Positions 1-64,000 are shown, numbered from the stretch's first letter. The stretch: 64,000 nucleotides of DNA from an uncultured Candidatus Binatia bacterium (GCA_965200965.1 OZ241744.1:3328001-3392000), one strand, 5' to 3'. Numbers and translations: made by a program. Notes: generated by a model not told the origin, from the sequence alone.

Positions 1-689
1 TTGTTATGCACCAGGTGCAGGTTGTAGCCCTGGGCGCTGTTCTCGCGCTTGAGCTTCTCGGTCATATAGCGCACGACCTCATCCTCTTCGGCATGCACGG
101 CCATGATGCCGCCGTGCCTGGCGACCTCGGCAAAGATGGCCGACAGATGGCCGTAGGGGACCCGGATAGGATGAAAGGTGGTGAAAATTTTGAAGCTGGC
201 CACGCCCTCCTGCACGGCCTCAGCAATCTCGCCGATGGTCTGCGGGGCCACCTCACCGGCCAGAATATAGTGGAAGCTGTAGTCGGTGTAGGCGTGGGTC
301 CGAAACACCTCACGGCGCTCTTCCAGCACGCTCATCATCGACCTGGCCGGCGCATCGCCCTTGTCCTGGAAGCTCAGGTCTCCGGCAAAATCGACAATCG
401 TTGTCACCCCGCCAAAGGCCGCCGCCCGGCTGGCGTCCTGCGGTGGCTGGGTCATGATGTCGGGCTGGCCAGACCACTGGCTGGGTACCGGAATGCCGAT
501 ATGGGCGTGGGGCTCGATACCGCCCGGAATGACGATCTTGCCGTGTGCGTCAATCTCCCGTCCAGCGTCCGCGGCCAAGCTGCCGGCCCAGCCAAGCGCA
601 GCGATTTTTTCCCCCTGAATGCCGATATCCATCTCCCCAACGGCCTGGGGAGTGACAACCTGTCCGCCTTTGATAATCAGATCGAGCAT
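1..689 (-). CDS. Cyclic amidohydrolase (dihydropyrimidinase/hydantoinase-like), 3' end runs off the window
   Basis: Not in the ORF track. Hand translation from ATG at 689 (RBS AGGAGG): MLDLIIKGGQVVTP...DIGIQGEKIAALG...IDAHGKIVIPGGIEPHAH...AAAFGGVTTIVDF, which contains the amidohydrolase HxH motif and GGVTT. Confidence 0.85.
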   Translation of the reverse strand, partial: MLDLIIKGGQVVTPQAVGEMDIGIQGEKIAALGWAGSLAADAGREIDAHGKIVIPGGIEPHAHIGIPVPSQWSGQPDIMTQPPQDASRAAAFGGVTTIVDFAGDLSFQDKGDAPARSMMSVLEERREVFRTHAYTDYSFHYILAGEVAPQTIGEIAEAVQEGVASFKIFTTFHPIRVPYGHLSAIFAEVARHGGIMAVHAEEDEVVRYMTEKLKRENSAQGYNLHLVHN

Positions 690-813
690 GACTCCCTCCT
701 GCCCTCCCTTATGGGCGAGAAGGGCGCGGAATACAAGGGAAAGCCGGCCACCGAAACGCCCTGGGCCGGGAAGAGCTTGTGTCATCCAGAAGAAAAGGTG
801 CTATGACACATCC

Positions 814-2133
814 GTGGAACACAGCCAGGAACTCAAGCGAAGTCTGGGGCCGTTGATGCTGTGGGGTCTGGGGGTGGGCTATGTCATCTCCGGGATGTAC
901 TTTGGCTGGAACCTGGGCCTGGCCGAGGGCGGAACCCTGGGCATGGCGGTTGCCACCCTGTTTATCATCGTCCTGTACGTCTCGTTCACCTTCAGCTATA
1001 TGGAACTGGCCTGCGCCATCCCCAAAGCCGGCGGCGCGGCTGACTACGCCTGCGCGGCCCTGGGTCGGCGGTGGGGGTTTGTGGTCGGCATGGCCCAGAA
1101 TATCGAGTTCATTTTCGCCCCGCCGGCCATTGCCTTCGCCATCGGGGCCTATCTGGCGAACTGGATTCCGGGCACGACCACCACCACAATGGCCGTAGCC
1201 GCCTACCTGCTTTTCACCGTCATCAACATCATTGGGGTCAAAACCGCGGCCCTGTTTGAGCTGCTGATGACCGCCATCGCGGCGCTCGGCCTGCTGGTGT
1301 TCAGCGGCGTCAGCCTCCCCTATTTTGAGTGGCAGCATGTCACCGCAAACGCCCTGCCCAAGGGCTGGGGCGGCGCTTTTGCCGCCATCCCCTTTGCCAT
1401 CTGGTTTTTCCTGGCGATTGAGGGGGTGGCCAATGTGGCCGAGGAGACCATCAACCCCCAGCGCAACATCCTGCTGGGCTTCGGCCTGGCCCTCCTGACC
1501 CTGGTCGTCCTGTGCCTTGTGGTATTTACCAGCTCCGTCGGGGTAGCCGGTTGGGAGGCGGTCGTCTATCCCGCCCACAGCGCCCAGCCCTCCGACTCGC
1601 CCCTGCCCCTGGTGCTGGGCCATATCGTCAGCGACAACGACGTGACCCGGCATGTGCTGATTGCCACCGGCGTTTTCGGTCTGATGGCCTCCTTCCACGG
1701 GATCATGCTGGCCGGCGGAAGAGCGGTCTTCGAGTTTTCCCGTCTGGGTTTTGCGCCCGCGGCTCTGGGGACCATCCATCGCCGATACCGGACTCCGGTC
1801 AAAGCCTTTCTGTTCAATACCGGGCTGGGGATCATCATCCTGTTTTCGGGCCGAACCGGTGAGGTCATCGTCATTGCCTGTTTTGGGGCCTTGACCCTGT
1901 ACATCGTCTCCATGCTGGCCTTTTTCAAACTGCGGCAAGACGCACCCCATATGGACCGGCCTTTCAAGACCCCCTGTTATCCGGCAACCCCGGCCCTGGC
2001 CCTGCTGACGTCGATCGTCAGCCTGATCTCGCTCAGCATCTATCATGTGTATCCGGGCCTGATTTTTTATCTGCTGCTGGGGCTGACATTTGCCGGCTTC
2101 CGGTTTTGTGTCGAGGACAAGCGCCCTGTCTGA
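814..2133 (+). CDS. eat: APC-family amino acid/ethanolamine permease
   Basis: LKRSLGPLMLWGLGVGYVISGMYFGWN, AIPFAIWFFLAIEGVA, RPFKTP; about 12 hydrophobic segments. Start at GTG 814 is uncertain. Confidence 0.8.
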   Translation: MEHSQELKRSLGPLMLWGLGVGYVISGMYFGWNLGLAEGGTLGMAVATLFIIVLYVSFTFSYMELACAIPKAGGAADYACAALGRRWGFVVGMAQNIEFIFAPPAIAFAIGAYLANWIPGTTTTTMAVAAYLLFTVINIIGVKTAALFELLMTAIAALGLLVFSGVSLPYFEWQHVTANALPKGWGGAFAAIPFAIWFFLAIEGVANVAEETINPQRNILLGFGLALLTLVVLCLVVFTSSVGVAGWEAVVYPAHSAQPSDSPLPLVLGHIVSDNDVTRHVLIATGVFGLMASFHGIMLAGGRAVFEFSRLGFAPAALGTIHRRYRTPVKAFLFNTGLGIIILFSGRTGEVIVIACFGALTLYIVSMLAFFKLRQDAPHMDRPFKTPCYPATPALALLTSIVSLISLSIYHVYPGLIFYLLLGLTFAGFRFCVEDKRPV

Positions 2134-2189
2134 GGACGGTTTTCCTGCTGACCCTGGACCTGGCCTGCGTCTCAGGATAGACAGGCAGC

Positions 2190-3542
2190 ATGAGCAGTTA
2201 CGATTACGACCTGTTTGTGCTGGGAGCCGGCTCGGGCGGGGTGCGGGCCAGCCGCATGGCGGCGGCCTATGGCGCACGGGTGGCCGTGGTGGAGGAACGC
2301 TATCTCGGCGGGACGTGTGTGAATGTCGGCTGTATTCCGAAAAAACTGTTTGTGTATGCGGCCGAGTTCCGGGATCATTTTGAGGACGCCGCCGGCTTTG
2401 GCTGGACGGTGGGCCAGTGCAGCCTTGATTGGCCGCGCCTGGTCGCCAATAAAAACGCCGAGATCGAACGCCTGAACGGCATCTACCGCACGCTGCTGAG
2501 CAACGCCGGAGCCGAGATTATCGAAGGCCGGGCCCGGCTGCTTGACCCGCATACGGTTGCCGTTGGCGACCGGCGCTCTACGGCCGAGTATATTCTGGTG
2601 GCGACCGGCAGTTGGCCCTACCTGCCCCCGATTCCGGGCATTGAACACGCCATCTCGTCCAACGAGGCGTTTTATCTGGACCGCCTGCCCGAGCGGGTGC
2701 TTGTTGTCGGCGGAGGCTATATTGCGGTTGAGTTTGCCACAATTTTCCACGGCCTCGGCGTTAAGGTGACAGAGCTGTACCGGGGTGAGCTCTTCTTGCG
2801 CGGCTTTGATAGCGATGTCCGTCGGGCGCTGGCCGAGGAGATGCGCAAACGGGCCATTGACCTGCGCTTCCAGGCCGATGTCGCCCGGATTGAGCGCAAC
2901 AACGGCGCTCTCACAGCCACCCTGACAGACGGCACCCGCCTGGAAACCGAGCTGATTCTGTACGCCACCGGACGCTTGCCAAACACCCGGGATATCGGAC
3001 TCGAAGCGGTCGGGGTGGCAATGAACGACATCGGTGCGGTCACGGTTGACGCCTATTCACGCTCCACCGTCCCCCATATCTTTGCCATTGGTGACTGCAC
3101 CGACCGGCTGAATCTGACACCTATGGCTATTGCCGAGGGCCAAGCCGTGGCCGAAACCCTGTTTCACGACCGGCCGACCCGACCCGACCACACCAATGTC
3201 GCCACCGCGGTCTTCAGTCATCCGCCGATTGGCGCGGTCGGCCTGACCGAAGACGAAGCGCGGCAACGCTACCCGGCTATCGATGTCTACACCTCGACCT
3301 TTCGGCCGCTCAAGCACACCCTGAGCGGCCGGGCCGAGCAAACATGTATGAAACTCGTGGTAGACCGGGCGTCTGACCGGGTACTGGGCTGTCATATGCT
3401 CGGTCCCGAGGCCGGCGAGATTATTCAGGGTTTTTCGGTGGCGATACAGTGCGGGGCGACCAAAGCCCAGTTTGACGCCACCATCGGGATTCACCCCACG
3501 GCGGCAGAAGAGTTTGTCACCATGCGAACAAAGCGAGACTGA
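2190..3542 (+). CDS. gor: Glutathione-disulfide reductase
   Basis: GAGSGG FAD motif, GGTCVNVGCIPKK redox disulfide, GGGYIAVEFA, C-terminal IHPTAAEEFVTMR. Confidence 0.95.
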   Translation: MSSYDYDLFVLGAGSGGVRASRMAAAYGARVAVVEERYLGGTCVNVGCIPKKLFVYAAEFRDHFEDAAGFGWTVGQCSLDWPRLVANKNAEIERLNGIYRTLLSNAGAEIIEGRARLLDPHTVAVGDRRSTAEYILVATGSWPYLPPIPGIEHAISSNEAFYLDRLPERVLVVGGGYIAVEFATIFHGLGVKVTELYRGELFLRGFDSDVRRALAEEMRKRAIDLRFQADVARIERNNGALTATLTDGTRLETELILYATGRLPNTRDIGLEAVGVAMNDIGAVTVDAYSRSTVPHIFAIGDCTDRLNLTPMAIAEGQAVAETLFHDRPTRPDHTNVATAVFSHPPIGAVGLTEDEARQRYPAIDVYTSTFRPLKHTLSGRAEQTCMKLVVDRASDRVLGCHMLGPEAGEIIQGFSVAIQCGATKAQFDATIGIHPTAAEEFVTMRTKRD

Positions 3543-3554
3543 GGAGGAAACACC

Positions 3555-4637
3555 ATGCGCGCGGCGATAATGCGAGACCACACCCTGATCGTTGACGATG
3601 TGCCAGCCCCAGAGCCTGGACCGGGCGAGGTCCTGGTCAAAACCCTGGCCTGCGGCATCTGCGGCTCAGACCTGCACACCCTCAAGCACGCCGAGAAGCT
3701 GGTTGAGGTGTCCGGGAAGTCGGGCGGCATTTTCAATATGGATATCCGCCGTGATATTGTCATGGGCCATGAGTTCTGTGTTGAAGTCGTCGATCATGGG
3801 CCGGAGACGACCCGGACGCTCAAAGCCGGCAGCCGGGCCTGCTCCATGCCGGTCCTGGTCCGTCCTGCGGGCGTGGAGACGGTCGGCTACTCAAACGACA
3901 ACCCCGGCGGCTACGGCGAGTTGATGCGACTGACCGAGAGCTTGCTGCTGGCCGTGCCTGATGGCCTGCCGACCGACTACGCCGCCCTGACCGAGCCGCT
4001 GGCGGTCGGCTCTCACGCGGTCCAGATGGCGCGTCTGGACAAGGACGATGTGCCGCTGGTGATCGGCTGTGGCCCGGTTGGCCTGGCAGTGATTGCCGCC
4101 CTGCGCCTCAAAGACATCCGGCCCATCGTGGCCGCGGACTTCTCCCCCCGCCGGCGGCAACTGGCCGAGGCGATGGGCGCGGATATCGTCATTGACCCCC
4201 ACCAGCGGTCTCCCTACGCCAGTTGGCAAGAAGCCGCGGTGGCCGACCCCGGCACGGCTCCGCAGCAGGCCCCGTGGGCGACCGGTCCGCCGTTGCGGCC
4301 GGCCGCGATGTTTGAATGTGTCGGCGTTCCCGGGGTGATTGACCAGATTATGCGCTCAGCCCCGCGCAACGCCCGGATCATGGTGGTTGGGGTGTGTATG
4401 GAAGACGACACCATCCAGCCCATGTCTGGCATCAATAAAGAGCTGAACCTCCAGTTTGTGCTCGGCTACACGTCCGAGGAGTTCAGCCAGACCTTGTATG
4501 CTATTGCCGACGGCAAGCTGCCGGTCGAGCCGCTGATCACAGGCAAGGTCGGGGTTGAGGGCGTGGCTCAGGCGTTTGAGGAGTTGGCCTCGCCTGAGCA
4601 CCACGCCAAGATTCTGGTGGAGCCGTGGCGAAGTTGA
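3555..4637 (+). CDS. Zinc-binding (MDR) dehydrogenase
   Basis: GICGSDLH, GHEF, GCGPVG motifs. Confidence 0.9.
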   Translation: MRAAIMRDHTLIVDDVPAPEPGPGEVLVKTLACGICGSDLHTLKHAEKLVEVSGKSGGIFNMDIRRDIVMGHEFCVEVVDHGPETTRTLKAGSRACSMPVLVRPAGVETVGYSNDNPGGYGELMRLTESLLLAVPDGLPTDYAALTEPLAVGSHAVQMARLDKDDVPLVIGCGPVGLAVIAALRLKDIRPIVAADFSPRRRQLAEAMGADIVIDPHQRSPYASWQEAAVADPGTAPQQAPWATGPPLRPAAMFECVGVPGVIDQIMRSAPRNARIMVVGVCMEDDTIQPMSGINKELNLQFVLGYTSEEFSQTLYAIADGKLPVEPLITGKVGVEGVAQAFEELASPEHHAKILVEPWRS

Positions 4638-4649
4638 TGCGCGCCGGCC

Positions 4650-5105
4650 CTATACCGCCGTGCCCGTCTGCTGGGCCCACAGTGCCTGGGCCTGTTCCCA
4701 GCCGACCACGGCCAGGGTAGTGCCGGCCTCGTCAATAAACTGCAACGGCCCCAGAAAGGTCATGTAGAACTCGCTGTCCTCGACAAAGTTCGTCTGATCG
4801 TGGCGGGCGTTGCAGGCCTCATAACCATAGCCCACCGCGGTTGCGGTGGCCCCGCCTTCCTCGCTCCCGCCCCGGACTTCCATTCTCCCTTTGGTCAAAA
4901 AGTATTCGCCCGGTCCGACATGGACGTGTCGGGCAAAAGACGAGCCCCGGGGACAGTCAAAAATGGCCGTCCACGCGCCGGATTCGGGTGAGACGTGGAG
5001 GAGCTTCCATTGGATGCCACCGGCTGAAAACTCGCCTGGAAAGGGTTGCCAGGCGACTGAACTGATGTGGACATAGTCTCCGTCAAGTTTTTCTTTGAGC
5101 GCCAC
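4650..5105 (-). CDS. dke1: Cupin Fe(II) beta-diketone-cleaving dioxygenase (Dke1-like)
   Basis: GTG at 5105 with RBS AGGAGG. WKLLHVSPESGAWTAIFDCPRGSSFARHVHVGPGEYFLTKGRMEVRGG...H...FYMTFLGPLQFID closely matches acetylacetone dioxygenase Dke1 as I recall it, with the 3-His triad. Confidence 0.8.
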   Translation of the reverse strand: MALKEKLDGDYVHISSVAWQPFPGEFSAGGIQWKLLHVSPESGAWTAIFDCPRGSSFARHVHVGPGEYFLTKGRMEVRGGSEEGGATATAVGYGYEACNARHDQTNFVEDSEFYMTFLGPLQFIDEAGTTLAVVGWEQAQALWAQQTGTAV

Positions 5106-5367
5106 TGTCGTCCCTCCTGCTGCATGGCTGCGCCTGACATAAAATGATCCGGGCCGGGATGCAAGAGGCGTCCCGGCCCTCTTCTCCCGGCCCGCCAAAT
5201 GTGCGAGTGCTGCTGAGAGCAATAGACTTGGTGGTAGACGCCGCTCAGGCCGCCGACCGACGCGGACAGGCGGAACACGGATGGAGAGGCGGCTGGGGGC
5301 GGTCTTTGGGTCCAGGCTGTGGTGTGGCCCGACCCACCGGACCAAGCCGCCTGAGCCGAGAGACGCT

Positions 5368-7386
5368 CTACCTCGCCTGACCGTCCTCATCCTCCTCTTC
5401 CATCAGCATGACCGGGGTCAGAATGCGCCGAGGAATGCCGTCCAGAAAGCGCGACGGCCGGCTGAAAACCATGCCGGTGGCCCGGTCAAAGATGTTGATC
5501 GGATAGCTGATAAACAGGTTCTCCTTGGCGCGGGTGGCCGCCACATACATCAGGCGGCGCTCTTCTTCGAGTTCGTCGTCGTCTTTGTTGTGCAGGCTCG
5601 GAAAACGGCCCTCGACCGCCCAGATGATAAACACCGAGTGCCACTCCAGGCCCTTGGCCGAGTGAATGGTCGAGAGGGTCAGCAGCCCCTCGTCTTCGTC
5701 CTCGGTCGCCAGGATATTATCAACGCTGCTTGTCGGGGGCTCGAGCGCCATGTCGGACAGCATCCGATTCAGGCTGCGGTAGCGTTCGGTGATGATGGCG
5801 AAGTGCTCCAGGTCTTTTTGACGCTTGGGGGCGTCGTCCCGGTGGCGACGTTTCAAGAGCGGCAGGTAATAGCGCACGATGACGTCGAGTTGTTCGGCCG
5901 GTTTCAACTCGTCGGCCCTGGCCTGTTGCAGCGTCTCGGCCAAAGTCTGCAAGGCCGTGGCGACTGTGCCTCGCCCCTTATAGGTGGCCAGACCCTGGAA
6001 TTGGTCCGGGCCGTCAAGCACATGGGCCAGGATCGCCTCGCTGCTCTTGGGCCCTACGCCGTCCAGGAGCAACAGCACGCGGTACCACGAGACCGCGTCT
6101 TGGGGGTTGGCGATGATCCGCAGATGGGCCAACACGTCTTTGATGTGGGTGGTTTCAATAAATTTGAAGCCGCCCCGTTTGACAAACTGGATGTTCCGCT
6201 TGCTGAGTTCGATTTCGAGATCGAACGAATGAAAACTGGAGCGAAACAGGACGGCGATCTCGGGCAGCGGCACCCCGGACTCGCGCAGCTCCAGGATTTT
6301 CTGCCCGACAAAGCGCGACTGGTAGCGTTCGCTCTCGGCCTCAACCAGGACCGGCGCGATGCCGGCCTCGCGGCGGGTAAACAGATTTTTGGTATAGCTC
6401 TCTTTGGCCTGGAGGATGATTTCGTTGGACAGGTCAAGAATCGGCTGGGTGCTGCGGTAGTTCTCTTCCAGTTTGATGACGGTGGTGTCGGGGAAGAGGC
6501 TGGGAAACTCAAAGATGTTGCGCACTGTTGCGCCCCGAAAGCTGTAGATCGACTGGGCGTCATCCCCGACCGCCATTACATTGTCGTGGGAGTGGGCCAG
6601 CAGCCGGACAAGAGCGGCCTGGAGCCGGTTGGTGTCCTGGTACTCATCGACCATGATGTAGTGGAAGGTGCGGGACAGCCGGTCGGCCAGCTCGGGATGG
6701 TCGCGCAGCAGTTCGCGCAAACAGCTCAGCAGGTCGTCGTAGTCCAACAGGCTGCGCTCACGCTTATAGGTCCGGTAATACTCCGCAATCTGGCCCAACT
6801 CGTCCAACTCATTGAACAAGTGCGGGAACTGTTCGTCGAGCACCGCGGCCACCCCACAGGTTTTGTTGGCCGCCAGGCTGAGGATTTCCAGAATCGTCTG
6901 CTTGCGGGGAAAGCGGCGTTCTTTTTTGTCCAGACCCAGGCGGCTGCGGATCAGGTTAATCACGTCCTCGGCGTCGCTGCGGTCCAGAATAGTGAAGGCG
7001 TGAGCAACCCCCAGGAGATGGGCGTAGCGGCGTAAAATCGTATTGGCAAAGGAGTGAAACGTGCCGCCGGTGACCCGGTCGCAGCGACTTCCCAGGAGCG
7101 CCTCAACCCGGCGCAGCATCTCTTCGGCCGCCCGCCGGGTAAAGGTCAGCAGCAGGATGGAAGCCGGGTCAATGCCCTCCTCAACCATGCGGGCGACCCG
7201 GAAAACGAGCGTGCGGGTCTTGCCGCTGCCGGCTCCGGCCAGGACCAGCAGCGGACCCCGGTGGGTGACGGCGGCCTTGTACTGGGAGGGGTTGAGTTCC
7301 TCCTGATAGTTGATCAGGAAGCGCCCGGCCCGGTCGTCAGACTCTGGACGCAGCTTGTATGCTGCAGGTCGCGTCTGTTCACTCAC
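5368..7386 (-). CDS. UvrD/PcrA/Rep-family ATP-dependent DNA helicase
   Basis: AGAGSGKT, LTFTRRAA, VDEYQDTN, VGDDAQSIYSFRGA, LEENYRST, STIHSAKGLEW, EERRLMYVAATRAK. Confidence 0.95.
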   Translation of the reverse strand: MSEQTRPAAYKLRPESDDRAGRFLINYQEELNPSQYKAAVTHRGPLLVLAGAGSGKTRTLVFRVARMVEEGIDPASILLLTFTRRAAEEMLRRVEALLGSRCDRVTGGTFHSFANTILRRYAHLLGVAHAFTILDRSDAEDVINLIRSRLGLDKKERRFPRKQTILEILSLAANKTCGVAAVLDEQFPHLFNELDELGQIAEYYRTYKRERSLLDYDDLLSCLRELLRDHPELADRLSRTFHYIMVDEYQDTNRLQAALVRLLAHSHDNVMAVGDDAQSIYSFRGATVRNIFEFPSLFPDTTVIKLEENYRSTQPILDLSNEIILQAKESYTKNLFTRREAGIAPVLVEAESERYQSRFVGQKILELRESGVPLPEIAVLFRSSFHSFDLEIELSKRNIQFVKRGGFKFIETTHIKDVLAHLRIIANPQDAVSWYRVLLLLDGVGPKSSEAILAHVLDGPDQFQGLATYKGRGTVATALQTLAETLQQARADELKPAEQLDVIVRYYLPLLKRRHRDDAPKRQKDLEHFAIITERYRSLNRMLSDMALEPPTSSVDNILATEDEDEGLLTLSTIHSAKGLEWHSVFIIWAVEGRFPSLHNKDDDELEEERRLMYVAATRAKENLFISYPINIFDRATGMVFSRPSRFLDGIPRRILTPVMLMEEEDEDGQAR

Positions 7387-7518
7387 CGCTCCGCTCCATT
7401 CACTCGGTCTCTGGCCACAGCCGCCCCAGCATAGCGGAAAAGCCGCCGGCCGTCAGCGTGGCCGGCACGAGACGCTTTGCGCTGACAAGCGCGTTCGGGT
7501 CTGCTATGTACACTGCCG

Positions 7519-7758
7519 ATGCCCCCCAAGACCGAACAGATGAACTTGCACGGCGTCAAGTGCCCCCTCAACTGGGCCAAGGCCAAGGTCCGCCTTGAGT
7601 ACCTGGAGCGGGGCGATGTCTTAGCGCTGTTGATTGACGACCCCAAGGGACGCCGCGATATCCCGCGTGCCGCGGAAGCCGAGGGCTACGCCATCGTGGA
7701 TATCATCGAAGTCTCTGAGCCTGAACGCGCCCACTGGCGTATTCTGATTGAGAAATAA
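7519..7758 (+). CDS. TusA-family sulfur carrier protein
   Basis: LHGVKCPLNWAKAK (CPxx motif), 79 aa. Confidence 0.85.
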   Translation: MPPKTEQMNLHGVKCPLNWAKAKVRLEYLERGDVLALLIDDPKGRRDIPRAAEAEGYAIVDIIEVSEPERAHWRILIEK

Positions 7759-7768
7759 GGAGGGACAC

Positions 7769-9676
7769 ATGGACCGCGCAGGGATGCTGCTTGCCGCGTG
7801 TCTGATGCTGATGGGCGGCCCGGCCTGGGCCGTCAGCCTGGCCGAGCCGGACGGCGAAGCGCTCTACAATGAGCACTGCGCCAAGTGTCATGCCTCGGTG
7901 GCCCGGGCACCCAGACTTGGGGTCATGCGCAAACTGCCGCCCGAGTTCATTATGCGTTCGCTCGAGGTTGGCCGCATGGTCTTCCAGGGGGTGATGCGGA
8001 CCAAGGCCGAGCGACTGGCCATTGCGGCCTATATTTCAGAACGGGAGTTCGGCGCGGCCCGGGACGACGAGGCCGCCGCGTGGACCTACTGCTCGCTGCG
8101 ACCGGGCCAGCTCGATCTGTCCGAGCAGACCGCCAACTGGAACGGCTGGGGCGGTGATGTCAGCAACGCCCGCTTTCAGCCGCGGGACAAAGCTGGCCTG
8201 TCCGCGGCCGACATCCCCACGCTCAAGCTCAAATGGTCCTTCGGTCTGCCCGAGAACTACCAGACCTCCCAGCCGACCGTGTTTGGCGGCCGGGTGTATA
8301 TCGGCAGTATGCGGGGGGTCGTGTTTTCCCTGAACGCCCGGACCGGCTGTCTGTACTGGGCGTATGCGACCGGGGCCGGGGTGCGCTCCACCGTGACCGT
8401 CGGCCCTCTGGAGGGCAGCGACCCGCCGCGTTACGCAGCGCGTTACGCAGCCTACTTTGGCGATGTGGAACGCAATGTCTACGCCCTTGACGCCCGGACT
8501 GGCCAGCTCATCTGGAAAACCCGGATCGAGCAGCACCCGACCGGCCGCGTCACCGCCGGCCCGGCCCTGTACAACAACCGCCTGTACGTTGGCATGGCCT
8601 CGTTTGAAGAAGGGGCAGGCGGGGAGGCCGATTACGAGTGTTGCACCTTCCGGGGCAGCATCAGCGCGCTGAACGCCACGACCGGAGAGTTGCTGTGGAA
8701 GTCCTACACCGTTGATGAACCCGGAAAAGTCCGCAAGAATAAAATTGGCACCCAACTCTGGGGGCCGTCCGGGGCCGGGGTCTGGTCCAGCCCCACCCTT
8801 GACCCGAAGCTCAAGCGCGTCTACATCACCACCGGCGATAACTATTCAGACCCGCCCACCGACACCAGCGACGCCATCATGGCCTTTGACATGGAGACCG
8901 GCAAGCGTATCTGGACCCGGCAGTTCACCACGGGCGACGCCTTCAATATCGCCTGCGAGTCGGGCGACGACACCAACTGCCCCGAGGCACGCGGCCCCGA
9001 CCTCGACTTTGGCTCCTCGGCTATTCTGCGCGAACTGCCCGGCGGCAAACGCCTTCTGCTGGCCGGCCAGAAGTCGGGCGTGGTCCACGCCGTTGACCCC
9101 GACCAGGACGGTACGATCGTGTGGCAGCAGCGGGCCGGGGCCGGCGGCATCCTGGGCGGCATCCAGTGGGGGCCGGCCGCGGACGAGTCAAACATCTATG
9201 TGGCCCTGTCCGACGTGAAGGTCAACCTCAACCGCACCCAGGAAGGCTCCATCACCTCCTCCATTGATAGCACCCAGGGCGGAGGCATTGCCGCCTATGA
9301 CATGGCGACCGGCGAGAAACTGTGGTTCACCCCGCCGCCCGGCTGTGGCGACAAGGCGAATTGCAGCCCGGCCCAGTCCGCGGCCATCTCGGTCCTGCCC
9401 GGCGTGGTGTTCTCCGGCTCGGTTGACGGCCACCTGCGGGCCTACTCAACCCGGGACGGGTCTATCGTGTGGGACTACGACACCGCCCAGGAATACTACT
9501 CGGTCAACGATGTCAACACCAGAGGCGGCTCACTTGACGGCCCCGGCCCGACCATTGCCGGCGGCATGGTGTATGTCTATTCCGGCTATGGCTTCTGGGG
9601 CGGTATGCCGGGCAACGCCCTGCTTGCCTTTGAGGCCGCGGCCGACAACGGCACGGCCGCCTCAAGCGGCGAATAA
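7769..9676 (+). CDS. Secreted PQQ/heme-c quinohemoprotein dehydrogenase (polyvinyl-alcohol dehydrogenase-like)
   Basis: Signal peptide, CAKCH heme motif, PQQ beta-propeller repeats, ECCTFRGS, GPDLDFG, LLAGQKSG, GMPGNALLAF. Confidence 0.85.
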   Translation: MDRAGMLLAACLMLMGGPAWAVSLAEPDGEALYNEHCAKCHASVARAPRLGVMRKLPPEFIMRSLEVGRMVFQGVMRTKAERLAIAAYISEREFGAARDDEAAAWTYCSLRPGQLDLSEQTANWNGWGGDVSNARFQPRDKAGLSAADIPTLKLKWSFGLPENYQTSQPTVFGGRVYIGSMRGVVFSLNARTGCLYWAYATGAGVRSTVTVGPLEGSDPPRYAARYAAYFGDVERNVYALDARTGQLIWKTRIEQHPTGRVTAGPALYNNRLYVGMASFEEGAGGEADYECCTFRGSISALNATTGELLWKSYTVDEPGKVRKNKIGTQLWGPSGAGVWSSPTLDPKLKRVYITTGDNYSDPPTDTSDAIMAFDMETGKRIWTRQFTTGDAFNIACESGDDTNCPEARGPDLDFGSSAILRELPGGKRLLLAGQKSGVVHAVDPDQDGTIVWQQRAGAGGILGGIQWGPAADESNIYVALSDVKVNLNRTQEGSITSSIDSTQGGGIAAYDMATGEKLWFTPPPGCGDKANCSPAQSAAISVLPGVVFSGSVDGHLRAYSTRDGSIVWDYDTAQEYYSVNDVNTRGGSLDGPGPTIAGGMVYVYSGYGFWGGMPGNALLAFEAAADNGTAASSGE

Positions 9677-9922
9677 TTCCCTTGTTCTCTGCCTGCCTTG
9701 AGTCCAGCAAGATCAAACCAGGGAGTTCATCAAATACCAGATTGAGCGAATCCGTATTCTCTCCATTGTTGTTCTGGCTCCGGCTGGAGGAGGGCTGAGT
9801 CTGATTTTGGGCGATCTGTCTGGACTACGCCTTTTCTGGTGGTTGTTGGGATTTTGCTGATTGTGCTGCTCCTGGAGTTGCTCAGATAAGGAGACCCCGC
9901 CCTTCCTGCCCTTTTGAGGACG

Positions 9923-10033
9923 ATGCTCATGCTTGACATCATTGCCGGATTTCCTGCGGCTTGGTTGGCTGTTGTCATCGGCTACGGCTTCTGGCGTATT
10001 TCCAGGCAGGGCCTCCCCAAACAGCCCGGCTGA
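9923..10033 (+). CDS. Putative 36-aa single-TM peptide
   Basis: Hand translation MLMLDIIAGFPAAWLAVVIGYGFWRISRQGLPKQPG; GAGGA lies just upstream. Confidence 0.35.
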   Translation: MLMLDIIAGFPAAWLAVVIGYGFWRISRQGLPKQPG

Positions 10034-10101
10034 GCGGAGCCCTCAGCGAAACACCCGCTCGCCGGTCGCAAACAGCAGCCACACCCCTATGCCGGGGCTG
10101 C

Positions 10102-10515
10102 TCATCCGGCCTGGCCCCTGCCGCTGACCTTATGCAGTGAGCCATCGCTCAGCCTGAAGTACACGGCCACCGCTTCCCCCTCACCGGGCAGCGGCAGGCT
10201 CAACTCATCGGGGTTGGCCTCGTAGTACAGGCGTTCGGCCTCGTGGCACAGAGAGAGAAAGCCGGCGAGGGCGGCCTTATACTCACGCTCACTTACCGCG
10301 AGGCTTCGGAGCCGGAACAGTTCGTCATCCTGCCGGTGAATCTGTTGCCACAGCTCGGGCCGTCGCTCCATCAGCCACCCGTCAATACCCCCGAAGTCCG
10401 GACCGAGGCCGCGGGTGTGGTCAACATAGGCCCGCTGCAAGGCCCGCGGGTCAGACACGACTGGCCGGGGTCGGGCCGGTTGTCTCCTGCGTTTGGGCGC
10501 GGTCTGTGTTCTCAT
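10102..10515 (-). CDS. Hypothetical protein (137 aa)
   Basis: Coherent ORF with host-like codon usage; no recognised motif. Confidence 0.55.
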   Translation of the reverse strand: MRTQTAPKRRRQPARPRPVVSDPRALQRAYVDHTRGLGPDFGGIDGWLMERRPELWQQIHRQDDELFRLRSLAVSEREYKAALAGFLSLCHEAERLYYEANPDELSLPLPGEGEAVAVYFRLSDGSLHKVSGRGQAG

Positions 10516-10603
10516 ACTGCTTTTCTATAAGCGAAAGAAAAGCGAAAGCAAGTGGGGAGGGGGGTATAACACCCAAGGCATGAGCTCGTGGGGAAAGCCG
10601 GGC

Positions 10604-13600
10604 TTACTGGCCGACTGGCGGGGGCAGCGGGGTCAGGACGAAGTTCTGGGTGGCCTCCTGCCACACCAGCCGGACCTGTTCTCCGGGGCCGGGGAAGTCG
10701 GCTACAAGCGTTTCTCCGGCGGCGTCCCGGACGAACTCTTCGCCGAGGCCGGTAACGGTGAAGGTGGCGGTGTCGAGCGCTTCGCCATTGACGAGCAGCC
10801 GGGCGGTATGCGTGCCGTCGCCGAGGAGGTTCCAGTTGAATAACAGCCCGAAGCCGTTGTCGCTGTCGCCGCACACCGCACGGGTGTCGGCCCGGCCGGT
10901 GCCGTAGGCCGGTTCGAGCATGATGGTCCCGTTCACCTCAACCTCGACCCGCTCGGCCTCACACACCCAGCCCGACACCAGGCCGATGCCGCTCTGGTAG
11001 GACCCGGTCCCCGGTACCTCCAGGATGGCTCTCTCCCCGGCCGGCGGGGTGGGCTGCGTCAGCCGGCCCACGATCGGGGCCAGCATGAAGTTCTGGGTGG
11101 CCTCCTGCCACACCAGCCGGACCTGTTCTCCGGGGCCGGGGAAGTCGGCTACAAGCGTTTCTCCGGCGGCGTCCCGGACGAACTCTTCGCCGAGGCCGGT
11201 AACGGTGAAGGTGGCGGTGTCGAGCGCTTCGCCATTGACGAGCAGCCGGGCGGTATGCGTACCGTCGCCGAGGAGGTTCCAGTTGAACATCAGCCCGAAG
11301 CCGTTGTCGCTGTCGCCGCACACCGCACGGGTGTCGGCCCGGCCGGTGCCGTAGGCCGGTTCGAGCATGATGGTCCCGTTCACCTCAACCTCGACCCGCT
11401 CGGCCTCACACACCCAGCCCGACACCGGGCCGATGCCGCTCTGGTGGGACTCGGGCCTGGGGTTTTCGAGGTAGCCGATGAGCAGGGATGTTTCCAGGGT
11501 GTAGGGCCCCGACTGATGTGGGGTGCCTTCGACGGCCAGCAGATAGTCGCCCGGGGTGACGGAGATGCTGGACCGAAAGCCCGGCCGCTCGCTCCGGCCT
11601 CGGGCGGTGGCCAGGACGCCCCCGGTCTCGGCCTCGGAGAGCGTGCCTTGGGTGTGGAGGTGGCCGGTGGTTCTGAGGAGCAGCCGGGCGGCGACTGGTA
11701 CGCGCAGGCGGAAGTAGTCCACATCCCCAATGGGATGGATCCAGCCGGTGATGCGGGCGATCCCCCCGAAGGCCGGCAGGTCTACCAGGGTCGCTTCCTC
11801 CGGGCTGTCGCCGTGTCGGTCGCCCGGCGGCTGTCCGGACGGGGGGGCAGGGGGAAGGTCGGGCAGGGGGGGACTGGCCGGGCGGAACTGTTCTACCGTC
11901 AGCCGGGCCGTGTTGCCGGTCGTGCCATCTTCCACCACCACGAGGGCGGGGTCGAAGATCAGGGGGGTCAGCGAGCCGGTCAACTGGTTGCCCGTGCCGC
12001 TGTTGGCTGTAAAGAGAGCAGTCGTCGAGCTGGTCGCTGTGCCGCGCGGGTTGGTGACAATGTCGGCTGGAAAGAGATTGGCACTTGTACTGGTGGCCAT
12101 GCCTCCCTGGCCTACGATGTCGTAGCGGTTGGCCGACACGTCACCAAAGACATTGCCCTGGCCTGTAACCATCACCCGGTTATTATTGGCCAGCCCGGAG
12201 TCGCCGGCCAGCAGCCGCAGCCCCGCGCCGGCCGCATGTCCGGTGAACTCGTTGTCGGTCAGGGTGGCGGATACCGTGTTGCCGGAGACCACCGGCAGGC
12301 CCGGCGGGGGAGTAAACGGGGCTCCGCTGTCCAACCATTGTTGACGGAGGACACGGCCGCCAATGAGGGCAATCCCGTCCCGTCCGTTGTTCCTGAGCTG
12401 GTTCTGGCTCAGGGTGGCCGTGACGGTGTTGTTGTCGGCCAGAAAGTCCCCGCCGATCACGATAATCCCCGTGTCATAATTGTTCTGCACCGTGTTGCTC
12501 TCAAGCGTCACAGTCAGGCTGTTGTTCGAGCTCGACCGGTAGGAGCCTCCTGGAAAGTCACAGCGGGAGGAGTGGACATTGGTGCCGTGTTCCCCGCCGT
12601 AGAGCAGAATAGCGGGTATGGGCCGGTTGTCTATTGTGATGGGGTAGGAACCGATGTTGGTATGAGGGGGCCCGGGGGGGGGGGGGATGATGCCGCCGTT
12701 GCTCGACAGGGTATTGCGGGCGATAGTGGCGGTCATCTGGCTGTTGCGTGCCCCGCAACTCCCCGCGGTCAGTTGAATCCCGGGATTGTACCTGTAATCC
12801 TCAATCCGGTTATCAAGGATGTGGAGGTCGGTGATCCGCATGGCGGACCCGAACGGAGACCACGCCCGAATTCTGGCCCCAAGGGGCTCTTCCCCAATAG
12901 GGGCAATCCCATCGTTCCCGATGAGGAGATGATTCCCCCGGATCGTGGTGTTGGTGATGGCGAAGTCTGTGGTACTGAGCGGGTCCGGACCGCCGGCTAT
13001 ACGCGTATTGTTCCGAAGGTTGATGCCGACTATCCCGCCCCTGATGATGTTGCGTTTGGTGGCCAGGACGGAGGGGGGGTCGGTCAGGGATGCGCCGATG
13101 GTGGTACCGTCAATGAAGGAACGGGAGCGGTAGGTGTAGAAGCCGATCCCATAAGAATTCCGGTTGGAGAGGCCGCCGCTATTGAAGAGAAAGGTGTTGC
13201 CGGTGATGGTGGTGTTGCGTATGCCCCCGGGGCCCCGCGCAGTTTGGCTTGAGCCGGCCTGAAACCGAATGCCTGCGCCACCTGGATCATAGGTCCTGTT
13301 GTCAATGATATTATTGGTGATGGTGTTGCCGGTGATGCTGCTGATAGCACCCGGTGTGCTCGTGGCCCCGATGAAGTGAGAGAGGTATACGCCGGCGATA
13401 GCAAAATGTTTGATCGTGAGGTTGGTGATGGTGTTGTTATCCGAGAGGATGCCAAAGATCCAATAGGCTGGCCAATCGTAAGGGGGGGGGTGGTTCGGGT
13501 CCCCCGTGCCTTGTTGTTGTCGGGTGAGTGCGCTCTGTACGATGACGTCGGGCGTTCCGTCGCTGTTCACGTCACCATCGATCGTGAGGTTGCCCTCGCA

Positions 13601-14005
13601 CATCCACGGCAGAAAAAATTCCCTGTTGCCGAGTGTAATGGTCCGGGCGGTTGAGCTCGCGGTCGGCGCAAAGGCCGTAGAATCAAAGCGGATCGTATCG
13701 GCCTCGTCATTATTGTCGGCCCGGATCAGGGCTTCGCGCAGGGTCAGGGGGGTGGTAGACGCGGACATGACCGCCTGCTTAGTCACCCCGGTCGCGGTGT
13801 GACAGAGCGTAGAGGAGCTCCGCATGACGGTCGCATATGCTCTACTGACCGTATCGGCATTGCTGGTGACGGTGAGGGTCTCAGCGAGGCCGGCCGCCGG
13901 ACACAGGCTCAGCAGCAGGATGAGTGCAACGACGAGGATATTCCCCCCCCCCCCCCCCCCGCATTTTTGGGGGCGAAGTCGTAAACGCGGCGGCTGGCAT
14001 GACAC
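10604..14005 (-). CDS. Large secreted/surface protein: parallel beta-helix region, PPC-like domain, two C-terminal repeat domains
   Basis: Hydrophobic signal segment, N/T/I/G-rich beta-helix-like repeats, Pro linker, GDVDYFRL PPC-like segment, and 2x SGIGxVSGWVCEA...NGFGLxFNWNLLGDG. Confidence 0.8.
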   Translation of the reverse strand: MSCQPPRLRLRPQKCGGGGGGNILVVALILLLSLCPAAGLAETLTVTSNADTVSRAYATVMRSSSTLCHTATGVTKQAVMSASTTPLTLREALIRADNNDEADTIRFDSTAFAPTASSTARTITLGNREFFLPWMCEGNLTIDGDVNSDGTPDVIVQSALTRQQQGTGDPNHPPPYDWPAYWIFGILSDNNTITNLTIKHFAIAGVYLSHFIGATSTPGAISSITGNTITNNIIDNRTYDPGGAGIRFQAGSSQTARGPGGIRNTTITGNTFLFNSGGLSNRNSYGIGFYTYRSRSFIDGTTIGASLTDPPSVLATKRNIIRGGIVGINLRNNTRIAGGPDPLSTTDFAITNTTIRGNHLLIGNDGIAPIGEEPLGARIRAWSPFGSAMRITDLHILDNRIEDYRYNPGIQLTAGSCGARNSQMTATIARNTLSSNGGIIPPPPGPPHTNIGSYPITIDNRPIPAILLYGGEHGTNVHSSRCDFPGGSYRSSSNNSLTVTLESNTVQNNYDTGIIVIGGDFLADNNTVTATLSQNQLRNNGRDGIALIGGRVLRQQWLDSGAPFTPPPGLPVVSGNTVSATLTDNEFTGHAAGAGLRLLAGDSGLANNNRVMVTGQGNVFGDVSANRYDIVGQGGMATSTSANLFPADIVTNPRGTATSSTTALFTANSGTGNQLTGSLTPLIFDPALVVVEDGTTGNTARLTVEQFRPASPPLPDLPPAPPSGQPPGDRHGDSPEEATLVDLPAFGGIARITGWIHPIGDVDYFRLRVPVAARLLLRTTGHLHTQGTLSEAETGGVLATARGRSERPGFRSSISVTPGDYLLAVEGTPHQSGPYTLETSLLIGYLENPRPESHQSGIGPVSGWVCEAERVEVEVNGTIMLEPAYGTGRADTRAVCGDSDNGFGLMFNWNLLGDGTHTARLLVNGEALDTATFTVTGLGEEFVRDAAGETLVADFPGPGEQVRLVWQEATQNFMLAPIVGRLTQPTPPAGERAILEVPGTGSYQSGIGLVSGWVCEAERVEVEVNGTIMLEPAYGTGRADTRAVCGDSDNGFGLLFNWNLLGDGTHTARLLVNGEALDTATFTVTGLGEEFVRDAAGETLVADFPGPGEQVRLVWQEATQNFVLTPLPPPVGQ
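10640..11426. repeat. Near-identical intragenic direct repeat (about 340 bp, period 447 bp)
   Basis: 10640-10979 versus 11087-11426 differ at only a few positions. Confidence 0.95.
13943..13960 (-). repeat. G18 homopolymer in the 5' coding region of the secreted protein
   Basis: 18 consecutive C on the + strand. Further tracts: G13 at 12674-12686 and G9 at 13482-13490. Confidence 0.95.
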
Positions 14006-14096
14006 TGCTTCGGCTCCCTGGCATGGTACAGGTGGCAGTCAGTCTGATCTCTCTGAGGGGCCCTAGAATACAAAAAGCCGGCGGTTTGTCAATACC

Positions 14097-14969
14097 TCAG
14101 CTTTTCTCCGAAGCGGTTCTGGCCAGGACCTGGCCGGCGGCCTCTTCAAGCGAGGGGGGGTGTGGCGCGTCTTTATACCCGGACAGGCGGCGGTAGACCT
14201 CGGCCGCGGCGCGGTGGAAGCCGTCCGGCAGGCCGGCGGCCGCAAAGGTGTCGGCAATCTCTTGCATCTCGCCGCTGAAACGCCAGGCTTTCCTGGCGTT
14301 GGCCCGCATCGCGGCGGCCGATCGCTGGGGCAGCCCGGCCTGTGAGCGTTCCCATTCGCTGGTCAGGGCGGCGTCAACACCCTCGTGGATGGCCAGGGTC
14401 CGAATCGCAATCAGCAGCGCGGCCGCGCCCTTGGTATAGGCCGCATACGTCATCTTGAGTGCTGAGGCGGCCCCCGGCGAACCGGCAAGGACCAGCGCTT
14501 CAAGCGGCCCGCGACGAAAGCCGGCGGCCACCCGCGCCGCCTCCGCGCCGGACAGGTACAGGCGGGTTGTGCCCGGTTTGCGGGCCGGCGGACCGATGAG
14601 CGCACCGTCAACAAAGCGCGCCCCGCCGGCCTCGACAATCTGCCGGATGGCGCGGCTGGTGGCGGGCGAGACGGCATTGGCGTCTACATAGATGCCCGAG
14701 AAGTGCCGACCGGCGACGCTGCCGGCCAGCGCGGCCGCGGCGTGGGGCGGACAGACGCTGAGGATGATGTGGCTGCGTTCAAGCAGCGCGGAGACAGAAC
14801 CGAGGTCGGTCAGCCGCGCCTCCTCGGCCCGGCTGCGGGTCTGGGGACTCCGCCCGGCTGAGGCCCAGACCACCTGCGCCTCGTTCAGCCGGGCGGCCGC
14901 TCCAAGCGTTGCTCCCATTTCTCCGGGATGGAGAAGACCAATTGTATGGCTCGGGCCGGGTCTGCTCAT
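14097..14969 (-). CDS. NAD(P)-dependent oxidoreductase (3-hydroxyisobutyrate dehydrogenase-like, DUF1932)
   Basis: IGLLHPGEMG, VDANAVSP, ASALKMTYAAYTKG, KAWRFSGEMQEIA. Confidence 0.85.
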   Translation of the reverse strand: MSRPGPSHTIGLLHPGEMGATLGAAARLNEAQVVWASAGRSPQTRSRAEEARLTDLGSVSALLERSHIILSVCPPHAAAALAGSVAGRHFSGIYVDANAVSPATSRAIRQIVEAGGARFVDGALIGPPARKPGTTRLYLSGAEAARVAAGFRRGPLEALVLAGSPGAASALKMTYAAYTKGAAALLIAIRTLAIHEGVDAALTSEWERSQAGLPQRSAAAMRANARKAWRFSGEMQEIADTFAAAGLPDGFHRAAAEVYRRLSGYKDAPHPPSLEEAAGQVLARTASEKS

Positions 14970-15049
14970 ACCCTGTTCATCCTCCCTCCGGCGTGCTAGT
15001 CAAAAGGCCGCTGTCAGCCCCGCACACTCGTTCAACCGAAAGTCGCCCC

Positions 15050-16395
15050 TTGGACGCCGCTTCTTCTCCGCACGATGCCCGGTCTGTCTCTCCTCGGCGG
15101 CGCATCCTCAGCCTGGCCCTGCCCATCATGGGCGGCATGGTATCCCAGAATATCATGAACCTGGTCGATACGGCTATGGTTGGCTCGCTCGGCGACGATG
15201 CGCTGGCCGCGGTCGGCCTGGCCGGATTTACGACCTTCACCTGTGGCGCGTTTATTCTCGGTCTCTCAACCGGCGTCCAGGCCACCTCGGCACGCTGGCT
15301 GGGGGCGGGGCGAAACGGCGAGATTGCCCTGCCCTTGAACGGCGGGCTGCTGCTGGTCCTGGTCCTGGGGATACCGCTGTCGGTGTGGCTCATCCGGGTC
15401 GCCCCCGGTTTCTTTCCGCTCCTCAGCCACGATGCCGCGGTGACCAGTCAGGGCACGCTCTACCTCCAGGCCCGGCTGGTCGGCCTGACGGCGATGGGAA
15501 CAAACTTTGTATTTCGTGGCTACTGGAACGCGGTCAATCTGTCGGCGATCTATATGCGCACGATCATCCTCATGAATGTCACCAATATCTTTCTGAACTG
15601 GGTGCTGATATTCGGCAACCTGGGCGCGCCGGCGCTCGGCGTGTTGGGGGCCGGGATTGGGACAACGACAGCGCTGTCAATTGGCTCACTGGCCTATGTG
15701 TTGACCGCCTGCCGGCGGGCCCGGGCGGGGGGCTTTCTGGTCCGGTGGCCGGACCGGGCAATCCTGTGGACGCTGCTCCGGCTGTCAACCCCGGCCGGCG
15801 TCCAGCATGTGTTCTTTGCCCTGGGCATGACGCTGTTCTTCTGGATTCTGGGCACGATCGGCACGGCTGAGCTGGCGGCCGGCCATGTGCTGTCAAATTT
15901 CCTGCTGCTGTGGATGTTGCTGACCAACGGCTTTGGGCTGGCCGCGGCCTCGCTGGTCGGCCAGGCCTTGGGGGCCGACGCGGTTGACGAGGCGCGGGCC
16001 TGGGCTTGGCGGGTCGTCCGGCTGGCAATGGTGTGTGTGGGGCTGCTGGCACTCCCGGCCGCGCTGCTCCCCGACATGTTCCTGGGCCTCTTTTTGCGCG
16101 ACCCGGCCACGCTCGGCCTGGCCCGTCTGCCGCTCCAGCTCACCGCCGCGGCAATGGCTCCCGAAGTCATCGGCATGGTGCTGATGAGTGCCCACTACGG
16201 GGCCGGCCACAGCCGGCGGGTGATGGTGATTTCCCTGGCCCTCCAGTGGTGTTGCTTTCTGCCCCTGGCGTTTGTGCTGAGCGCGGCCTGGGGCTGTTGG
16301 CGATCTGGAATCTGAACATCGGCTACCGTCTGCTCCAGTCCGCGGTCTTTGTCTGGAGCTGGCAGACCGGCGGCTGGGCGCGGGTTCGCATCTGA
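15050..16395 (+). CDS. MATE-family efflux transporter with an apparent 1-nt frameshift near 16280
   Basis: LALPIMGG..., VDTAMVGSLG, NWVLIFGNLGAPALGVLGAG. The typical C-terminus (GLLAIW...YRLLQ...W..GGW) continues in another frame to 16395. Start is uncertain. Confidence 0.8.
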
Positions 16396-16399
16396 AGCG

Positions 16400-17419
16400 C
16401 TAGTCTGAGAAGGCTTCGATCAGCGTGTTGCGGTAGTGGTCGCGCTGCTCGGCCGTGGTGCCGGTATTGGGTACGGCCACAATAACGGTGTCGAGCAGGC
16501 CGTCGCGCTCTTTGACCCTGGCCCGTACCCGGTCAACCGGGCCGACCGCGCAAAAGGCGTCCACCATGTCCTTGGGGATCAGTTCAATCGCGTCGAGGCG
16601 CTGCCGGCTGCGCTGGGTGGCGCGGACCTGAGCCACGGTGTCGGCAAAGCCGTGGGCAGCAAAAACATCATCATAGATCATCGCCCAGATGCTGAACAGC
16701 ATGGCCCCCGCCCCGACCCGGTAGGCGGTCGCCAGGTCGTCATCCACCACCGCAAAGCACTGGCCGAGCACCTCAATGTCCGAGCGCTGGCGGCCAGCTT
16801 TGCGCAGGCCGGCCGCCAGGTTGGGCACGATAGTGTCAGCGATGTGCTTGGGAGAGAACATCGGGTTGCCGACCAGGCCGTCGGCAAGCTCGCCGGTCAG
16901 GGCGGCCATGCGGGGTTTGACCGCGGCCAGATAGATCGGCACCTGTGGGCGCGGCTGGGGGTTTGCGCGGCCAAAAAAATTGCGCGCCCGAATCTGGTAG
17001 AACCGGCCGTCGTAGTCGATACTGCCGCCGCCCTGCTGGGCCGTGTCCATGACCAGCCGCAGGACCTCGATATACTCCCGCATCTGCGCGACCGGCTTGC
17101 CGGCGTCATGGCCGGCATACCAGTTGGTGTTGCGGTTTGGGTGGGCCACGCCCAGCCCCAGGATAAACCGGCCGTGGCTGAAATAGTCCAGGTCGAGCGC
17201 CTCAAAGGCCAGCATGACCGGGCTGTGGGTAAAGGCCAGGACCACCCCGGCACCGAGTTTGATCCGCTCAACGGCTGGGGCCACCGCGGCCAGCGGGAGC
17301 AGCGCCGAGTTGGTCAGCTCTCCCTGCCAGACAGAGGCAAAGCCGGCCCGCTCAAGTTTGCGCGCCCACTCGATCATGGTGTCGGGGGTGTCGTAGGGCA
17401 GAAACATGGCGTATTGCAT
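16400..17419 (-). CDS. LLM-class flavin/F420-dependent oxidoreductase
   Basis: GFASVWQGE, GRFILGLG, PIYLAA, GELADG. Confidence 0.85.
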   Translation of the reverse strand: MQYAMFLPYDTPDTMIEWARKLERAGFASVWQGELTNSALLPLAAVAPAVERIKLGAGVVLAFTHSPVMLAFEALDLDYFSHGRFILGLGVAHPNRNTNWYAGHDAGKPVAQMREYIEVLRLVMDTAQQGGGSIDYDGRFYQIRARNFFGRANPQPRPQVPIYLAAVKPRMAALTGELADGLVGNPMFSPKHIADTIVPNLAAGLRKAGRQRSDIEVLGQCFAVVDDDLATAYRVGAGAMLFSIWAMIYDDVFAAHGFADTVAQVRATQRSRQRLDAIELIPKDMVDAFCAVGPVDRVRARVKERDGLLDTVIVAVPNTGTTAEQRDHYRNTLIEAFSD

Positions 17420-17435
17420 GGCGGCGCACTCCTGT

Positions 17436-18089
17436 TTATGACGGCTGGCGTTGACCCCAGGTGTCAAAATGGGTCACCTCGGGCGCGGGCCGACGCTTGA
17501 CCGGCCCGAACTTGCCGCTGGGAAAACCGATTGGAATGGTTGCCACCACGCCGTAGTCGTCGGGAATGCCGACCTGCTCGTGCAGCTCGTCTTCAAACAT
17601 CTGGTGCATGGTCGTCAGGCTGGCACCCAGACCCAGGGCCCGGCAGGCCAGCAGCACGTTCTGGACACACGGATAGATTGAGCCATACGACGGCGGCGCG
17701 TGCCCGACCCGCTTGTCTTTGGGCACGGCAAACGGCCAGTCGCGCTTGCCGCACACCAGCAGCAGGACGGGTGCCTCGTGCATATGCTCGGCCAGGTGCA
17801 GCGCCGAGCGGACCGTGCGCGCCCATGAAGACGTGTTCGCGGGGTCGGGTTGCATGGCGTCGCCAAAGCGGTCGAGGATGGCCCGGTGATAGCGTTCCTG
17901 AAAGAACTTTTTTCTGTCCGGGTCTTGCAGCACGACAAACGCCCAGGCCTGAAGGTTCTGGCCGCTCGGGGCCTGGGTGCCGGCTTCCAGGATTTTGCGG
18001 ATCGTTGCCAGGGGAATCGGGTCGGGTTTGAGGCGACGCATCGCCCGCATGGTGTACATGGTCTCAAAAATGCCCATTTCTTCAGCCAT
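17436..18089 (-). CDS. Nitroreductase family protein
   Basis: RAMRRLKPDP, APSGQNLQAWAF, QNVLLACRALGLG. Confidence 0.9.
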   Translation of the reverse strand: MAEEMGIFETMYTMRAMRRLKPDPIPLATIRKILEAGTQAPSGQNLQAWAFVVLQDPDRKKFFQERYHRAILDRFGDAMQPDPANTSSWARTVRSALHLAEHMHEAPVLLLVCGKRDWPFAVPKDKRVGHAPPSYGSIYPCVQNVLLACRALGLGASLTTMHQMFEDELHEQVGIPDDYGVVATIPIGFPSGKFGPVKRRPAPEVTHFDTWGQRQPS

Positions 18090-18191
18090 AGTGCTCTTCT
18101 CCACGGGGTTGCGGCTGACCGGCTCCCAGGCGGAGGCTCCGGCCCGCCTTGTCATAGGGGGATATCCATCCGACGCAAGGGCGCGGGACGG

Positions 18192-19334
18192 CTATTCTCT
18201 CAGCAAATGCCGGGCAATAACGACGCGCTGAATCTGTGAGGTACCCTCGTATATCTGGAGCAGCTTGGCGTCGCGCATCAGCTTTTCAACCGGATACTCG
18301 CCCAGGTAGCCATAGCCGCCAAAGATTTGGACCGCGTTGGTGGTGATTTGCATCGTCCGGTCTGCGCCAAAGGCTTTGGCATAGCTTGACACAATTGAAG
18401 CCTGTGCCCCCTGGTCAAGCATCCAGGCCGCTTTGTAGGTCAGCAGCCGCATGGCTTCGAGCTCAATCGCCATATCGGCCAGCATGAACTGAATGGCTTG
18501 AAAATTTGCGATTGCCTGGCCAAAGGCTTCGCGTTGCCGGGCGTATTGCAGCGACTCATCGAGGGCCCGCTGGGAGATGCCGATCGAAAACGCGCCGACC
18601 TCGGGCCGGCTGTGGTCAAAGGTGCGCATGGCCAGCTTGAAGCCCGCCCCCTCTGCGCCAACTAACCCGGCGCGCGGTACACGCACCTCCTCAAACACGA
18701 GCTCGGCTGTGTCTGAGGCACGCTGGCCCATCTTGTTATGCATCCGGTTGGCGGTAATGCCGGGGGTGTCGGACGGCAACACAAAACACGAAATCCCGCC
18801 GTGTTTGTGGTCCGTGTCGTGGGTTGCAAACACCACATACCAGTCGGCAATTGTGCCGTTGGTGATGAAGTGCTTGGTGCCGTTGAGGACAAACTCGTCG
18901 CCGACCTTGCGATAGCTCGTCGTGAGGCTGGCGGCGTCAGAACCGGCCCCGGGCTCGGTCAGGGCAAAGGCGGCAAAACTCGGCTCTTCGAGCAGGCGGC
19001 CCAGATAGCGCTTTTTTTGGTCGGCCTCGCCGGCAAGCAGCAGCGGCAGGGCGGCCAGGTTGTTGGCCACCATATTGAGGGCGATGCCGGCACAGCCATA
19101 GATCATTGCTTCATCAATCAGGCAGGTGTCCATCACCCCCAGACCCAGACCGCCGTATTCGGTGGGGACTTGGGGGTTGAGAAAGCCGAGTTGCCAGGCT
19201 TTGCGGCAGATGTCGAGCGGCAGCTCCTCTTTCGTATCGTAGTGGGCGGCGACGGGGATGATTTCTTCGACCGCAAAACGATGTACGGTGTCTTTGAGCT
19301 GCCGTTGTTCCGGGCTGAGGTCAAAACTGTACAC
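18192..19334 (-). CDS. Acyl-CoA dehydrogenase
   Basis: FALTEPGAGSD, NGTKHFITNG, FGGYGY, QIYEGTSQIQR. GTG start at 19334 with RBS AAGGAG. Confidence 0.95.
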   Translation of the reverse strand: MYSFDLSPEQRQLKDTVHRFAVEEIIPVAAHYDTKEELPLDICRKAWQLGFLNPQVPTEYGGLGLGVMDTCLIDEAMIYGCAGIALNMVANNLAALPLLLAGEADQKKRYLGRLLEEPSFAAFALTEPGAGSDAASLTTSYRKVGDEFVLNGTKHFITNGTIADWYVVFATHDTDHKHGGISCFVLPSDTPGITANRMHNKMGQRASDTAELVFEEVRVPRAGLVGAEGAGFKLAMRTFDHSRPEVGAFSIGISQRALDESLQYARQREAFGQAIANFQAIQFMLADMAIELEAMRLLTYKAAWMLDQGAQASIVSSYAKAFGADRTMQITTNAVQIFGGYGYLGEYPVEKLMRDAKLLQIYEGTSQIQRVVIARHLLRE

Positions 19335-19345
19335 AGGCAGGCTCC

Positions 19346-20140
19346 TTATTTGCCGTGAAAAGTGGGCGCGCGTTTTTCTAAAAAGGCCCGGATGCCTTCG
19401 TTGCCGTCGGCCGTGTGGGCCCGGGCGGCAATGGCCTGGGCTTCCAGTTCCATCTGGGTTTCCAGCGTCTCGGTCCAGCCGGTGTGCAGCAGCCGTTTGG
19501 CCGCACCAAACGCGCCGGTCGCCCCCGCGGCGAGCGAGGCAGCCAGCTCGGTGGCGCGGCTCATCAGCTCGGCGTCCGGGACGACCTGATTGACAATGCC
19601 CCACTCGCAGGCTTCCTGGGCCGACAGCATGCGGTTGGTCAGGACGAGTTCGGTGGCCCGTTTCATGCCGACCGCCCGGGACAGGAAATAGGTCGAAGAG
19701 CCGTCGGGCGTCAGACCGGCCCGGGTATAGGCCATAGTAAACTTGGATGAGGCCGCGGCCAGGACGAGATCACACGCGCAGGCCAGGCTCATCCCCGCGC
19801 CGGCCGCCACCCCGTTGACGACGCCGACCAAGGGCGGGTCCATACGCAGAAAGCGCGACACCGCGGCGTGCAGGTACAGCGCGACCTCTTTGAGGTGGCT
19901 GGCCAGTGGTGCTCCGCTGCCGTGGGTGGCAAAGCTCTTCAGGTCTCCGCCGGCGCAGAACATCCGGCCTGTGCCGGTCAGCAGTACGGCCCGAATCGCC
20001 CGGTCTTCGCTGCACCGGATGGCCGTCTGCATGAGTTCTCTGGCCATGTCGATATTGAGCGCGTTGGCATTATCGGGCCGCTTCAGCCTGATCGTGGCGA
20101 TACTGTCCTGCGCCTCAAAGCTGATGGTCGAATAGTCCAT
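19346..20140 (-). CDS. Enoyl-CoA hydratase/isomerase family (PaaG-like)
   Basis: FCAGGDL, NGVAAGAG, GLTPDG, EGIRAFLEKR. Confidence 0.9.
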   Translation of the reverse strand: MDYSTISFEAQDSIATIRLKRPDNANALNIDMARELMQTAIRCSEDRAIRAVLLTGTGRMFCAGGDLKSFATHGSGAPLASHLKEVALYLHAAVSRFLRMDPPLVGVVNGVAAGAGMSLACACDLVLAAASSKFTMAYTRAGLTPDGSSTYFLSRAVGMKRATELVLTNRMLSAQEACEWGIVNQVVPDAELMSRATELAASLAAGATGAFGAAKRLLHTGWTETLETQMELEAQAIAARAHTADGNEGIRAFLEKRAPTFHGK

Positions 20141-20152
20141 CGGTGTCCTCCG

Positions 20153-21025
20153 CTAGGCTAAGAACTCGACAATCGCCTGCGCGATCTCGGCCGGCGAGTC
20201 TTCCTGCACAAAATGGTTGCCCCTGACCGTCACCTCTGTTTGATTCGGCCAGCTTCGGCAGAACTCGCGCTGCTGGCCGGTCAGGATGGCACCCGGGTCG
20301 GCGTTCACAAACAGCTTGGGGATATCACTGCGGGCCAGCCAGGCGGCGTAGGCATCCACAATCCGGGTCACATCGGCCGGTTCGCCGTCAATGGGAATCT
20401 GGCGCGGCCAGGTCAGGGTCGGCCGCCGGGACTCGCCGGCTTCCAGATACGGGCGTCGATACACCGCCATTTCCTCGTCGCTCAGCTTCCGCAGTACGCT
20501 GGCCGGCAGAATACGTTCCACAAAGGTGTTCTTTTGCAGCACCATTTCTTCCCCGGCCGGCGAGCGCAGGGCCTGAAAAATCTGGCGTGCTGCTTCGGGC
20601 CAGGTCGCCCAACGCAAGGGCTGGACAACGGCCTCCATGTAGGCCAGCGCCTTGACCCGCTCCGGGTGGCGGTGGGCCCAGTAAAACCCCAGGGCCGAAC
20701 CCCAGTCATGCACAACCAGGGTGACATTGCGGGTCAGCCCCAGGGCTTCAAACCAGGCGTCCAGATAGCGGGCGTGGTCCACAAACCGGTAGGAACCGGC
20801 CGGGTTCTTGCCCGAATCGCCCATGCCGATCAGGTCCGGGGCCAGACAGCGGCGGGCTTGGGCCACCCGCGGAATCACATTCCGCCACAAATAGGACGAA
20901 GTCGGGTTGCCGTGCAGGAAGACGACCGGATCACCCGAGCCGGTATCGACATAGGCCATGTCGCTGTCCAGCACCTTGGTCCGTTTGCGTTGGTAGGGGT
21001 CTTTGGCCGAGATGGCTTCGCTCAT
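20153..21025 (-). CDS. dhaA: Haloalkane dehalogenase
   Basis: [43 protein letters not shown]. Confidence 0.9.
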
Positions 21026-21041
21026 GGGGCTCCTCCTTGTG

Positions 21042-22076
21042 TCAGTGGGTTGTCTTGGCAATATCGGCCATCAGATGATAGGCAGCACGCTGCTGCGAGG
21101 ACACCAGCATCGTCGTCACCCCGGCGTCTTCCCAGGCGGTGAAGCGTTGCCGGATGCGCGCCTGTGGGCCGCACAGCGACAGCTCGTCGCACAGCTCGTC
21201 CGGCACCGCTTCGGTGGCCTCGGCCTTGCGACCGGCCAGATACAGTTCCTGAATCCGGGCCGCGGCCTCACCATAGCCGTACCTGGTGACCATCTCGTTA
21301 TGAAAGTTCCTGCTGCGGGCACCCATGCCGCCGACATACAACGCCAGGGTCGGCTTGATCTCAGCCAGGCAGGCTTGGACATCATCGCCGATAATCACCG
21401 TGCAGCCGGCCGCAATATCCCAGTCCCGCCACGACTTGCCGCTGCCGGCGCGCCGAAAACCGTCTTCGATGTCTGCGGTGTAGATTCCGGTGCGCTGGGG
21501 CGAGAACCAGATCGGCAGCCAGCCGTCGGCCACCTCCGCGGTCAGCCGCACGCTGCGCGGCTGCATGGTGGCCAGATAGACCGGGAGTTGGCGGGTATGC
21601 AGGATGGATTTCAGCGGTTTACCCAGCCCGGTCGCCCCCGGCCCCTGGTAGGGCAACTGATACGCTTTGCCGTCCACGGCGACCGGCTCTTCGCGGGCCC
21701 AGATTTTGCGCAGAATCTCAACATACTCGCGCAGTCGCACCACCGGTTTGTCGTACGGCACGCCGTGCCAGCCCTCAATGACCTGCGGACCCGACAGCCC
21801 CAGGCCGACCAGGGCCCGCCCCTCGGACAGGGCGTCGAGCGTTGACATGGTCATGGCACACATGGCCGGCGTCCGCCCGGCCAGCTGCATGATGCCGGTG
21901 CCGAGTTTCAGCCGCGTCGTCTTGGCCGCCAGATAGGCCAGCGGCGTGACCGCGTCTGAGCCGTAGGCCTCGGCACTCCACACCGAGTCATAGCCGAGTC
22001 GCTCGGCCTCAAGAATATGTTCCATCGGCAGTCGGACCCGCCCGCCAGAATAGCCAATGCCAATGCCCAGTTTCAT
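21042..22076 (-). CDS. LLM-class F420-dependent oxidoreductase
   Basis: [29 protein letters not shown]. Confidence 0.9.
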
Positions 22077-22223
22077 GCCAATCCCCTTTGCCTGCGTCGG
22101 TTTCTGGTCCTACCGCTACCGGTGAGGGCGGGGGGAGTCAAGCCGGGGGGCATATCCCAGCCGGAGCGGTGGGTCACAACGGTCAATTGACAGCTCGCCC
22201 CGAAATGGCCGAAGATAGGGCTT

Positions 22224-22499
22224 ATGCACGAATCAGTGAGTACCAGACAGCTTCGGTCGCGCTTGGCCGGCTACCTCAGGCAGGTCGAAAACGGACAGAC
22301 CCTGATTGTGGTCCGGCAGGGACAGCCGGTTGCCGAGCTGCGGCCCTACAGCGCAAGCGGTCAAGCCGAGCCGGAGGCCCCGGCTGGGCTGTCGCCCGCG
22401 GCGGCCGGCATGATCGGGCTGGGGCTGACCGGCTATCAGTGTCATCTGGATAGTCCGGGCGAGGAGGCAGCAGTGGAGGTTGAAGAAGAGCCGGCCTGA
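22224..22499 (+). CDS. Phd/YefM-family antitoxin-like protein (no adjacent toxin)
   Basis: VSTRQLRSRLAGYLRQVENGQTLIVVRQGQPVAELRP matches the Phd N-terminal pattern. Confidence 0.7.
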   Translation: MHESVSTRQLRSRLAGYLRQVENGQTLIVVRQGQPVAELRPYSASGQAEPEAPAGLSPAAAGMIGLGLTGYQCHLDSPGEEAAVEVEEEPA

Positions 22500-23137
22500 G
22501 GCTCGGCCTCCAGCCGGTGCTCCAAGGCCCACAGAATCAGCTCAGCCGTCCCCTTCTCGCCCCACTCCCCGGAGTCGAGTTGCAGATGATAGCCCTGGGG
22601 GTCGCGCCATTCGGCCTGATAGCAGTTCTGCACATAGTCGGTCCGCAGCTTGTCCATGCCGGCAATCCGCCGCTCGGCCTCTGAGCGGGTCAGCTTTTCG
22701 ACCTGCCTGGCCCGCTTGATACGCGCCTCCATGGGGGCGAACACAAACACATGCAGGGTATTTGGCCGGTCGGCCAGAATACAGTTGCCGGCCCGCCCGA
22801 CAATGATCGCCTTGCCCTCCTTGGCCACATCTTCAATCAGGCCGCGGGTCAGCCGGGCCAACTGGGTATCGCTCAGGCGCAGCGGCGGGGGAATGTTATA
22901 GGCGGTCTCAAAACCGCCCACCCCAAAAAAGCCGACCAGCCGCTCGATGAACGATCCGACCCGCTCGTCTTTGTTCTCCACATAGCCCTCAGCGACATGC
23001 TGCTGCGAGGCTATCGTTCGCACAATCTCCTTGTCCCAGACTGACCAGCCGAGCCGCTGACCAAGTTCGCGGGCAATGAGACTGCCGCCGCTTCCGTACT
23101 GGTGCGACAGGGTGAGCATCGGCGCTGTCGTCGTCAT
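22442..23137 (-). CDS. Cytidylate kinase-like family protein
   Basis: LTLSHQYGSGG..IARELG, IIVGRAG, HVFVFAP, YHLQLDS. Confidence 0.85.
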   Translation of the reverse strand: MTTTAPMLTLSHQYGSGGSLIARELGQRLGWSVWDKEIVRTIASQQHVAEGYVENKDERVGSFIERLVGFFGVGGFETAYNIPPPLRLSDTQLARLTRGLIEDVAKEGKAIIVGRAGNCILADRPNTLHVFVFAPMEARIKRARQVEKLTRSEAERRIAGMDKLRTDYVQNCYQAEWRDPQGYHLQLDSGEWGEKGTAELILWALEHRLEAEPQAGSSSTSTAASSPGLSR

Positions 23138-23627
23138 AGGTCTGATCCTCGTCCTGTGTTCTCCGCTGCTGCGGCTCTTCATAGCACACTGATTCCCGTC
23201 AGCAAGCAAGTATGCGCGGTGCAGGTAGAGACGTTCTGACAAGCTGTGTCAACGAAAGATGAAGGACCTGGGGCGACAGACCACAGGGGGGAGTGTGTGG
23301 ATTATTCGGGCCCGCCCCACAGGTCACGGCGGTATGCATCGCGTCGTTGCCGAGTCTGGTCCAGCCGTCAAAATCTTACGGCACACCACGGATAAAGACC
23401 GTCCCGTTCAGCGCGCTCGAGCCGCCGACCAACTTTGCCGCGCGGTACCGAGTTAGGGGAGTTCGGGGGTCAGCTTGGTCTTGAATGACCAGTTGTTGGG
23501 ATGGCCGGGGAAACTCGACGCCCTGGAGCCGCCTTGCTGGAGGACGGGTGGAAATTCGTCAATGCGCTCATCGTGGGGTCCGGCGTCAAGCAGCAGATCT
23601 CTCCCTGTCCAGCGCAAAGCCGAGCCA

Positions 23628-24515
23628 TTACCAGGCGAGCGGCCGCCGGCTGTCAACCGCGGGTCTGGCCTGCTCCTTCGTGTTGGCCGCGTTTGGAAAA
23701 AAGAGCTGCTTGCCGTCAATTGTGTAGGCGGTGATGAGTTGCTGGGCCTCCGGGCCGGTCAGCCAGTCGATAAACGCCTGGGCCTGGTCGGCTTTGACAT
23801 GGGGATGCTTGGCCGGGTTGACCCGAATCACCCCGTACTGGTTGAACAGCCGTGGGTCGCCCTCGACCAGGACCCGAAAATCGGCCTTGTTGCGAAAGCT
23901 GATCCAGGTGCCGCGATCGGTCAGGGTATAGCCCGACATGCCGACCGTGGTATTCAAGCTGGCACCCATGCCCGAGCCGGTTTCCCGATACCAGCTCCCG
24001 CTGGCCGCGGTCGGGTCCAGGCCGGCCAGTTGCCACAGGTTCTGCTCTTTTTTATGCGTGCCGCTGTCGTCGCCGCGTGACACAAACACCGCGCGGCTGG
24101 CGGCGATACGTTTCAGTGCCGCCGGCGCGTCGGTCAGCCCGCCGACTGTGGCCGGGTCGGCCGCCGGCCCGACAATCACAAAATCGTTGTACATCACCGC
24201 GTGGCGTTGTACGCCCCAACCCTCGGCAACAAACTGCTCTTCCGCGGCTTTGGCGTGGACGAAGACCACATCGGCATCACCGTTGCGGGCGTTTCTCAGG
24301 GCCTGGCCGGTACCGACCGCCACCACCCGGACCTGGATACCGCTCTGCTCCTGAAAGTGGGGCAGCAGGTGATCGAACAGACCCGAGTTCTGGGTTGAGG
24401 TGGTGGACTGGACAACGATGAACCGGTCTGCGGCCTCGGCCAGCCCACCACCGATAAGCGCCACGGCCAGACCGACCGCGCGGAGAAGATGCCTGGGACA
24501 ATACAGGTGGGCCAT
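23628..24515 (-). CDS. tupA: Tungstate ABC transporter substrate-binding protein
   Basis: STTSTQNSGL (TTTS-like signature), VGTGQAL, MYNDFVIVGP, SRGDDSGTH. Confidence 0.9.
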   Translation of the reverse strand: MAHLYCPRHLLRAVGLAVALIGGGLAEAADRFIVVQSTTSTQNSGLFDHLLPHFQEQSGIQVRVVAVGTGQALRNARNGDADVVFVHAKAAEEQFVAEGWGVQRHAVMYNDFVIVGPAADPATVGGLTDAPAALKRIAASRAVFVSRGDDSGTHKKEQNLWQLAGLDPTAASGSWYRETGSGMGASLNTTVGMSGYTLTDRGTWISFRNKADFRVLVEGDPRLFNQYGVIRVNPAKHPHVKADQAQAFIDWLTGPEAQQLITAYTIDGKQLFFPNAANTKEQARPAVDSRRPLAW

Positions 24516-24546
24516 AGACGCTCCCTGCTGCGCAGCCGCCTGCCGG

Positions 24547-25272
24547 CTACAGCACCAGCCGGCCTTCAAGATAGGCCCGGGCTGGATCCGAGCGGGGCCG
24601 TCCAAAAAACTCCTCAGCCGGTGTATGCTCGGCAATCCGGCCCTGATGGACAAACACGACCTCGTCGGCGATGCGTCGGGCTTGACCGATATCATGGGTG
24701 ACAAGAACGATTTTGGCCCCCTGGCTATCCGCGGTTCGGATCAAGCTTTCTATTGCCGCAACCGTGGCCGGGTCGAGGCTCGCGGTCGGTTCATCCAGCA
24801 ACAAGACTTCCGGCTCCAGGCTGAGCGCCCGCACCAGCGCCAGCCGTTGCTGCTCACCGGCTGACAGGACCCGGGCCGGGCGGTTGGCCACGCCGGACAG
24901 ACCGGCCAGCTCAAGCAGCCGGGTCAGCCGCCCGGGGCGGTCCGGGTGTCTGCCAGGTCGCAGCCCAAGGGCAAAACGGAGATTGGCCCTGACCGAGCGG
25001 CGCAGCAGCACCGGACGTTGAAAGACCAGAGCCTGGCGGCGTCGCACGGCTGCCCCCCAGCCGGTCTGCCCCCACTCAATCAGCCCCGAGGTCGGCCGCA
25101 GCAGACCGTGCAAGAGCCGCAGCAGCAGGCTTTTGCCCGCGCCGTTGGCCCCCATAATCACCGTCCGGGGACCGGCGACCAGCGTCAACTCCACCCCCCT
25201 GATCAGCGCCGTGCCGTTCACCCCGTACACGAGCCGGCTGACCCGGAGCGGCAGCAGGTCAGGCTCAGCCAT
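24547..25272 (-). CDS. tupC: Tungstate ABC transporter ATPase
   Basis: GANGAGKS, LSAGEQQR, LLLDEPT; located between tupB and tupA. Confidence 0.9.
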   Translation of the reverse strand: MAEPDLLPLRVSRLVYGVNGTALIRGVELTLVAGPRTVIMGANGAGKSLLLRLLHGLLRPTSGLIEWGQTGWGAAVRRRQALVFQRPVLLRRSVRANLRFALGLRPGRHPDRPGRLTRLLELAGLSGVANRPARVLSAGEQQRLALVRALSLEPEVLLLDEPTASLDPATVAAIESLIRTADSQGAKIVLVTHDIGQARRIADEVVFVHQGRIAEHTPAEEFFGRPRSDPARAYLEGRLVL

Positions 25273-25972
25273 ACGCCCACCTGTTGGCCGTGCCGCGCAG
25301 AACCGAAACGGCCAGGTTGACCGCCAGGGCCAGCGTCATCAGGATGAGTCCCAGGGCCAGGGCCAGGGCCAGGTCGCCCTTGGACGTTTCCAGGGCGATG
25401 GCGGTCGTCATCACCCGCGTCACATGCCGGATATTGCCGCCGACAATAATCACCGCCCCGACCTCGGCAATAGCCCGCCCGAAACCGGCCAGGGCAACCG
25501 TCAGCAGGCTGTAGCGGGCGTCCCACAGCAGGACCCGGATGGCCGTCAGGGCCGGAACACCCAGCGACTGGAATTGCTCGGCATACTCGTTGTGGAGGTC
25601 TTCAAGCACCTGTCGGGCCAGAGCCGCCACCAGCGGGGTGACCAGCACAGTCTGGGCGATAATCATCGCCGTGGGCGAGTACAGCAGGCGCAGCCAACCG
25701 AACGGCCCGGCGTTTGACAGCAGCAGATACACGCATAACCCCACCACCACCGGCGGCAGCCCCATCAACACGTTCAGCAGGACGACCGCCAGGCCACGAC
25801 CCGGAAAGCGTCCGACGGCCAGGCCGGCCCCGACCGGCAGCCCCAGCCCGCAGGCGATCAGGACGGCGGTCATGCTGACCCGCAGCGACAGACCGGCAAT
25901 TTCAAGCAGCATCGGGTCGGCCCTGACAATCAATCCCCAGGCCAGACCGAGCGCGTGTCCAAAATCGTGCAT
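25265..25972 (-). CDS. tupB: Tungstate ABC transporter permease
   Basis: MGLPPVVVGL, GFGRAIAEVGAVIIVGGNI, TTAIALETSKG. Confidence 0.9.
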   Translation of the reverse strand: MHDFGHALGLAWGLIVRADPMLLEIAGLSLRVSMTAVLIACGLGLPVGAGLAVGRFPGRGLAVVLLNVLMGLPPVVVGLCVYLLLSNAGPFGWLRLLYSPTAMIIAQTVLVTPLVAALARQVLEDLHNEYAEQFQSLGVPALTAIRVLLWDARYSLLTVALAGFGRAIAEVGAVIIVGGNIRHVTRVMTTAIALETSKGDLALALALGLILMTLALAVNLAVSVLRGTANRWAYG

Positions 25973-26184
25973 GGGATGAAATGAGGCTGAATTATTACAA
26001 ACAACGGCCAGGCATGTCAAAAAAAGAACCGCGCCCGGGCGATCGGAGCAGGTCGGCGACCGGGCCCGGCTTGCGGGTGAAGCTGGTTGTCTGGCAGTTG
26101 TGGCGAGCCAGTGGTACAAAGGAAGCTCCGATGGTTCCTGTGCGGAGTCACATACGGAGAATACGATAGCGAGAGGAGAGGAGT

Positions 26185-26793
26185 ATGCCGACCCCATTAG
26201 AAGAGAAGATAGCTGAACTTGATACCATCATCGGCCTGGCGTCGGCCTTGATAGCAGATGCCAAGGCCCTGCTCCGAGCCGAGACAGCCGAGCCGGTACC
26301 GGCGCTCCGCCACAACGGCAACATCACGCCCCCGCCCTCCAGACCGGCCCCCCCGCCCGCGCCTGGCGTCCTGCACGACATCCGGTCGGTCCTGTTTGCC
26401 GCCCCGATGGGCGACCGCCTGCCCACGCCGGCCCACTGGCTGAAATGGGGCGGACAGCTCATCGAGACGGATGAGGTTGTCGATCAGGTGGCGACCTATC
26501 TGCGGGAGATGGGCAAGCCCCTGCCGGAATGGGACACGGTCGGTGCCCATGCATGGTCGTTGTGCGTTGGCAGTGACCCGCACGGCCTGGCCCCGTCGCT
26601 GCACGTTTCGCTGCTGATCCGTGAAGACGGCTACTGGCAGACGACCTGGAGCAGCAAAGACAAGGCCACCCGCCGGCACACCTCCCTCGGCAAGCTGAGC
26701 AACTCCCATCTGCCGAGCCTCATCACCGCCACCGGACACCGGTTGATCCACCTCGGTTGGTATGCCGGGCCGGCAGAGCAGCCGGAAGCCTGA
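26185..26793 (+). CDS. Hypothetical protein upstream of cas10
   Basis: Strong RBS (GAGGAG), N-terminal coiled helix, Pro-rich linker, globular C-terminus; no recognised family. Confidence 0.65.
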   Translation: MPTPLEEKIAELDTIIGLASALIADAKALLRAETAEPVPALRHNGNITPPPSRPAPPPAPGVLHDIRSVLFAAPMGDRLPTPAHWLKWGGQLIETDEVVDQVATYLREMGKPLPEWDTVGAHAWSLCVGSDPHGLAPSLHVSLLIREDGYWQTTWSSKDKATRRHTSLGKLSNSHLPSLITATGHRLIHLGWYAGPAEQPEA

Positions 26794-27014
26794 TGGTACT
26801 ATGCGGGAAGCCCGCCCCGCGGTCGTGCAACAGCCTGTACCGGCTATATGCCATACGGAGCAATCTCCGGGGTTGCACAGTAATGCAGCCCGGGCCGGGC
26901 CAACTGTGGCCGCTTCAGACACGGTATTCGCCGCAATTGCACTCAAGAATGGAAAAGTGATTCGGGAATGGGTAGAAGGAGGCACTTTGATGACGACCTG
27001 CACCGAGGAGGAGT

Positions 27015-29633
27015 ATGGCTCAAGGAATGAACGCCCACAGGCCCGGGCTTGACTGGGATCAATTGCTGCTGACGTATCTCCATGACCCGATTGACAAGGC
27101 CCTGGACATCCGCGGCCACGAGGCACGGGCGGCCCGGTACGCCTCTCGCGCTCTCGGCCGGGAGGTCAGCCGGGAGGAGATAAAAAGCGAGTCATCGCTG
27201 GCCGACCAGCTTGCCGCCAGAGCCGAACGTCTCCCGATGCCGACCGCCGGCGACAGGGGTGAGCGCGCTGTTGGTCCCGATCAGGGCCGGCTCACTGTCC
27301 GCCACCCGGTCAGCGCCCAAACGGACCGGCTGGAAGGGCTGGCTGTTGATGAGACAGGCACGCTTAAAACCATCGGTGGCATTGTTGACGGGCTGCCCGA
27401 CGCGCGCTCCCGCTTTCTGGCCCTGTGGCGACTCCTGCCCGAACGCCTGGGGCTAAACGCCCGGCTGCCAGCCGATACCCGTGTGCCTGACCACAGCCTG
27501 ATTCAGCACGCCGATATCACCGCAGGTCTGTGGGCCAGCCAGGAGGGCGCGCGTGGCGCGGCCCTGCTATCGCTCTCGCTCGGGCCGGTGAAAGACTTTA
27601 TTGCCGCCGCCCGCAGCGTGCGCGACCTGTGGACCGGCAGCGCCATCCTGTCGTGGCTGACCTTCCAGGGTATCTGCCCGGTGCTCGACACACTCGGCCC
27701 TACCGTCCTGGTCTACCCGGCTTTGCGCGGCAATCCGCTGATGGATCTGTGGCTGCGGAATCAGCACGGCCTGGAGAACATCGTACCGCTTCCAGCATCA
27801 GCCTCACGCCGGTCTCCGTCCATCCCCAACCGTTTCGTCGCCCTTGTGCCGTGGGGGCTGGACGGCACCGAGGCTCACGCGCTGGCCGACAACTGCGAAC
27901 AGGCGGTCCGGGCGGCCTGGCGTCGCCTGGCGGACGCTGTGCGCAGTCGTCTTAGCCCGACTCTCCTGGACATTGAGCCCGACTGGGCATGTCGCTGGCC
28001 GGCACAGGTAGACAGCTTCTTTGAGGTCAGGACGGCCACCCTTCCGGTGCGGGACGTGAGGATGGATAAGACGCTGGCCCGTCTGATTGGGGGTAAGGAC
28101 TCGTTCACTGAAGTCTGGCCGGAGGCTGAACGGGTGCGGGGGCTGGCTGACGCGATCCCGCTCGACCAACGTCCGCGCTACCCCCAGCGCTCGGCCGGCC
28201 TTTGGCAGGCCCAGCTTGAAATGTCGGCGCGGCTGATGGCGGCACATCGGTCCGTCCGGCATGTCCCGGCCACCCAGACCGCGCCGGATGAACCTTCGCC
28301 GCCCAAGTGCAGTCTGCTTGGCTCCTATGAGCAGATGGGGCCGGCGGGCCTCAAGGCTTCGCGCAATTTCTGGGCCACAGCCGCCGCTCAAGTTCGCGTC
28401 GAAGGCGTCCCTCTTCGTGACCAGGAGCGCTTTTCCGCTATCGCGCTGTGCAAGCGGTTTGCCGCCCCGGCGTTCCTTGCCAGCGAGTTCGGGATCAAGC
28501 CGTCCGACCTGCGCTTCCCCGACACGGCGACGGTCGCTGCCGCGGAATGGCTGGCCGAGGCAGGCATTGACCCCGATCAAGTCCGGCGCGAACACGACGG
28601 CAAATGGAACGGACGCTGGCTTCACCACAAGCCCCCTGCTGAGAGCGATGACGAGTGCCCTCCAGCGGTCTGGGACCGGATCAAGAGCGCCCGTGCCCGG
28701 AAAGCGCAGGGCACGCCGCCGGCCTACTACGCGATCCTGGCAATGGACGCGGACAACATGGGGAAGTGGCTCAAGGGCGACTACGCTCCGCAGGTCCGCC
28801 ACATCCTGCACCCGAAGATGGTTGACTACTACGAGCGGCTTGGCGACAAGGCCAAGGCCGGCCTCGACGCCAAACGCCCGGTTGGACCGGCTCTGCACGC
28901 CGCCATCAGCGAAGCCCTCAACAATTTTGCCAGCCGTATCGCCCCCAGCATTGTAGAGAAGCATAAGGGCACAATGATCTATTCGGGCGGTGATGACATT
29001 CTGGCCCTGCTGCCGGCGCGCCGGGCGGTTGACGCTGCTGCCGATCTGTACCACGCTTTCCGCGGCGAGGACGGAGGGCCGCCCGGCTGGACGGAGAGAG
29101 ACGGACGCCAACTGCTGACGATGGGCGACACGGCTACCCTGTCCGCCGGTATCGCCTTTGTGCATCACATGGAGGATCTGCGCTTGGCGCTTGCCGCCGC
29201 CCGCCAAGCCGAACAGGCGGCCAAGAACGGCGGCCGGAACTGGCTGAGGCTGCACTTCATGCGCCGCTCTGGCGAGCATTCCAAGGCCGGTCTGTCGTGG
29301 ACGTGCGCACCGTGGTTTCAGAAGATGGTGGCGATCTTCGCCAAAGGGGCGACCGACCGCTGGGCCTATCGTCTGCGTCAGGAACTTCCGACCCTCCAGG
29401 AAGTTCCCGATGCGGCTGTCAGTGCTGAGATAGGCCGGCTTGTCGATCGGACCACACACGACAAGGCGTCAGACCCAGCCGCTCCTTCGGGCACACACGC
29501 AGAAGACTGGTGGCAGAAGTACTACGAGGCTGGCCGGCAGCGGAGCCAACCGGCGGAATTGCCGGAACTGCTCGAATCGTTCACCCTGCTGTGCCAGGGC
29601 GCGGCATTTGTAGCGCGAGGTCACGATGGCTGA
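27015..29633 (+). CDS. cas10: Type III-B Cas10/Cmr2
   Basis: N-terminal YLHDP, PADTRVPDHS, ARSVRDLWTGS, AMDADNMG, intact YSGGDD palm motif. Confidence 0.95.
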   Translation: MAQGMNAHRPGLDWDQLLLTYLHDPIDKALDIRGHEARAARYASRALGREVSREEIKSESSLADQLAARAERLPMPTAGDRGERAVGPDQGRLTVRHPVSAQTDRLEGLAVDETGTLKTIGGIVDGLPDARSRFLALWRLLPERLGLNARLPADTRVPDHSLIQHADITAGLWASQEGARGAALLSLSLGPVKDFIAAARSVRDLWTGSAILSWLTFQGICPVLDTLGPTVLVYPALRGNPLMDLWLRNQHGLENIVPLPASASRRSPSIPNRFVALVPWGLDGTEAHALADNCEQAVRAAWRRLADAVRSRLSPTLLDIEPDWACRWPAQVDSFFEVRTATLPVRDVRMDKTLARLIGGKDSFTEVWPEAERVRGLADAIPLDQRPRYPQRSAGLWQAQLEMSARLMAAHRSVRHVPATQTAPDEPSPPKCSLLGSYEQMGPAGLKASRNFWATAAAQVRVEGVPLRDQERFSAIALCKRFAAPAFLASEFGIKPSDLRFPDTATVAAAEWLAEAGIDPDQVRREHDGKWNGRWLHHKPPAESDDECPPAVWDRIKSARARKAQGTPPAYYAILAMDADNMGKWLKGDYAPQVRHILHPKMVDYYERLGDKAKAGLDAKRPVGPALHAAISEALNNFASRIAPSIVEKHKGTMIYSGGDDILALLPARRAVDAAADLYHAFRGEDGGPPGWTERDGRQLLTMGDTATLSAGIAFVHHMEDLRLALAAARQAEQAAKNGGRNWLRLHFMRRSGEHSKAGLSWTCAPWFQKMVAIFAKGATDRWAYRLRQELPTLQEVPDAAVSAEIGRLVDRTTHDKASDPAAPSGTHAEDWWQKYYEAGRQRSQPAELPELLESFTLLCQGAAFVARGHDG

Positions 29634-30720
29634 CGGTAATACCCTGCTCCGGCTGAACATCAAGCCGGTCGATAGTCTGTTCTTCCGCGACGCGCGGCCA
29701 TTTGAGCTAAGCAGCCATGCGGCCTCTGGTCTGCCCATGCCCCAGACCTTGGCCGGCGCGGTGCGCAGCGTATTGCTGGAGCGGCACGGGGCAGATTTCG
29801 GCCGGCTGGGAGAACGCACCCGGAGCGGAGCTTCCTTTGCCGAGGCTCTCGACAAGTTCGGCCCCACGGTTGCCTCCGTGGCCGCGGTCCAGATACGCGG
29901 CCCGTGGTTCACCCTGAATGGTGAGGTCTTGCTTCCAGCCCCGGCCAGCCTCCAGCAGGAAAAAGAAAGTAGAAAACTCGTGCGGCTTGACCCGCTCCAC
30001 CCCCCGCCTCCTGGCTGGCGGCCTCCAGCCCCGGGGATGTTGCCCCTGTGGCGGTATGGCCAGGAGACTGTCGAGGCCGCCGACGGATTTCTCCGGCTGT
30101 GCGACTTGGCCCGCTTCCTTGAGGGAGGCTGGCCAAAGTCGGACGCTCCGGCCCTGGCAAAGAACGTGCTGGTCCCGGCAAAGAACGTGTACGAGTTTGA
30201 GGACCGCACCGGCATTGGCGTTGATCCGCTGCGTAACGCCGCGCAGGAAGGTCATATCTACGCCGTCCGCATGTTGGTCCTCAAACCCGAAGCTGGCCTG
30301 TCAGCCGAACTGAGCGGCCCTGCCGGTACCCTGGCCCCGCTTGAGGATGAACCGGTCGTGATGAAGTTTGGTGGCGAGGGCCGACACGTCGTCGTCCGAG
30401 CCGAACAGCGGGGCTTTGACTGGCCGCACATTCCGCCTGTGTCGGACAAGGGCCGGCTGGTGCTGCTGACCACACCGGCCTGGTTCAACGGCTGGAAACC
30501 GCCGGCGCTTGATCCGATAGCCGCGGCTGTCGGTCGTCATCAAGCGGTTTCTGGCTGGGACCTGGCCAAAGGCGGCCCCAAGCCCAACCGCTTCATGGTC
30601 CCCGCCGGCTCTGTCTATTTTCTGCCCCCAGACGCCCAGGTCCCGGCCCAACTGGTCACGGACGAAGATGCAAAGCTGGGCTGGGGATGCTTTCTGAAAG
30701 GAAACTGGAGCTATGTCTGA
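29626..30720 (+). CDS. cmr3: Type III-B Cmr3
   Basis: PVDSLFFRDARPF, P.PQTLAGA, FGGEGR, SGWDLAKGGPKP, PAGSVYF. Confidence 0.95.
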   Translation: MADGNTLLRLNIKPVDSLFFRDARPFELSSHAASGLPMPQTLAGAVRSVLLERHGADFGRLGERTRSGASFAEALDKFGPTVASVAAVQIRGPWFTLNGEVLLPAPASLQQEKESRKLVRLDPLHPPPPGWRPPAPGMLPLWRYGQETVEAADGFLRLCDLARFLEGGWPKSDAPALAKNVLVPAKNVYEFEDRTGIGVDPLRNAAQEGHIYAVRMLVLKPEAGLSAELSGPAGTLAPLEDEPVVMKFGGEGRHVVVRAEQRGFDWPHIPPVSDKGRLVLLTTPAWFNGWKPPALDPIAAAVGRHQAVSGWDLAKGGPKPNRFMVPAGSVYFLPPDAQVPAQLVTDEDAKLGWGCFLKGNWSYV

Positions 30721-31603
30721 CAAAACCCTGCTGTTCATCCATGCCCTGACCGGTCTCCACCCCGGCAGCGGCACAGCCCTGGGCGTCGTCGATTTGCCGG
30801 TACAGCGTGAGCGTCACACCGGCTGGCCGCTCATACCGGGCTCATCGCTCAAGGGTGTGATGCGGGCCGGATGCGCCAAGGACGACCGGGAAAATAACGA
30901 TGTCCTGGCGGCATTCGGTCCAGAGACCCCCGCGGCGTCCGACCACGCCGGCGCGGTCGCCTTTTCGGATGCGCGCATTCTGGCCTTCCCGGTGCGCTCG
31001 CTGACCGGCGTGTTTGCCTGGGTGACCTGCCGCGATGTGCTGACCCGGCTTGAGCGTGACCTCAAGCTTGTCGGCGCTGACTTCCCCGCTATCCCTCGTG
31101 TTGAAGAAGGCAAAGCCGCCTGTGCCAGGGACAGCCCGCTGATCGCCCACGGCGAAAAACTCATGCTGGAAGAGCTCGAGTTCTCTCACGGCGGCGACGC
31201 CGGAAAGATTGCAGACTGGATCGCATCGCAGGCCGTGGAAGACGAGGGGACAAAAGACAGGCTGCGCTCACATCTGGCCGTCCTGCCTGATAACGATTTC
31301 ACCTACTTTGTCCGCAACGCCACCGAGGTCGTAGCCCGGATCGGGCTTGACGAAAAGAAGACCGTCCGCACGGGCGCACTCTTCTACGAGGAGTATCTGC
31401 CGGCCGAAACCCTCTTCTACTCGCTGGTGATATGCAGCGACAGCCGCCGCCCAGGCTCGCGGCTTTCCAGCGCTGCCGACATCCTCAACTGGCTTTGTGA
31501 CAGTGCGCCCAAGACGCTTCAGATCGGCGGCGGTGAGACAGTTGGCAAGGGCTTCTGCGCGGTCCGCTTCGCCGACCCGGCCAAGGAGAAAGACCATGAG
31601 TGA
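30713..31603 (+). CDS. cmr4: Type III-B Cmr4
   Basis: LHPGSG, DLPVQRERHT, PGSSLKG, LFYEEYLP, QIGGGETVGKG. Confidence 0.95.
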   Translation: MSDKTLLFIHALTGLHPGSGTALGVVDLPVQRERHTGWPLIPGSSLKGVMRAGCAKDDRENNDVLAAFGPETPAASDHAGAVAFSDARILAFPVRSLTGVFAWVTCRDVLTRLERDLKLVGADFPAIPRVEEGKAACARDSPLIAHGEKLMLEELEFSHGGDAGKIADWIASQAVEDEGTKDRLRSHLAVLPDNDFTYFVRNATEVVARIGLDEKKTVRTGALFYEEYLPAETLFYSLVICSDSRRPGSRLSSAADILNWLCDSAPKTLQIGGGETVGKGFCAVRFADPAKEKDHE

Positions 31604-32015
31604 CAGCCAGCCGACCCTTGACCAGCGTCGCGCCCAACACGCCTGGAAAGCTGTGGAACGCGCCGGCAAATTACAGGACGCCAAGGATTTTGCCCGAGAA
31701 GCCAAGCGGCTGCCCGTCCGCATCAAGACCGCCGGCCTCGGCCAAGCCCTGGCCTTCCTCAACGCCAAGTCCAAGTCAGACAGTGAAGATTATCGGGGCC
31801 AATTGCTGAAGGAGTTGGGCAACTGGTTGTTGAAGGAGCGCCGTTTAGCGCCGTGGCCAAAAGGGGCCACCGACCGCGACGCAGTGCTCCAGGCTATCAT
31901 TGGCGGAGACGCCAAGCTGCTACGCCGCGCCACCGAAGAGGCCCTGTTCTACCTGCAATGGCTGACCCGCTTCAGCGAAGCCAAGTTCAAGCCTGACGAG
32001 GAACCCTCAAGATGA
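31596..32015 (+). CDS. cmr5: Type III-B Cmr5 small subunit
   Basis: TLDQRRAQHAW, LPVRIKTAGLGQALAFL, ATEEAL.YLQWL.RF. Confidence 0.9.
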   Translation: MSDSQPTLDQRRAQHAWKAVERAGKLQDAKDFAREAKRLPVRIKTAGLGQALAFLNAKSKSDSEDYRGQLLKELGNWLLKERRLAPWPKGATDRDAVLQAIIGGDAKLLRRATEEALFYLQWLTRFSEAKFKPDEEPSR

Positions 32016-32080
32016 TGACTGTGGTGCGTTTGTTGATGATCGACGCTTCAGCGAAGCCAAGTTCAAGCCTGACGAGGAAC
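31968..32080. repeat. Perfect 37-bp direct repeat separated by 39 unique bp
   Basis: CGCTTCAGCGAAGCCAAGTTCAAGCCTGACGAGGAAC at 31968-32004 and 32044-32080. Confidence 0.95.
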
Positions 32081-32084
32081 ACCA

Positions 32085-34406
32085 ATGACGCATGAGGACT
32101 TGTACACGAAGCCGCTCCTGCCGCAGGCCACACGCAAACTTGTGGATACGGAGAAGCCACTAGTTTCACTTGCTCGGCGTCATCCTGGCCTGCAACTCGA
32201 CAAGCTGTCGGCTGTCGGTGACGGAAAGATGGAAGCCCAGAAAGTTGCCTTGGTCAAAGCCACCAAGACGCTTCGGGACGAGCCTCTGTTCCGGTCCCTT
32301 TTGGCCCGCCGTCAGGCCATGCTTGACGCCCTTGGCGCAAAACGCCTGCCGATGATCACCCGCGGCTCATTGACCCTGCACCTGTCGCGTTCGGGGGCGC
32401 TGGAGAACGCCGGCATCGCCCTGCATCCGGTCTACGGCTTTGTGTACCTGCCGGGCAGCGGCATCAAGGGCCTGGCCCGTGCCTGGGCCGAGACCGTCTG
32501 GGCTTCCGCGCAACCTGACAAAAAGGACGCTTGGCGTCAGATTGAAGAAGCCTGTGGCTGGAGTCCTCAATCGGAAAACCACAAGTTTCCCCAGCCGAAA
32601 AAGGGGTTGCCGGGCTGGCGTCCGAGCGAAATAAAGCCACAGCCGGGGGCCGCGGCCGGCCGTCTGGTATTTCACGATGCCTGGCCGCTCCGCTGGCCGT
32701 GCCTGATCCTGGATGTCATCAATAACCACCACGCGAAATACTATGCAGATGAAGACGCCCCGGGTGACTGGGAAGAACTGACTCTGGTCTATTTTCTCGC
32801 TGTTGGCGGAGACGAACAGTTCGAGTTTGCCATCTCCGACCGCAAGCCCAAGGATGACGGCCTGCTTGATCTCGCCTGTGGCTGGCTCCGGGACGCGCTG
32901 ACAACCGAAGGCGCTGGCGCGAAGACCGCGGCCGGTTATGGCCGCTTCAAGCCGGCCGAAGGTGAAGCGCCGGCCGTGCCCTCGCCCGATTTCACCAAAG
33001 CCGGTTTTGCCAGCGCGAGTTTCAACTTGAAGCTGGTCACACCGGCCTTTCTCGCCGGCGCTTCCCAGCAGCAGGGTGACTGTGACCTGCGCCCGGCCAC
33101 CCTGCGCGGCCTGCTGCGCTGGTGGTGGCGGACCATGCACGCCGCCCACCTTGACCGGAGCACGCTCAAGAAACTCGAAACCGCGGTATGGGGTGATGCA
33201 GAGTCGGGCAGCCCGGTGCGCATCGCGGTGGATTTCGTCAATGGTGGCCAGCCGCAGCAGTACAACAAGAAAGCTCAGCAGTTTCAGAACCTGCCGAAAC
33301 CACCGCGCGGGCAAAAGGTCACACAAGGCTTGTTCTACGCTTCCTACGGTATGGCCGACGACCCCAAAAAAGGAGGGCGCTGGTACCGACCGGCAGGGTC
33401 CTGCTGGCGCGTGACTCTGACAGTAAGGACAGGCCGGTTTAATCGTGTCTCTCTCATGCCCAAACAGTTCTTGGATCAGGCCACCGCGGCCCTGTGGCTG
33501 ATGACACAGTTTGGCGGGGCTGGGTCTCGTTCGCGCAAGGGCTTCGGTTCCTTCGACGATATTGAGGTCCAGGGCGTTGGCTCAAAAGATGATTGCATAA
33601 AGCTGGCAAGTCGGTTCCGAATAGAATGCTCTCTCGAAATAAACAAAGGCAAGACTGCGGACACGCCCGCACTCGAAGAGATGCTGAACATGGGGATGGG
33701 GCAGCCTACTGTCTGGAAAGACCCTTGGCACGCGCTTGACCAGATTGGCATGGCGCTCCAACTGTTTGCCAAAAAAGGTCTTGACTCCAAAGAACGCAGC
33801 GTACTCGGCCTTCCGCGCCGTGTGGGGAGGGGACGCGAGGCACAGTCTCTCAGAGCCGGGCAGATTGACCGTCACGCTTCTCCGGCCTTCTGGAGCCTTG
33901 CCTGCCGCCAAGACGGGCTCCTGCTGATTCGTCTTATTGCCTTCCCCGCCGCCCGGCTGCCTGACAAGCGCGTCAGCAAGGAAAAGCTGGAACATCTGGT
34001 AGAATTTGCGCGCAAAAAGCTTGCACAGCCGCGCCCCTCGCCGAGGGTTGCGCCCGATAAAGGCGGAGTCACCCCTCAGCCCGATCAAGGGCTCGTCAGG
34101 TCTCAGGAAGTCCAACCCAGACAGGAACGGGCCAACTCCGTATCAGCGGACCCCGCGGGGGAAGAGGCAAAGCGCGTCAAGGGCCGAATCGGGGATCTCG
34201 GGGGAAAAGGCGATGTCAGCAAAATGCCGGAGATTGTGAAACAGATCGCTCAACTCTCCGCTCCGGCTGCCCGCTATGAGTGTGCCCAACGACTTAAGCA
34301 ATGGCTGATGCGCGGAGGCAAGAAAAGTTTGTGGAAGGAGAAGAAACACGCCACCACAGCCTGGCGTCAGCAACTCAACAGCCTGCTTGAGCAAAAGCAG
34401 GAATAA
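32085..34406 (+). CDS. cmr6: Cmr6-Cmr1 RAMP fusion
   Basis: N-half is Cmr6 (LHPVYGFVYLPGSGIKG, GAGAKTAAGYG). C-half is Cmr1 (LVTPAFLAGA, LRGLLRWWWR, GGAGSRSRKGFGS). There is no separate cmr1 gene. Confidence 0.9.
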   Translation: MTHEDLYTKPLLPQATRKLVDTEKPLVSLARRHPGLQLDKLSAVGDGKMEAQKVALVKATKTLRDEPLFRSLLARRQAMLDALGAKRLPMITRGSLTLHLSRSGALENAGIALHPVYGFVYLPGSGIKGLARAWAETVWASAQPDKKDAWRQIEEACGWSPQSENHKFPQPKKGLPGWRPSEIKPQPGAAAGRLVFHDAWPLRWPCLILDVINNHHAKYYADEDAPGDWEELTLVYFLAVGGDEQFEFAISDRKPKDDGLLDLACGWLRDALTTEGAGAKTAAGYGRFKPAEGEAPAVPSPDFTKAGFASASFNLKLVTPAFLAGASQQQGDCDLRPATLRGLLRWWWRTMHAAHLDRSTLKKLETAVWGDAESGSPVRIAVDFVNGGQPQQYNKKAQQFQNLPKPPRGQKVTQGLFYASYGMADDPKKGGRWYRPAGSCWRVTLTVRTGRFNRVSLMPKQFLDQATAALWLMTQFGGAGSRSRKGFGSFDDIEVQGVGSKDDCIKLASRFRIECSLEINKGKTADTPALEEMLNMGMGQPTVWKDPWHALDQIGMALQLFAKKGLDSKERSVLGLPRRVGRGREAQSLRAGQIDRHASPAFWSLACRQDGLLLIRLIAFPAARLPDKRVSKEKLEHLVEFARKKLAQPRPSPRVAPDKGGVTPQPDQGLVRSQEVQPRQERANSVSADPAGEEAKRVKGRIGDLGGKGDVSKMPEIVKQIAQLSAPAARYECAQRLKQWLMRGGKKSLWKEKKHATTAWRQQLNSLLEQKQE

Positions 34407-34462
34407 CGGAACGAGGCCTCCCATGCCCACACCCGACACGGGGGACAGAGAGGAGGACGCCG

Positions 34463-34873
34463 ATGACGGCCTACACTATTGACACCCATGAAACCGTGCG
34501 GCAATTGGCGGCCGCCGGCATTCCTGACAATCAGGCCGAAGCCATTGTCGCCGCCCTCAGCCGCTCGGATACCGAACTTGCCACCAAGACTGATCTCAGG
34601 CAGGAGTGCGCGGCGGTCAAAGCCGATCTCAGACAGGAAATCGCGGCAGTCAAGACTGACCTTCAGCGGGAGATTACCGCGGTCCGGGTTGACCTCAGCC
34701 AGGAGATTGCCACAGTCAAGACCGACCTCCAGCGGGAGATTACCGCGGTCCGGGCCGACCTTGAGGTTTTGCGGTCTGAGGTGAAGGCCGAACTCGGTGC
34801 CGCTATCAATAAGGTGTTGCTGGCTCAAATCGCCGTTGCCGGTTTGCTGTTTGCCGCTATCAAGTTGTTTTAG
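34463..34873 (+). CDS. DUF1640/CCDC90-like membrane-anchored coiled-coil protein
   Basis: IDTH..VRQL.AAG...QAEAIV head, LATKTDL neck, 11-residue repeats (KTDLQREITAV), C-terminal TM. Confidence 0.8.
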   Translation: MTAYTIDTHETVRQLAAAGIPDNQAEAIVAALSRSDTELATKTDLRQECAAVKADLRQEIAAVKTDLQREITAVRVDLSQEIATVKTDLQREITAVRADLEVLRSEVKAELGAAINKVLLAQIAVAGLLFAAIKLF

Positions 34874-34884
34874 GAGGCATGGCC

Positions 34885-34950
34885 ATGTCACAAACCGAGA
34901 GCCGTCAAAGAGTGCTGGTGCTGACCGTCGGCACGGGCAATCCGACTGAC
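34885..34950 (+). pseudogene. 5' stub of a second CARF-type gene
   Basis: RBS AGGAGG, then MSQTESRQRVLVLTVGTGNPTD (resembles the CARF first strand/TVG loop), cut off by the repeat copy. Confidence 0.5.
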
Positions 34951-35108
34951 CGGTTGCCCGCTATGAGTGTGCCCACCGTCTTAAGCAGTGCTGATGCGCG
35001 GAGGCAAGAAAAGTTTGTGGAAGGAGAAGAAGTACGCCACCACAGCTTGGCGTCAGCAACTCAACAGCCTGCTTGAGCAAAAGCAGGAATAACGGAAGGA
35101 GATCTCCC

Positions 35109-36257
35109 ATGCCCACACCCAACACGCTGCTTTGTACGGTCGGGACAAGCTTATTCTATCCTAATCTCAATCAACTCGCCTCGGAAACTCAGGCCAACCC
35201 TACTCGTGCCGCTCTGTCCAAGGCGTATACCGAACAGAACTGGCCGGAGGTGGCGACCCAACTGCATACCATCCCGCCAACCGAGCGGCTGTGTGGCGCT
35301 GAGATTAACTCAGTGGCGAATCTCCTGGAACAGGAAACTGTCGAAAAAGTCCGTTTGCACTTGCTGTTTTCCGATACAAGGGATGGAGAACATATCGCTG
35401 CCGTACTGAAGGCATACTTCAAACGCGATGGCTGGCAGCAAGTACAAACCCACCGGATAGAAGACTTGAAAGACGCGGATCCGAAAGCCTTTCGGACCAG
35501 AGGCTTGCGTAATCTGGCAAAAACCCTGGGCGAGCGAGTACGCGAAACCGGACCGGCCTACTGCGCTATAAACGCCACCGGCGGCTATAAAGCCCAGATC
35601 GCCATTGCGGTTCTCATGGGCCAGGCACTCAGCATTCCAGTGTATTACAAGCATGAGCGTTTTGACGAGATCATCCCCTTTCCTCCGATGCCGGTGGCGC
35701 TCGATTTTTCGCTCTGGCTCCAGGCCAGCGGCATGTTCATGGCGCTTGGCCAGCCCAACGCTTGTGAGCCAGAGGAGCGGTTTCGGGAAGACTGGAATGA
35801 ACGTTTTGAGCCCTTGGTCAACCGGGTAGAAGTCGATGGTACGGTCTGTCTGGAACTTTCGGCAACTGGCCAGATTTTTCACGAGACCTTCCGTTCTCGT
35901 TTCCAGCAGCATAAGACCGGCCGGCTGCCGCGTAAGGCAACACAGACCGAGAAGCAGTCGCCCAATCTTGGACAGCATGGCTACGGACAAGCCCGCGCCC
36001 CAATTGGGCACTTTTTGCGAAAACTCACCGACGAGCGGTCTTATGTCCGCTTGTGTCACTCAACATACTGGAACCCGGATCTGCCTGAATCGTCTCGATT
36101 TCGACAGTCGGGGGGCGAGGTCGAAGGCATATACTCGAACGGGTCCTGGTGTGTGAAGTTCACAGTGCTCACAACAACCGATAAGCAGGACGGCTCAGAC
36201 CAGGACGCCTTAGCTGTTATTGTGACCGATCTTAATGAATGGCTTGCCACCTCTTAG
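35109..36257 (+). CDS. CARF-domain CRISPR ancillary protein (APE2256/TIGR02619-like) with C-terminal domain
   Basis: LLCTVGTSL, AEINS, SDT.DG, NATGGYKA, VYYKHERF...PP.P. Confidence 0.85.
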   Translation: MPTPNTLLCTVGTSLFYPNLNQLASETQANPTRAALSKAYTEQNWPEVATQLHTIPPTERLCGAEINSVANLLEQETVEKVRLHLLFSDTRDGEHIAAVLKAYFKRDGWQQVQTHRIEDLKDADPKAFRTRGLRNLAKTLGERVRETGPAYCAINATGGYKAQIAIAVLMGQALSIPVYYKHERFDEIIPFPPMPVALDFSLWLQASGMFMALGQPNACEPEERFREDWNERFEPLVNRVEVDGTVCLELSATGQIFHETFRSRFQQHKTGRLPRKATQTEKQSPNLGQHGYGQARAPIGHFLRKLTDERSYVRLCHSTYWNPDLPESSRFRQSGGEVEGIYSNGSWCVKFTVLTTTDKQDGSDQDALAVIVTDLNEWLATS

Positions 36258-36300
36258 GATGGAAGAGGGTTGAAGCGCAAATCGCCTGGAGCCGAACTCG

Positions 36301-37338
36301 ATGCCTACCTTGTACGTTACCGAGCCGGGGGCGGTGGTGCGCCGCTCGGCTGGTTCCATTGTGGTCACGCTTGACGAAGACCCCGACGGGCCTGGACCGC
36401 TGCCCGAGCGCCGGCGGCGGCTGATTGAGGTCGAACCCCACCGGCTGGAGTTGATCGCTCTCTTGGGCCGGGTGCATATCACCTCGGACGCAACCCAGCT
36501 CTGCCTTGAGCAAGGCATTGCCGTTGCCTGGTTCCGGGCCAACGGTGACTTTGTGGGCCGTCTGGTGCCCGAGCTGTCGCGGACGGCTGACTTGCGGCTG
36601 GCTCAGTTCCATATGGTTACAGACGAACGGCAGGCGCTCCCGCTGGCCCAGACCTTTGTGACGGCCAAGCTCCACAACGCCGCCGGGGTGCTGACCGCCC
36701 TGCGCTCCAACCGCGGTGGCGAGCCGGCCTTGGGCCGGGCGATTGGCGACCTCAAGGCGCTGGCAGACACGGTTTCCGGGGCGTCCAGCCGGGACGTATT
36801 GATGGGCTTTGAGGGCGACGCTGCCCGGCGCTATTTCTCAGGGCTGAAGCTTGGTTTTACCGGCGACATTGACTTTACCGGCCGTGCTCGCCGGCCGCCG
36901 CCCGACCCGGCTAACGCCCTGCTGTCCTTCGGCTATGTCCTGCTGGCCAATGCCTTGTCCAACCTGCTGGAAGCGCGCGGTTTTGACCCCTATCTCGGCT
37001 TCATGCACACCGTCCGCTCCGGTCGTCCCAGCCTGGCCCTTGACCTGCTTGAAGAACTGCGCCACCCGGTCGTGGACCGCTTTGTGTTGCGGGCGTGTAA
37101 CCTGCGCCAGTTACGCCCCGGGCATTTCGAGGCCGACCAGGAGCGGGGCGGGGTGCGGCTGACACGCGATGGGCTGCGAACCTTCTTCCGCGCCTGGGAG
37201 GCGTTCATGGACGCCCCCCTGCCGGGGGTAGAGGAGGACATTTGCCCGGAGGACCTGCTCCGCCGTCAGGCTGACCGCCTGGCCGGCCATGTGCGCGGCC
37301 ATGAGCTTTACCAGCCCGTGCTGCTGCGCCACTCGTAA
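36301..37338 (+). CDS. cas1: CRISPR-associated endonuclease Cas1
   Basis: TLYVTEPG, GFEGDAARRYF, PPPDPANALLSFGY, GFMH, SLALDLLEELR. Confidence 0.97.
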   Translation: MPTLYVTEPGAVVRRSAGSIVVTLDEDPDGPGPLPERRRRLIEVEPHRLELIALLGRVHITSDATQLCLEQGIAVAWFRANGDFVGRLVPELSRTADLRLAQFHMVTDERQALPLAQTFVTAKLHNAAGVLTALRSNRGGEPALGRAIGDLKALADTVSGASSRDVLMGFEGDAARRYFSGLKLGFTGDIDFTGRARRPPPDPANALLSFGYVLLANALSNLLEARGFDPYLGFMHTVRSGRPSLALDLLEELRHPVVDRFVLRACNLRQLRPGHFEADQERGGVRLTRDGLRTFFRAWEAFMDAPLPGVEEDICPEDLLRRQADRLAGHVRGHELYQPVLLRHS

Positions 37339-37350
37339 GGAGATTCACTG

Positions 37351-37638
37351 ATGCCCCATTTTGTGGTGTGTTATGATATTACGAGCGATCAGCGCCGCCG
37401 TCATGTGGCCGAATGCCTGGATACCTACGGTGATCGTGTGCAGGACAGCGTGTTTGAGATGGTGGTCGATCGCGCGCTCTTTGACAGATGTATCTCAGAG
37501 TTATCCGGTCTGATTGACCCGACCGAGGACACCGTGGCGGCTTACCGCTTATGCGCCGCCTGCGAGAAAGAGCGGGTGTATCTGGGTCTGGGCGAGCAGG
37601 CCGAGCGAGTCGGTGAGGAGGATGTCTTCATCGTCTGA
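37351..37638 (+). CDS. cas2: CRISPR-associated Cas2
   Basis: VVCYDI, YGDRVQDSVFE, YRLC..C. Confidence 0.97.
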   Translation: MPHFVVCYDITSDQRRRHVAECLDTYGDRVQDSVFEMVVDRALFDRCISELSGLIDPTEDTVAAYRLCAACEKERVYLGLGEQAERVGEEDVFIV

Positions 37639-37834
37639 ACGGTAGTCGTAACCGCCTCCGGCCCGGAAAACCGGCGGGGGTTACGAAACCGGGGAAGCGT
37701 ATGAAATCGCTGGGGTTTTATACCCTCCGTCGCAGCGAGAACCGCCCGGTCGGGCGACACAGGCCGTTCCGATCGGGCGGTTACGAAAACCGGCGAGCTA
37801 AACGCTTGTCAGAGAAGTGGAATTTTGTTATACG
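37639..37834 (+). promoter_or_regulatory. CRISPR leader
   Basis: Non-coding gap between cas2 and the first repeat. Contains an 11-bp inverted repeat (37646-37656/37776-37786) and an AT-rich repeat-proximal end. Confidence 0.75.
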
Positions 37835-40800
37835 GTTTAACCCACTGCCCCGCTTGCTAGGGGATTGAAACCTAGAACTCGTCGTCTCTGGCCTGTGCGT
37901 CCTCATCTAGTGCCCAGTTTAACCCACTGCCCCGCTTGCTAGGGGATTGAAACTGGGCGATGAATGAATCGGTAAAAACCCGCGAGTAATTTGAGTTTAA
38001 CCCACTGCCCCGCTTGCTAGGGGATTGAAACCAAGATGATGCGTCATGTCGATTGAGGCAATGTGCGCCATGTTTAACCCACTGCCCCGCTTGCTAGGGG
38101 ATTGAAACCAGCAAGCCCCTTGTGAATGAGTCCGGCAAGACGATACCGCAGGTTTAACCCACTGCCCCGCTTGCTAGGGGATTGAAACTTGGACGCATTG
38201 AATATCCGTCCACAGGTCCGTTACCTTAGTTTAACCCACTGCCCCGCTTGCTAGGGGATTGAAACTCGGCCTCGCCCTGCGCTTCGCACAGGTCGCAAAA
38301 CCCCTCGGCGGTTTAACCCACTGCCCCGCTTGCTAGGGGATTGAAACCTCCCGTCGAGCGGCTCTAGCCCAAGATCAGCCCGTACCTTCGCCTGTTTAAC
38401 CCACTGCCCCGCTTGCTAGGGGATTGAAACCCCACCTCAAGACCTCATGAGAGAACGGCGCTTCGTCCTTGAGTTTAACCCACTGCCCCGCTTGCTAGGG
38501 GATTGAAACAAGGCCGCCATCTGTTTTTGCGACCTGGACGGGCTATCGGACTGTTTAACCCACTGCCCCGCTTGCTAGGGGATTGAAACGCAGACAGGCC
38601 GGTATAGCCCCAGGAGTTGACAAGCTGTTTAACCCACTGCCCCGCTTGCTAGGGGATTGAAACCCGACATCTCCAAGATGCTCGGTATTCATCCGGTGGA
38701 GCCGTTTAACCCACTGCCCCGCTTGCTAGGGGATTGAAACTAGAATTCGTGCCTGTAAGTGCCTGTAATCATTGGAGAAACAGTTTAACCCACTGCCCCG
38801 CTTGCTAGGGGATTGAAACATATGACCGACGCCTACGGATGGATGATGAGCCATTTGCCGTTTAACCCACTGCCCCGCTTGCTAGGGGATTGAAACTTTT
38901 TGCGACACGGTGAGCGGTGAGCTACATAGGCATCCCTCGTTTAACCCACTGCCCCGCTTGCTAGGGGATTGAAACGAGGTCAAGCGCGGGGAGTATGACA
39001 TCGGGCAGCTTGACGTTTAACCCACTGCCCCGCTTGCTAGGGGATTGAAACACTCGGTATTCGGTGGGCGGTGGCCATGCGCAGCATACGCTGTTTAACC
39101 CACTGCCCCGCTTGCTAGGGGATTGAAACATCAGTGTCATACTAGATAATCCAAACAATGTCAAATATTTGAGTTTAACCCACTGCCCCGCTTGCTAGGG
39201 GATTGAAACCAGACAAGGCATGGCGCGGACGAAGCGCAACCTGAATGTTTAACCCACTGCCCCGCTTGCTAGGGGATTGAAACCTCCAGAGCATCAAGAG
39301 GCGATTTCGAGTTGCCGGTCGAGAGGTTTAACCCACTGCCCCGCTTGCTAGGGGATTGAAACGTGGCCTTGGCCTTGGCGTCGATCTCAAGCCGGCAGGT
39401 CTTTGTTTAACCCACTGCCCCGCTTGCTAGGGGATTGAAACGCATGTCCCCGTTGTCGCCCATGTGGGCCTCAGCCAGTCCTCGGTTTAACCCACTGCCC
39501 CGCTTGCTAGGGGATTGAAACCAGTCTGATCTTCTGGCCGTTGATGGTCTCGTTGATGAGTTTAACCCACTGCCCCGCTTGCTAGGGGATTGAAACAGTA
39601 TCTCACCAGCGCCGGGGGCCAGATGAGCGCGGAGTTTAACCCACTGCCCCGCTTGCTAGGGGATTGAAACAGGTAGCCCGTCTTACTCTCGTCGCCCGTG
39701 TATGCCACGGCTGTTTAACCCACTGCCCCGCTTGCTAGGGGATTGAAACCCGAACCAGCTCTTCCAGCTCGTATGACTCGGACCGGATGTTGTTTAACCC
39801 ACTGCCCCGCTTGCTAGGGGATTGAAACCCGATGCTCGGCTTTGCCACCACTATCACCGGGATGGGTGCGAGTTTAACCCACTGCCCCGCTTGCTAGGGG
39901 ATTGAAACGTGCCCCGTGCTCAGCTGCCGCAAGATACGGTCGCCAAGGGTGTTTAACCCACTGCCCCGCTTGCTAGGGGATTGAAACAAGGCTGGTCGAG
40001 TTCGCCCAATCGGACCAGGTGCGAAGAGTTGTTTAACCCACTGCCCCGCTTGCTAGGGGATTGAAACCTGGGGGGAGTTGAACGCCGCGGCCAGGGCCTG
40101 CACGGGTTTAACCCACTGCCCCGCTTGCTAGGGGATTGAAACCCGTACTGATCTCCTAGAGGTCTAGGCTTTCCTCACTCAGTTTAACCCACTGCCCCGC
40201 TTGCTAGGGGATTGAAACCGTCGACCGTCCCGCTATTCATCCCGCGCATGACGTGGATGTTGGTTTAACCCACTGCCCCGCTTGCTAGGGGATTGAAACG
40301 CAAATGAGCCGATCAAATTTCTTCAGATCGCTGTCCTTGATGGGTTTAACCCACTGCCCCGCTTGCTAGGGGATTGAAACAGAGACACGCCCGCGGCCAG
40401 GGCCTGCACGGGCTGAACCGGTTTAACCCACTGCCCCGCTTGCTAGGGGATTGAAACATAGACACACCAGCAGATAACCCGCGGGTAGGACCGCCAGTTT
40501 AACCCACTGCCCCGCTTGCTAGGGGATTGAAACATGGGTCCCTCTGGCGTATGCCTGGTAACTCCGCTCCCCCGTTTAACCCACTGCCCCGCTTGCTAGG
40601 GGATTGAAACCGGATGAGCGACCTAACTTTCTGCCAGCTCTTGACCTCATGTTTAACCCACTGCCCCGCTTGCTAGGGGATTGAAACTTCCGCGAGGTCC
40701 TCTTGCCGGGCGATCGCCAGTGCCATATAGGGTTTAACCCACTGCCCCGCTTGCTAGGGGATTGAAACTCCCTCACCCTTTTGCATAGCCGCCCATAGTC

Positions 40801-43800
40801 GCCCGAGCGGGGGTTTAACCCACTGCCCCGCTTGCTAGGGGATTGAAACCGGTTAGTCCGTGCAGGGACACATCCGACTGCTCATATCATGTTTAACCCA
40901 CTGCCCCGCTTGCTAGGGGATTGAAACTTTTTATTCTTCATGGGTCACTTCCATGGTCACTTCCAGTTTAACCCACTGCCCCGCTTGCTAGGGGATTGAA
41001 ACCCATTGTGGCTTGACCCTCCATTATGCCCGCGTGTACGCGCCGTTTAACCCACTGCCCCGCTTGCTAGGGGATTGAAACTGTCCGCCAATGGCGAGCC
41101 AGCCCCATCTTCCTGCGTATCTCGTTTAACCCACTGCCCCGCTTGCTAGGGGATTGAAACCCGACTTCCTTGAGCTCCGGGTCTCGTCCGAGATGCCCGG
41201 TTTAACCCACTGCCCCGCTTGCTAGGGGATTGAAACTTCATCACCTGTTCGTCGGGCCGCCATTGGTAATACGGAGTTTAACCCACTGCCCCGCTTGCTA
41301 GGGGATTGAAACTAAACCGCCTTGGCCTATGCCTAGGTATAGGGCGGCATGATAGGTTTAACCCACTGCCCCGCTTGCTAGGGGATTGAAACAGATTGAA
41401 GAAGGGGTTAGCTCCGCATTATTGCAAAGTTTAACCCACTGCCCCGCTTGCTAGGGGATTGAAACTTCAGAACACGGGATAAGGGAGGCTAAACACTGGG
41501 AGTTTAACCCACTGCCCCGCTTGCTAGGGGATTGAAACCGGCGGATCCGCTCCCCGCCCTCGTCGGGCTCCCCATCCGCGTTTAACCCACTGCCCCGCTT
41601 GCTAGGGGATTGAAACCTTGCTGGCCTTGCTGGCCTTGCTGGCCTTGCTGGCCTTGCGTTTAACCCACTGCCCCGCTTGCTAGGGGATTGAAACTTTTTA
41701 CCCCGTGTTTACGGGGAAACTGTTGGAGGCTGAAAGTTTAACCCACTGCCCCGCTTGCTAGGGGATTGAAACATCGATCCCCTCGTCCAGCGCCGCCCGG
41801 GTGTCGCTGAGGGTTTAACCCACTGCCCCGCTTGCTAGGGGATTGAAACCCGATTTGCGAGTAGGCCGCGGCCATGCTTACCCGGGTTCGCTTGTTTAAC
41901 CCACTGCCCCGCTTGCTAGGGGATTGAAACTTTCGTGGGGCGCTCGCCGTGGGCCTTCGTGCTGACCGAGTTTAACCCACTGCCCCGCTTGCTAGGGGAT
42001 TGAAACTATCTTACAAACCGCAGCTCCTCTGCATAATCGTTCAGCCAGGTTTAACCCACTGCCCCGCTTGCTAGGGGATTGAAACTCCATCCCCTTTCCT
42101 TCAGCAAAGAGAGGGCACTGAAGACTTGTTTAACCCACTGCCCCGCTTGCTAGGGGATTGAAACCGGAGTACCAAATCGGCTTGTCCGATTCCGCATATG
42201 TGGGGGTTTAACCCACTGCCCCGCTTGCTAGGGGATTGAAACGTGAGATTCGGCCTTCTTGACATCTCGTCTCTCCTCTCCTGCCGTTTAACCCACTGCC
42301 CCGCTTGCTAGGGGATTGAAACTTCCACACGCGGAACCCAGTTTTCATTAATAGCGGAAGTTTAACCCACTGCCCCGCTTGCTAGGGGATTGAAACCGAA
42401 TCCGATCTCGTCGATAAGCGCCCACCTTGTTAGATGAATGTTTAACCCACTGCCCCGCTTGCTAGGGGATTGAAACCAGTCAGGGCCGGCCCTGCACCCG
42501 CACCAGTCCACGATGTGTTTAACCCACTGCCCCGCTTGCTAGGGGATTGAAACACTGCGATCACGCCGGGCTGAGGGGCTACAGCCCCAGCCGTAGGTTT
42601 AACCCACTGCCCCGCTTGCTAGGGGATTGAAACTCACTGGCCACTACGAGCTCGGCGTCGCAATCGTCGTCGTCGGGTTTAACCCACTGCCCCGCTTGCT
42701 AGGGGATTGAAACACGTCGTCCGCCTTTTTACCGTCGGCCATCAGGTTCTTGGTTTAACCCACTGCCCCGCTTGCTAGGGGATTGAAACGAAACGGGCGC
42801 CTGAGGCGACCATGCTTGAACGACCACCTCGTTTAACCCACTGCCCCGCTTGCTAGGGGATTGAAACGAGAGTATATCTTCACCACGCTTGAACCTCCTT
42901 CACGAAAGTTTAACCCACTGCCCCGCTTGCTAGGGGATTGAAACAGTTACGAGCTTGTCTTCGGGACATGAACCTGAGCTCGTCTTGTTTAACCCACTGC
43001 CCCGCTTGCTAGGGGATTGAAACACAACCTTAGAGAAGGCATCGCAACCATTCCCATGAACTTCAGTTTAACCCACTGCCCCGCTTGCTAGGGGATTGAA
43101 ACTCTAAAGAAGGGATCAGAGTCAAAGACCCAGATGGCCTTCACCGGTTTAACCCACTGCCCCGCTTGCTAGGGGATTGAAACAAGCCGATTACATATTC
43201 CGTTCCGCTCCATTTGCCATCTTTGTTTAACCCACTGCCCCGCTTGCTAGGGGATTGAAACGCGATACCAACGGCCTTGGCGCCAATGATGACGCCGGGA
43301 AGTTTAACCCACTGCCCCGCTTGCTAGGGGATTGAAACTCCGGCCATCCTCGGCCACGAGGGGGCCGGCGTTGTGGTGTTTAACCCACTGCCCCGCTTGC
43401 TAGGGGATTGAAACTCACTCACCAACCCACGGTGGAGATTGTGGCGTGGTTTGTTTAACCCACTGCCCCGCTTGCTAGGGGATTGAAACAAGTTTTGCAG
43501 CCCCGCCCCTTGACCCGTCACGGGGGCTTGCGTTTAACCCACTGCCCCGCTTGCTAGGGGATTGAAACGATGCTGACGCAACGAGTTCATGGCCTTCCAT
43601 GACTTGGTTTTGTTTAACCCACTGCCCCGCTTGCTAGGGGATTGAAACGCCAATGACCCTTGCGCGGAGACGATGTGAACCATTCGTCGGGTTTAACCCA
43701 CTGCCCCGCTTGCTAGGGGATTGAAACTACCGGGAGCCTCCTATCGGCTGCCTCGAAGCGGCAACCCCAGCGTTTAACCCACTGCCCCGCTTGCTAGGGG

Positions 43801-44590
43801 ATTGAAACCTTCTTTATCCTGGGCATCTTCCCAGGACACCTCTGACGGAGTTTAACCCACTGCCCCGCTTGCTAGGGGATTGAAACCAGGACACCGCTGA
43901 CGGCGACAGGGAGTGCGGACCGCTGATGTTTAACCCACTGCCCCGCTTGCTAGGGGATTGAAACCAGGACACCGCTGACGGCGACAGGGAGTGCGGACCG
44001 CTGATGTTTAACCCACTGCCCCGCTTGCTAGGGGATTGAAACATAATCTCCCGCCCAGGCCTCTCACAGCTCGGGCAGACTGTAGTTTAACCCACTGCCC
44101 CGCTTGCTAGGGGATTGAAACCGGTGACGACTACGTCAAGGTGATCAGACCAGAGGCGATGTCGGGTTTAACCCACTGCTCCGCTTGCTAGGGGATTGAA
44201 ACATATCCGCATCGCATTGCAACCTGACTGGCAACCATCTCTGCCGTTTAACCCACTGCCCCGCTTGCTAGGGGATTGAAACAAATGGCAGAATGTTGTC
44301 GTAGGACGTGTGAAGCTGAGGCATGTTTAACCCACTGCCCCGCTTGCTAGGGGATTGAAACTTGTATTGCCAGTTCTGCTCGATGCTACCGATGGGCGTC
44401 TGTTTAACCCACTGCCCCGCTTGCTAGGGGATTGAAACCCGATCTCGCCGTCAGGGCGTACAAGGGCAAGGCATCCGGGTTTAACCCACTGCCCCGCTTG
44501 CTAGGGGATTGAAACGAAAAGATGCGTGAAGAGTCCGACGAAACCACTTGATAGTTTAACCCACTGCCCCGCTTGCTAGGGGATTGAGAC
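37835..44590 (+). CRISPR. CRISPR array, about 87 repeats and 86 spacers (36-46 nt)
   Basis: 37-bp repeat GTTTAACCCACTGCCCCGCTTGCTAGGGGATTGAAAC with a CCCC/GGGG stem and ATTGAAAC 3' handle. Variants only at the distal end (44166 C>T; terminal ...GAGAC), which supports + orientation. Counted by hand. Confidence 0.99.
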
Positions 44591-44725
44591 GAGCACGCTT
44601 TCCATTGCAGATCATCTCCATCGACTTCGGTTGAAAGCCGGACGATTTGGGTGTTCCATTCAATCTGAAAAGCCGGGGCGGTGGCGCGAGTGTCGGACGG
44701 TTTGGGTCGGAAGGAGAGGAGCGAG

Positions 44726-45586
44726 ATGAGTTGGCACGAGCACATGACAGCACTGCTGGACCGCGTGGCAATCAGGGCGTGGCGGCTTTTGCTGACAACG
44801 CCACAGGTCACAGCAACGGTCCCGATGCTGCGTGGCGTGTGGGGCCGCGCGCTGCGCCATGTTGATGCGGAGGCCTACCGGCAGGTGTTTGCCCCGGCTG
44901 GGGCGGCCCACCGCCGTTTGCCCCGCTATATCCTGCGGCCAGCCCTGCCCGATCCGACTACGGCCCCGGCGGTTGAGTGGATTCTACTGGGCGTGGCTGA
45001 GAGCCTGGAGCCGGCCCTGTGGCGGGCTTGGGATATTGCCAGCGGTATGGGGCTTGGCCCGACCCGCGCACCGTTTGCCATTCGTGAGCGGGTTCCGCTC
45101 GGACCGGGGAATGAGGGGACGCGCTCTGAGGCGAAACGCTGGCGGTTGTCCGAGGCTGCCTGGCCGTTGGCGGGCGAGCCGGCTTCGACCCCGTGCCGCC
45201 TGCATTTTCTCGCGCCGGTCCGCTTGATCCGCCGGGGTACACTGATTGAAGCCCCCGGTCTGGCTGATATTGCCACCGCGGCCGCGCGTCGTGCCGCTGG
45301 TCTGGCGGGTGAGGACAGAGGCGAACCCTATCGGAATCTGATACGCGGCGTACAACACGAGGCGGCGGGTCTGACCGCCGGTCCCTGGCGTGGTGAGCGG
45401 AGCGACCTGGTGCGCTGGTCCGCGGCCCAGCAACGTGAGATTGACCTGTACGGCGTCACCGGCGGGCTGGAGTTGCCGGTCGGGCCGGGTCGGCTGTGGC
45501 CGCTGTTGGCGGCGGCCGGCTGGACCCACATCGGTAAAGGCACGGTCTTCGGCCTTGGCCAACTGTGCCTGACCGCCGACTCCTAG
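44726..45586 (+). CDS. cas6: Cas6 crRNA-processing endoribonuclease
   Basis: MLRGVWGRAL, PRYIL, C-terminal G-loop HIGKGTVFGLG. Confidence 0.9.
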   Translation: MSWHEHMTALLDRVAIRAWRLLLTTPQVTATVPMLRGVWGRALRHVDAEAYRQVFAPAGAAHRRLPRYILRPALPDPTTAPAVEWILLGVAESLEPALWRAWDIASGMGLGPTRAPFAIRERVPLGPGNEGTRSEAKRWRLSEAAWPLAGEPASTPCRLHFLAPVRLIRRGTLIEAPGLADIATAAARRAAGLAGEDRGEPYRNLIRGVQHEAAGLTAGPWRGERSDLVRWSAAQQREIDLYGVTGGLELPVGPGRLWPLLAAAGWTHIGKGTVFGLGQLCLTADS

Positions 45587-45692
45587 CGGTTTCATGCCGG
45601 AGTGTCACGCGTAGGTCGGAGGTGCGGAGCGTCATCCGCAGGGATGCCGGGCTGTGGCGCTCCGCAAAAAGGAAGACAAGACGACACATCTT

Positions 45693-48449
45693 TCAGGCTT
45701 CAACGCCTCGGGCGACCTCGACCTGTACCGCGCAGTATTTGAACTCGGGGATTTTGCCATACGGGTCCAGGGCCTCGTTGGTCAGCAGGTTGGCCGCGGC
45801 TTCTTGGTAGCAGAACGGCATGAAAATCTCGCCGCGTCTCATACCGCGGTCGGCCCGGGCAAAGGCGGTGAGGGCCCCGCGGCGCGAGACGACCCGCAGC
45901 AACTCGCCCTCCCCTCCGTCAAGGGCGGCTAAGTCATCGGGATGAATGTTGATGACCGGCTGGGGTTCAATCGCGTCCAGCACCCGCGAGCGACGTGTCA
46001 TGGCCCCGGTATGCCAGTGCTCCAACTGGCGGCCGGTGATGAGGACATAGGGGAACTCCTTGTCCGGCAGTTCGTCGGCGCTGATCAGCCGGGCTGGAAC
46101 AAAACGGCCCCGCCGGCTGGGGGTGGGGAAGTCGTCTTGAAAAACAATGGGCTGACCCGGGTCGTCCGTGCTGGTACACGGATAGGTGACGGAGCCGTAC
46201 CGCTCCAGCCGCTTCCAGCTTATCCCGCCAATGCTGGGCATGGCTTGGCGCATCTCGGCAAACACACTCTGGACATCGGGGTAATGCCAGTCCAGACCCA
46301 GCCGGCGGGCGATGTCCTGGATGATGTCCAGGTCCTGACGGGCCGCGCCCGGTGGGTCAAGTGCTCGGCGGCCCAACTGCACCCGGCGGTCGGTGTTGGT
46401 GAAGGTGCCGGTTTTTTCTGGAAAGGCCGAGGCTGGCAGCACCACATCGGCAAAAGCGGCGGTTTCGGTCAGAAACAGGTCTTGCACCACCAGATGATCG
46501 AGCGTGGCCAGGGCGTGGCGGGCGTGGCGCAGGTTGGGGTCTGACATGGCCGGATTTTCGCCCATGATGTACAGGCCGTGCAGACTGCCGTCCAGAATCG
46601 CGTTCATGATCTCAACCACCGTCAGCCCCGGCTTGTCGTCCAGGCGGGCGCGCCACAGGCGCTCAAACTGCTGCCGGGCGGCCGTGTCGTCCACCGGCTG
46701 ATAGTCGGGAAAGACCATTGGGATCAGCCCGGCGTCAGACGCGCCCTGCACATTGTTCTGGCCGCGCAGGGGGTGGAGGCCGGTGCCGGGCCGGCCGACC
46801 TGGCCGGTCAGCAGCGACAGGGCGATCAGACACCGGGCATTGTCGGTGCCGTGGATGTGCTGCGAGACGCCCATGCCCCAGAAGATCATCGCCCCCGAGG
46901 CAGTGGCGTAGCGGCGGGCTACCTCACGGATGGTGGCCGCCTCAATGCCGCAGACGGCGGCCATGTCTTCGGGGCTGAAGCCGGCCACATTGTGGCGCAG
47001 CAACTCAAAGTCTTCGGTGCGCTGTTCCACAAACGCGGTGTTGACCAGCCCCTCGTCAATAATGGTGTGGAGCATGGCGTTCAGCAGTGCCACATCGGTG
47101 TCGGGTGTGAACTGGAGATAATAGCGGGCGTGGCGGGCCAGCTCGGTCCGCCGGGGATCCATGACAATCAGCGTTTTGCCGGCCTTGGCCGCGTTTTTCA
47201 TGAAGGTGGCGGCGACTGGGTGGTTTTCGGGCGTGTTGGAGCCGATGATGAGAATCACCTCGGCCTCGGCCACCTCCTCAACCTGATTGGAGACCGCGCC
47301 CGAGCCGATGCCTTCGAGCAGGGCAGCGACCGATGAGGCGTGGCACAGGCGGGTGCAGTGGTCAACATTATTGGTGCCACAGCCGGTCCGCATCAATTTC
47401 TGAAACAGATAGGCTTCTTCGTTGCTGCCCTTGGCCGAGCCAAAACCGGCCAGGGCGTGGCTGCCCCTGGTGTCGCGGATTGTCTTGAGCCCGGCCGCGG
47501 CTACATCGAGGGCTTCGTCCCAGTCGGCTTCGCGGAAGAGGGCCTGCCAGTTGTCCGGGTCACAGTCCAGCGCTGCCGACTTGGGTACGCCGGGCTTGCG
47601 GAGCAGGGGGCGTGTCAAACGGTGGGGGTGATGCACATAGTCAAAGCCAAAGCGGCCCTTGACGCACAGCCGGCCGTGGTTGGCCGGCCCGTCGCGGCCG
47701 GTGACGGACAGGATGGTATTGTCCTTGACATGGTAGGTCAGCAGACAGCCCACCCCGCAGTAGGGACACACCGAGTCAACGCTTTTGTCCGGCTCAAGCA
47801 GTTCTACACCTCCGGCCACCGCCAGCGCGCCGGTCGGGCAGACCTGGACGCACTCGCCGCAGCCAACGCACGAGCTGTGGCCCATCGGGTCGGCCAGATC
47901 AAATACAATGGCCGCCGCGCTGCCGCGGCCGGCATAGCCGATCACGTCGTTGACCTGCTCCTCACGGCAGGCGCGCTGACAGCGGGTACACTGGATGCAG
48001 GCGTCGAGGTTGACCGCTATGGCCGGGTGGGACAGGTCTGCGGCCGGCTGCTGACGGCGCGCAAAGCGGGGTTGACCTACGGCGAGTTTGTCGGCCCACA
48101 GGTCGAGCTCGGAGGCGCGCGTGTATGGTGTGTCGGCCACATCGGAGCGCAGCAGTTCCAGGACCATTTGCTGCGAATGGCGCGCCCGCTCGCTGTGGCT
48201 CAACACCTCCATGCCGTCGGTCGGCGTTCGGCAGCACGACGGGGCTAGGGGCCGCTCACCCTTGATTTCCACCACACACACCCGACAGTTGCCGTCGGGC
48301 CGCAGGCCGTCGGTGTAGCACAGGTGGGGAATCTTGACCCCGTGGCGCTGGGCGGTCTGGAGGATGGTCTCGCCGGGCCGGGCGTCAAGCGTCCGTCCGT
48401 CGAGGGTGAAGGTGGTGAGTCCGTCCGTATCGGAAGAGGCACCAGCCAT
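45693..48449 (-). CDS. fdhF: NAD-dependent formate dehydrogenase alpha subunit (Fdh1A/FdsA-like, Cys ligand)
   Basis: N-terminal FeS clusters, CPYCGVGC, NNVDHCTRLCH, PLRGQNNVQG, KIPEFKYCAV. Confidence 0.95.
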   Translation of the reverse strand: MAGASSDTDGLTTFTLDGRTLDARPGETILQTAQRHGVKIPHLCYTDGLRPDGNCRVCVVEIKGERPLAPSCCRTPTDGMEVLSHSERARHSQQMVLELLRSDVADTPYTRASELDLWADKLAVGQPRFARRQQPAADLSHPAIAVNLDACIQCTRCQRACREEQVNDVIGYAGRGSAAAIVFDLADPMGHSSCVGCGECVQVCPTGALAVAGGVELLEPDKSVDSVCPYCGVGCLLTYHVKDNTILSVTGRDGPANHGRLCVKGRFGFDYVHHPHRLTRPLLRKPGVPKSAALDCDPDNWQALFREADWDEALDVAAAGLKTIRDTRGSHALAGFGSAKGSNEEAYLFQKLMRTGCGTNNVDHCTRLCHASSVAALLEGIGSGAVSNQVEEVAEAEVILIIGSNTPENHPVAATFMKNAAKAGKTLIVMDPRRTELARHARYYLQFTPDTDVALLNAMLHTIIDEGLVNTAFVEQRTEDFELLRHNVAGFSPEDMAAVCGIEAATIREVARRYATASGAMIFWGMGVSQHIHGTDNARCLIALSLLTGQVGRPGTGLHPLRGQNNVQGASDAGLIPMVFPDYQPVDDTAARQQFERLWRARLDDKPGLTVVEIMNAILDGSLHGLYIMGENPAMSDPNLRHARHALATLDHLVVQDLFLTETAAFADVVLPASAFPEKTGTFTNTDRRVQLGRRALDPPGAARQDLDIIQDIARRLGLDWHYPDVQSVFAEMRQAMPSIGGISWKRLERYGSVTYPCTSTDDPGQPIVFQDDFPTPSRRGRFVPARLISADELPDKEFPYVLITGRQLEHWHTGAMTRRSRVLDAIEPQPVINIHPDDLAALDGGEGELLRVVSRRGALTAFARADRGMRRGEIFMPFCYQEAAANLLTNEALDPYGKIPEFKYCAVQVEVARGVEA

Positions 48450-50131
48450 CAGGCAAGCTCCTGGGGAAAGTAGGTGATGACGCTGCGCAGGGGGTTGGGT
48501 GCGGCCTGACCCAGCCCGCAGATCGAGGCGTCGGCCATCACTTGGGCCAAGTCTTCAAGCCGGCCGATGTCCCAGCGGTCCTGCTCCATGAGGCCGGCCG
48601 CTTTTGCCGTCCCGAGCCGGCACGGCGTACACTTGCCGCACGATTCGTGGGCAAAGAAGCGCATGGCGTTGAGAGCCGCGGCCCGGGCGCTGTCTTTGTC
48701 CGACAGGACGATAATGGCGGCCGAGCCGATGAAACAGCCGTGGGGCTGGAGGGTGTCGAAGTCGAGCGGCTCGTCGGCCAGCGTGGCCGGCAGGATGCCA
48801 CCCGAGGCCCCGCCTGGAAAATAGCCGTACAACTCGTGGCTGGGCAACATACCGCCGCAGTATTCGTCAATCAGCTCACGCAGGGTGATGCCGGCCGGAG
48901 CGATGTGGACGCCGGGCCGGCTGACCCGCCCGCTGACCGAAAAGGAGCGCAGCCCGGTACGCCCGTTGCGACCCTGGCCGGCAAACCAGGCCGGGCCTTT
49001 TTCGACAATCTCGCGTACCCAGAACAGGGTCTCAAAATTATGCTCCAGGGTCGGGCGGCCAAACAGTCCGACCTCGGCCACATACGGCGGTCGCAGCCGC
49101 GGCATCCCACGCTTGCCCTCAACAGACTCGATCATGGCCGACTCTTCGCCGCAGATGTAGGCCCCGGCTCCCCGGCGGACATGGAAGCGGGGCAGGGGCG
49201 TGGGCGGGTCGGCCCGCAGCTCGACGATACTGTCCTTGATGACCTGGATGCAGGCCGGGTATTCGTCGCGGATATAGATGTAGACCTCGCTGATGCTGAC
49301 CGCCCAGCAGGCGATCAGCAGCCCTTCCAGAAAGCGGTGCGGGTCGCGCTCCATATAATAGCGGTCTTTGAATGTGCCCGGCTCGCCCTCGTCGATATTG
49401 ACCGCCAGCAGCCGGGGGGCGGGGGAGTCGCGGACAATGCGCCATTTGCGGCCGGTCGGAAAACCCGCCCCGCCCAGGCCGCGCAACCCGGCCTCGTCCA
49501 GGGCCGTGATGATCGACTCGGCCGTGCGCTCGCCGGCCACGCAGGCCCGCAGGAGCCGATACCCGCCGCCTTTTGTATACGCTGGGCAGTCTATGACGGT
49601 GGTCGGGGCCGGGCAGGCTGTGGCCCGCCGGCTGACAGCTTCCTGCACCTTGTCCGGGGTGGCCTGAGCGATGGGATTCTGGCCGACAATGACCGCCGGG
49701 GCGACCTCACAGCGGCCAACGCATGGCACGCGCTGCACCCGGATGCTCCCGCCGAGACGGTCGGGCAGAGCCGCCAGCAGCGCCGGCGCGCCGGCCAGCT
49801 CACAACTGAGCGAGTCGCACACCCGGACGGTCAGGGCCGGCGGCGGCGCTTCGTGCTCTTTGACCACATCAAAATGATGGTAAAAGCTGGCCACCTCGTA
49901 GACCTCAACCGGGGCCAGCCGCATCTCCGCGGCCAGGGCGACGAGATGGGCGGCTGACAGGTGGCCATAGCGGTCCTGAATGGTATGCAGGTGCTCAATC
50001 AGCAGATCGCGCCGGCGGGGTGCGTCACCGAGCAGACTTTGGATCTCGGCCAAAGCCTGGGGACTGACCGACCGGCCCTTGGCTCTGGAGCGTCTGCGGC
50101 GGCTGTCTTGTTCCATGCTGGTGTCCGACAT
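48449..50131 (-). CDS. Formate dehydrogenase diaphorase subunit (NuoE+NuoF fusion, Fdh1B-like)
   Basis: VCDSLSC...CVGRC 2Fe-2S, GLRGLGGAGFP, DEGEPGTFKD, YICGEE, ESCGKCTPCR. Confidence 0.93.
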   Translation of the reverse strand: MSDTSMEQDSRRRRSRAKGRSVSPQALAEIQSLLGDAPRRRDLLIEHLHTIQDRYGHLSAAHLVALAAEMRLAPVEVYEVASFYHHFDVVKEHEAPPPALTVRVCDSLSCELAGAPALLAALPDRLGGSIRVQRVPCVGRCEVAPAVIVGQNPIAQATPDKVQEAVSRRATACPAPTTVIDCPAYTKGGGYRLLRACVAGERTAESIITALDEAGLRGLGGAGFPTGRKWRIVRDSPAPRLLAVNIDEGEPGTFKDRYYMERDPHRFLEGLLIACWAVSISEVYIYIRDEYPACIQVIKDSIVELRADPPTPLPRFHVRRGAGAYICGEESAMIESVEGKRGMPRLRPPYVAEVGLFGRPTLEHNFETLFWVREIVEKGPAWFAGQGRNGRTGLRSFSVSGRVSRPGVHIAPAGITLRELIDEYCGGMLPSHELYGYFPGGASGGILPATLADEPLDFDTLQPHGCFIGSAAIIVLSDKDSARAAALNAMRFFAHESCGKCTPCRLGTAKAAGLMEQDRWDIGRLEDLAQVMADASICGLGQAAPNPLRSVITYFPQELA

Positions 50132-50411
50132 GTTGAATTGTTTCGGCACTATACCCATTTGGGCCCGGGTCAACAAGGCAGATAGGGCATGACCTGTCCA
50201 CAACTCCAGAATTGCGAGACCACACAAAAGACCTCTGTCACGGACGGCTATTAAGCCTCTTCTTACAAATCAAGGAAAGAGATGAAGAGGGATTAGGGCA
50301 CCATGATTGGTCGTTTGCTTGAAAGTCGCCCTGCCAGATGGTTCGATTCGTTGTTCACAGGTGGCTGCCATGCTAACCTGCCTCAGCAACAATGTGGGGG
50401 AGGAGAAAGGT

Positions 50412-51076
50412 ATGGAATATTCCGCGCTTCCGCCAATTTTCACGATCGAGCAAGCCGCGGGCTACTTGCAGGTGAGCGTTGGGAAATTGCGTGCCGAACT
50501 GGAGAGTGGCCGCATTCCAGGGCTGAAAATCGCGGGTCAATGGCGCATCGAGCGGCGGGCGCTTGACCATTGGCCGAGTCTCCTCTGCATGATTTTGCAC
50601 TGCACGCCCGCTTGGCGAATGTCGGAACCAACTTGGCGGATACATATATCAGCGCATGGAAGATTTACCAAACAGAGGAGATGCCCAACTATTCCGGCGT
50701 CGTCCACGAGATACGAGACATCCTGACCCTGCTGTTGGATACAATAGCTCCGAACGGAGATGTTATGGCTGAAACTGGCTTCAAACTTGAAGCCGGACAT
50801 AACAATCCTACTCGCCGGCAACGTGTCCGCTACGCGGTTCGTAGACTGTACGACCCCGAACATGCAAAAGAGATCGCGAGCGACTTCGATCTTCTCGAAA
50901 TCCTGTGTGAACGCTTGGCTCAAGCCGCTACAGGTGCCTATCGTCGTGCATCCGATCTGGCTCATAATTCGACCCCGCGGGAGAGAGCGTATCGGGTGCT
51001 CAAGCAATGGGAAGGTCTTGTCGCCCAGCTTCTTCCAGAACGCCAGGACGCGCTTCACGCATCTGGTAGCAGCGGT
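50412..51076 (+). pseudogene. Excisionase-type HTH plus HEPN-like helical domain, frameshifted near 50570
   Basis: FTIEQAAGYLQVS...GRIPGLKIAGQWRI (HTH_17 pattern), then in another frame EIRDIL..LL..IAP...PTRRQRVRY...RASDLAH. Confidence 0.55.
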
Positions 51077-51229
51077 ATGAAGAGGCGAAAGAGCGACGCT
51101 TACCCCTCTGCGAGTTTGCACGAACTGAGCAGACGGGGCTTTCTCAAAGGAGTGGGGACATCTGTAGCTGGGTCGGTAGGCGTGCTGACTGCCCTGGCGG
51201 TTCAAGCCGCAAAAAGAAAGGATCGGCCT

Positions 51230-52171
51230 ATGACACGCTTTGGGATACAGATCGAACCCCAGTTTGGCTTTTCGTATCAGGAGGTCGCCGGCCTGGCCCA
51301 AGACGCCGAGCGACTGGGCTTTGACGGTCTGTGGGTGTCTGACCACCTGTTCTGGGACGCGCAGTCCGAACAGCGCAACTGTCTGGACGCCTGGACCCTG
51401 CTGACCGCCCTGGCCCCGGTCACGACTCGCCTGCGCCTCGGCACGCTGGTCAGCTGCAACTCCTACCGCCTGCCCAGCGTGCTGGCCAAGGTGACGGCCA
51501 GTTTTGACCACCTGAGCCAGGGCCGGCTGGAGTTCGGCATTGGTGCCGGCTGGAAGGAGATGGAGTATACGGCCTACGGCATCCCCTTTCCGCGGGTTGG
51601 TGTCCGGCTGGCCCAACTCGAAGAGGCGGTGCAGCTCATGCAACTGCTGTGGACCCGGCCGCGGGCCTCATTTCAGGGCAAATACTACCAGCTTGAGCGG
51701 GCGGTGTGCGCGCCCAAGCCGGTTCAGCAGCCGCTCAAGACCTGGATTGGCGGCATGGGCGAGAAAAAGCTGCTGCGGATTGTGGCCCGCCACGCTAGCG
51801 GCTGGAACGCTATGCCCGGCGTACCGGCCGAGGCCATGCAGAAAAAGCTGGACGCGCTGCGCCGGCACTGCGACGCGCTCGGGCGGGACGTGGCCAGCAT
51901 CGACAAGTCGCTGTTCATCCTGTGCTGCATCGTTGACGATGAGGCCGAACTCAGAACCCACGCGGCCGACCTGGAAAAAACCCTGGGCACGGCCGATATC
52001 ATCCGGGCTGGGCGCAAGATTCGTACCGCCGGTACGCCCGAGCAGGTGGCCGACACGCTGCGCGGCTTTCAGCGCCTCGGCTTTGACTATTTTATCGCCA
52101 TGTTTCCCTACCGGCGGGACGCCGAGATGCTGGAGCGCTTCAGCCGCCAAGTCGTGCCGCTGCTGGCCTAG
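51230..52171 (+). CDS. LLM-class F420-dependent oxidoreductase
   Basis: ATG at 51230 with RBS AAAGGA. GFDGLWVSDH, RLRLGTLV, GRLEFGIGAGW. Confidence 0.9.
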   Translation: MTRFGIQIEPQFGFSYQEVAGLAQDAERLGFDGLWVSDHLFWDAQSEQRNCLDAWTLLTALAPVTTRLRLGTLVSCNSYRLPSVLAKVTASFDHLSQGRLEFGIGAGWKEMEYTAYGIPFPRVGVRLAQLEEAVQLMQLLWTRPRASFQGKYYQLERAVCAPKPVQQPLKTWIGGMGEKKLLRIVARHASGWNAMPGVPAEAMQKKLDALRRHCDALGRDVASIDKSLFILCCIVDDEAELRTHAADLEKTLGTADIIRAGRKIRTAGTPEQVADTLRGFQRLGFDYFIAMFPYRRDAEMLERFSRQVVPLLA

Positions 52172-52177
52172 TTCGCT

Positions 52178-53347
52178 ATGGATATCCTGCACGCCATCGG
52201 GCCGGGCTCCTGGCTGTGGGCGCTTCTGCCCGTAGCTGTGACCGGCCTGCTCGATGCGGTCCAGCGCTACGCCCTGGGCCGGCTTCACCTGCGGCTCACC
52301 AAAACTGCGGCCCGGTGGGACGACGCGCTTGTCCAGGCGCTCCGCGGGCCGCTCAGCCTGCTGGTGTGGGTGGTCGGCCTGGGGCTGGCGCTTGAGCTGG
52401 GCTGGGGCCGGGCCGGTGTGGTGGAACTGATCGACCCGGTGCGGGTGGTCGGCATTGTCAGCGCCCTGACCTGGTTTGTGGTCCGGCTGATTGCCCTGCT
52501 GGAAATAGTGGTCATCGCTCAGGCCCAGCAGACCGGCGCACCCTGTGAGCGGGCCACGCTCGACGCGCTTGCCAAACTGCTGCGGGTGTCGGCGTGCGTG
52601 GCGGCCGGCCTGGTGACGCTTCAGACCCTCGGCTTCAGCGTGTCGGGGGTGCTGGCTTTTGGCGGTATCGGCGGCTTGGTGGTCGGCCTTGCGGCCAAAG
52701 ACCTGCTGGCCAACTTCTTCGGCGGCCTGATGATCTCCCTCGACCGGCCGTTTGCGGTCGGCGACTGGGTCCGCTCCCCCGACCGCGAGATTGAGGGCAC
52801 GGTTGAACGCCTCGGCTGGCGGCTGACCCTGATTCGGACCTTTGACAAACGCCCGCTGTATGTGCCAAACGCGGTCTTCTCCACGATTACCGTTGAAAAT
52901 CCGTCCCGGATGCACAACCGGCGCATCTACGAAACGGTCGGCATCCGCTACGAGGACGCCGACAAAATGGCCGCCATTGTGGCCGATGTCGAACACATGC
53001 TGCGCGCCCATCCAGCCATTGAACAGCGGGCGCTGACGATGGTCAATTTCACCACCCTTGCCCCGTCGTCGCTGGACTTCTTCGTCTATACCTTCACCCG
53101 CACGACCGACTGGGCCACCTTCCACTCGGTCAAGCAAGACGTGCTGTTGCGGATTATCGGCATTATTGAGCGCCACGGGGCCGAGGTTGCCTTTCCGACC
53201 TCAACCCTGCACCTGGCCGACGGCTTTGTACCCGCGCCGCACCATGCTGTGGCCGAATCGGTGGCCGAAGCTCGGGCCGGCGCGCTCTCCCCGAAGGACG
53301 AAACGTGTCCTCAGATCGACCGGAAGGCGACACGTTTCGGTCCTTGA
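52178..53347 (+). CDS. MscS-family mechanosensitive channel
   Basis: LAFGGIGGLVVGLAAKDLLANFFGG, PFAVGDW, EGTVE, YVPNAVF, VAFPT. Confidence 0.93.
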   Translation: MDILHAIGPGSWLWALLPVAVTGLLDAVQRYALGRLHLRLTKTAARWDDALVQALRGPLSLLVWVVGLGLALELGWGRAGVVELIDPVRVVGIVSALTWFVVRLIALLEIVVIAQAQQTGAPCERATLDALAKLLRVSACVAAGLVTLQTLGFSVSGVLAFGGIGGLVVGLAAKDLLANFFGGLMISLDRPFAVGDWVRSPDREIEGTVERLGWRLTLIRTFDKRPLYVPNAVFSTITVENPSRMHNRRIYETVGIRYEDADKMAAIVADVEHMLRAHPAIEQRALTMVNFTTLAPSSLDFFVYTFTRTTDWATFHSVKQDVLLRIIGIIERHGAEVAFPTSTLHLADGFVPAPHHAVAESVAEARAGALSPKDETCPQIDRKATRFGP

Positions 53348-53602
53348 AAACAGCCCGGCTTGCAGGGTGATCACGGAAACAGCCGGCCCGGCCCGCGCTG
53401 GGACCGACCGAACCAGAAAGGTGGGGCCATGCCACACCTTCGCGTCATTGAGGACGACCTGTCTCGCCTTCCTCTCGACCGGATGAGACGAGTCGTCTTT
53501 GAGCCCTGGGCGTTCACCGAGCGCTATACCTTTTCTCCCGCGGTGCGTAAGGGCAAGCGATATCACCTTATCGCCCTTGCTTTGACCTTCGCCCTCGCGC
53601 TT

Positions 53603-54234
53603 CTAGCGCCGGGGCTGGCCCCCCCGGTGTTTGGGGATCATCTGCCAGCGGCTCAAATTTATGATCCCTTTGACCCCAACCAGCGCCCTGATGATGACCC
53701 CTCGGGCGGCGCGGGCCAGCAGCACATCGTCCCGGGGGCCGGGGGTGATCGCATTCCCCCACCGGTCGGCCCGCAGGGCATGGAAGACGGCAACATCGGG
53801 TCGGATCGGCTGGGCCACTACTACCTGTCCGCCAGGATTGAACGGATTGTCCTGGACGGGCAGATCAGGGCGATAGGTCAGCAGATCGGAGTAGAGCAGA
53901 CCGCGCACAGCGATAAAGGGCACACCCATCGATCCAGCCTGGATCATGCTGTACAACGCCCCTCAAGTACTATCCTTCATGTTGAGCAAGCCCGCCCGCA
54001 CGGCGCGCTGAAAGTTGGGTGCCGGGCCGTAGGGGCCGAGGATTCAGGAGCAGGTTTCGTAGCTGTCCGCGAGTCCGTCGCCGGTCAGGGTTACAAGCCC
54101 AAGGCGGCCGACTTGGCGTTTGCCCGCGAGAAAGCCGTAGGGGCGTTGTTGAGCACGGCCGATGTCATGTCCAGCAGGGTCCCCGGCCGCACCCCGGCGG
54201 CCGCCTCGTCCAGAGACTGAAGTTTGATGCGCAT
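53603..54234 (-). pseudogene. Degraded CoA-transferase subunit A-like gene
   Basis: Pieces MRIKLQSLDEAAAGVRPG..., GPAPNFQRAVRAG..KDST*GALYSMIQAGSMGVPF..., PIRPDVAVFHALRADRWGN; one frameshift and in-frame stops. Confidence 0.7.
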
Positions 54235-54541
54235 GCGAGGCGCACTACAGTAAAAGCCTCGGTCGCTGCAACGGTGAGATCGGAGGCAGGATTCCCCACA
54301 CATTTTGACAGGCCGTCCTTTCCCCTCGCCGGCTTTGCGGTCCGGGCGGGACTCTGCTATGAGGGGCGGGGTCTGTGATGGGGGCCGCTAAGGAGGCTGT
54401 AGCGGCGCGCTCTTCCCTGGGTTGGACAAACCGGACAACGGCGGGCTTGGGAGGTGTGTGGCTGGAGATCAGCTTGCCGGGCAGGGTCGCCGGCCAGCGC
54501 GTATGCGATGCAGTGAATGGATATACGGAGGAGGTGTGATT

Positions 54542-55660
54542 ATGCCATCGGCGATATCTGAACGGGCGTGGGCTGGCAAAAAGTATTGGGTGATATCCGC
54601 GGACTGTCATGTGCTGGAGCCGCCGGACCTGTGGGAGCGTCGGGTTGCGCCCAGGTTTCGTCACCGGCTCCCCCGCATGGAGATGGATGACAGGGGCCGC
54701 AAGACATTGATTGTTGAGGGTCAGCGCCCTACCCGGATTCGGGATTTCAGCCTGGAGGGCGACGACCTGGATCGGGCCAAGGGCGGCGGTTGGGAGGCGG
54801 CCAAGCGCCACGCTGATCTGGACCGGGACGGCATTGATGCGGAGGTCGTCTACCCTAACCGGGGTCTGCTGATGTGGGCCTCGCCCGACCCCGAACACCA
54901 GACCGAGATGTGCCGGGTGTGGAACGACTGGGCGATTGAGGTCTTTCCGCCGGCCCAGAAGCGCTCGCTGCCGGTGGCGGCGATTGCGCCCCAGAATGTG
55001 GAGACTGCGGTCAAGGAGGTTGAGCGGGTGGCCAGGCTCGGCTACCGGGTGGTTTTTCTGCCGGTCCAGGTGGCCGACCAGCCGTATAATCTGCCGCTGT
55101 ACGAGCCGCTGTGGGCGGCGGTGCAGGACGCCGGGCTGCCGGTGAGTTTTCATGTCGGAACAGGCAAGGACCCGCGCACGGCAAGCGGCAACGGCGGGGC
55201 GATCCTGAACTATGTGTGGCACGCGCTGTCCACCGCGATTGAGCCGGTGACGCAGCTGTGCGTGTCGGGCGTATTGCAGCGCTTTCCGGGACTGCGGTTT
55301 GCCACGGTTGAAGCCGGGATCGGCTGGCTGGCATGGACCCTGTGGGTCATGGATGAGGGCTATCAGAAACATCATTTCTGGGTTGCGCCCAAGCTGGAGA
55401 TGCTGCCGAGCGAGTATTTCCGCCGCCAGGGCTATGCTACTTTTCAGGATGACCCGGTCGGGCTGGAGACGCGCAAGTGGATCGGGGTTGAGAACCTGAT
55501 GTGGGGCGATGATTATCCGCACCACGAGGGGACGTGGCCGTGCTCTCGGGAGGTTATTGATCGCACAATGGGCGAGCTGACCGACGAGGAGCGCCGGCAG
55601 GTGTTGGGGCTGACCGCGGCTACGCTGTACGGGTTTGATCTGGACGAGGGACGGGGGTGA
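54542..55660 (+). CDS. Amidohydrolase_2 family protein
   Basis: ISADCHVLEP, DGIDAEVVYP, PVSFHVG, VEAGIGW, MWGDDYPH. Confidence 0.9.
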   Translation: MPSAISERAWAGKKYWVISADCHVLEPPDLWERRVAPRFRHRLPRMEMDDRGRKTLIVEGQRPTRIRDFSLEGDDLDRAKGGGWEAAKRHADLDRDGIDAEVVYPNRGLLMWASPDPEHQTEMCRVWNDWAIEVFPPAQKRSLPVAAIAPQNVETAVKEVERVARLGYRVVFLPVQVADQPYNLPLYEPLWAAVQDAGLPVSFHVGTGKDPRTASGNGGAILNYVWHALSTAIEPVTQLCVSGVLQRFPGLRFATVEAGIGWLAWTLWVMDEGYQKHHFWVAPKLEMLPSEYFRRQGYATFQDDPVGLETRKWIGVENLMWGDDYPHHEGTWPCSREVIDRTMGELTDEERRQVLGLTAATLYGFDLDEGRG

Positions 55661-55662
55661 CG

Positions 55663-55977
55663 ATGGACCACCTGATTGTGGACTGGGGCGAAGCTGAGCT
55701 GGCCGAGGGGCGGCGCAAGCGCTGGATGGGCAGCTGGCTGGTCTCACACGAGGGCGAGGAGGGCGAGTATTTTTATGACGGCCCCGGCGGTCGGCAAACG
55801 CGGCACGCGGTGCCGACCGGGGCGATTGGCGTGCGCCTGCGCTGGTGGCCGAGCGCGGACACGGTGGCCATGAACCTGGAGTTTGGGCCGATGAGTCAGG
55901 TGGCCGACGATTATTTTTTTGAGGACAACGCAGGGCCGGCGGTTACGCTCCGCGCCCACGATCTGATTCGCGGCTGA
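55663..55977 (+). CDS. Hypothetical protein
   Basis: Tightly packed between the amidohydrolase and MFS genes; host-like codons. Confidence 0.7.
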   Translation: MDHLIVDWGEAELAEGRRKRWMGSWLVSHEGEEGEYFYDGPGGRQTRHAVPTGAIGVRLRWWPSADTVAMNLEFGPMSQVADDYFFEDNAGPAVTLRAHDLIRG

Positions 55978-55989
55978 GGGGGGAACCGC

Positions 55990-57243
55990 ATGGCTTGGCC
56001 TGTGCGCTACAAACTCGTCGGTCTGCTGGCCACCGGCAGCATGATTAACTATGCCGACCGGGTGAACATCTCGGTGGCCGCGCCGGTGATGATGGCCGCC
56101 CTCGGCTGGGATGAGGCCCAGTTCGGGCTGATCTTTTCGGCCTTTCTGCTCGGCTACACCCTGCTCCAGATTCCCGGCGGGATTATCGCCGACCGCTGGA
56201 ATACGGTCTGGGTGGTGGCGATTGCGTGCTTTGGCTTCTCGCTGTTTACCGCCCTGACGCCGTTTGGAGCGCTGGCGTTTGGCCTGATGCTGGTCCTGCG
56301 GTTCAGTGTCGGCCTGCTGGAATCGGTCAGCTTTCCGGCCTATGCGGCGCTGAACGCGCGCTGGATTCCGCGCTATGAGTATGGCCGCGCCCAGAACATC
56401 AGCCTGTCGGGTTCGCACATCGGTCAAGCCCTGGCCTATCCGGTGACGACCTGGATTATTGCCACCTTTGCCTGGCCGGCGGTGTTTTATTTTAACGGCC
56501 TGCTGGGCGGGCTGTGGCTGATCGTGTGGCTGGCTTCGGTCACGAACACGCCGGCCGAGCATCCTCGCATTAGCCAGCAGGAGTTGCGGGAAATTGAAGA
56601 CAACCTGGCTCCGCGGCCTCAGACGACGGTCTCCCCGCTGCGTCTGCTCAGAAACCGTCACGTTCTGCTGCTCTCTCTGGCTTATATGTACATGGTGTAC
56701 GGGCTGTGGATGGTGATTCTGTGGTTGCCGACCTATCTGGTCCAGGCCCGTGGCTTTTCGCTGGAGGCAATGGGGGTGCTGGGCATCATTCCGACGGTGG
56801 CGGGTGCCTTGGGCCTCATCTCGGGCGGGACAATTTCGGACGTGTTGCTGCGGCGTGGCTGGAGTCCGCGGGTGGCCCGAGCTCAGGCCCCGGCCTTGTG
56901 CGCGTTTCTGGGCGTACCGAGTATCCTGGCCGCGGCGTTTGTGCCGTGGCCGATGGTGTCGGTCGGCTGTCTGGCCCTGTATATGTATTTTGCCAATCTG
57001 GGCAGCGGCGCGTGCTGGGCAGTGCCGGTCGAGCTGAATCCGAGGCAGATTGGAGCCATATCGGGGGTGATGAACGGGGCCGGCAATTTTGCCGGGATTT
57101 TTGGGCCGATGAGTGCCGGCTTTCTGGTGGCGGCAACGGGCAGCTGGGAGCTGCCGCTGGTGGCCATCGCCGTCATGCTGCTGGTAGCGACCCTGCTCTA
57201 CTATTTCCTGGTTGTGCCCGAGCCGATTGAGCTGTCAGGATGA
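55990..57243 (+). CDS. MFS transporter (anion:cation symporter family)
   Basis: INYADRVNIS, QIPGGIIADRW, about 12 TMs. Confidence 0.92.
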   Translation: MAWPVRYKLVGLLATGSMINYADRVNISVAAPVMMAALGWDEAQFGLIFSAFLLGYTLLQIPGGIIADRWNTVWVVAIACFGFSLFTALTPFGALAFGLMLVLRFSVGLLESVSFPAYAALNARWIPRYEYGRAQNISLSGSHIGQALAYPVTTWIIATFAWPAVFYFNGLLGGLWLIVWLASVTNTPAEHPRISQQELREIEDNLAPRPQTTVSPLRLLRNRHVLLLSLAYMYMVYGLWMVILWLPTYLVQARGFSLEAMGVLGIIPTVAGALGLISGGTISDVLLRRGWSPRVARAQAPALCAFLGVPSILAAAFVPWPMVSVGCLALYMYFANLGSGACWAVPVELNPRQIGAISGVMNGAGNFAGIFGPMSAGFLVAATGSWELPLVAIAVMLLVATLLYYFLVVPEPIELSG

Positions 57244-57527
57244 ATGATCCTGACCCGTACAAAGACTTCACCGAGCGCCTGAAGCTGCTGAGCAGCAAGC
57301 GCCCGGATTTGATCACAACCACCCTTGGGAATATCTTCACCATGCGTCTCATTGGAAACAAGACGCATGGTGATATGGCGGAGATAGCAATTGCCGAGTT
57401 TATCAATCAATACATGTACGACTTCCGCTCAATTCACGTCGGGAAAGACCTGTACCGCGCCAAGTCAAAATCGATTGTTTTCTCACGCCCTTGTAGCCTC
57501 GGAGGCTGGCCACACAGCGGCGCTTGA
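57240..57527 (+). pseudogene. Truncated putative type II restriction endonuclease (N-terminal fragment)
   Basis: GNKTHGDMAEIAIAEF...HVGKDLYRAK, then an abrupt unrelated tail; lies directly upstream of an MTase; lower GC. Confidence 0.45.
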
Positions 57528-57577
57528 GAAAGTCGAGGACAATATTACGCTGCTAAAGCGGGAACAATAATGAAGAC

Positions 57578-58711
57578 ATGGCACACACACTTCCGCTCTT
57601 TGACGACCTCGTCCTTGACGCCCCATCTACGGAGGGGATCAAGTACGCTGGGTCTAAGCTGAAGCTCCTTCCGCACCTGCTGCAACTGGTCAAGAAAGTC
57701 GGAGCGGAGACGGTTCTGGACGGGTTTTCGGGAACAAGCAGGGTATCGCAGGCGCTTGCCAAATGTGGCTATCGAGTCGTGTGTAATGACATTGCTGTCT
57801 GGTCTGAAGTTTTTGGCACCTGTTATCTGCTTAACACCAAAGAACCGGAGGCGTATCAGCCGCTCATTGATCATCTCAACGCCGTCCCGCCGGTTGACGG
57901 GTGGTTCACCGAACACTATGGCGGGAACGCTAACGGAGGCTGTGCGATACAGCGCGATGGCCGTAAGACCCCTTGGCAGCTACACAATACCCGCAAACTG
58001 GACGCGATCCGGCAGGAAATTGAAGCGCTCGCTCTTGACTCTGTAGATAAAGCGGTGGCCCTGAGCAGCCTGATTTTGGCGCTTGATCGCGTAGATAGTA
58101 CCCTGGGACACTTTGTCTCGTATCTCAAAGACTGGTCTCCTCGCTCCTATAAGAAGCTGATACTCCAGGTCCCGAATGTCTTTGCGTCGGCGCACGAACA
58201 CCGGGTGTACCGGAGCGACATATTTGACCTGCTCCCTGGCGTTCCTGTCGATCTGGCCTATTTCGATCCTCCGTATGGATCAAACAATGAGAAAATGCCG
58301 CCGTCACGGGTCCGCTACGCCTCCTACTACCATATTTGGACAAGCGTCTGTCTCTTCGATAAGCCAGACCTCTTTGGTAAGGCTAATCGTCGCACGGATA
58401 CGTCGGATACAGTAGCGGCATCGGTGTTTGAGGAGTACCGACGAAACGCCGCAGGGCGTTTCATTGCCGTCGAGGCAATTGAGAGACTTCTCAAGGCGAC
58501 CCGGACACGCTGGATTATCCTGTCGTACAGCTCTGGGGGGCGGGCGACAGCTGAAGAACTGAACGAAGTTCTGCGCCGTAATGGGCTCCTCCGAGAGGTT
58601 GTTGAGATCGGCTACAGGAAGAACGTTATGTCTGGCATGAAGTGGACCAATGAATGGTTAAGAGATGCGGAGCAAGCAAATCGAGAGTTCTTGTTCCTGC
58701 TCGAAAAGTGA
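57578..58711 (+). CDS. DNA adenine (N6) methyltransferase
   Basis: IKYAGSK (motif X), DGFSGT (motif I), DPPY (motif IV), ILSYS. Confidence 0.92.
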   Translation: MAHTLPLFDDLVLDAPSTEGIKYAGSKLKLLPHLLQLVKKVGAETVLDGFSGTSRVSQALAKCGYRVVCNDIAVWSEVFGTCYLLNTKEPEAYQPLIDHLNAVPPVDGWFTEHYGGNANGGCAIQRDGRKTPWQLHNTRKLDAIRQEIEALALDSVDKAVALSSLILALDRVDSTLGHFVSYLKDWSPRSYKKLILQVPNVFASAHEHRVYRSDIFDLLPGVPVDLAYFDPPYGSNNEKMPPSRVRYASYYHIWTSVCLFDKPDLFGKANRRTDTSDTVAASVFEEYRRNAAGRFIAVEAIERLLKATRTRWIILSYSSGGRATAEELNEVLRRNGLLREVVEIGYRKNVMSGMKWTNEWLRDAEQANREFLFLLEK

Positions 58712-59010
58712 TGAATAACCCCTCCTCACTTACGCCTCTTTCCACACCGCCGAGACCAGCTCGGTGTCAAGATAGGCCGTGCCTTCGGTGACTTTGCCGC
58801 TGGCGAGCGCATGACCCGGCAATAGCTGTTGTGGTAGGATTTGCCGGAGTTCAATCTGTCCGCCGGCGACCCCAATGGAACTCTCAGACCACGTTTGCGC
58901 CACCGCATCTCCCTGTGTGCACTCCCCGTGGCTTAGCAAGGCCGCCTGCCGGAGTCAAGGAAAGCGCGGCCTGAGCCGGGGCAATTCTGCTCGAGAGCGG
59001 AAAATCCGAG

Positions 59011-59967
59011 TCACATCAAGCAGAGCGCGATAGCGCTGCCGATAGCCAGCCCAATAATCACTGAAAAGACCAACGCTTTTACAATTGTCCGCCATCTCCA
59101 GTTGAAAAAAGTAAAAACAGACGGCCGCCATCTCCAGTTGAAAAAAGTGAAAACAGAGAGAATCAGGGCGAACAGAGAAAAAACAAGAGAAAAAACAGGT
59201 GTGAAAGCGTCCAATGTTCGGATGTCAGGCAGGCTAGTTTTGATGCCTGCCATATAGGGGAGCCCGATAGCTGCCATGAGGATCGCTAGTAGGCCGACTA
59301 CCAGCGAGGTAAACAGGTTAATTTTTTGGTATACTTCGTCCAGCTTGTCTTTTGTTTCACCAGGCCCGCTGCGGAAATCGTCAATTCCGAAGTCTTCTAT
59401 GACGAGACGTTTGGGGGGCCGTCGGTATCGCTCCCATTCCTCATCTCCCTTGCTGATATCAAAGTAAGTAGTCTTGACGAAATCGAGAACGGCGATAGCC
59501 TCGCCCTTTTCTATTGATACTTTTTTATTCGACAGATTGTAAATTGGACAAAACAGATGCCCTACATAGCCCGGGTCAACCTGCGGTCCGCCGACCCAAA
59601 CCAATCCTTTGTATGCCAAGGCAACTCGAATGTTCCAACGCCCGATGAGGAACCTGGGCAGATTGAGTGTCTCGGCAGTTTGTATGACCGCTACCTCAAA
59701 CGCGGGGATACTGAGCGAATTGTTTGGCCAGCAGTCGCTGAGATGATAAGGCTTACCACCTACCACTACCTCATCGCCCACAGTCAATTTATAGGAAGCG
59801 GGCTTAAGATTCTTCTTATTGAAGGGGTCAATTAGCTGACCCTGCCTTACATAGAACTCTATCTCGTCGCTGAGGAGGACACCAGTCTTCTCCGGGTGGG
59901 AGTCCTTTTCCAAGGGCTTGATCTCGGCTAGCCGATCGCATTCCTCCTGTTGCCTCTTTGTACTCAT
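59011..59967 (-). CDS. dCTP deaminase/dUTPase-fold protein with C-terminal transmembrane helices
   Basis: VLLSDEI, IDPF...LKPASYKLTVG, T.ETLNLP, VDPGYVG, YNLS, followed by about 3 hydrophobic helices. Confidence 0.85.
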   Translation of the reverse strand: MSTKRQQEECDRLAEIKPLEKDSHPEKTGVLLSDEIEFYVRQGQLIDPFNKKNLKPASYKLTVGDEVVVGGKPYHLSDCWPNNSLSIPAFEVAVIQTAETLNLPRFLIGRWNIRVALAYKGLVWVGGPQVDPGYVGHLFCPIYNLSNKKVSIEKGEAIAVLDFVKTTYFDISKGDEEWERYRRPPKRLVIEDFGIDDFRSGPGETKDKLDEVYQKINLFTSLVVGLLAILMAAIGLPYMAGIKTSLPDIRTLDAFTPVFSLVFSLFALILSVFTFFNWRWRPSVFTFFNWRWRTIVKALVFSVIIGLAIGSAIALCLM

Positions 59968-59971
59968 TGCC

Positions 59972-61039
59972 TTAACCACGCCTGCGATGGCTTGAATTGC
60001 TCTGAGGGATGTTGCGCGAAGCTATGTCGCTATGGCCCGGCCCATAGCCAAGGAAATGGACCGGCATCCCGATCTGTTCTTCAACCTTCCGGAGAAACCG
60101 CTCTACGGTAAATGAATGCCGGCCGTTTTTCCCGAAAGCTGGATCGAGATAGTCGAGATGATTGAGGACAATCTCCGTTGGAGCGTTCACCTCTATAGCC
60201 GATCGTACAATATCGGGATCGAACTTTGCGACCCGGCGGACCTTTCCTGTAACGGTTGTATACTCTCGAACGCATTGACCGCCCCGGCCTTTCGTAATTT
60301 CGTCCCATGTCGTTTCGTTCGGGAGAGGGCCGGAAGACCCGGCAACACGAATAGGAAATGCGCGAATGACGAGGACGATCTGATCCACATCCAGAGGACT
60401 CAGGCCCGCCTCGGAGACGAAAGCCGCCGCGCTGGTATCGCGGCTGGTCGTGTACGGATAGTCTGGGGCATGGAGCACCGACAAGCCAAAGCCTTGGGTT
60501 CCCTCTATGACAATACGGGCACCTTTTTTGAGGGCCTCACGCATGAGTGCTGTCGTGTCGCCGAGAAACGCCGTCAGTCGCCGGTCGTCCGCTGCCAAAA
60601 TACTTCGTCCCGAGCGACGGGCGCGTTCTATGACCGCCGCACCTGTCCCGCTTCCCGTCGAACCTATCCGGCTCTGCAAGTCCCAGTCATGTTCTGTCTG
60701 CTTGTGGGCCTCGGAAATGACCACGGCACGCGGACTAATTCTCAGCCGACTCGCTTCCAGAGGGACATCTTCACGGACACGCTCAATTTCTTTGAGCAGG
60801 CGCGGGACGTCAATGTACGAGCCTGGACCGATGATAAGAGTTGGGTCCGGCAACAGACAGGCCGTTGGGAGGTGACGAAACACATGCCGCTTGTTTCTCT
60901 CATCTACGACGGTATGTCCGGAATTGGAGCCGCCAACCCGCACAACGACGGAGGCCTTTTGGGTTTTGGTAAGCCAGTGCGCGACTTTTCCCTTGCCCTC
61001 GGAGCCGAACTGCCCACCCACAACCACTGAAACCGGCAT
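59972..61039 (-). CDS. Short adenylosuccinate synthetase paralog, PurZ0-like
   Basis: GGQFGSEGKG, GGSNSGHT, GSTGSG, EGTQGFGL, YPYTTSRD, FPIRVAG, TTVTGKVRRV, NHLD. Confidence 0.9.
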   Translation of the reverse strand: MPVSVVVGGQFGSEGKGKVAHWLTKTQKASVVVRVGGSNSGHTVVDERNKRHVFRHLPTACLLPDPTLIIGPGSYIDVPRLLKEIERVREDVPLEASRLRISPRAVVISEAHKQTEHDWDLQSRIGSTGSGTGAAVIERARRSGRSILAADDRRLTAFLGDTTALMREALKKGARIVIEGTQGFGLSVLHAPDYPYTTSRDTSAAAFVSEAGLSPLDVDQIVLVIRAFPIRVAGSSGPLPNETTWDEITKGRGGQCVREYTTVTGKVRRVAKFDPDIVRSAIEVNAPTEIVLNHLDYLDPAFGKNGRHSFTVERFLRKVEEQIGMPVHFLGYGPGHSDIASRNIPQSNSSHRRRG

Positions 61040-61056
61040 CAGTTTCCCCTATTCCG

Positions 61057-62550
61057 TTACAAATCCGTTCGGAGAGATAGCGTCCCGGAATTGGCTTGCC
61101 CCGTGGTTGAGGAGACGCCATTTCCGAGTCTGGGGATAATCAGGGGTTCCTCGTCCGCTGTTCCCAGGGCTTCGGACAGGCCAGCCAGATAAAACGTGCC
61201 CACAAGGGCCGATGTGATGGCATCGAGTTCGTCATGCGTCACGTTGTGTGTCTCGTAATCACCCCGTATGCCAAATTCCCACAAGCCCGCCTTCAGCCAC
61301 TCCGGGCCGGCACCCTTGCGGGGGATACGCATGATATCTTGCGCCGCGCCGGGATAGCTCTCAATCACCTGAACATCATGCTCACGGAGTGTGCGGGCGA
61401 GTCGGATCCCTCTTGCCGTGAGTTTCTGCATGCTCGGGATAAGACAGGGATAGACATTGATACCGCGTCGCCTGAGCTCGCGTTCGCATTCGCGCGTGAT
61501 TCCAAATTCCGTCCGACCGGGGTCGTCATCCCCAACGGCAGCACGGCCAGCCGGAAGACATAAAGGGGAGTCGATAGAAACGAGACGTGGACAGGCCCGT
61601 ATCGTTTTTTCGATCAATGCGTCGTCCGAGAACACTGGCGCTACCTGCGCTTGCGATCCATCCAGAAGGCACCAACCGCTGGCCCGTTCCTCGGAGCCGG
61701 TAAGATCGATTCCAACGATTCGAAGTCTTGAGAGAGGACCGGGGCTGAACAGATCAGAGAACCGGAAGCGTCCCTGCATCAACTCACCAGATGGCATGGG
61801 AAGGCTCGGCAGCGTCTGCCAGTCCTGCGGTGCCGACCAGTCTCGAAAACATACATTCTTGGAAAACAACTCCAGTTGCGTGCCAAGTCGAGAGACCACC
61901 TCGTCAAATATCGCTCCCATGGCTGCGATGTCGGCCCGGTTGTAGCGAATGAGCTTTTGGAGGGCGTCTTGATCGCCACGAACATACCGATGCCAAAGCA
62001 CGACGGCCGCAGCGCCGTCCAGGCTGGTCAAATCGTTTCGAAAGCCGATACCCAACGCTTTTTCGATGGCCTTTTGCCCACCTGTCAAACCGACGCGGCG
62101 GCAAAGATACATCAGGTCAATATGCGGCTCGGGCAGAACGATCTCGGGAAATTCCCGTGTAATGAACTTGGCGTCGAAGCGGATCCCGTTGAAGGTAACC
62201 AGAGCCTTTGCGCGCGCGGCGTCCTCTTGTAACTGTCTCGGAGCTTGCCCCTTGATGATCGTTTTCGCATGACCTCCAAAAGACCATCCGATGACGGTAA
62301 TCTCGTCATAATAATGGCTGAGGCCGGTCGTCTCAATATCGAGAAAAAGAATGTCCTCGGGAGAATCAACACAGGTAGCGAACTGGCGTCGCAATTTTTG
62401 CCGGATGGTACGAGGCGTAACTGAGCGCTCTTTCCTGCCTGTTCTCCTTGGTTCCTTTGCCTGATCGGGCGGATTGCCGACGCCGGGAAGGCTGAGGGCG
62501 GCCTGTCCGCCGGTACCCTCAATGGAACTCTCAGGCCACGTTTGCGCCAC
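61057..62550 (-). CDS. YprB/RNase_H_2 DEDD exonuclease fused to DUF429 (RNase H-fold) domain
   Basis: FLDIETTGL, TFNGIRFD, HIDL, YNRADI; then GIDLTGS, SIDSPL, RECEREL, IESYPGA, HDELDAI. Confidence 0.85.
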   Translation of the reverse strand: MAQTWPESSIEGTGGQAALSLPGVGNPPDQAKEPRRTGRKERSVTPRTIRQKLRRQFATCVDSPEDILFLDIETTGLSHYYDEITVIGWSFGGHAKTIIKGQAPRQLQEDAARAKALVTFNGIRFDAKFITREFPEIVLPEPHIDLMYLCRRVGLTGGQKAIEKALGIGFRNDLTSLDGAAAVVLWHRYVRGDQDALQKLIRYNRADIAAMGAIFDEVVSRLGTQLELFSKNVCFRDWSAPQDWQTLPSLPMPSGELMQGRFRFSDLFSPGPLSRLRIVGIDLTGSEERASGWCLLDGSQAQVAPVFSDDALIEKTIRACPRLVSIDSPLCLPAGRAAVGDDDPGRTEFGITRECERELRRRGINVYPCLIPSMQKLTARGIRLARTLREHDVQVIESYPGAAQDIMRIPRKGAGPEWLKAGLWEFGIRGDYETHNVTHDELDAITSALVGTFYLAGLSEALGTADEEPLIIPRLGNGVSSTTGQANSGTLSLRTDL

Positions 62551-62707
62551 GCTGCTTTTTCCTCCCTGTCTGCGGCTCCCCGTAGTCTAGCAAAGCTGTC
62601 AAGGAAAAGGAACGCGGCCCGGGTGCCGGGGAAGCTCGGAATTGACAAAACTGTGAGGTTCAGCGTAGCCTTCTTGCGCCTACGCCAACTGCACTGAGGA
62701 GGGGGAT

Positions 62708-64000
62708 ATGCAGCCACAGCAATTGATTCGGCTTTCCGCGGCGTTTCTCGTGTTTGGATTCATGCTCGGAGTCCTGCCCGGTCAGCGCGCCAGCGCTCAA
62801 GGCTTGACCGAGATGCAGCAGGACTCTGGGCAGTGGGTCTTGCCCGGGAAGGATTATGCCCTGACCCGTCATAGCCCGCTGACCCAGATCACCAGGGATA
62901 ACGTCGCAAATCTCAAGGCGGCCTGGACCTTCTCGACCGGAGTCCTGCGTGGCCATGAGGGCGCTCCGCTGGTCGTCGGCAGCATGATGTATGTGGTCAC
63001 GCCTTTTCCCAACATTGTCTATGCCCTGGACCTGAGCAAGCCGGGACCGGCGATGCAATGGAAATATGCGCCTGAGCAGGACGAGGCGGCTATTCCGGTT
63101 GCCTGCTGTGACACGGTCAACCGTGGGGCTGCCTACGCCGAGGGCAAAATCTTCTTCAATCAGCTCGACGCCCATACGGTTGCCCTGGATGCCGAGACCG
63201 GCGAAGAGGTGTGGAAGGTCAAACAGGGCGATATCGGCCAGGGCCAGACGATCACGATGGCACCCCTGGTAATTCGGGACAAGGTCCTGACCGGCATCAG
63301 CGGCGGGGAATTTGGCGTGCGCGGCTTTGTCACCGCCAATGATATCAACACCGGCGAGCAGGTGTGGCGGGCCTACAGCACCGGGCCTGATTCCGAAGTG
63401 CTCATCGGCGCAGGTTTTTCGCCGACCTACGCCTCACACCAGGGCAAAGACCTGGGGGTGTCAACCTGGAAAGGCGAGGAGTGGAAGCGCGGCGGCGGCA
63501 CGACCTGGGGCTGGTACAGCTACGACCCGGAGTTGGACCTGTTCTATTATGGCACGGGTAACCCGGGTGCCTGGAATCCCGATCAACGGCCGGGCGAGAA
63601 CAAGTGGTCAATGACGCTGTTTGCCCGCAACCCTGACACCGGCATGGCCAAATGGGCGTATCAAATGACCCCCCACGACGCCTGGGACTATGACGGCGTC
63701 AATGAGAGTATCCTGATTGATCTGCCGGGCACGAACGGCAGCGCTGCCCGGAAGGTCTTGATCCATTTTGACCGCAACGGCTTTGCCTATGTGCTTGACC
63801 GCGCCACCGGCCGGCTGCTCAGCGCCAAGCCCTTCGGACATGTGAACTGGGCCAGTGGCGTTGATCTGGAGACCGGGCTGCCGATTGAAAACCCGGACAA
63901 GCGCACCCGGCAGGGGGAGAATGTGACCGATATCTGCCCGGCGGCGATGGGTGCCAAGGATCAGCAGCCAGCCGCGTATTCGCCCAAGACGGGCCTGCTG
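62708..64000 (+). CDS. xoxF: Lanthanide-dependent methanol dehydrogenase XoxF (3' end runs off the window)
   Basis: Not in the ORF track. ATG at 62708 with RBS GAGGAGG. Signal peptide, TGVLRGHEG, VACCDTVNRG, GGGTTWGW, TPHDAWDYDGVNE (the D-x-D extra Asp). Confidence 0.92.
   Translation, partial: MQPQQLIRLSAAFLVFGFMLGVLPGQRASAQGLTEMQQDSGQWVLPGKDYALTRHSPLTQITRDNVANLKAAWTFSTGVLRGHEGAPLVVGSMMYVVTPFPNIVYALDLSKPGPAMQWKYAPEQDEAAIPVACCDTVNRGAAYAEGKIFFNQLDAHTVALDAETGEEVWKVKQGDIGQGQTITMAPLVIRDKVLTGISGGEFGVRGFVTANDINTGEQVWRAYSTGPDSEVLIGAGFSPTYASHQGKDLGVSTWKGEEWKRGGGTTWGWYSYDPELDLFYYGTGNPGAWNPDQRPGENKWSMTLFARNPDTGMAKWAYQMTPHDAWDYDGVNESILIDLPGTNGSAARKVLIHFDRNGFAYVLDRATGRLLSAKPFGHVNWASGVDLETGLPIENPDKRTRQGENVTDICPAAMGAKDQQPAAYSPKTGLL

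Follow-up and report, generated by a model that had tools for sequence, protein, structure and literature searches.

The window, a stretch of 64,000 nucleotides from the genome of an uncultured Candidatus Binatia bacterium, contains three packed open reading frames on the minus strand within an island of low GC content (Table 1). They encode a two-domain nuclease, a PurZ-like synthetase and a Dcd-fold membrane protein. GC content over 59000-62750 is 0.48-0.59, against 0.61-0.68 at 54000-57250, 0.61-0.62 past 62500 and a mean of 0.615 for the 3.62-Mb genome; the composition of the cassette is foreign to that of its host. The lower GC relative to the flanks had been remarked on in an earlier note on this DNA, and these values bear it out. 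The tight, co-oriented packing described there was also found, with 17 bp between the nuclease and synthetase genes. The second gap it gave, of 4 bp, holds if the membrane protein starts at the ATG at 59967, which is likely; from the GTG start the two genes overlap by 8 bp instead. The database copy of the membrane protein has 318 aa. A kinase gene, usual in relatives, is missing from the operon.

The methyltransferase and restriction endonuclease remnant that were said to adjoin the operon are indeed present. The reading frame of the latter covers just positions 6-77 of the 281-position REase_II profile; in the syntenic relative L001 there are 507 bp extra at this position and the endonuclease has 279 aa. 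As stated previously, genes for phage structural proteins, polymerases or dATPases are absent from the vicinity: none of these, nor DatZ or MazZ genes, was found in the 45.7-64 kb portion of the window.

Table 1. Features of the operon and its surroundings, with positions counted from the first nucleotide of the window.
Feature	Position	Strand	Details
Truncated type II restriction endonuclease gene, outside operon	57240-57527	+	PADLOC REase_II E 5.8e-38
Type II N6-adenine DNA methyltransferase gene, outside operon, same low-GC island	57578-58711	+	PADLOC MTase_II E 6.7e-168; Pfam MethyltransfD12
Direct repeat, downstream copy	58856-58903		48 nt; ~110 bp beyond membrane-protein gene end
Dcd-fold membrane-protein ORF	59011-59979	-	322 aa from GTG start
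Tandem duplication in membrane-protein gene	59089-59157		period 36 nt; 33 nt, 97%
PurZ-like synthetase ORF	59972-61039	-	355 aa
Two-domain nuclease ORF	61057-62550	-	497 aa
Direct repeat, upstream copy	62503-62550		48 nt, 90% identical to downstream copy; over first codons of nuclease ORF

The trio is bracketed by a direct repeat, as had been pointed out, and the whole genome holds exactly these two copies of it. The small minus-strand ORF at 58730-58939 encodes AQTWSESSIGVAGGQ, which resembles the N-terminus of the nuclease, and in L001 the repeat (65 nt, 86%) takes in the ribosome site and the GTG start. In the downstream repeat the 5′ end of the nuclease gene, with its ribosome site and first codons, recurs as a stray copy. 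Since the repeat was not found in a relative carrying the cassette at another site, it is not established as an insertion scar. The tandem duplication in the membrane-protein gene doubles FTFFNWRWR between helices 2 and 3 and is shared by L001 and P0003.

Predicted properties of the three proteins

Pfam analysis of the nuclease gave a match to RNase_H_2 (E 9.8e-32) and a weak one to DUF429 (17.8 bits, under the cut-off of 23). Judged from its sequence, residues ~62-231 form a DEDDy 3′-5′ exonuclease domain, in which D71, E73, N121, D126, H143, D145, Y203 and D207 are invariant (24 sequences). Residues ~275-470 are modelled as a RuvC-like (DUF429-type) RNase H-fold domain with D282, D327, E397 and D443 invariant (24 sequences), and both domains retain their catalytic acidic residues. 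The AF2 model (pLDDT 78) was compared with known structures by VIA-align. It matched PolB/PolA exonuclease domains (Z 13-14) and diDNase 9f7g (Z 13.0); the exonuclease fold also matched the proofreading domain of phiVC8 DpoZ (Z 13.2) and CBASS-associated Cap18 (Z 10.9), and residues 276-470 matched RuvC 4ld0 (Z 12.5). The invariant residues and these matches support the original description of a dual nuclease with two nuclease folds. The N-terminal 45 residues are weakly conserved; an HhH-like IPGIG motif present there in relatives is degenerate in the window copy.

The synthetase matches Pfam Adenylsucc_synt (E 3e-59) and is 30% identical to a canonical PurA encoded elsewhere in the genome. 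Its scores lie below the cut-offs of NCBIfam PurZ NF038379 (261.8 against 300 bits), archaeal PurA PRK04293 (281.7 against 368) and PurA TIGR00184 (224.2 against 395.55). The P-loop reads GGQFGSEGKG, with Ser at the position of PurA Asp13, and may be compared with GGQFGSEAKG in PurZ0 (7VF6), LQFGSTGKG in PurZ (6FM1) and GGQWGDEGKG in Pyrococcus horikoshii PurA. Over 59 cassette copies this position is Ser in 45, Gly in 14 and Asp in none; according to PMC12884076, 99% of PurA have Asp13, and the 147 phage PurZ all have Ser. PIRV, a 2-residue insert and TTVT are common to the synthetase and PurZ/PurZ0, and the Asp of the nucleotide-base motif is kept in the synthetase, PurA and sampled PurZ0 but not in PurZ. 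Assignment as a housekeeping PurA was rejected in view of the Ser at Asp13, the two missed PurA equivalog cut-offs and the separate purA.

In a quick tree, from which 5 split or short copies were omitted, the 59 cassette copies and 6 phage PurZ/PurZ0 formed one clade (SH-aLRT 99) that left out 2 archaeal and 2 long PurA. The window synthetase grouped with Binatia and proteobacterial cassette copies, outside the sampled phage PurZ0/PurZ branches; nesting of the phage enzymes among the cassette copies, compared with a sister position, gave an AU p of 0.51. The archaeal cassette hosts G002 and G003 own a separate PurA (560 and 530 bits). In PHROGs the synthetase falls in phrog_1211 (E 1.1e-84), and its best phage PurZ matches are 31-39% identical. 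By sequence, the protein is a PurZ-like short adenylosuccinate-synthetase homologue, a second and non-housekeeping copy in this genome. The label PurZ0-like given in the earlier note survives as kinship with PurZ/PurZ0, to which the joint clade and Ser13 testify, but not as PurZ0 identity, given the missed PurZ cut-off and the position outside the PurZ0 branch.

The third protein matches Pfam DCD (E 3.7e-12) and consists of a Dcd/dUTPase-fold domain (~20-170) joined by a linker to three helices predicted to lie in the membrane (~226-244, 262-280, 303-321). Its AF2 model has a pLDDT of 80 overall and >90 over the beta-barrel (~20-170). The best Foldseek match was Thermococcus dUTPase 8y1w (E 2.6e-14), and E. 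coli Dcd was matched with an E of about 1e-10. Comparison with three canonical Dcd showed that RSSxxR reads RVALAY and TLE reads FCP; among 120 homologues, the Tyr of RVA..Y is present in 119/119 pattern-matched sequences and the Pro of FCP in 115/115. Motif III of dUTPases is kept (VDPGY). The Asp of motif I is replaced by Glu in the family and by Lys in the window copy (Lys64; Glu in 104/108 matched homologues), the Ser of motif II is lost, motif IV has changed from RLAQ to AIAV with loss of Arg and Gln, and motif V is missing. All five motifs are retained by a phage Dut-like protein whose gene is near that of PurZ0. With RSSxxR and TLE gone, most dUTPase motifs lost and the dCTP deaminase model TIGR02274 missed (51.4 bits; cut-off 92.8), neither a dCTP deaminase nor a dUTPase was accepted as an identification. 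These replacements agree with the proposal of a "dead" deaminase, and the Dcd-fold domain is very strongly conserved despite the loss of deaminase and dUTPase catalytic residues.

Neither the synthetase nor the Dcd-fold protein is matched by any model of PADLOC-DB v2.0.0 (2023), and the nuclease gave weak matches alone (DEDDh 3.9e-6, PDC-S44 1e-4). No description of the cassette was found in PADLOC models or the searchable literature, in line with the earlier statement that the trio was not recognised as a named system.

Distribution and genomic context of the cassette

Through the membrane protein, 67 genome loci were collected. A PurZ-like gene is encoded in 63 of them, with the same orientation in 57 and at a distance of <=400 bp in 49; the four loci lacking one stop at contig edges. 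Nuclease domains are found in 47-48 of the 67. When the search was anchored on the synthetase, the membrane protein was present at 46 of 56 assessable metagenomic loci, so both approaches uphold co-occurrence of the trio across phyla. The synthetase has at least 534 metagenomic relatives, and 207 clusters at 50% identity (E <= 1e-30) were counted. The cassette is spread patchily over bacterial and archaeal phyla; in a census of the phylum, 3 of 301 genomes (about 1%) gave a match. A related genome, L002, carries the trio with 81% nucleotide identity at another chromosomal site, whose flanks match the window's genome at 512480-515427 and 515515-518362, where the site is empty. Gene order is the same in 60-odd cellular loci, which are under purifying selection (dN/dS 0.19-0.56). 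Neither the viral contigs nor the plasmids searched yielded the cassette, distant stand-alone look-alikes being the sole plasmid matches. The cassette is a horizontally mobile, conserved operon.

Most loci add one or two kinases (P-loop or deoxynucleoside), which the earlier note, made from the window alone, could not have taken into account. Of 63 loci, at least 44 have such kinases, as free-standing proteins or fused to the nuclease or the synthetase. The accessory kinase matches the kinase-like domain of anti-phage dCTP deaminase (PADLOC "dCTPase", E 4e-15; NCBIfam NF041025, E 2.1e-8). At five of 80 metagenomic loci (L091, L093, L155, L157 and L160) a soluble AAA+ protein takes the place of the membrane protein. 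It has up to 836 aa, with an uncharacterised N-domain and a Cdc48-like AAA+ domain, and two copies end at a contig edge. This suggests that the output gene is an exchangeable module while the generator is kept. No nucleotide-hydrolase fold was detected in the AAA+ protein. Nor does it resemble the Dcd fold, so it need not bind the Dcd-fold ligand.

A strong PADLOC match lies <=2 genes to either side of the cassette in 8 loci (a raw count, with 150 of 222 neighbour ORFs scanned). Restriction-modification genes adjoin the cassette in the window and in L001, and HsdM adjoins it in L093. Other neighbours are Cas1 (L033, L067), HamB (L044), HmaC (L051), PDC-M30A (L021), a PLD-helicase with a DUF1156 methyltransferase (L031) and a capP-like peptidase (L049); some cassettes are preceded by XRE and capP-like regulators. 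At L019 the next gene after the operon encodes adenylosuccinate lyase (of the 67 loci, PurB is adjacent in 1). At L035 the operon is flanked by an HD dGTPase-like gene and an adenylate kinase gene. Many flanks are housekeeping genes, e.g. gyrA/B, dnaN, mnmG and rnpA. The defence-island signal is only moderate. The co-occurrence of the three genes, which the earlier note had proposed to check, was borne out.

Proposed function and alternative explanations

The cassette is likely to be a new nucleotide-based anti-phage system, whose role and mechanism we infer. Our tentative reading, quite possible though short of probable, is that the operon brings about abortive infection through an internal signal that is a base-modified deoxypurine nucleotide. 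Breakdown of DNA during infection, by the phage or by the exonuclease/RuvC-like nuclease of the operon, would raise dNMPs. The PurZ-like enzyme would add aspartate to dGMP, yielding N6-succino-2-amino-dAMP, which host PurB could convert to dZMP. Kinases would phosphorylate the product, these being the operon's own in most relatives and those of the host or phage for the window copy. On binding this nucleotide, the Dcd-fold domain, a dNTP-binding fold, would switch its membrane helices so that they disrupt the membrane, and the infected cell would be halted. The window copy, with no kinase, Lys64 and a degenerate nuclease N-terminus, may work differently or be weakened.

Because the known PurZ partners are reported to be dNTP-removing enzymes (PMC12884076, PMC8342488), the Dcd fold might not be a sensor but an enzyme whose chemistry has changed. 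Such partners also fit an explanation that we consider unlikely, namely that the operon, host PurB and kinases make dZTP or drain dGMP/dGTP, so that phage replication is either poisoned by incorporated Z or deprived of G, and that the Dcd-fold membrane protein, instead of forming pores as an effector, serves as a regulator or handles dNTPs as an altered enzyme. The PurZ derived residues of the synthetase, the frequent kinases and the nucleotide genes at L019 and L035 are consistent with this, as are reports that phage dZTP synthesis is completed by host enzymes and that the S-2L Z-cluster in E. coli leads to Z in DNA and toxicity (PMC8342488). It leaves the membrane anchor unexplained, however, and is at odds with a Dcd fold that has lost the residues kept by the phage Dut-like protein, with a last gene replaceable by the AAA+ protein and with the single locus at which PurB is adjacent.

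An accessory metabolic module that salvages or interconverts deoxynucleotides, for instance those released by DNA breakdown, at the membrane, and that has no part in conflict with phages, is improbable. Every part has a nucleotide-metabolism fold (exonuclease, kinases, synthetase, dNTP-binding fold), and the housekeeping flanks and lack of PADLOC matches for the core genes would suit it. Against these stand the rarity of the cassette in its phylum and its different sites in close relatives, the upstream XRE and capP-like regulators, the fusion and swapping of parts, the foreign composition, the missing catalytic residues of the dNTP-binding fold and the host's own purA. A Z-genome prophage remnant, or a Z-cluster of phage origin left behind in the chromosome, is very improbable despite the phrog_1211 membership and the DpoZ-like exonuclease: homologues in a phage replication context, a possibility raised at the outset, were not encountered, as 2.9 million IMG/VR contigs held no relative of the membrane protein and 50,697 phage records yielded canonical dcd genes alone (23-28% identity), and the absent phage genes, the constant gene order under selection in cellular loci and the distant phage PurZ matches point the same way.

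Relation to known systems

Pycsar and CBASS are cyclic-nucleotide systems with membrane effectors. An anti-phage cassette of the proposed kind would share with them an arrangement in which the generator of a small molecule precedes a ligand-binding domain with membrane helices fused to it, and its output module is likewise swapped between related operons; CapH/CapP-like regulators at some loci and the match of the exonuclease to Cap18 recall CBASS in particular. Unlike in these systems, no cyclase or CD-NTase was found by Pfam in the window, and in place of a cyclic nucleotide the signal is predicted to be a deoxynucleotide with a modified base.

The known enzymes that act against phages by depleting dNTPs work as single proteins, either zinc deaminases or HD hydrolases. 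The cassette, like the dCTP deaminase and dGTPase, is predicted to act on deoxynucleotides, and the kinase of its relatives resembles the kinase-like part of the deaminase. It differs in that its Dcd fold is not the zinc deaminase fold and has lost its own catalytic residues, and in that a kinase is missing from the window copy.

Predicted PUA-like immune operons include an adenylosuccinate synthetase, together with PUA-like sensors and Calcineurin or DrHyd effectors (bioRxiv 10.64898/2026.01.15.699771); in contrast to the cassette, the available text of that preprint names no dUTPase, RNase H or deoxynucleoside kinase.

In Kongming (KomA, adenosine deaminase; KomB, non-canonical purine NTP pyrophosphatase; KomC, SIR2) a base-modifying enzyme and kinases are reported to make a dITP signal, to which an effector complex with a pyrophosphatase-derived subunit responds (10.1101/2024.12.20.629578, PMC13454610). 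The alteration of a purine base on a deoxynucleotide to give a signal provides a working analogy only, by which the kinase-less window form could rely on kinases of the host or the phage. The chemistry at the base is different (aspartate addition as opposed to deamination), a membrane or AAA+ protein and not NAD+ depletion is the predicted output, and most relatives encode their own kinases. No Kongming-type deaminase, Ham1 or SIR2 domains are among the Pfam matches of the window.

Phage Z-clusters consist of PurZ, MazZ and DatZ (S-2L, phiVC8) or of PurZ0 and DutZ with or without DmtZ (actinophages), and occur with DpoZ. The cassette resembles them in its synthetase, which has the Ser at Asp13, PIRV, the insert and TTVT and shares a clade with PurZ/PurZ0 apart from the archaeal PurA of two cassette hosts; in the pairing of synthetase with a dUTPase-superfamily partner, as in PurZ0 and DutZ; and in an exonuclease similar to polymerase proofreading domains. 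In contrast to these clusters it is cellular and has no polymerase, DatZ or MazZ, its dUTPase-superfamily partner is membrane-anchored and lacks the motifs of the phage Dut-like protein, and its synthetase falls under the PurZ cut-off and keeps the base-motif Asp that PurZ does not. The cassette pairs a cell-borne relative of the enzyme that starts Z synthesis in phages with a nuclease and a membrane-anchored Dcd fold devoid of its catalytic residues.

Co-occurrence of the three genes and replacement of the membrane protein

A profile search with the membrane protein against representative genomes of 185,579 species identified 67 loci, whose hosts include Binatia, Acidobacteriota, Alpha- and Gammaproteobacteria, Dehalococcoidia, Clostridia, Campylobacterales, Saccharibacteria and several archaeal groups. 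Analysis by tblastn revealed the synthetase in 63 of these loci (57 with it on the same strand, 49 with it no more than 400 bp away); contig ends truncate all four loci that lack it. Nuclease domains were found in the same way in 47-48 loci. The order of genes is nuclease, P-loop kinase where present, synthetase, Dcd-fold protein and, in 12 loci, deoxynucleoside kinase. The P-loop kinase (Pfam AAA_18) is encoded by its own gene or is fused to the C-terminus of the nuclease or to the N-terminus of the synthetase. One or other kinase type is present in at least 44 of 63 loci; no kinase gene was found in the operon of the window or in its nearest relatives, L001 and L002.

XRE-type regulators lie upstream in 13-17 loci and DUF7002 is present in three. 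Directly upstream of two cassette copies are a capP-like M78 peptidase gene (L049:758-2143, PADLOC E 2.1e-19) and a capH-like HTH gene (L012:2108-2527, E 7.9e-11), which suggests control of the CapH/CapP type. Another accessory family, F3, of about 250 aa, occurs in 15 of the 67 loci, often those without the nuclease (L004:7227-8015, L058:6892-7680 and 13 others). It carries an N-terminal QNRYVGDxGDFGKY motif followed by DPDNG and YHH, and has no match in Pfam, NCBIfam or PADLOC; Protein Atlas holds only 'hypothetical protein' clusters for F3 and for the membrane protein. At the Methanophagales locus L019 an adenylosuccinate lyase gene (4422-5798), the only clear purB found in that genome, directly follows the cassette. 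At the haloarchaeal locus L035 the genes flanking the cassette encode an HD dGTPase-like protein and an adenylate kinase (1607-2884 and 6838-7470).

A metagenome scan anchored on the synthetase detected at least 534 relatives, the best 80 of which were examined. Among the 56 loci flanked by 1 kb or more on each side, 46 contain the membrane protein (42 by tblastn and four more by blastp). The remaining ten comprise five with the synthetase alone, one ending too early to judge and four with a different protein (L091, L093, L155 and L157); a fifth locus with this replacement is L160. The replacing gene is located directly after the PurZ-like synthetase. Its product is soluble, up to 836 aa long, and consists of an N-domain of roughly 440-550 aa without an assigned family and a Cdc48/VCP-like AAA+ domain. 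The versions of the protein at L093 and L155 share 50% identity. It lacks hydrophobic helices and does not resemble the Dcd fold, hhalign giving a probability below 1% for a hidden one.

Coordinates of the cassette, the adjoining restriction-modification genes and the AAA+ replacement genes
Feature	Location	Strand	Size or remark
Nuclease ORF	window 61057-62550	-	497 aa
PurZ-like synthetase ORF	window 59972-61039	-	355 aa
Dcd-fold membrane-protein ORF	window 59011-59979	-	322 aa
Type II N6-adenine methyltransferase	window 57578-58711	opposite to trio	PADLOC MTase_II, E 6.7e-168
Restriction-enzyme stump	window 57240-57527	opposite to trio	95 aa; covers profile positions 6-77 of 281
AAA+ replacement	L091:5935-7653		gene ends at contig end
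AAA+ replacement	L093:5898-8408
AAA+ replacement	L155:3424-5541		gene ends at contig end
AAA+ replacement	L157:2280-4340
AAA+ replacement	L160:1720-3723

Setting and mobility of the cassette

The earlier note had described three packed genes of low GC content, lying next to a methyltransferase and a restriction-enzyme remnant and bracketed by a repeat; ORF prediction, GC profile, PADLOC and repeat search confirmed this description. The gap between nuclease and synthetase genes is 17 bp. The synthetase/membrane-protein junction is an 8-bp overlap or, with an ATG at 59967, a 4-bp gap; the latter start agrees with a 318-aa database copy. GC content of the trio is 0.48-0.59 compared with 0.61-0.68 upstream of 57250 and 0.61-0.62 after 62500, the genome mean being 0.615. 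The restriction gene has lost about 507 bp relative to L001, where the enzyme is 279 aa long. Since the methylase is intact and its partner gene truncated, the methylase is now an orphan.

The direct repeat (58856-58903 and 62503-62550; 48 nt, 90% identical) has no further copies in the whole 3.62-Mb genome. Its counterpart in L001 is 65 nt long and takes in the 5′ end of the nuclease gene with ribosome site, GTG start and first codons, and we read the repeat as a stray copy of the 5′ end of the operon. An insertion scar is unsupported: L002 holds the cassette at another site and the repeat is absent from it.

Synteny between L001 and the window, at about 90% nucleotide identity, covers the restriction-modification pair as well. 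The L002 trio is 81% identical, and the flanks of L002 match the window's genome at 512480-515427 and 515515-518362, which constitute an empty site; the L002 insert additionally holds a HEPN_Swt1 gene. Comparison with L001 and L002 gave dN/dS values of 0.19-0.56. Of 301 genomes sampled across the phylum, only three encode the membrane protein, as do two of the 259 of high quality; the family of this protein forms 207 clusters at 50% identity (E <= 1e-30). No confirmed relative of it was found in IMG/VR, and INPHARED yielded canonical dcd genes only. Plasmids gave distant matches only, the best being a lone hypothetical gene on a Priestia megaterium plasmid without a synthetase nearby.

The wider flanks of the trio in the window encode formate-dehydrogenase-like, Nuo51-like and luciferase-like monooxygenase proteins, an MscS channel, an amidohydrolase, an MFS transporter and a PQQ dehydrogenase, and contain no phage genes. 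A search for integration sites in the 40-64 kb part of the window detected no tRNA genes, and promoter-like and terminator-like sites were no more frequent than in shuffled sequences. Within a low-GC patch (50000-51250, GC 0.53-0.56), the N-terminal 120 residues of ORF 50570-52171 match Pfam pP_pnuc_1, a predicted pPIWI-associated nuclease (E 3.5e-11), ahead of a luciferase-like monooxygenase; this part is possibly what remains of a further defence gene. Elsewhere, origin-proximal settings (mnmG/gidB/trmE, gyrB/gyrA, dnaN, rnpA) were recorded at L004, L043, L023, L030, L039 and L033, the L030 cassette being located between gyrA and gyrB.

Predicted properties of the three proteins

The synthetase is a short PurA homologue scoring below the cut-offs of both the archaeal PurA model (281.7 vs 368) and the PurZ model (261.8 vs 300). 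Its P-loop reads GGQFGSEGKG; the corresponding sequences are GGQFGSEAKG in PurZ0 (7VF6), LQFGSTGKG in PurZ (6FM1) and GGQWGDEGKG in Pyrococcus PurA. In the 59 cassette copies examined, the Asp13 position is occupied throughout by Ser (45 copies) or Gly (14 copies). PMC12884076 reports this Asp in 99% of PurA, its replacement by Ser in each of 147 phage PurZ, and, near the base of the PurZ group, four archaeal sequences carrying Ser or Gly. A canonical purA, 30% identical to the synthetase, is present elsewhere in the window's genome. The cassette copies share with PurZ/PurZ0, in distinction to PurA, the Ser, a PIRV motif (PurA: (P/T)TRV), a 2-residue insert and TTVT (PurA: GTVT). The Asp of the nucleotide-base motif is kept in the cassette copies, PurA and the sampled PurZ0 and is lost in PurZ; judged by PurA structures, it hints that GTP may be the phosphate donor of the cassette enzymes.

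A tree of 69 sequences (LG+C20, quick search) omitted five split or short copies. It united the 59 cassette copies with six phage enzymes in one clade (SH-aLRT 99) that excludes two long PurA and two housekeeping PurA of archaea, the latter taken from genomes in which the cassette is likewise present. On this comparison of sequences we claim a shared origin of the cassette synthetase and phage PurZ/PurZ0, with no direction of transfer attached. The phage enzymes were placed beside the Dehalococcoidia kinase-fusion forms (SH-aLRT 92, with long branches). The free tree suggests in this way that the phage enzymes are nested inside the cassette clade, but uniting the cassette copies costs only 0.14 log-likelihood units (AU p 0.51).

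The nuclease matches Pfam RNase_H_2 (E 9.8e-32); a DUF429 match of 17.8 bits is under the cut-off. An alignment of 24 relatives shows two invariant groups of residues, the DEDDy residues D71, E73, N121, D126, H143, D145, Y203 and D207 and a second acidic set, D282, D327, E397 and D443. In the AF2 model (pLDDT 78) residues 62-231 are similar to polymerase proofreading domains (Z 13-14), to 'diDNase' (9f7g, Z 13.0) and NrnC enzymes, and to the CBASS exonuclease Cap18 (Z 10.9). 'diDNase' and NrnC enzymes convert dinucleotides to mononucleotides. Residues 276-470 are similar to RuvC 4ld0 (Z 12.5, rmsd 2.8, 139 residues aligned). The earlier designation of this protein as a dual nuclease thus holds, on the conserved residues and predicted fold matches of both domains.

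Residues ~20-170 of the membrane protein are predicted to form a Dcd/dUTPase barrel (pLDDT above 90), its best solved structural match being Thermococcus dUTPase 8y1w (E 2.6e-14). Three helices with hydrophobic cores at 226-244, 262-280 and 303-321 follow. Aligned to three canonical Dcd, two of them from same-genus genomes and one from a phage, the protein has RVALAY in place of RSSxxR and FCP in place of TLE. In a set of 120 homologues, every sequence that matched the pattern has Tyr at the Arg position (119 of 119) and Pro at the Glu position (115 of 115). dUTPase motif IV (RLAQ) reads AIAV and motif V is absent, unlike in the Dut-like protein near PurZ0 of Gordonia phage Ghobes, which keeps all five dUTPase motifs. 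At the same time 25 diverse homologues show no variation in the sugar-binding motif VDPGY or at some 55 further positions. Taken with the lost catalytic motifs, this indicates that the barrel is kept under strong constraint, though for neither known chemistry.

At the motif I Asp position the window copy has Lys (codon 64, 59788-59790) and L001 has Glu; 108 pattern-matched homologues have Glu in 104, Lys in two and Gln in two. With Lys64, no kinase and a degenerate nuclease N-terminus, the window copy may be atypical. At E <= 1e-20, nothing in its genome matches the dCTP deaminase family TIGR02274; a match was found in six of 12 relatives searched, four of them among seven same-genus genomes.

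Proposed pathway and probable role in conflict

Gene order and folds suggest a pathway leading from DNA breakdown to an output. DNA would be degraded to dNMPs, and dGMP would be converted to succinylated 2-amino-dAMP and possibly, via host PurB, to dZMP. The product would then be phosphorylated and bound by a dNTP-binding fold that lacks catalysis and is coupled to membrane helices or an AAA+ motor. The closest working precedent is Kongming, in which a deaminase and phage kinases are described as producing dITP, the responder being an effector complex with a pyrophosphatase-derived subunit (10.1101/2024.12.20.629578, PMC13454610).

The main rival explanation is that Z nucleotides themselves poison or deplete the pool. 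The S-2L Z-cluster is reported to be toxic in E. coli, with Z incorporated into DNA (PMC8342488). Poisoning or depletion leaves the membrane anchor, the lost catalytic residues and the AAA+ replacement unexplained.

We consider the cassette to be probably a conflict system. Patchy distribution, changes of site, foreign composition, rearranged components and the exchange of the output gene were counted in favour, as were the XRE-type regulators and the one capP-like regulator upstream. The accessory kinase resembles the kinase-like part of an anti-phage dCTP deaminase (E 4e-15). In a scan of neighbours that covered 150 of 222 ORFs, those left out being mostly housekeeping genes, strong PADLOC matches lay within two genes of the cassette at eight loci (raw count): restriction-modification at L001, PDC-M30A at L021, PLD-helicase and DUF1156 MTase at L031, Cas1 at L033 and L067, HamB at L044, capP at L049 and HmaC at L051. 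The window's own restriction-modification genes are additional to these. Transposases were found at L008, L012, L021 and L136, and HsdM adjoins L093. Counted against defence were the many housekeeping flanks, often origin-proximal (gyrA/B, dnaN, mnmG, rnpA), and the absence from PADLOC v2.0 of a model for the two core genes.

A further reading, which we regard as rather unlikely, is that cells make dSMP/dZ nucleotides by the 2-aminoadenine pathway as an anti-phage immune messenger or poison, that the PurZ with which some phages build Z-genomes was captured from the host cassette described here, and that non-canonical Z chemistry arms both sides.

No description of the cassette was found in the literature searched, which lay outside subscription journals and preprint supplements; one preprint, in its accessible part, predicts PUA-like immune operons with adenylosuccinate synthetase (bioRxiv 10.64898/2026.01.15.699771). 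Reports of PurZ chemistry concern only phages with 2-aminoadenine in place of adenine, four archaeal sequences mentioned briefly in PMC12884076 aside. The question is directly testable with three to five genes, and the enzymes may find use in making Z-containing nucleotides. With a PurZ-type enzyme at the core of a conserved, mobile operon of cells, this chemistry would extend to bacteria and archaea, and the cassette offers a candidate ancestor or sister group of the phage enzyme. If the defence reading is true, it would represent a second kind of immunity based on base-modified deoxynucleotides, after Kongming, together with a novel membrane-effector family based on an inactivated dNTP-enzyme fold.
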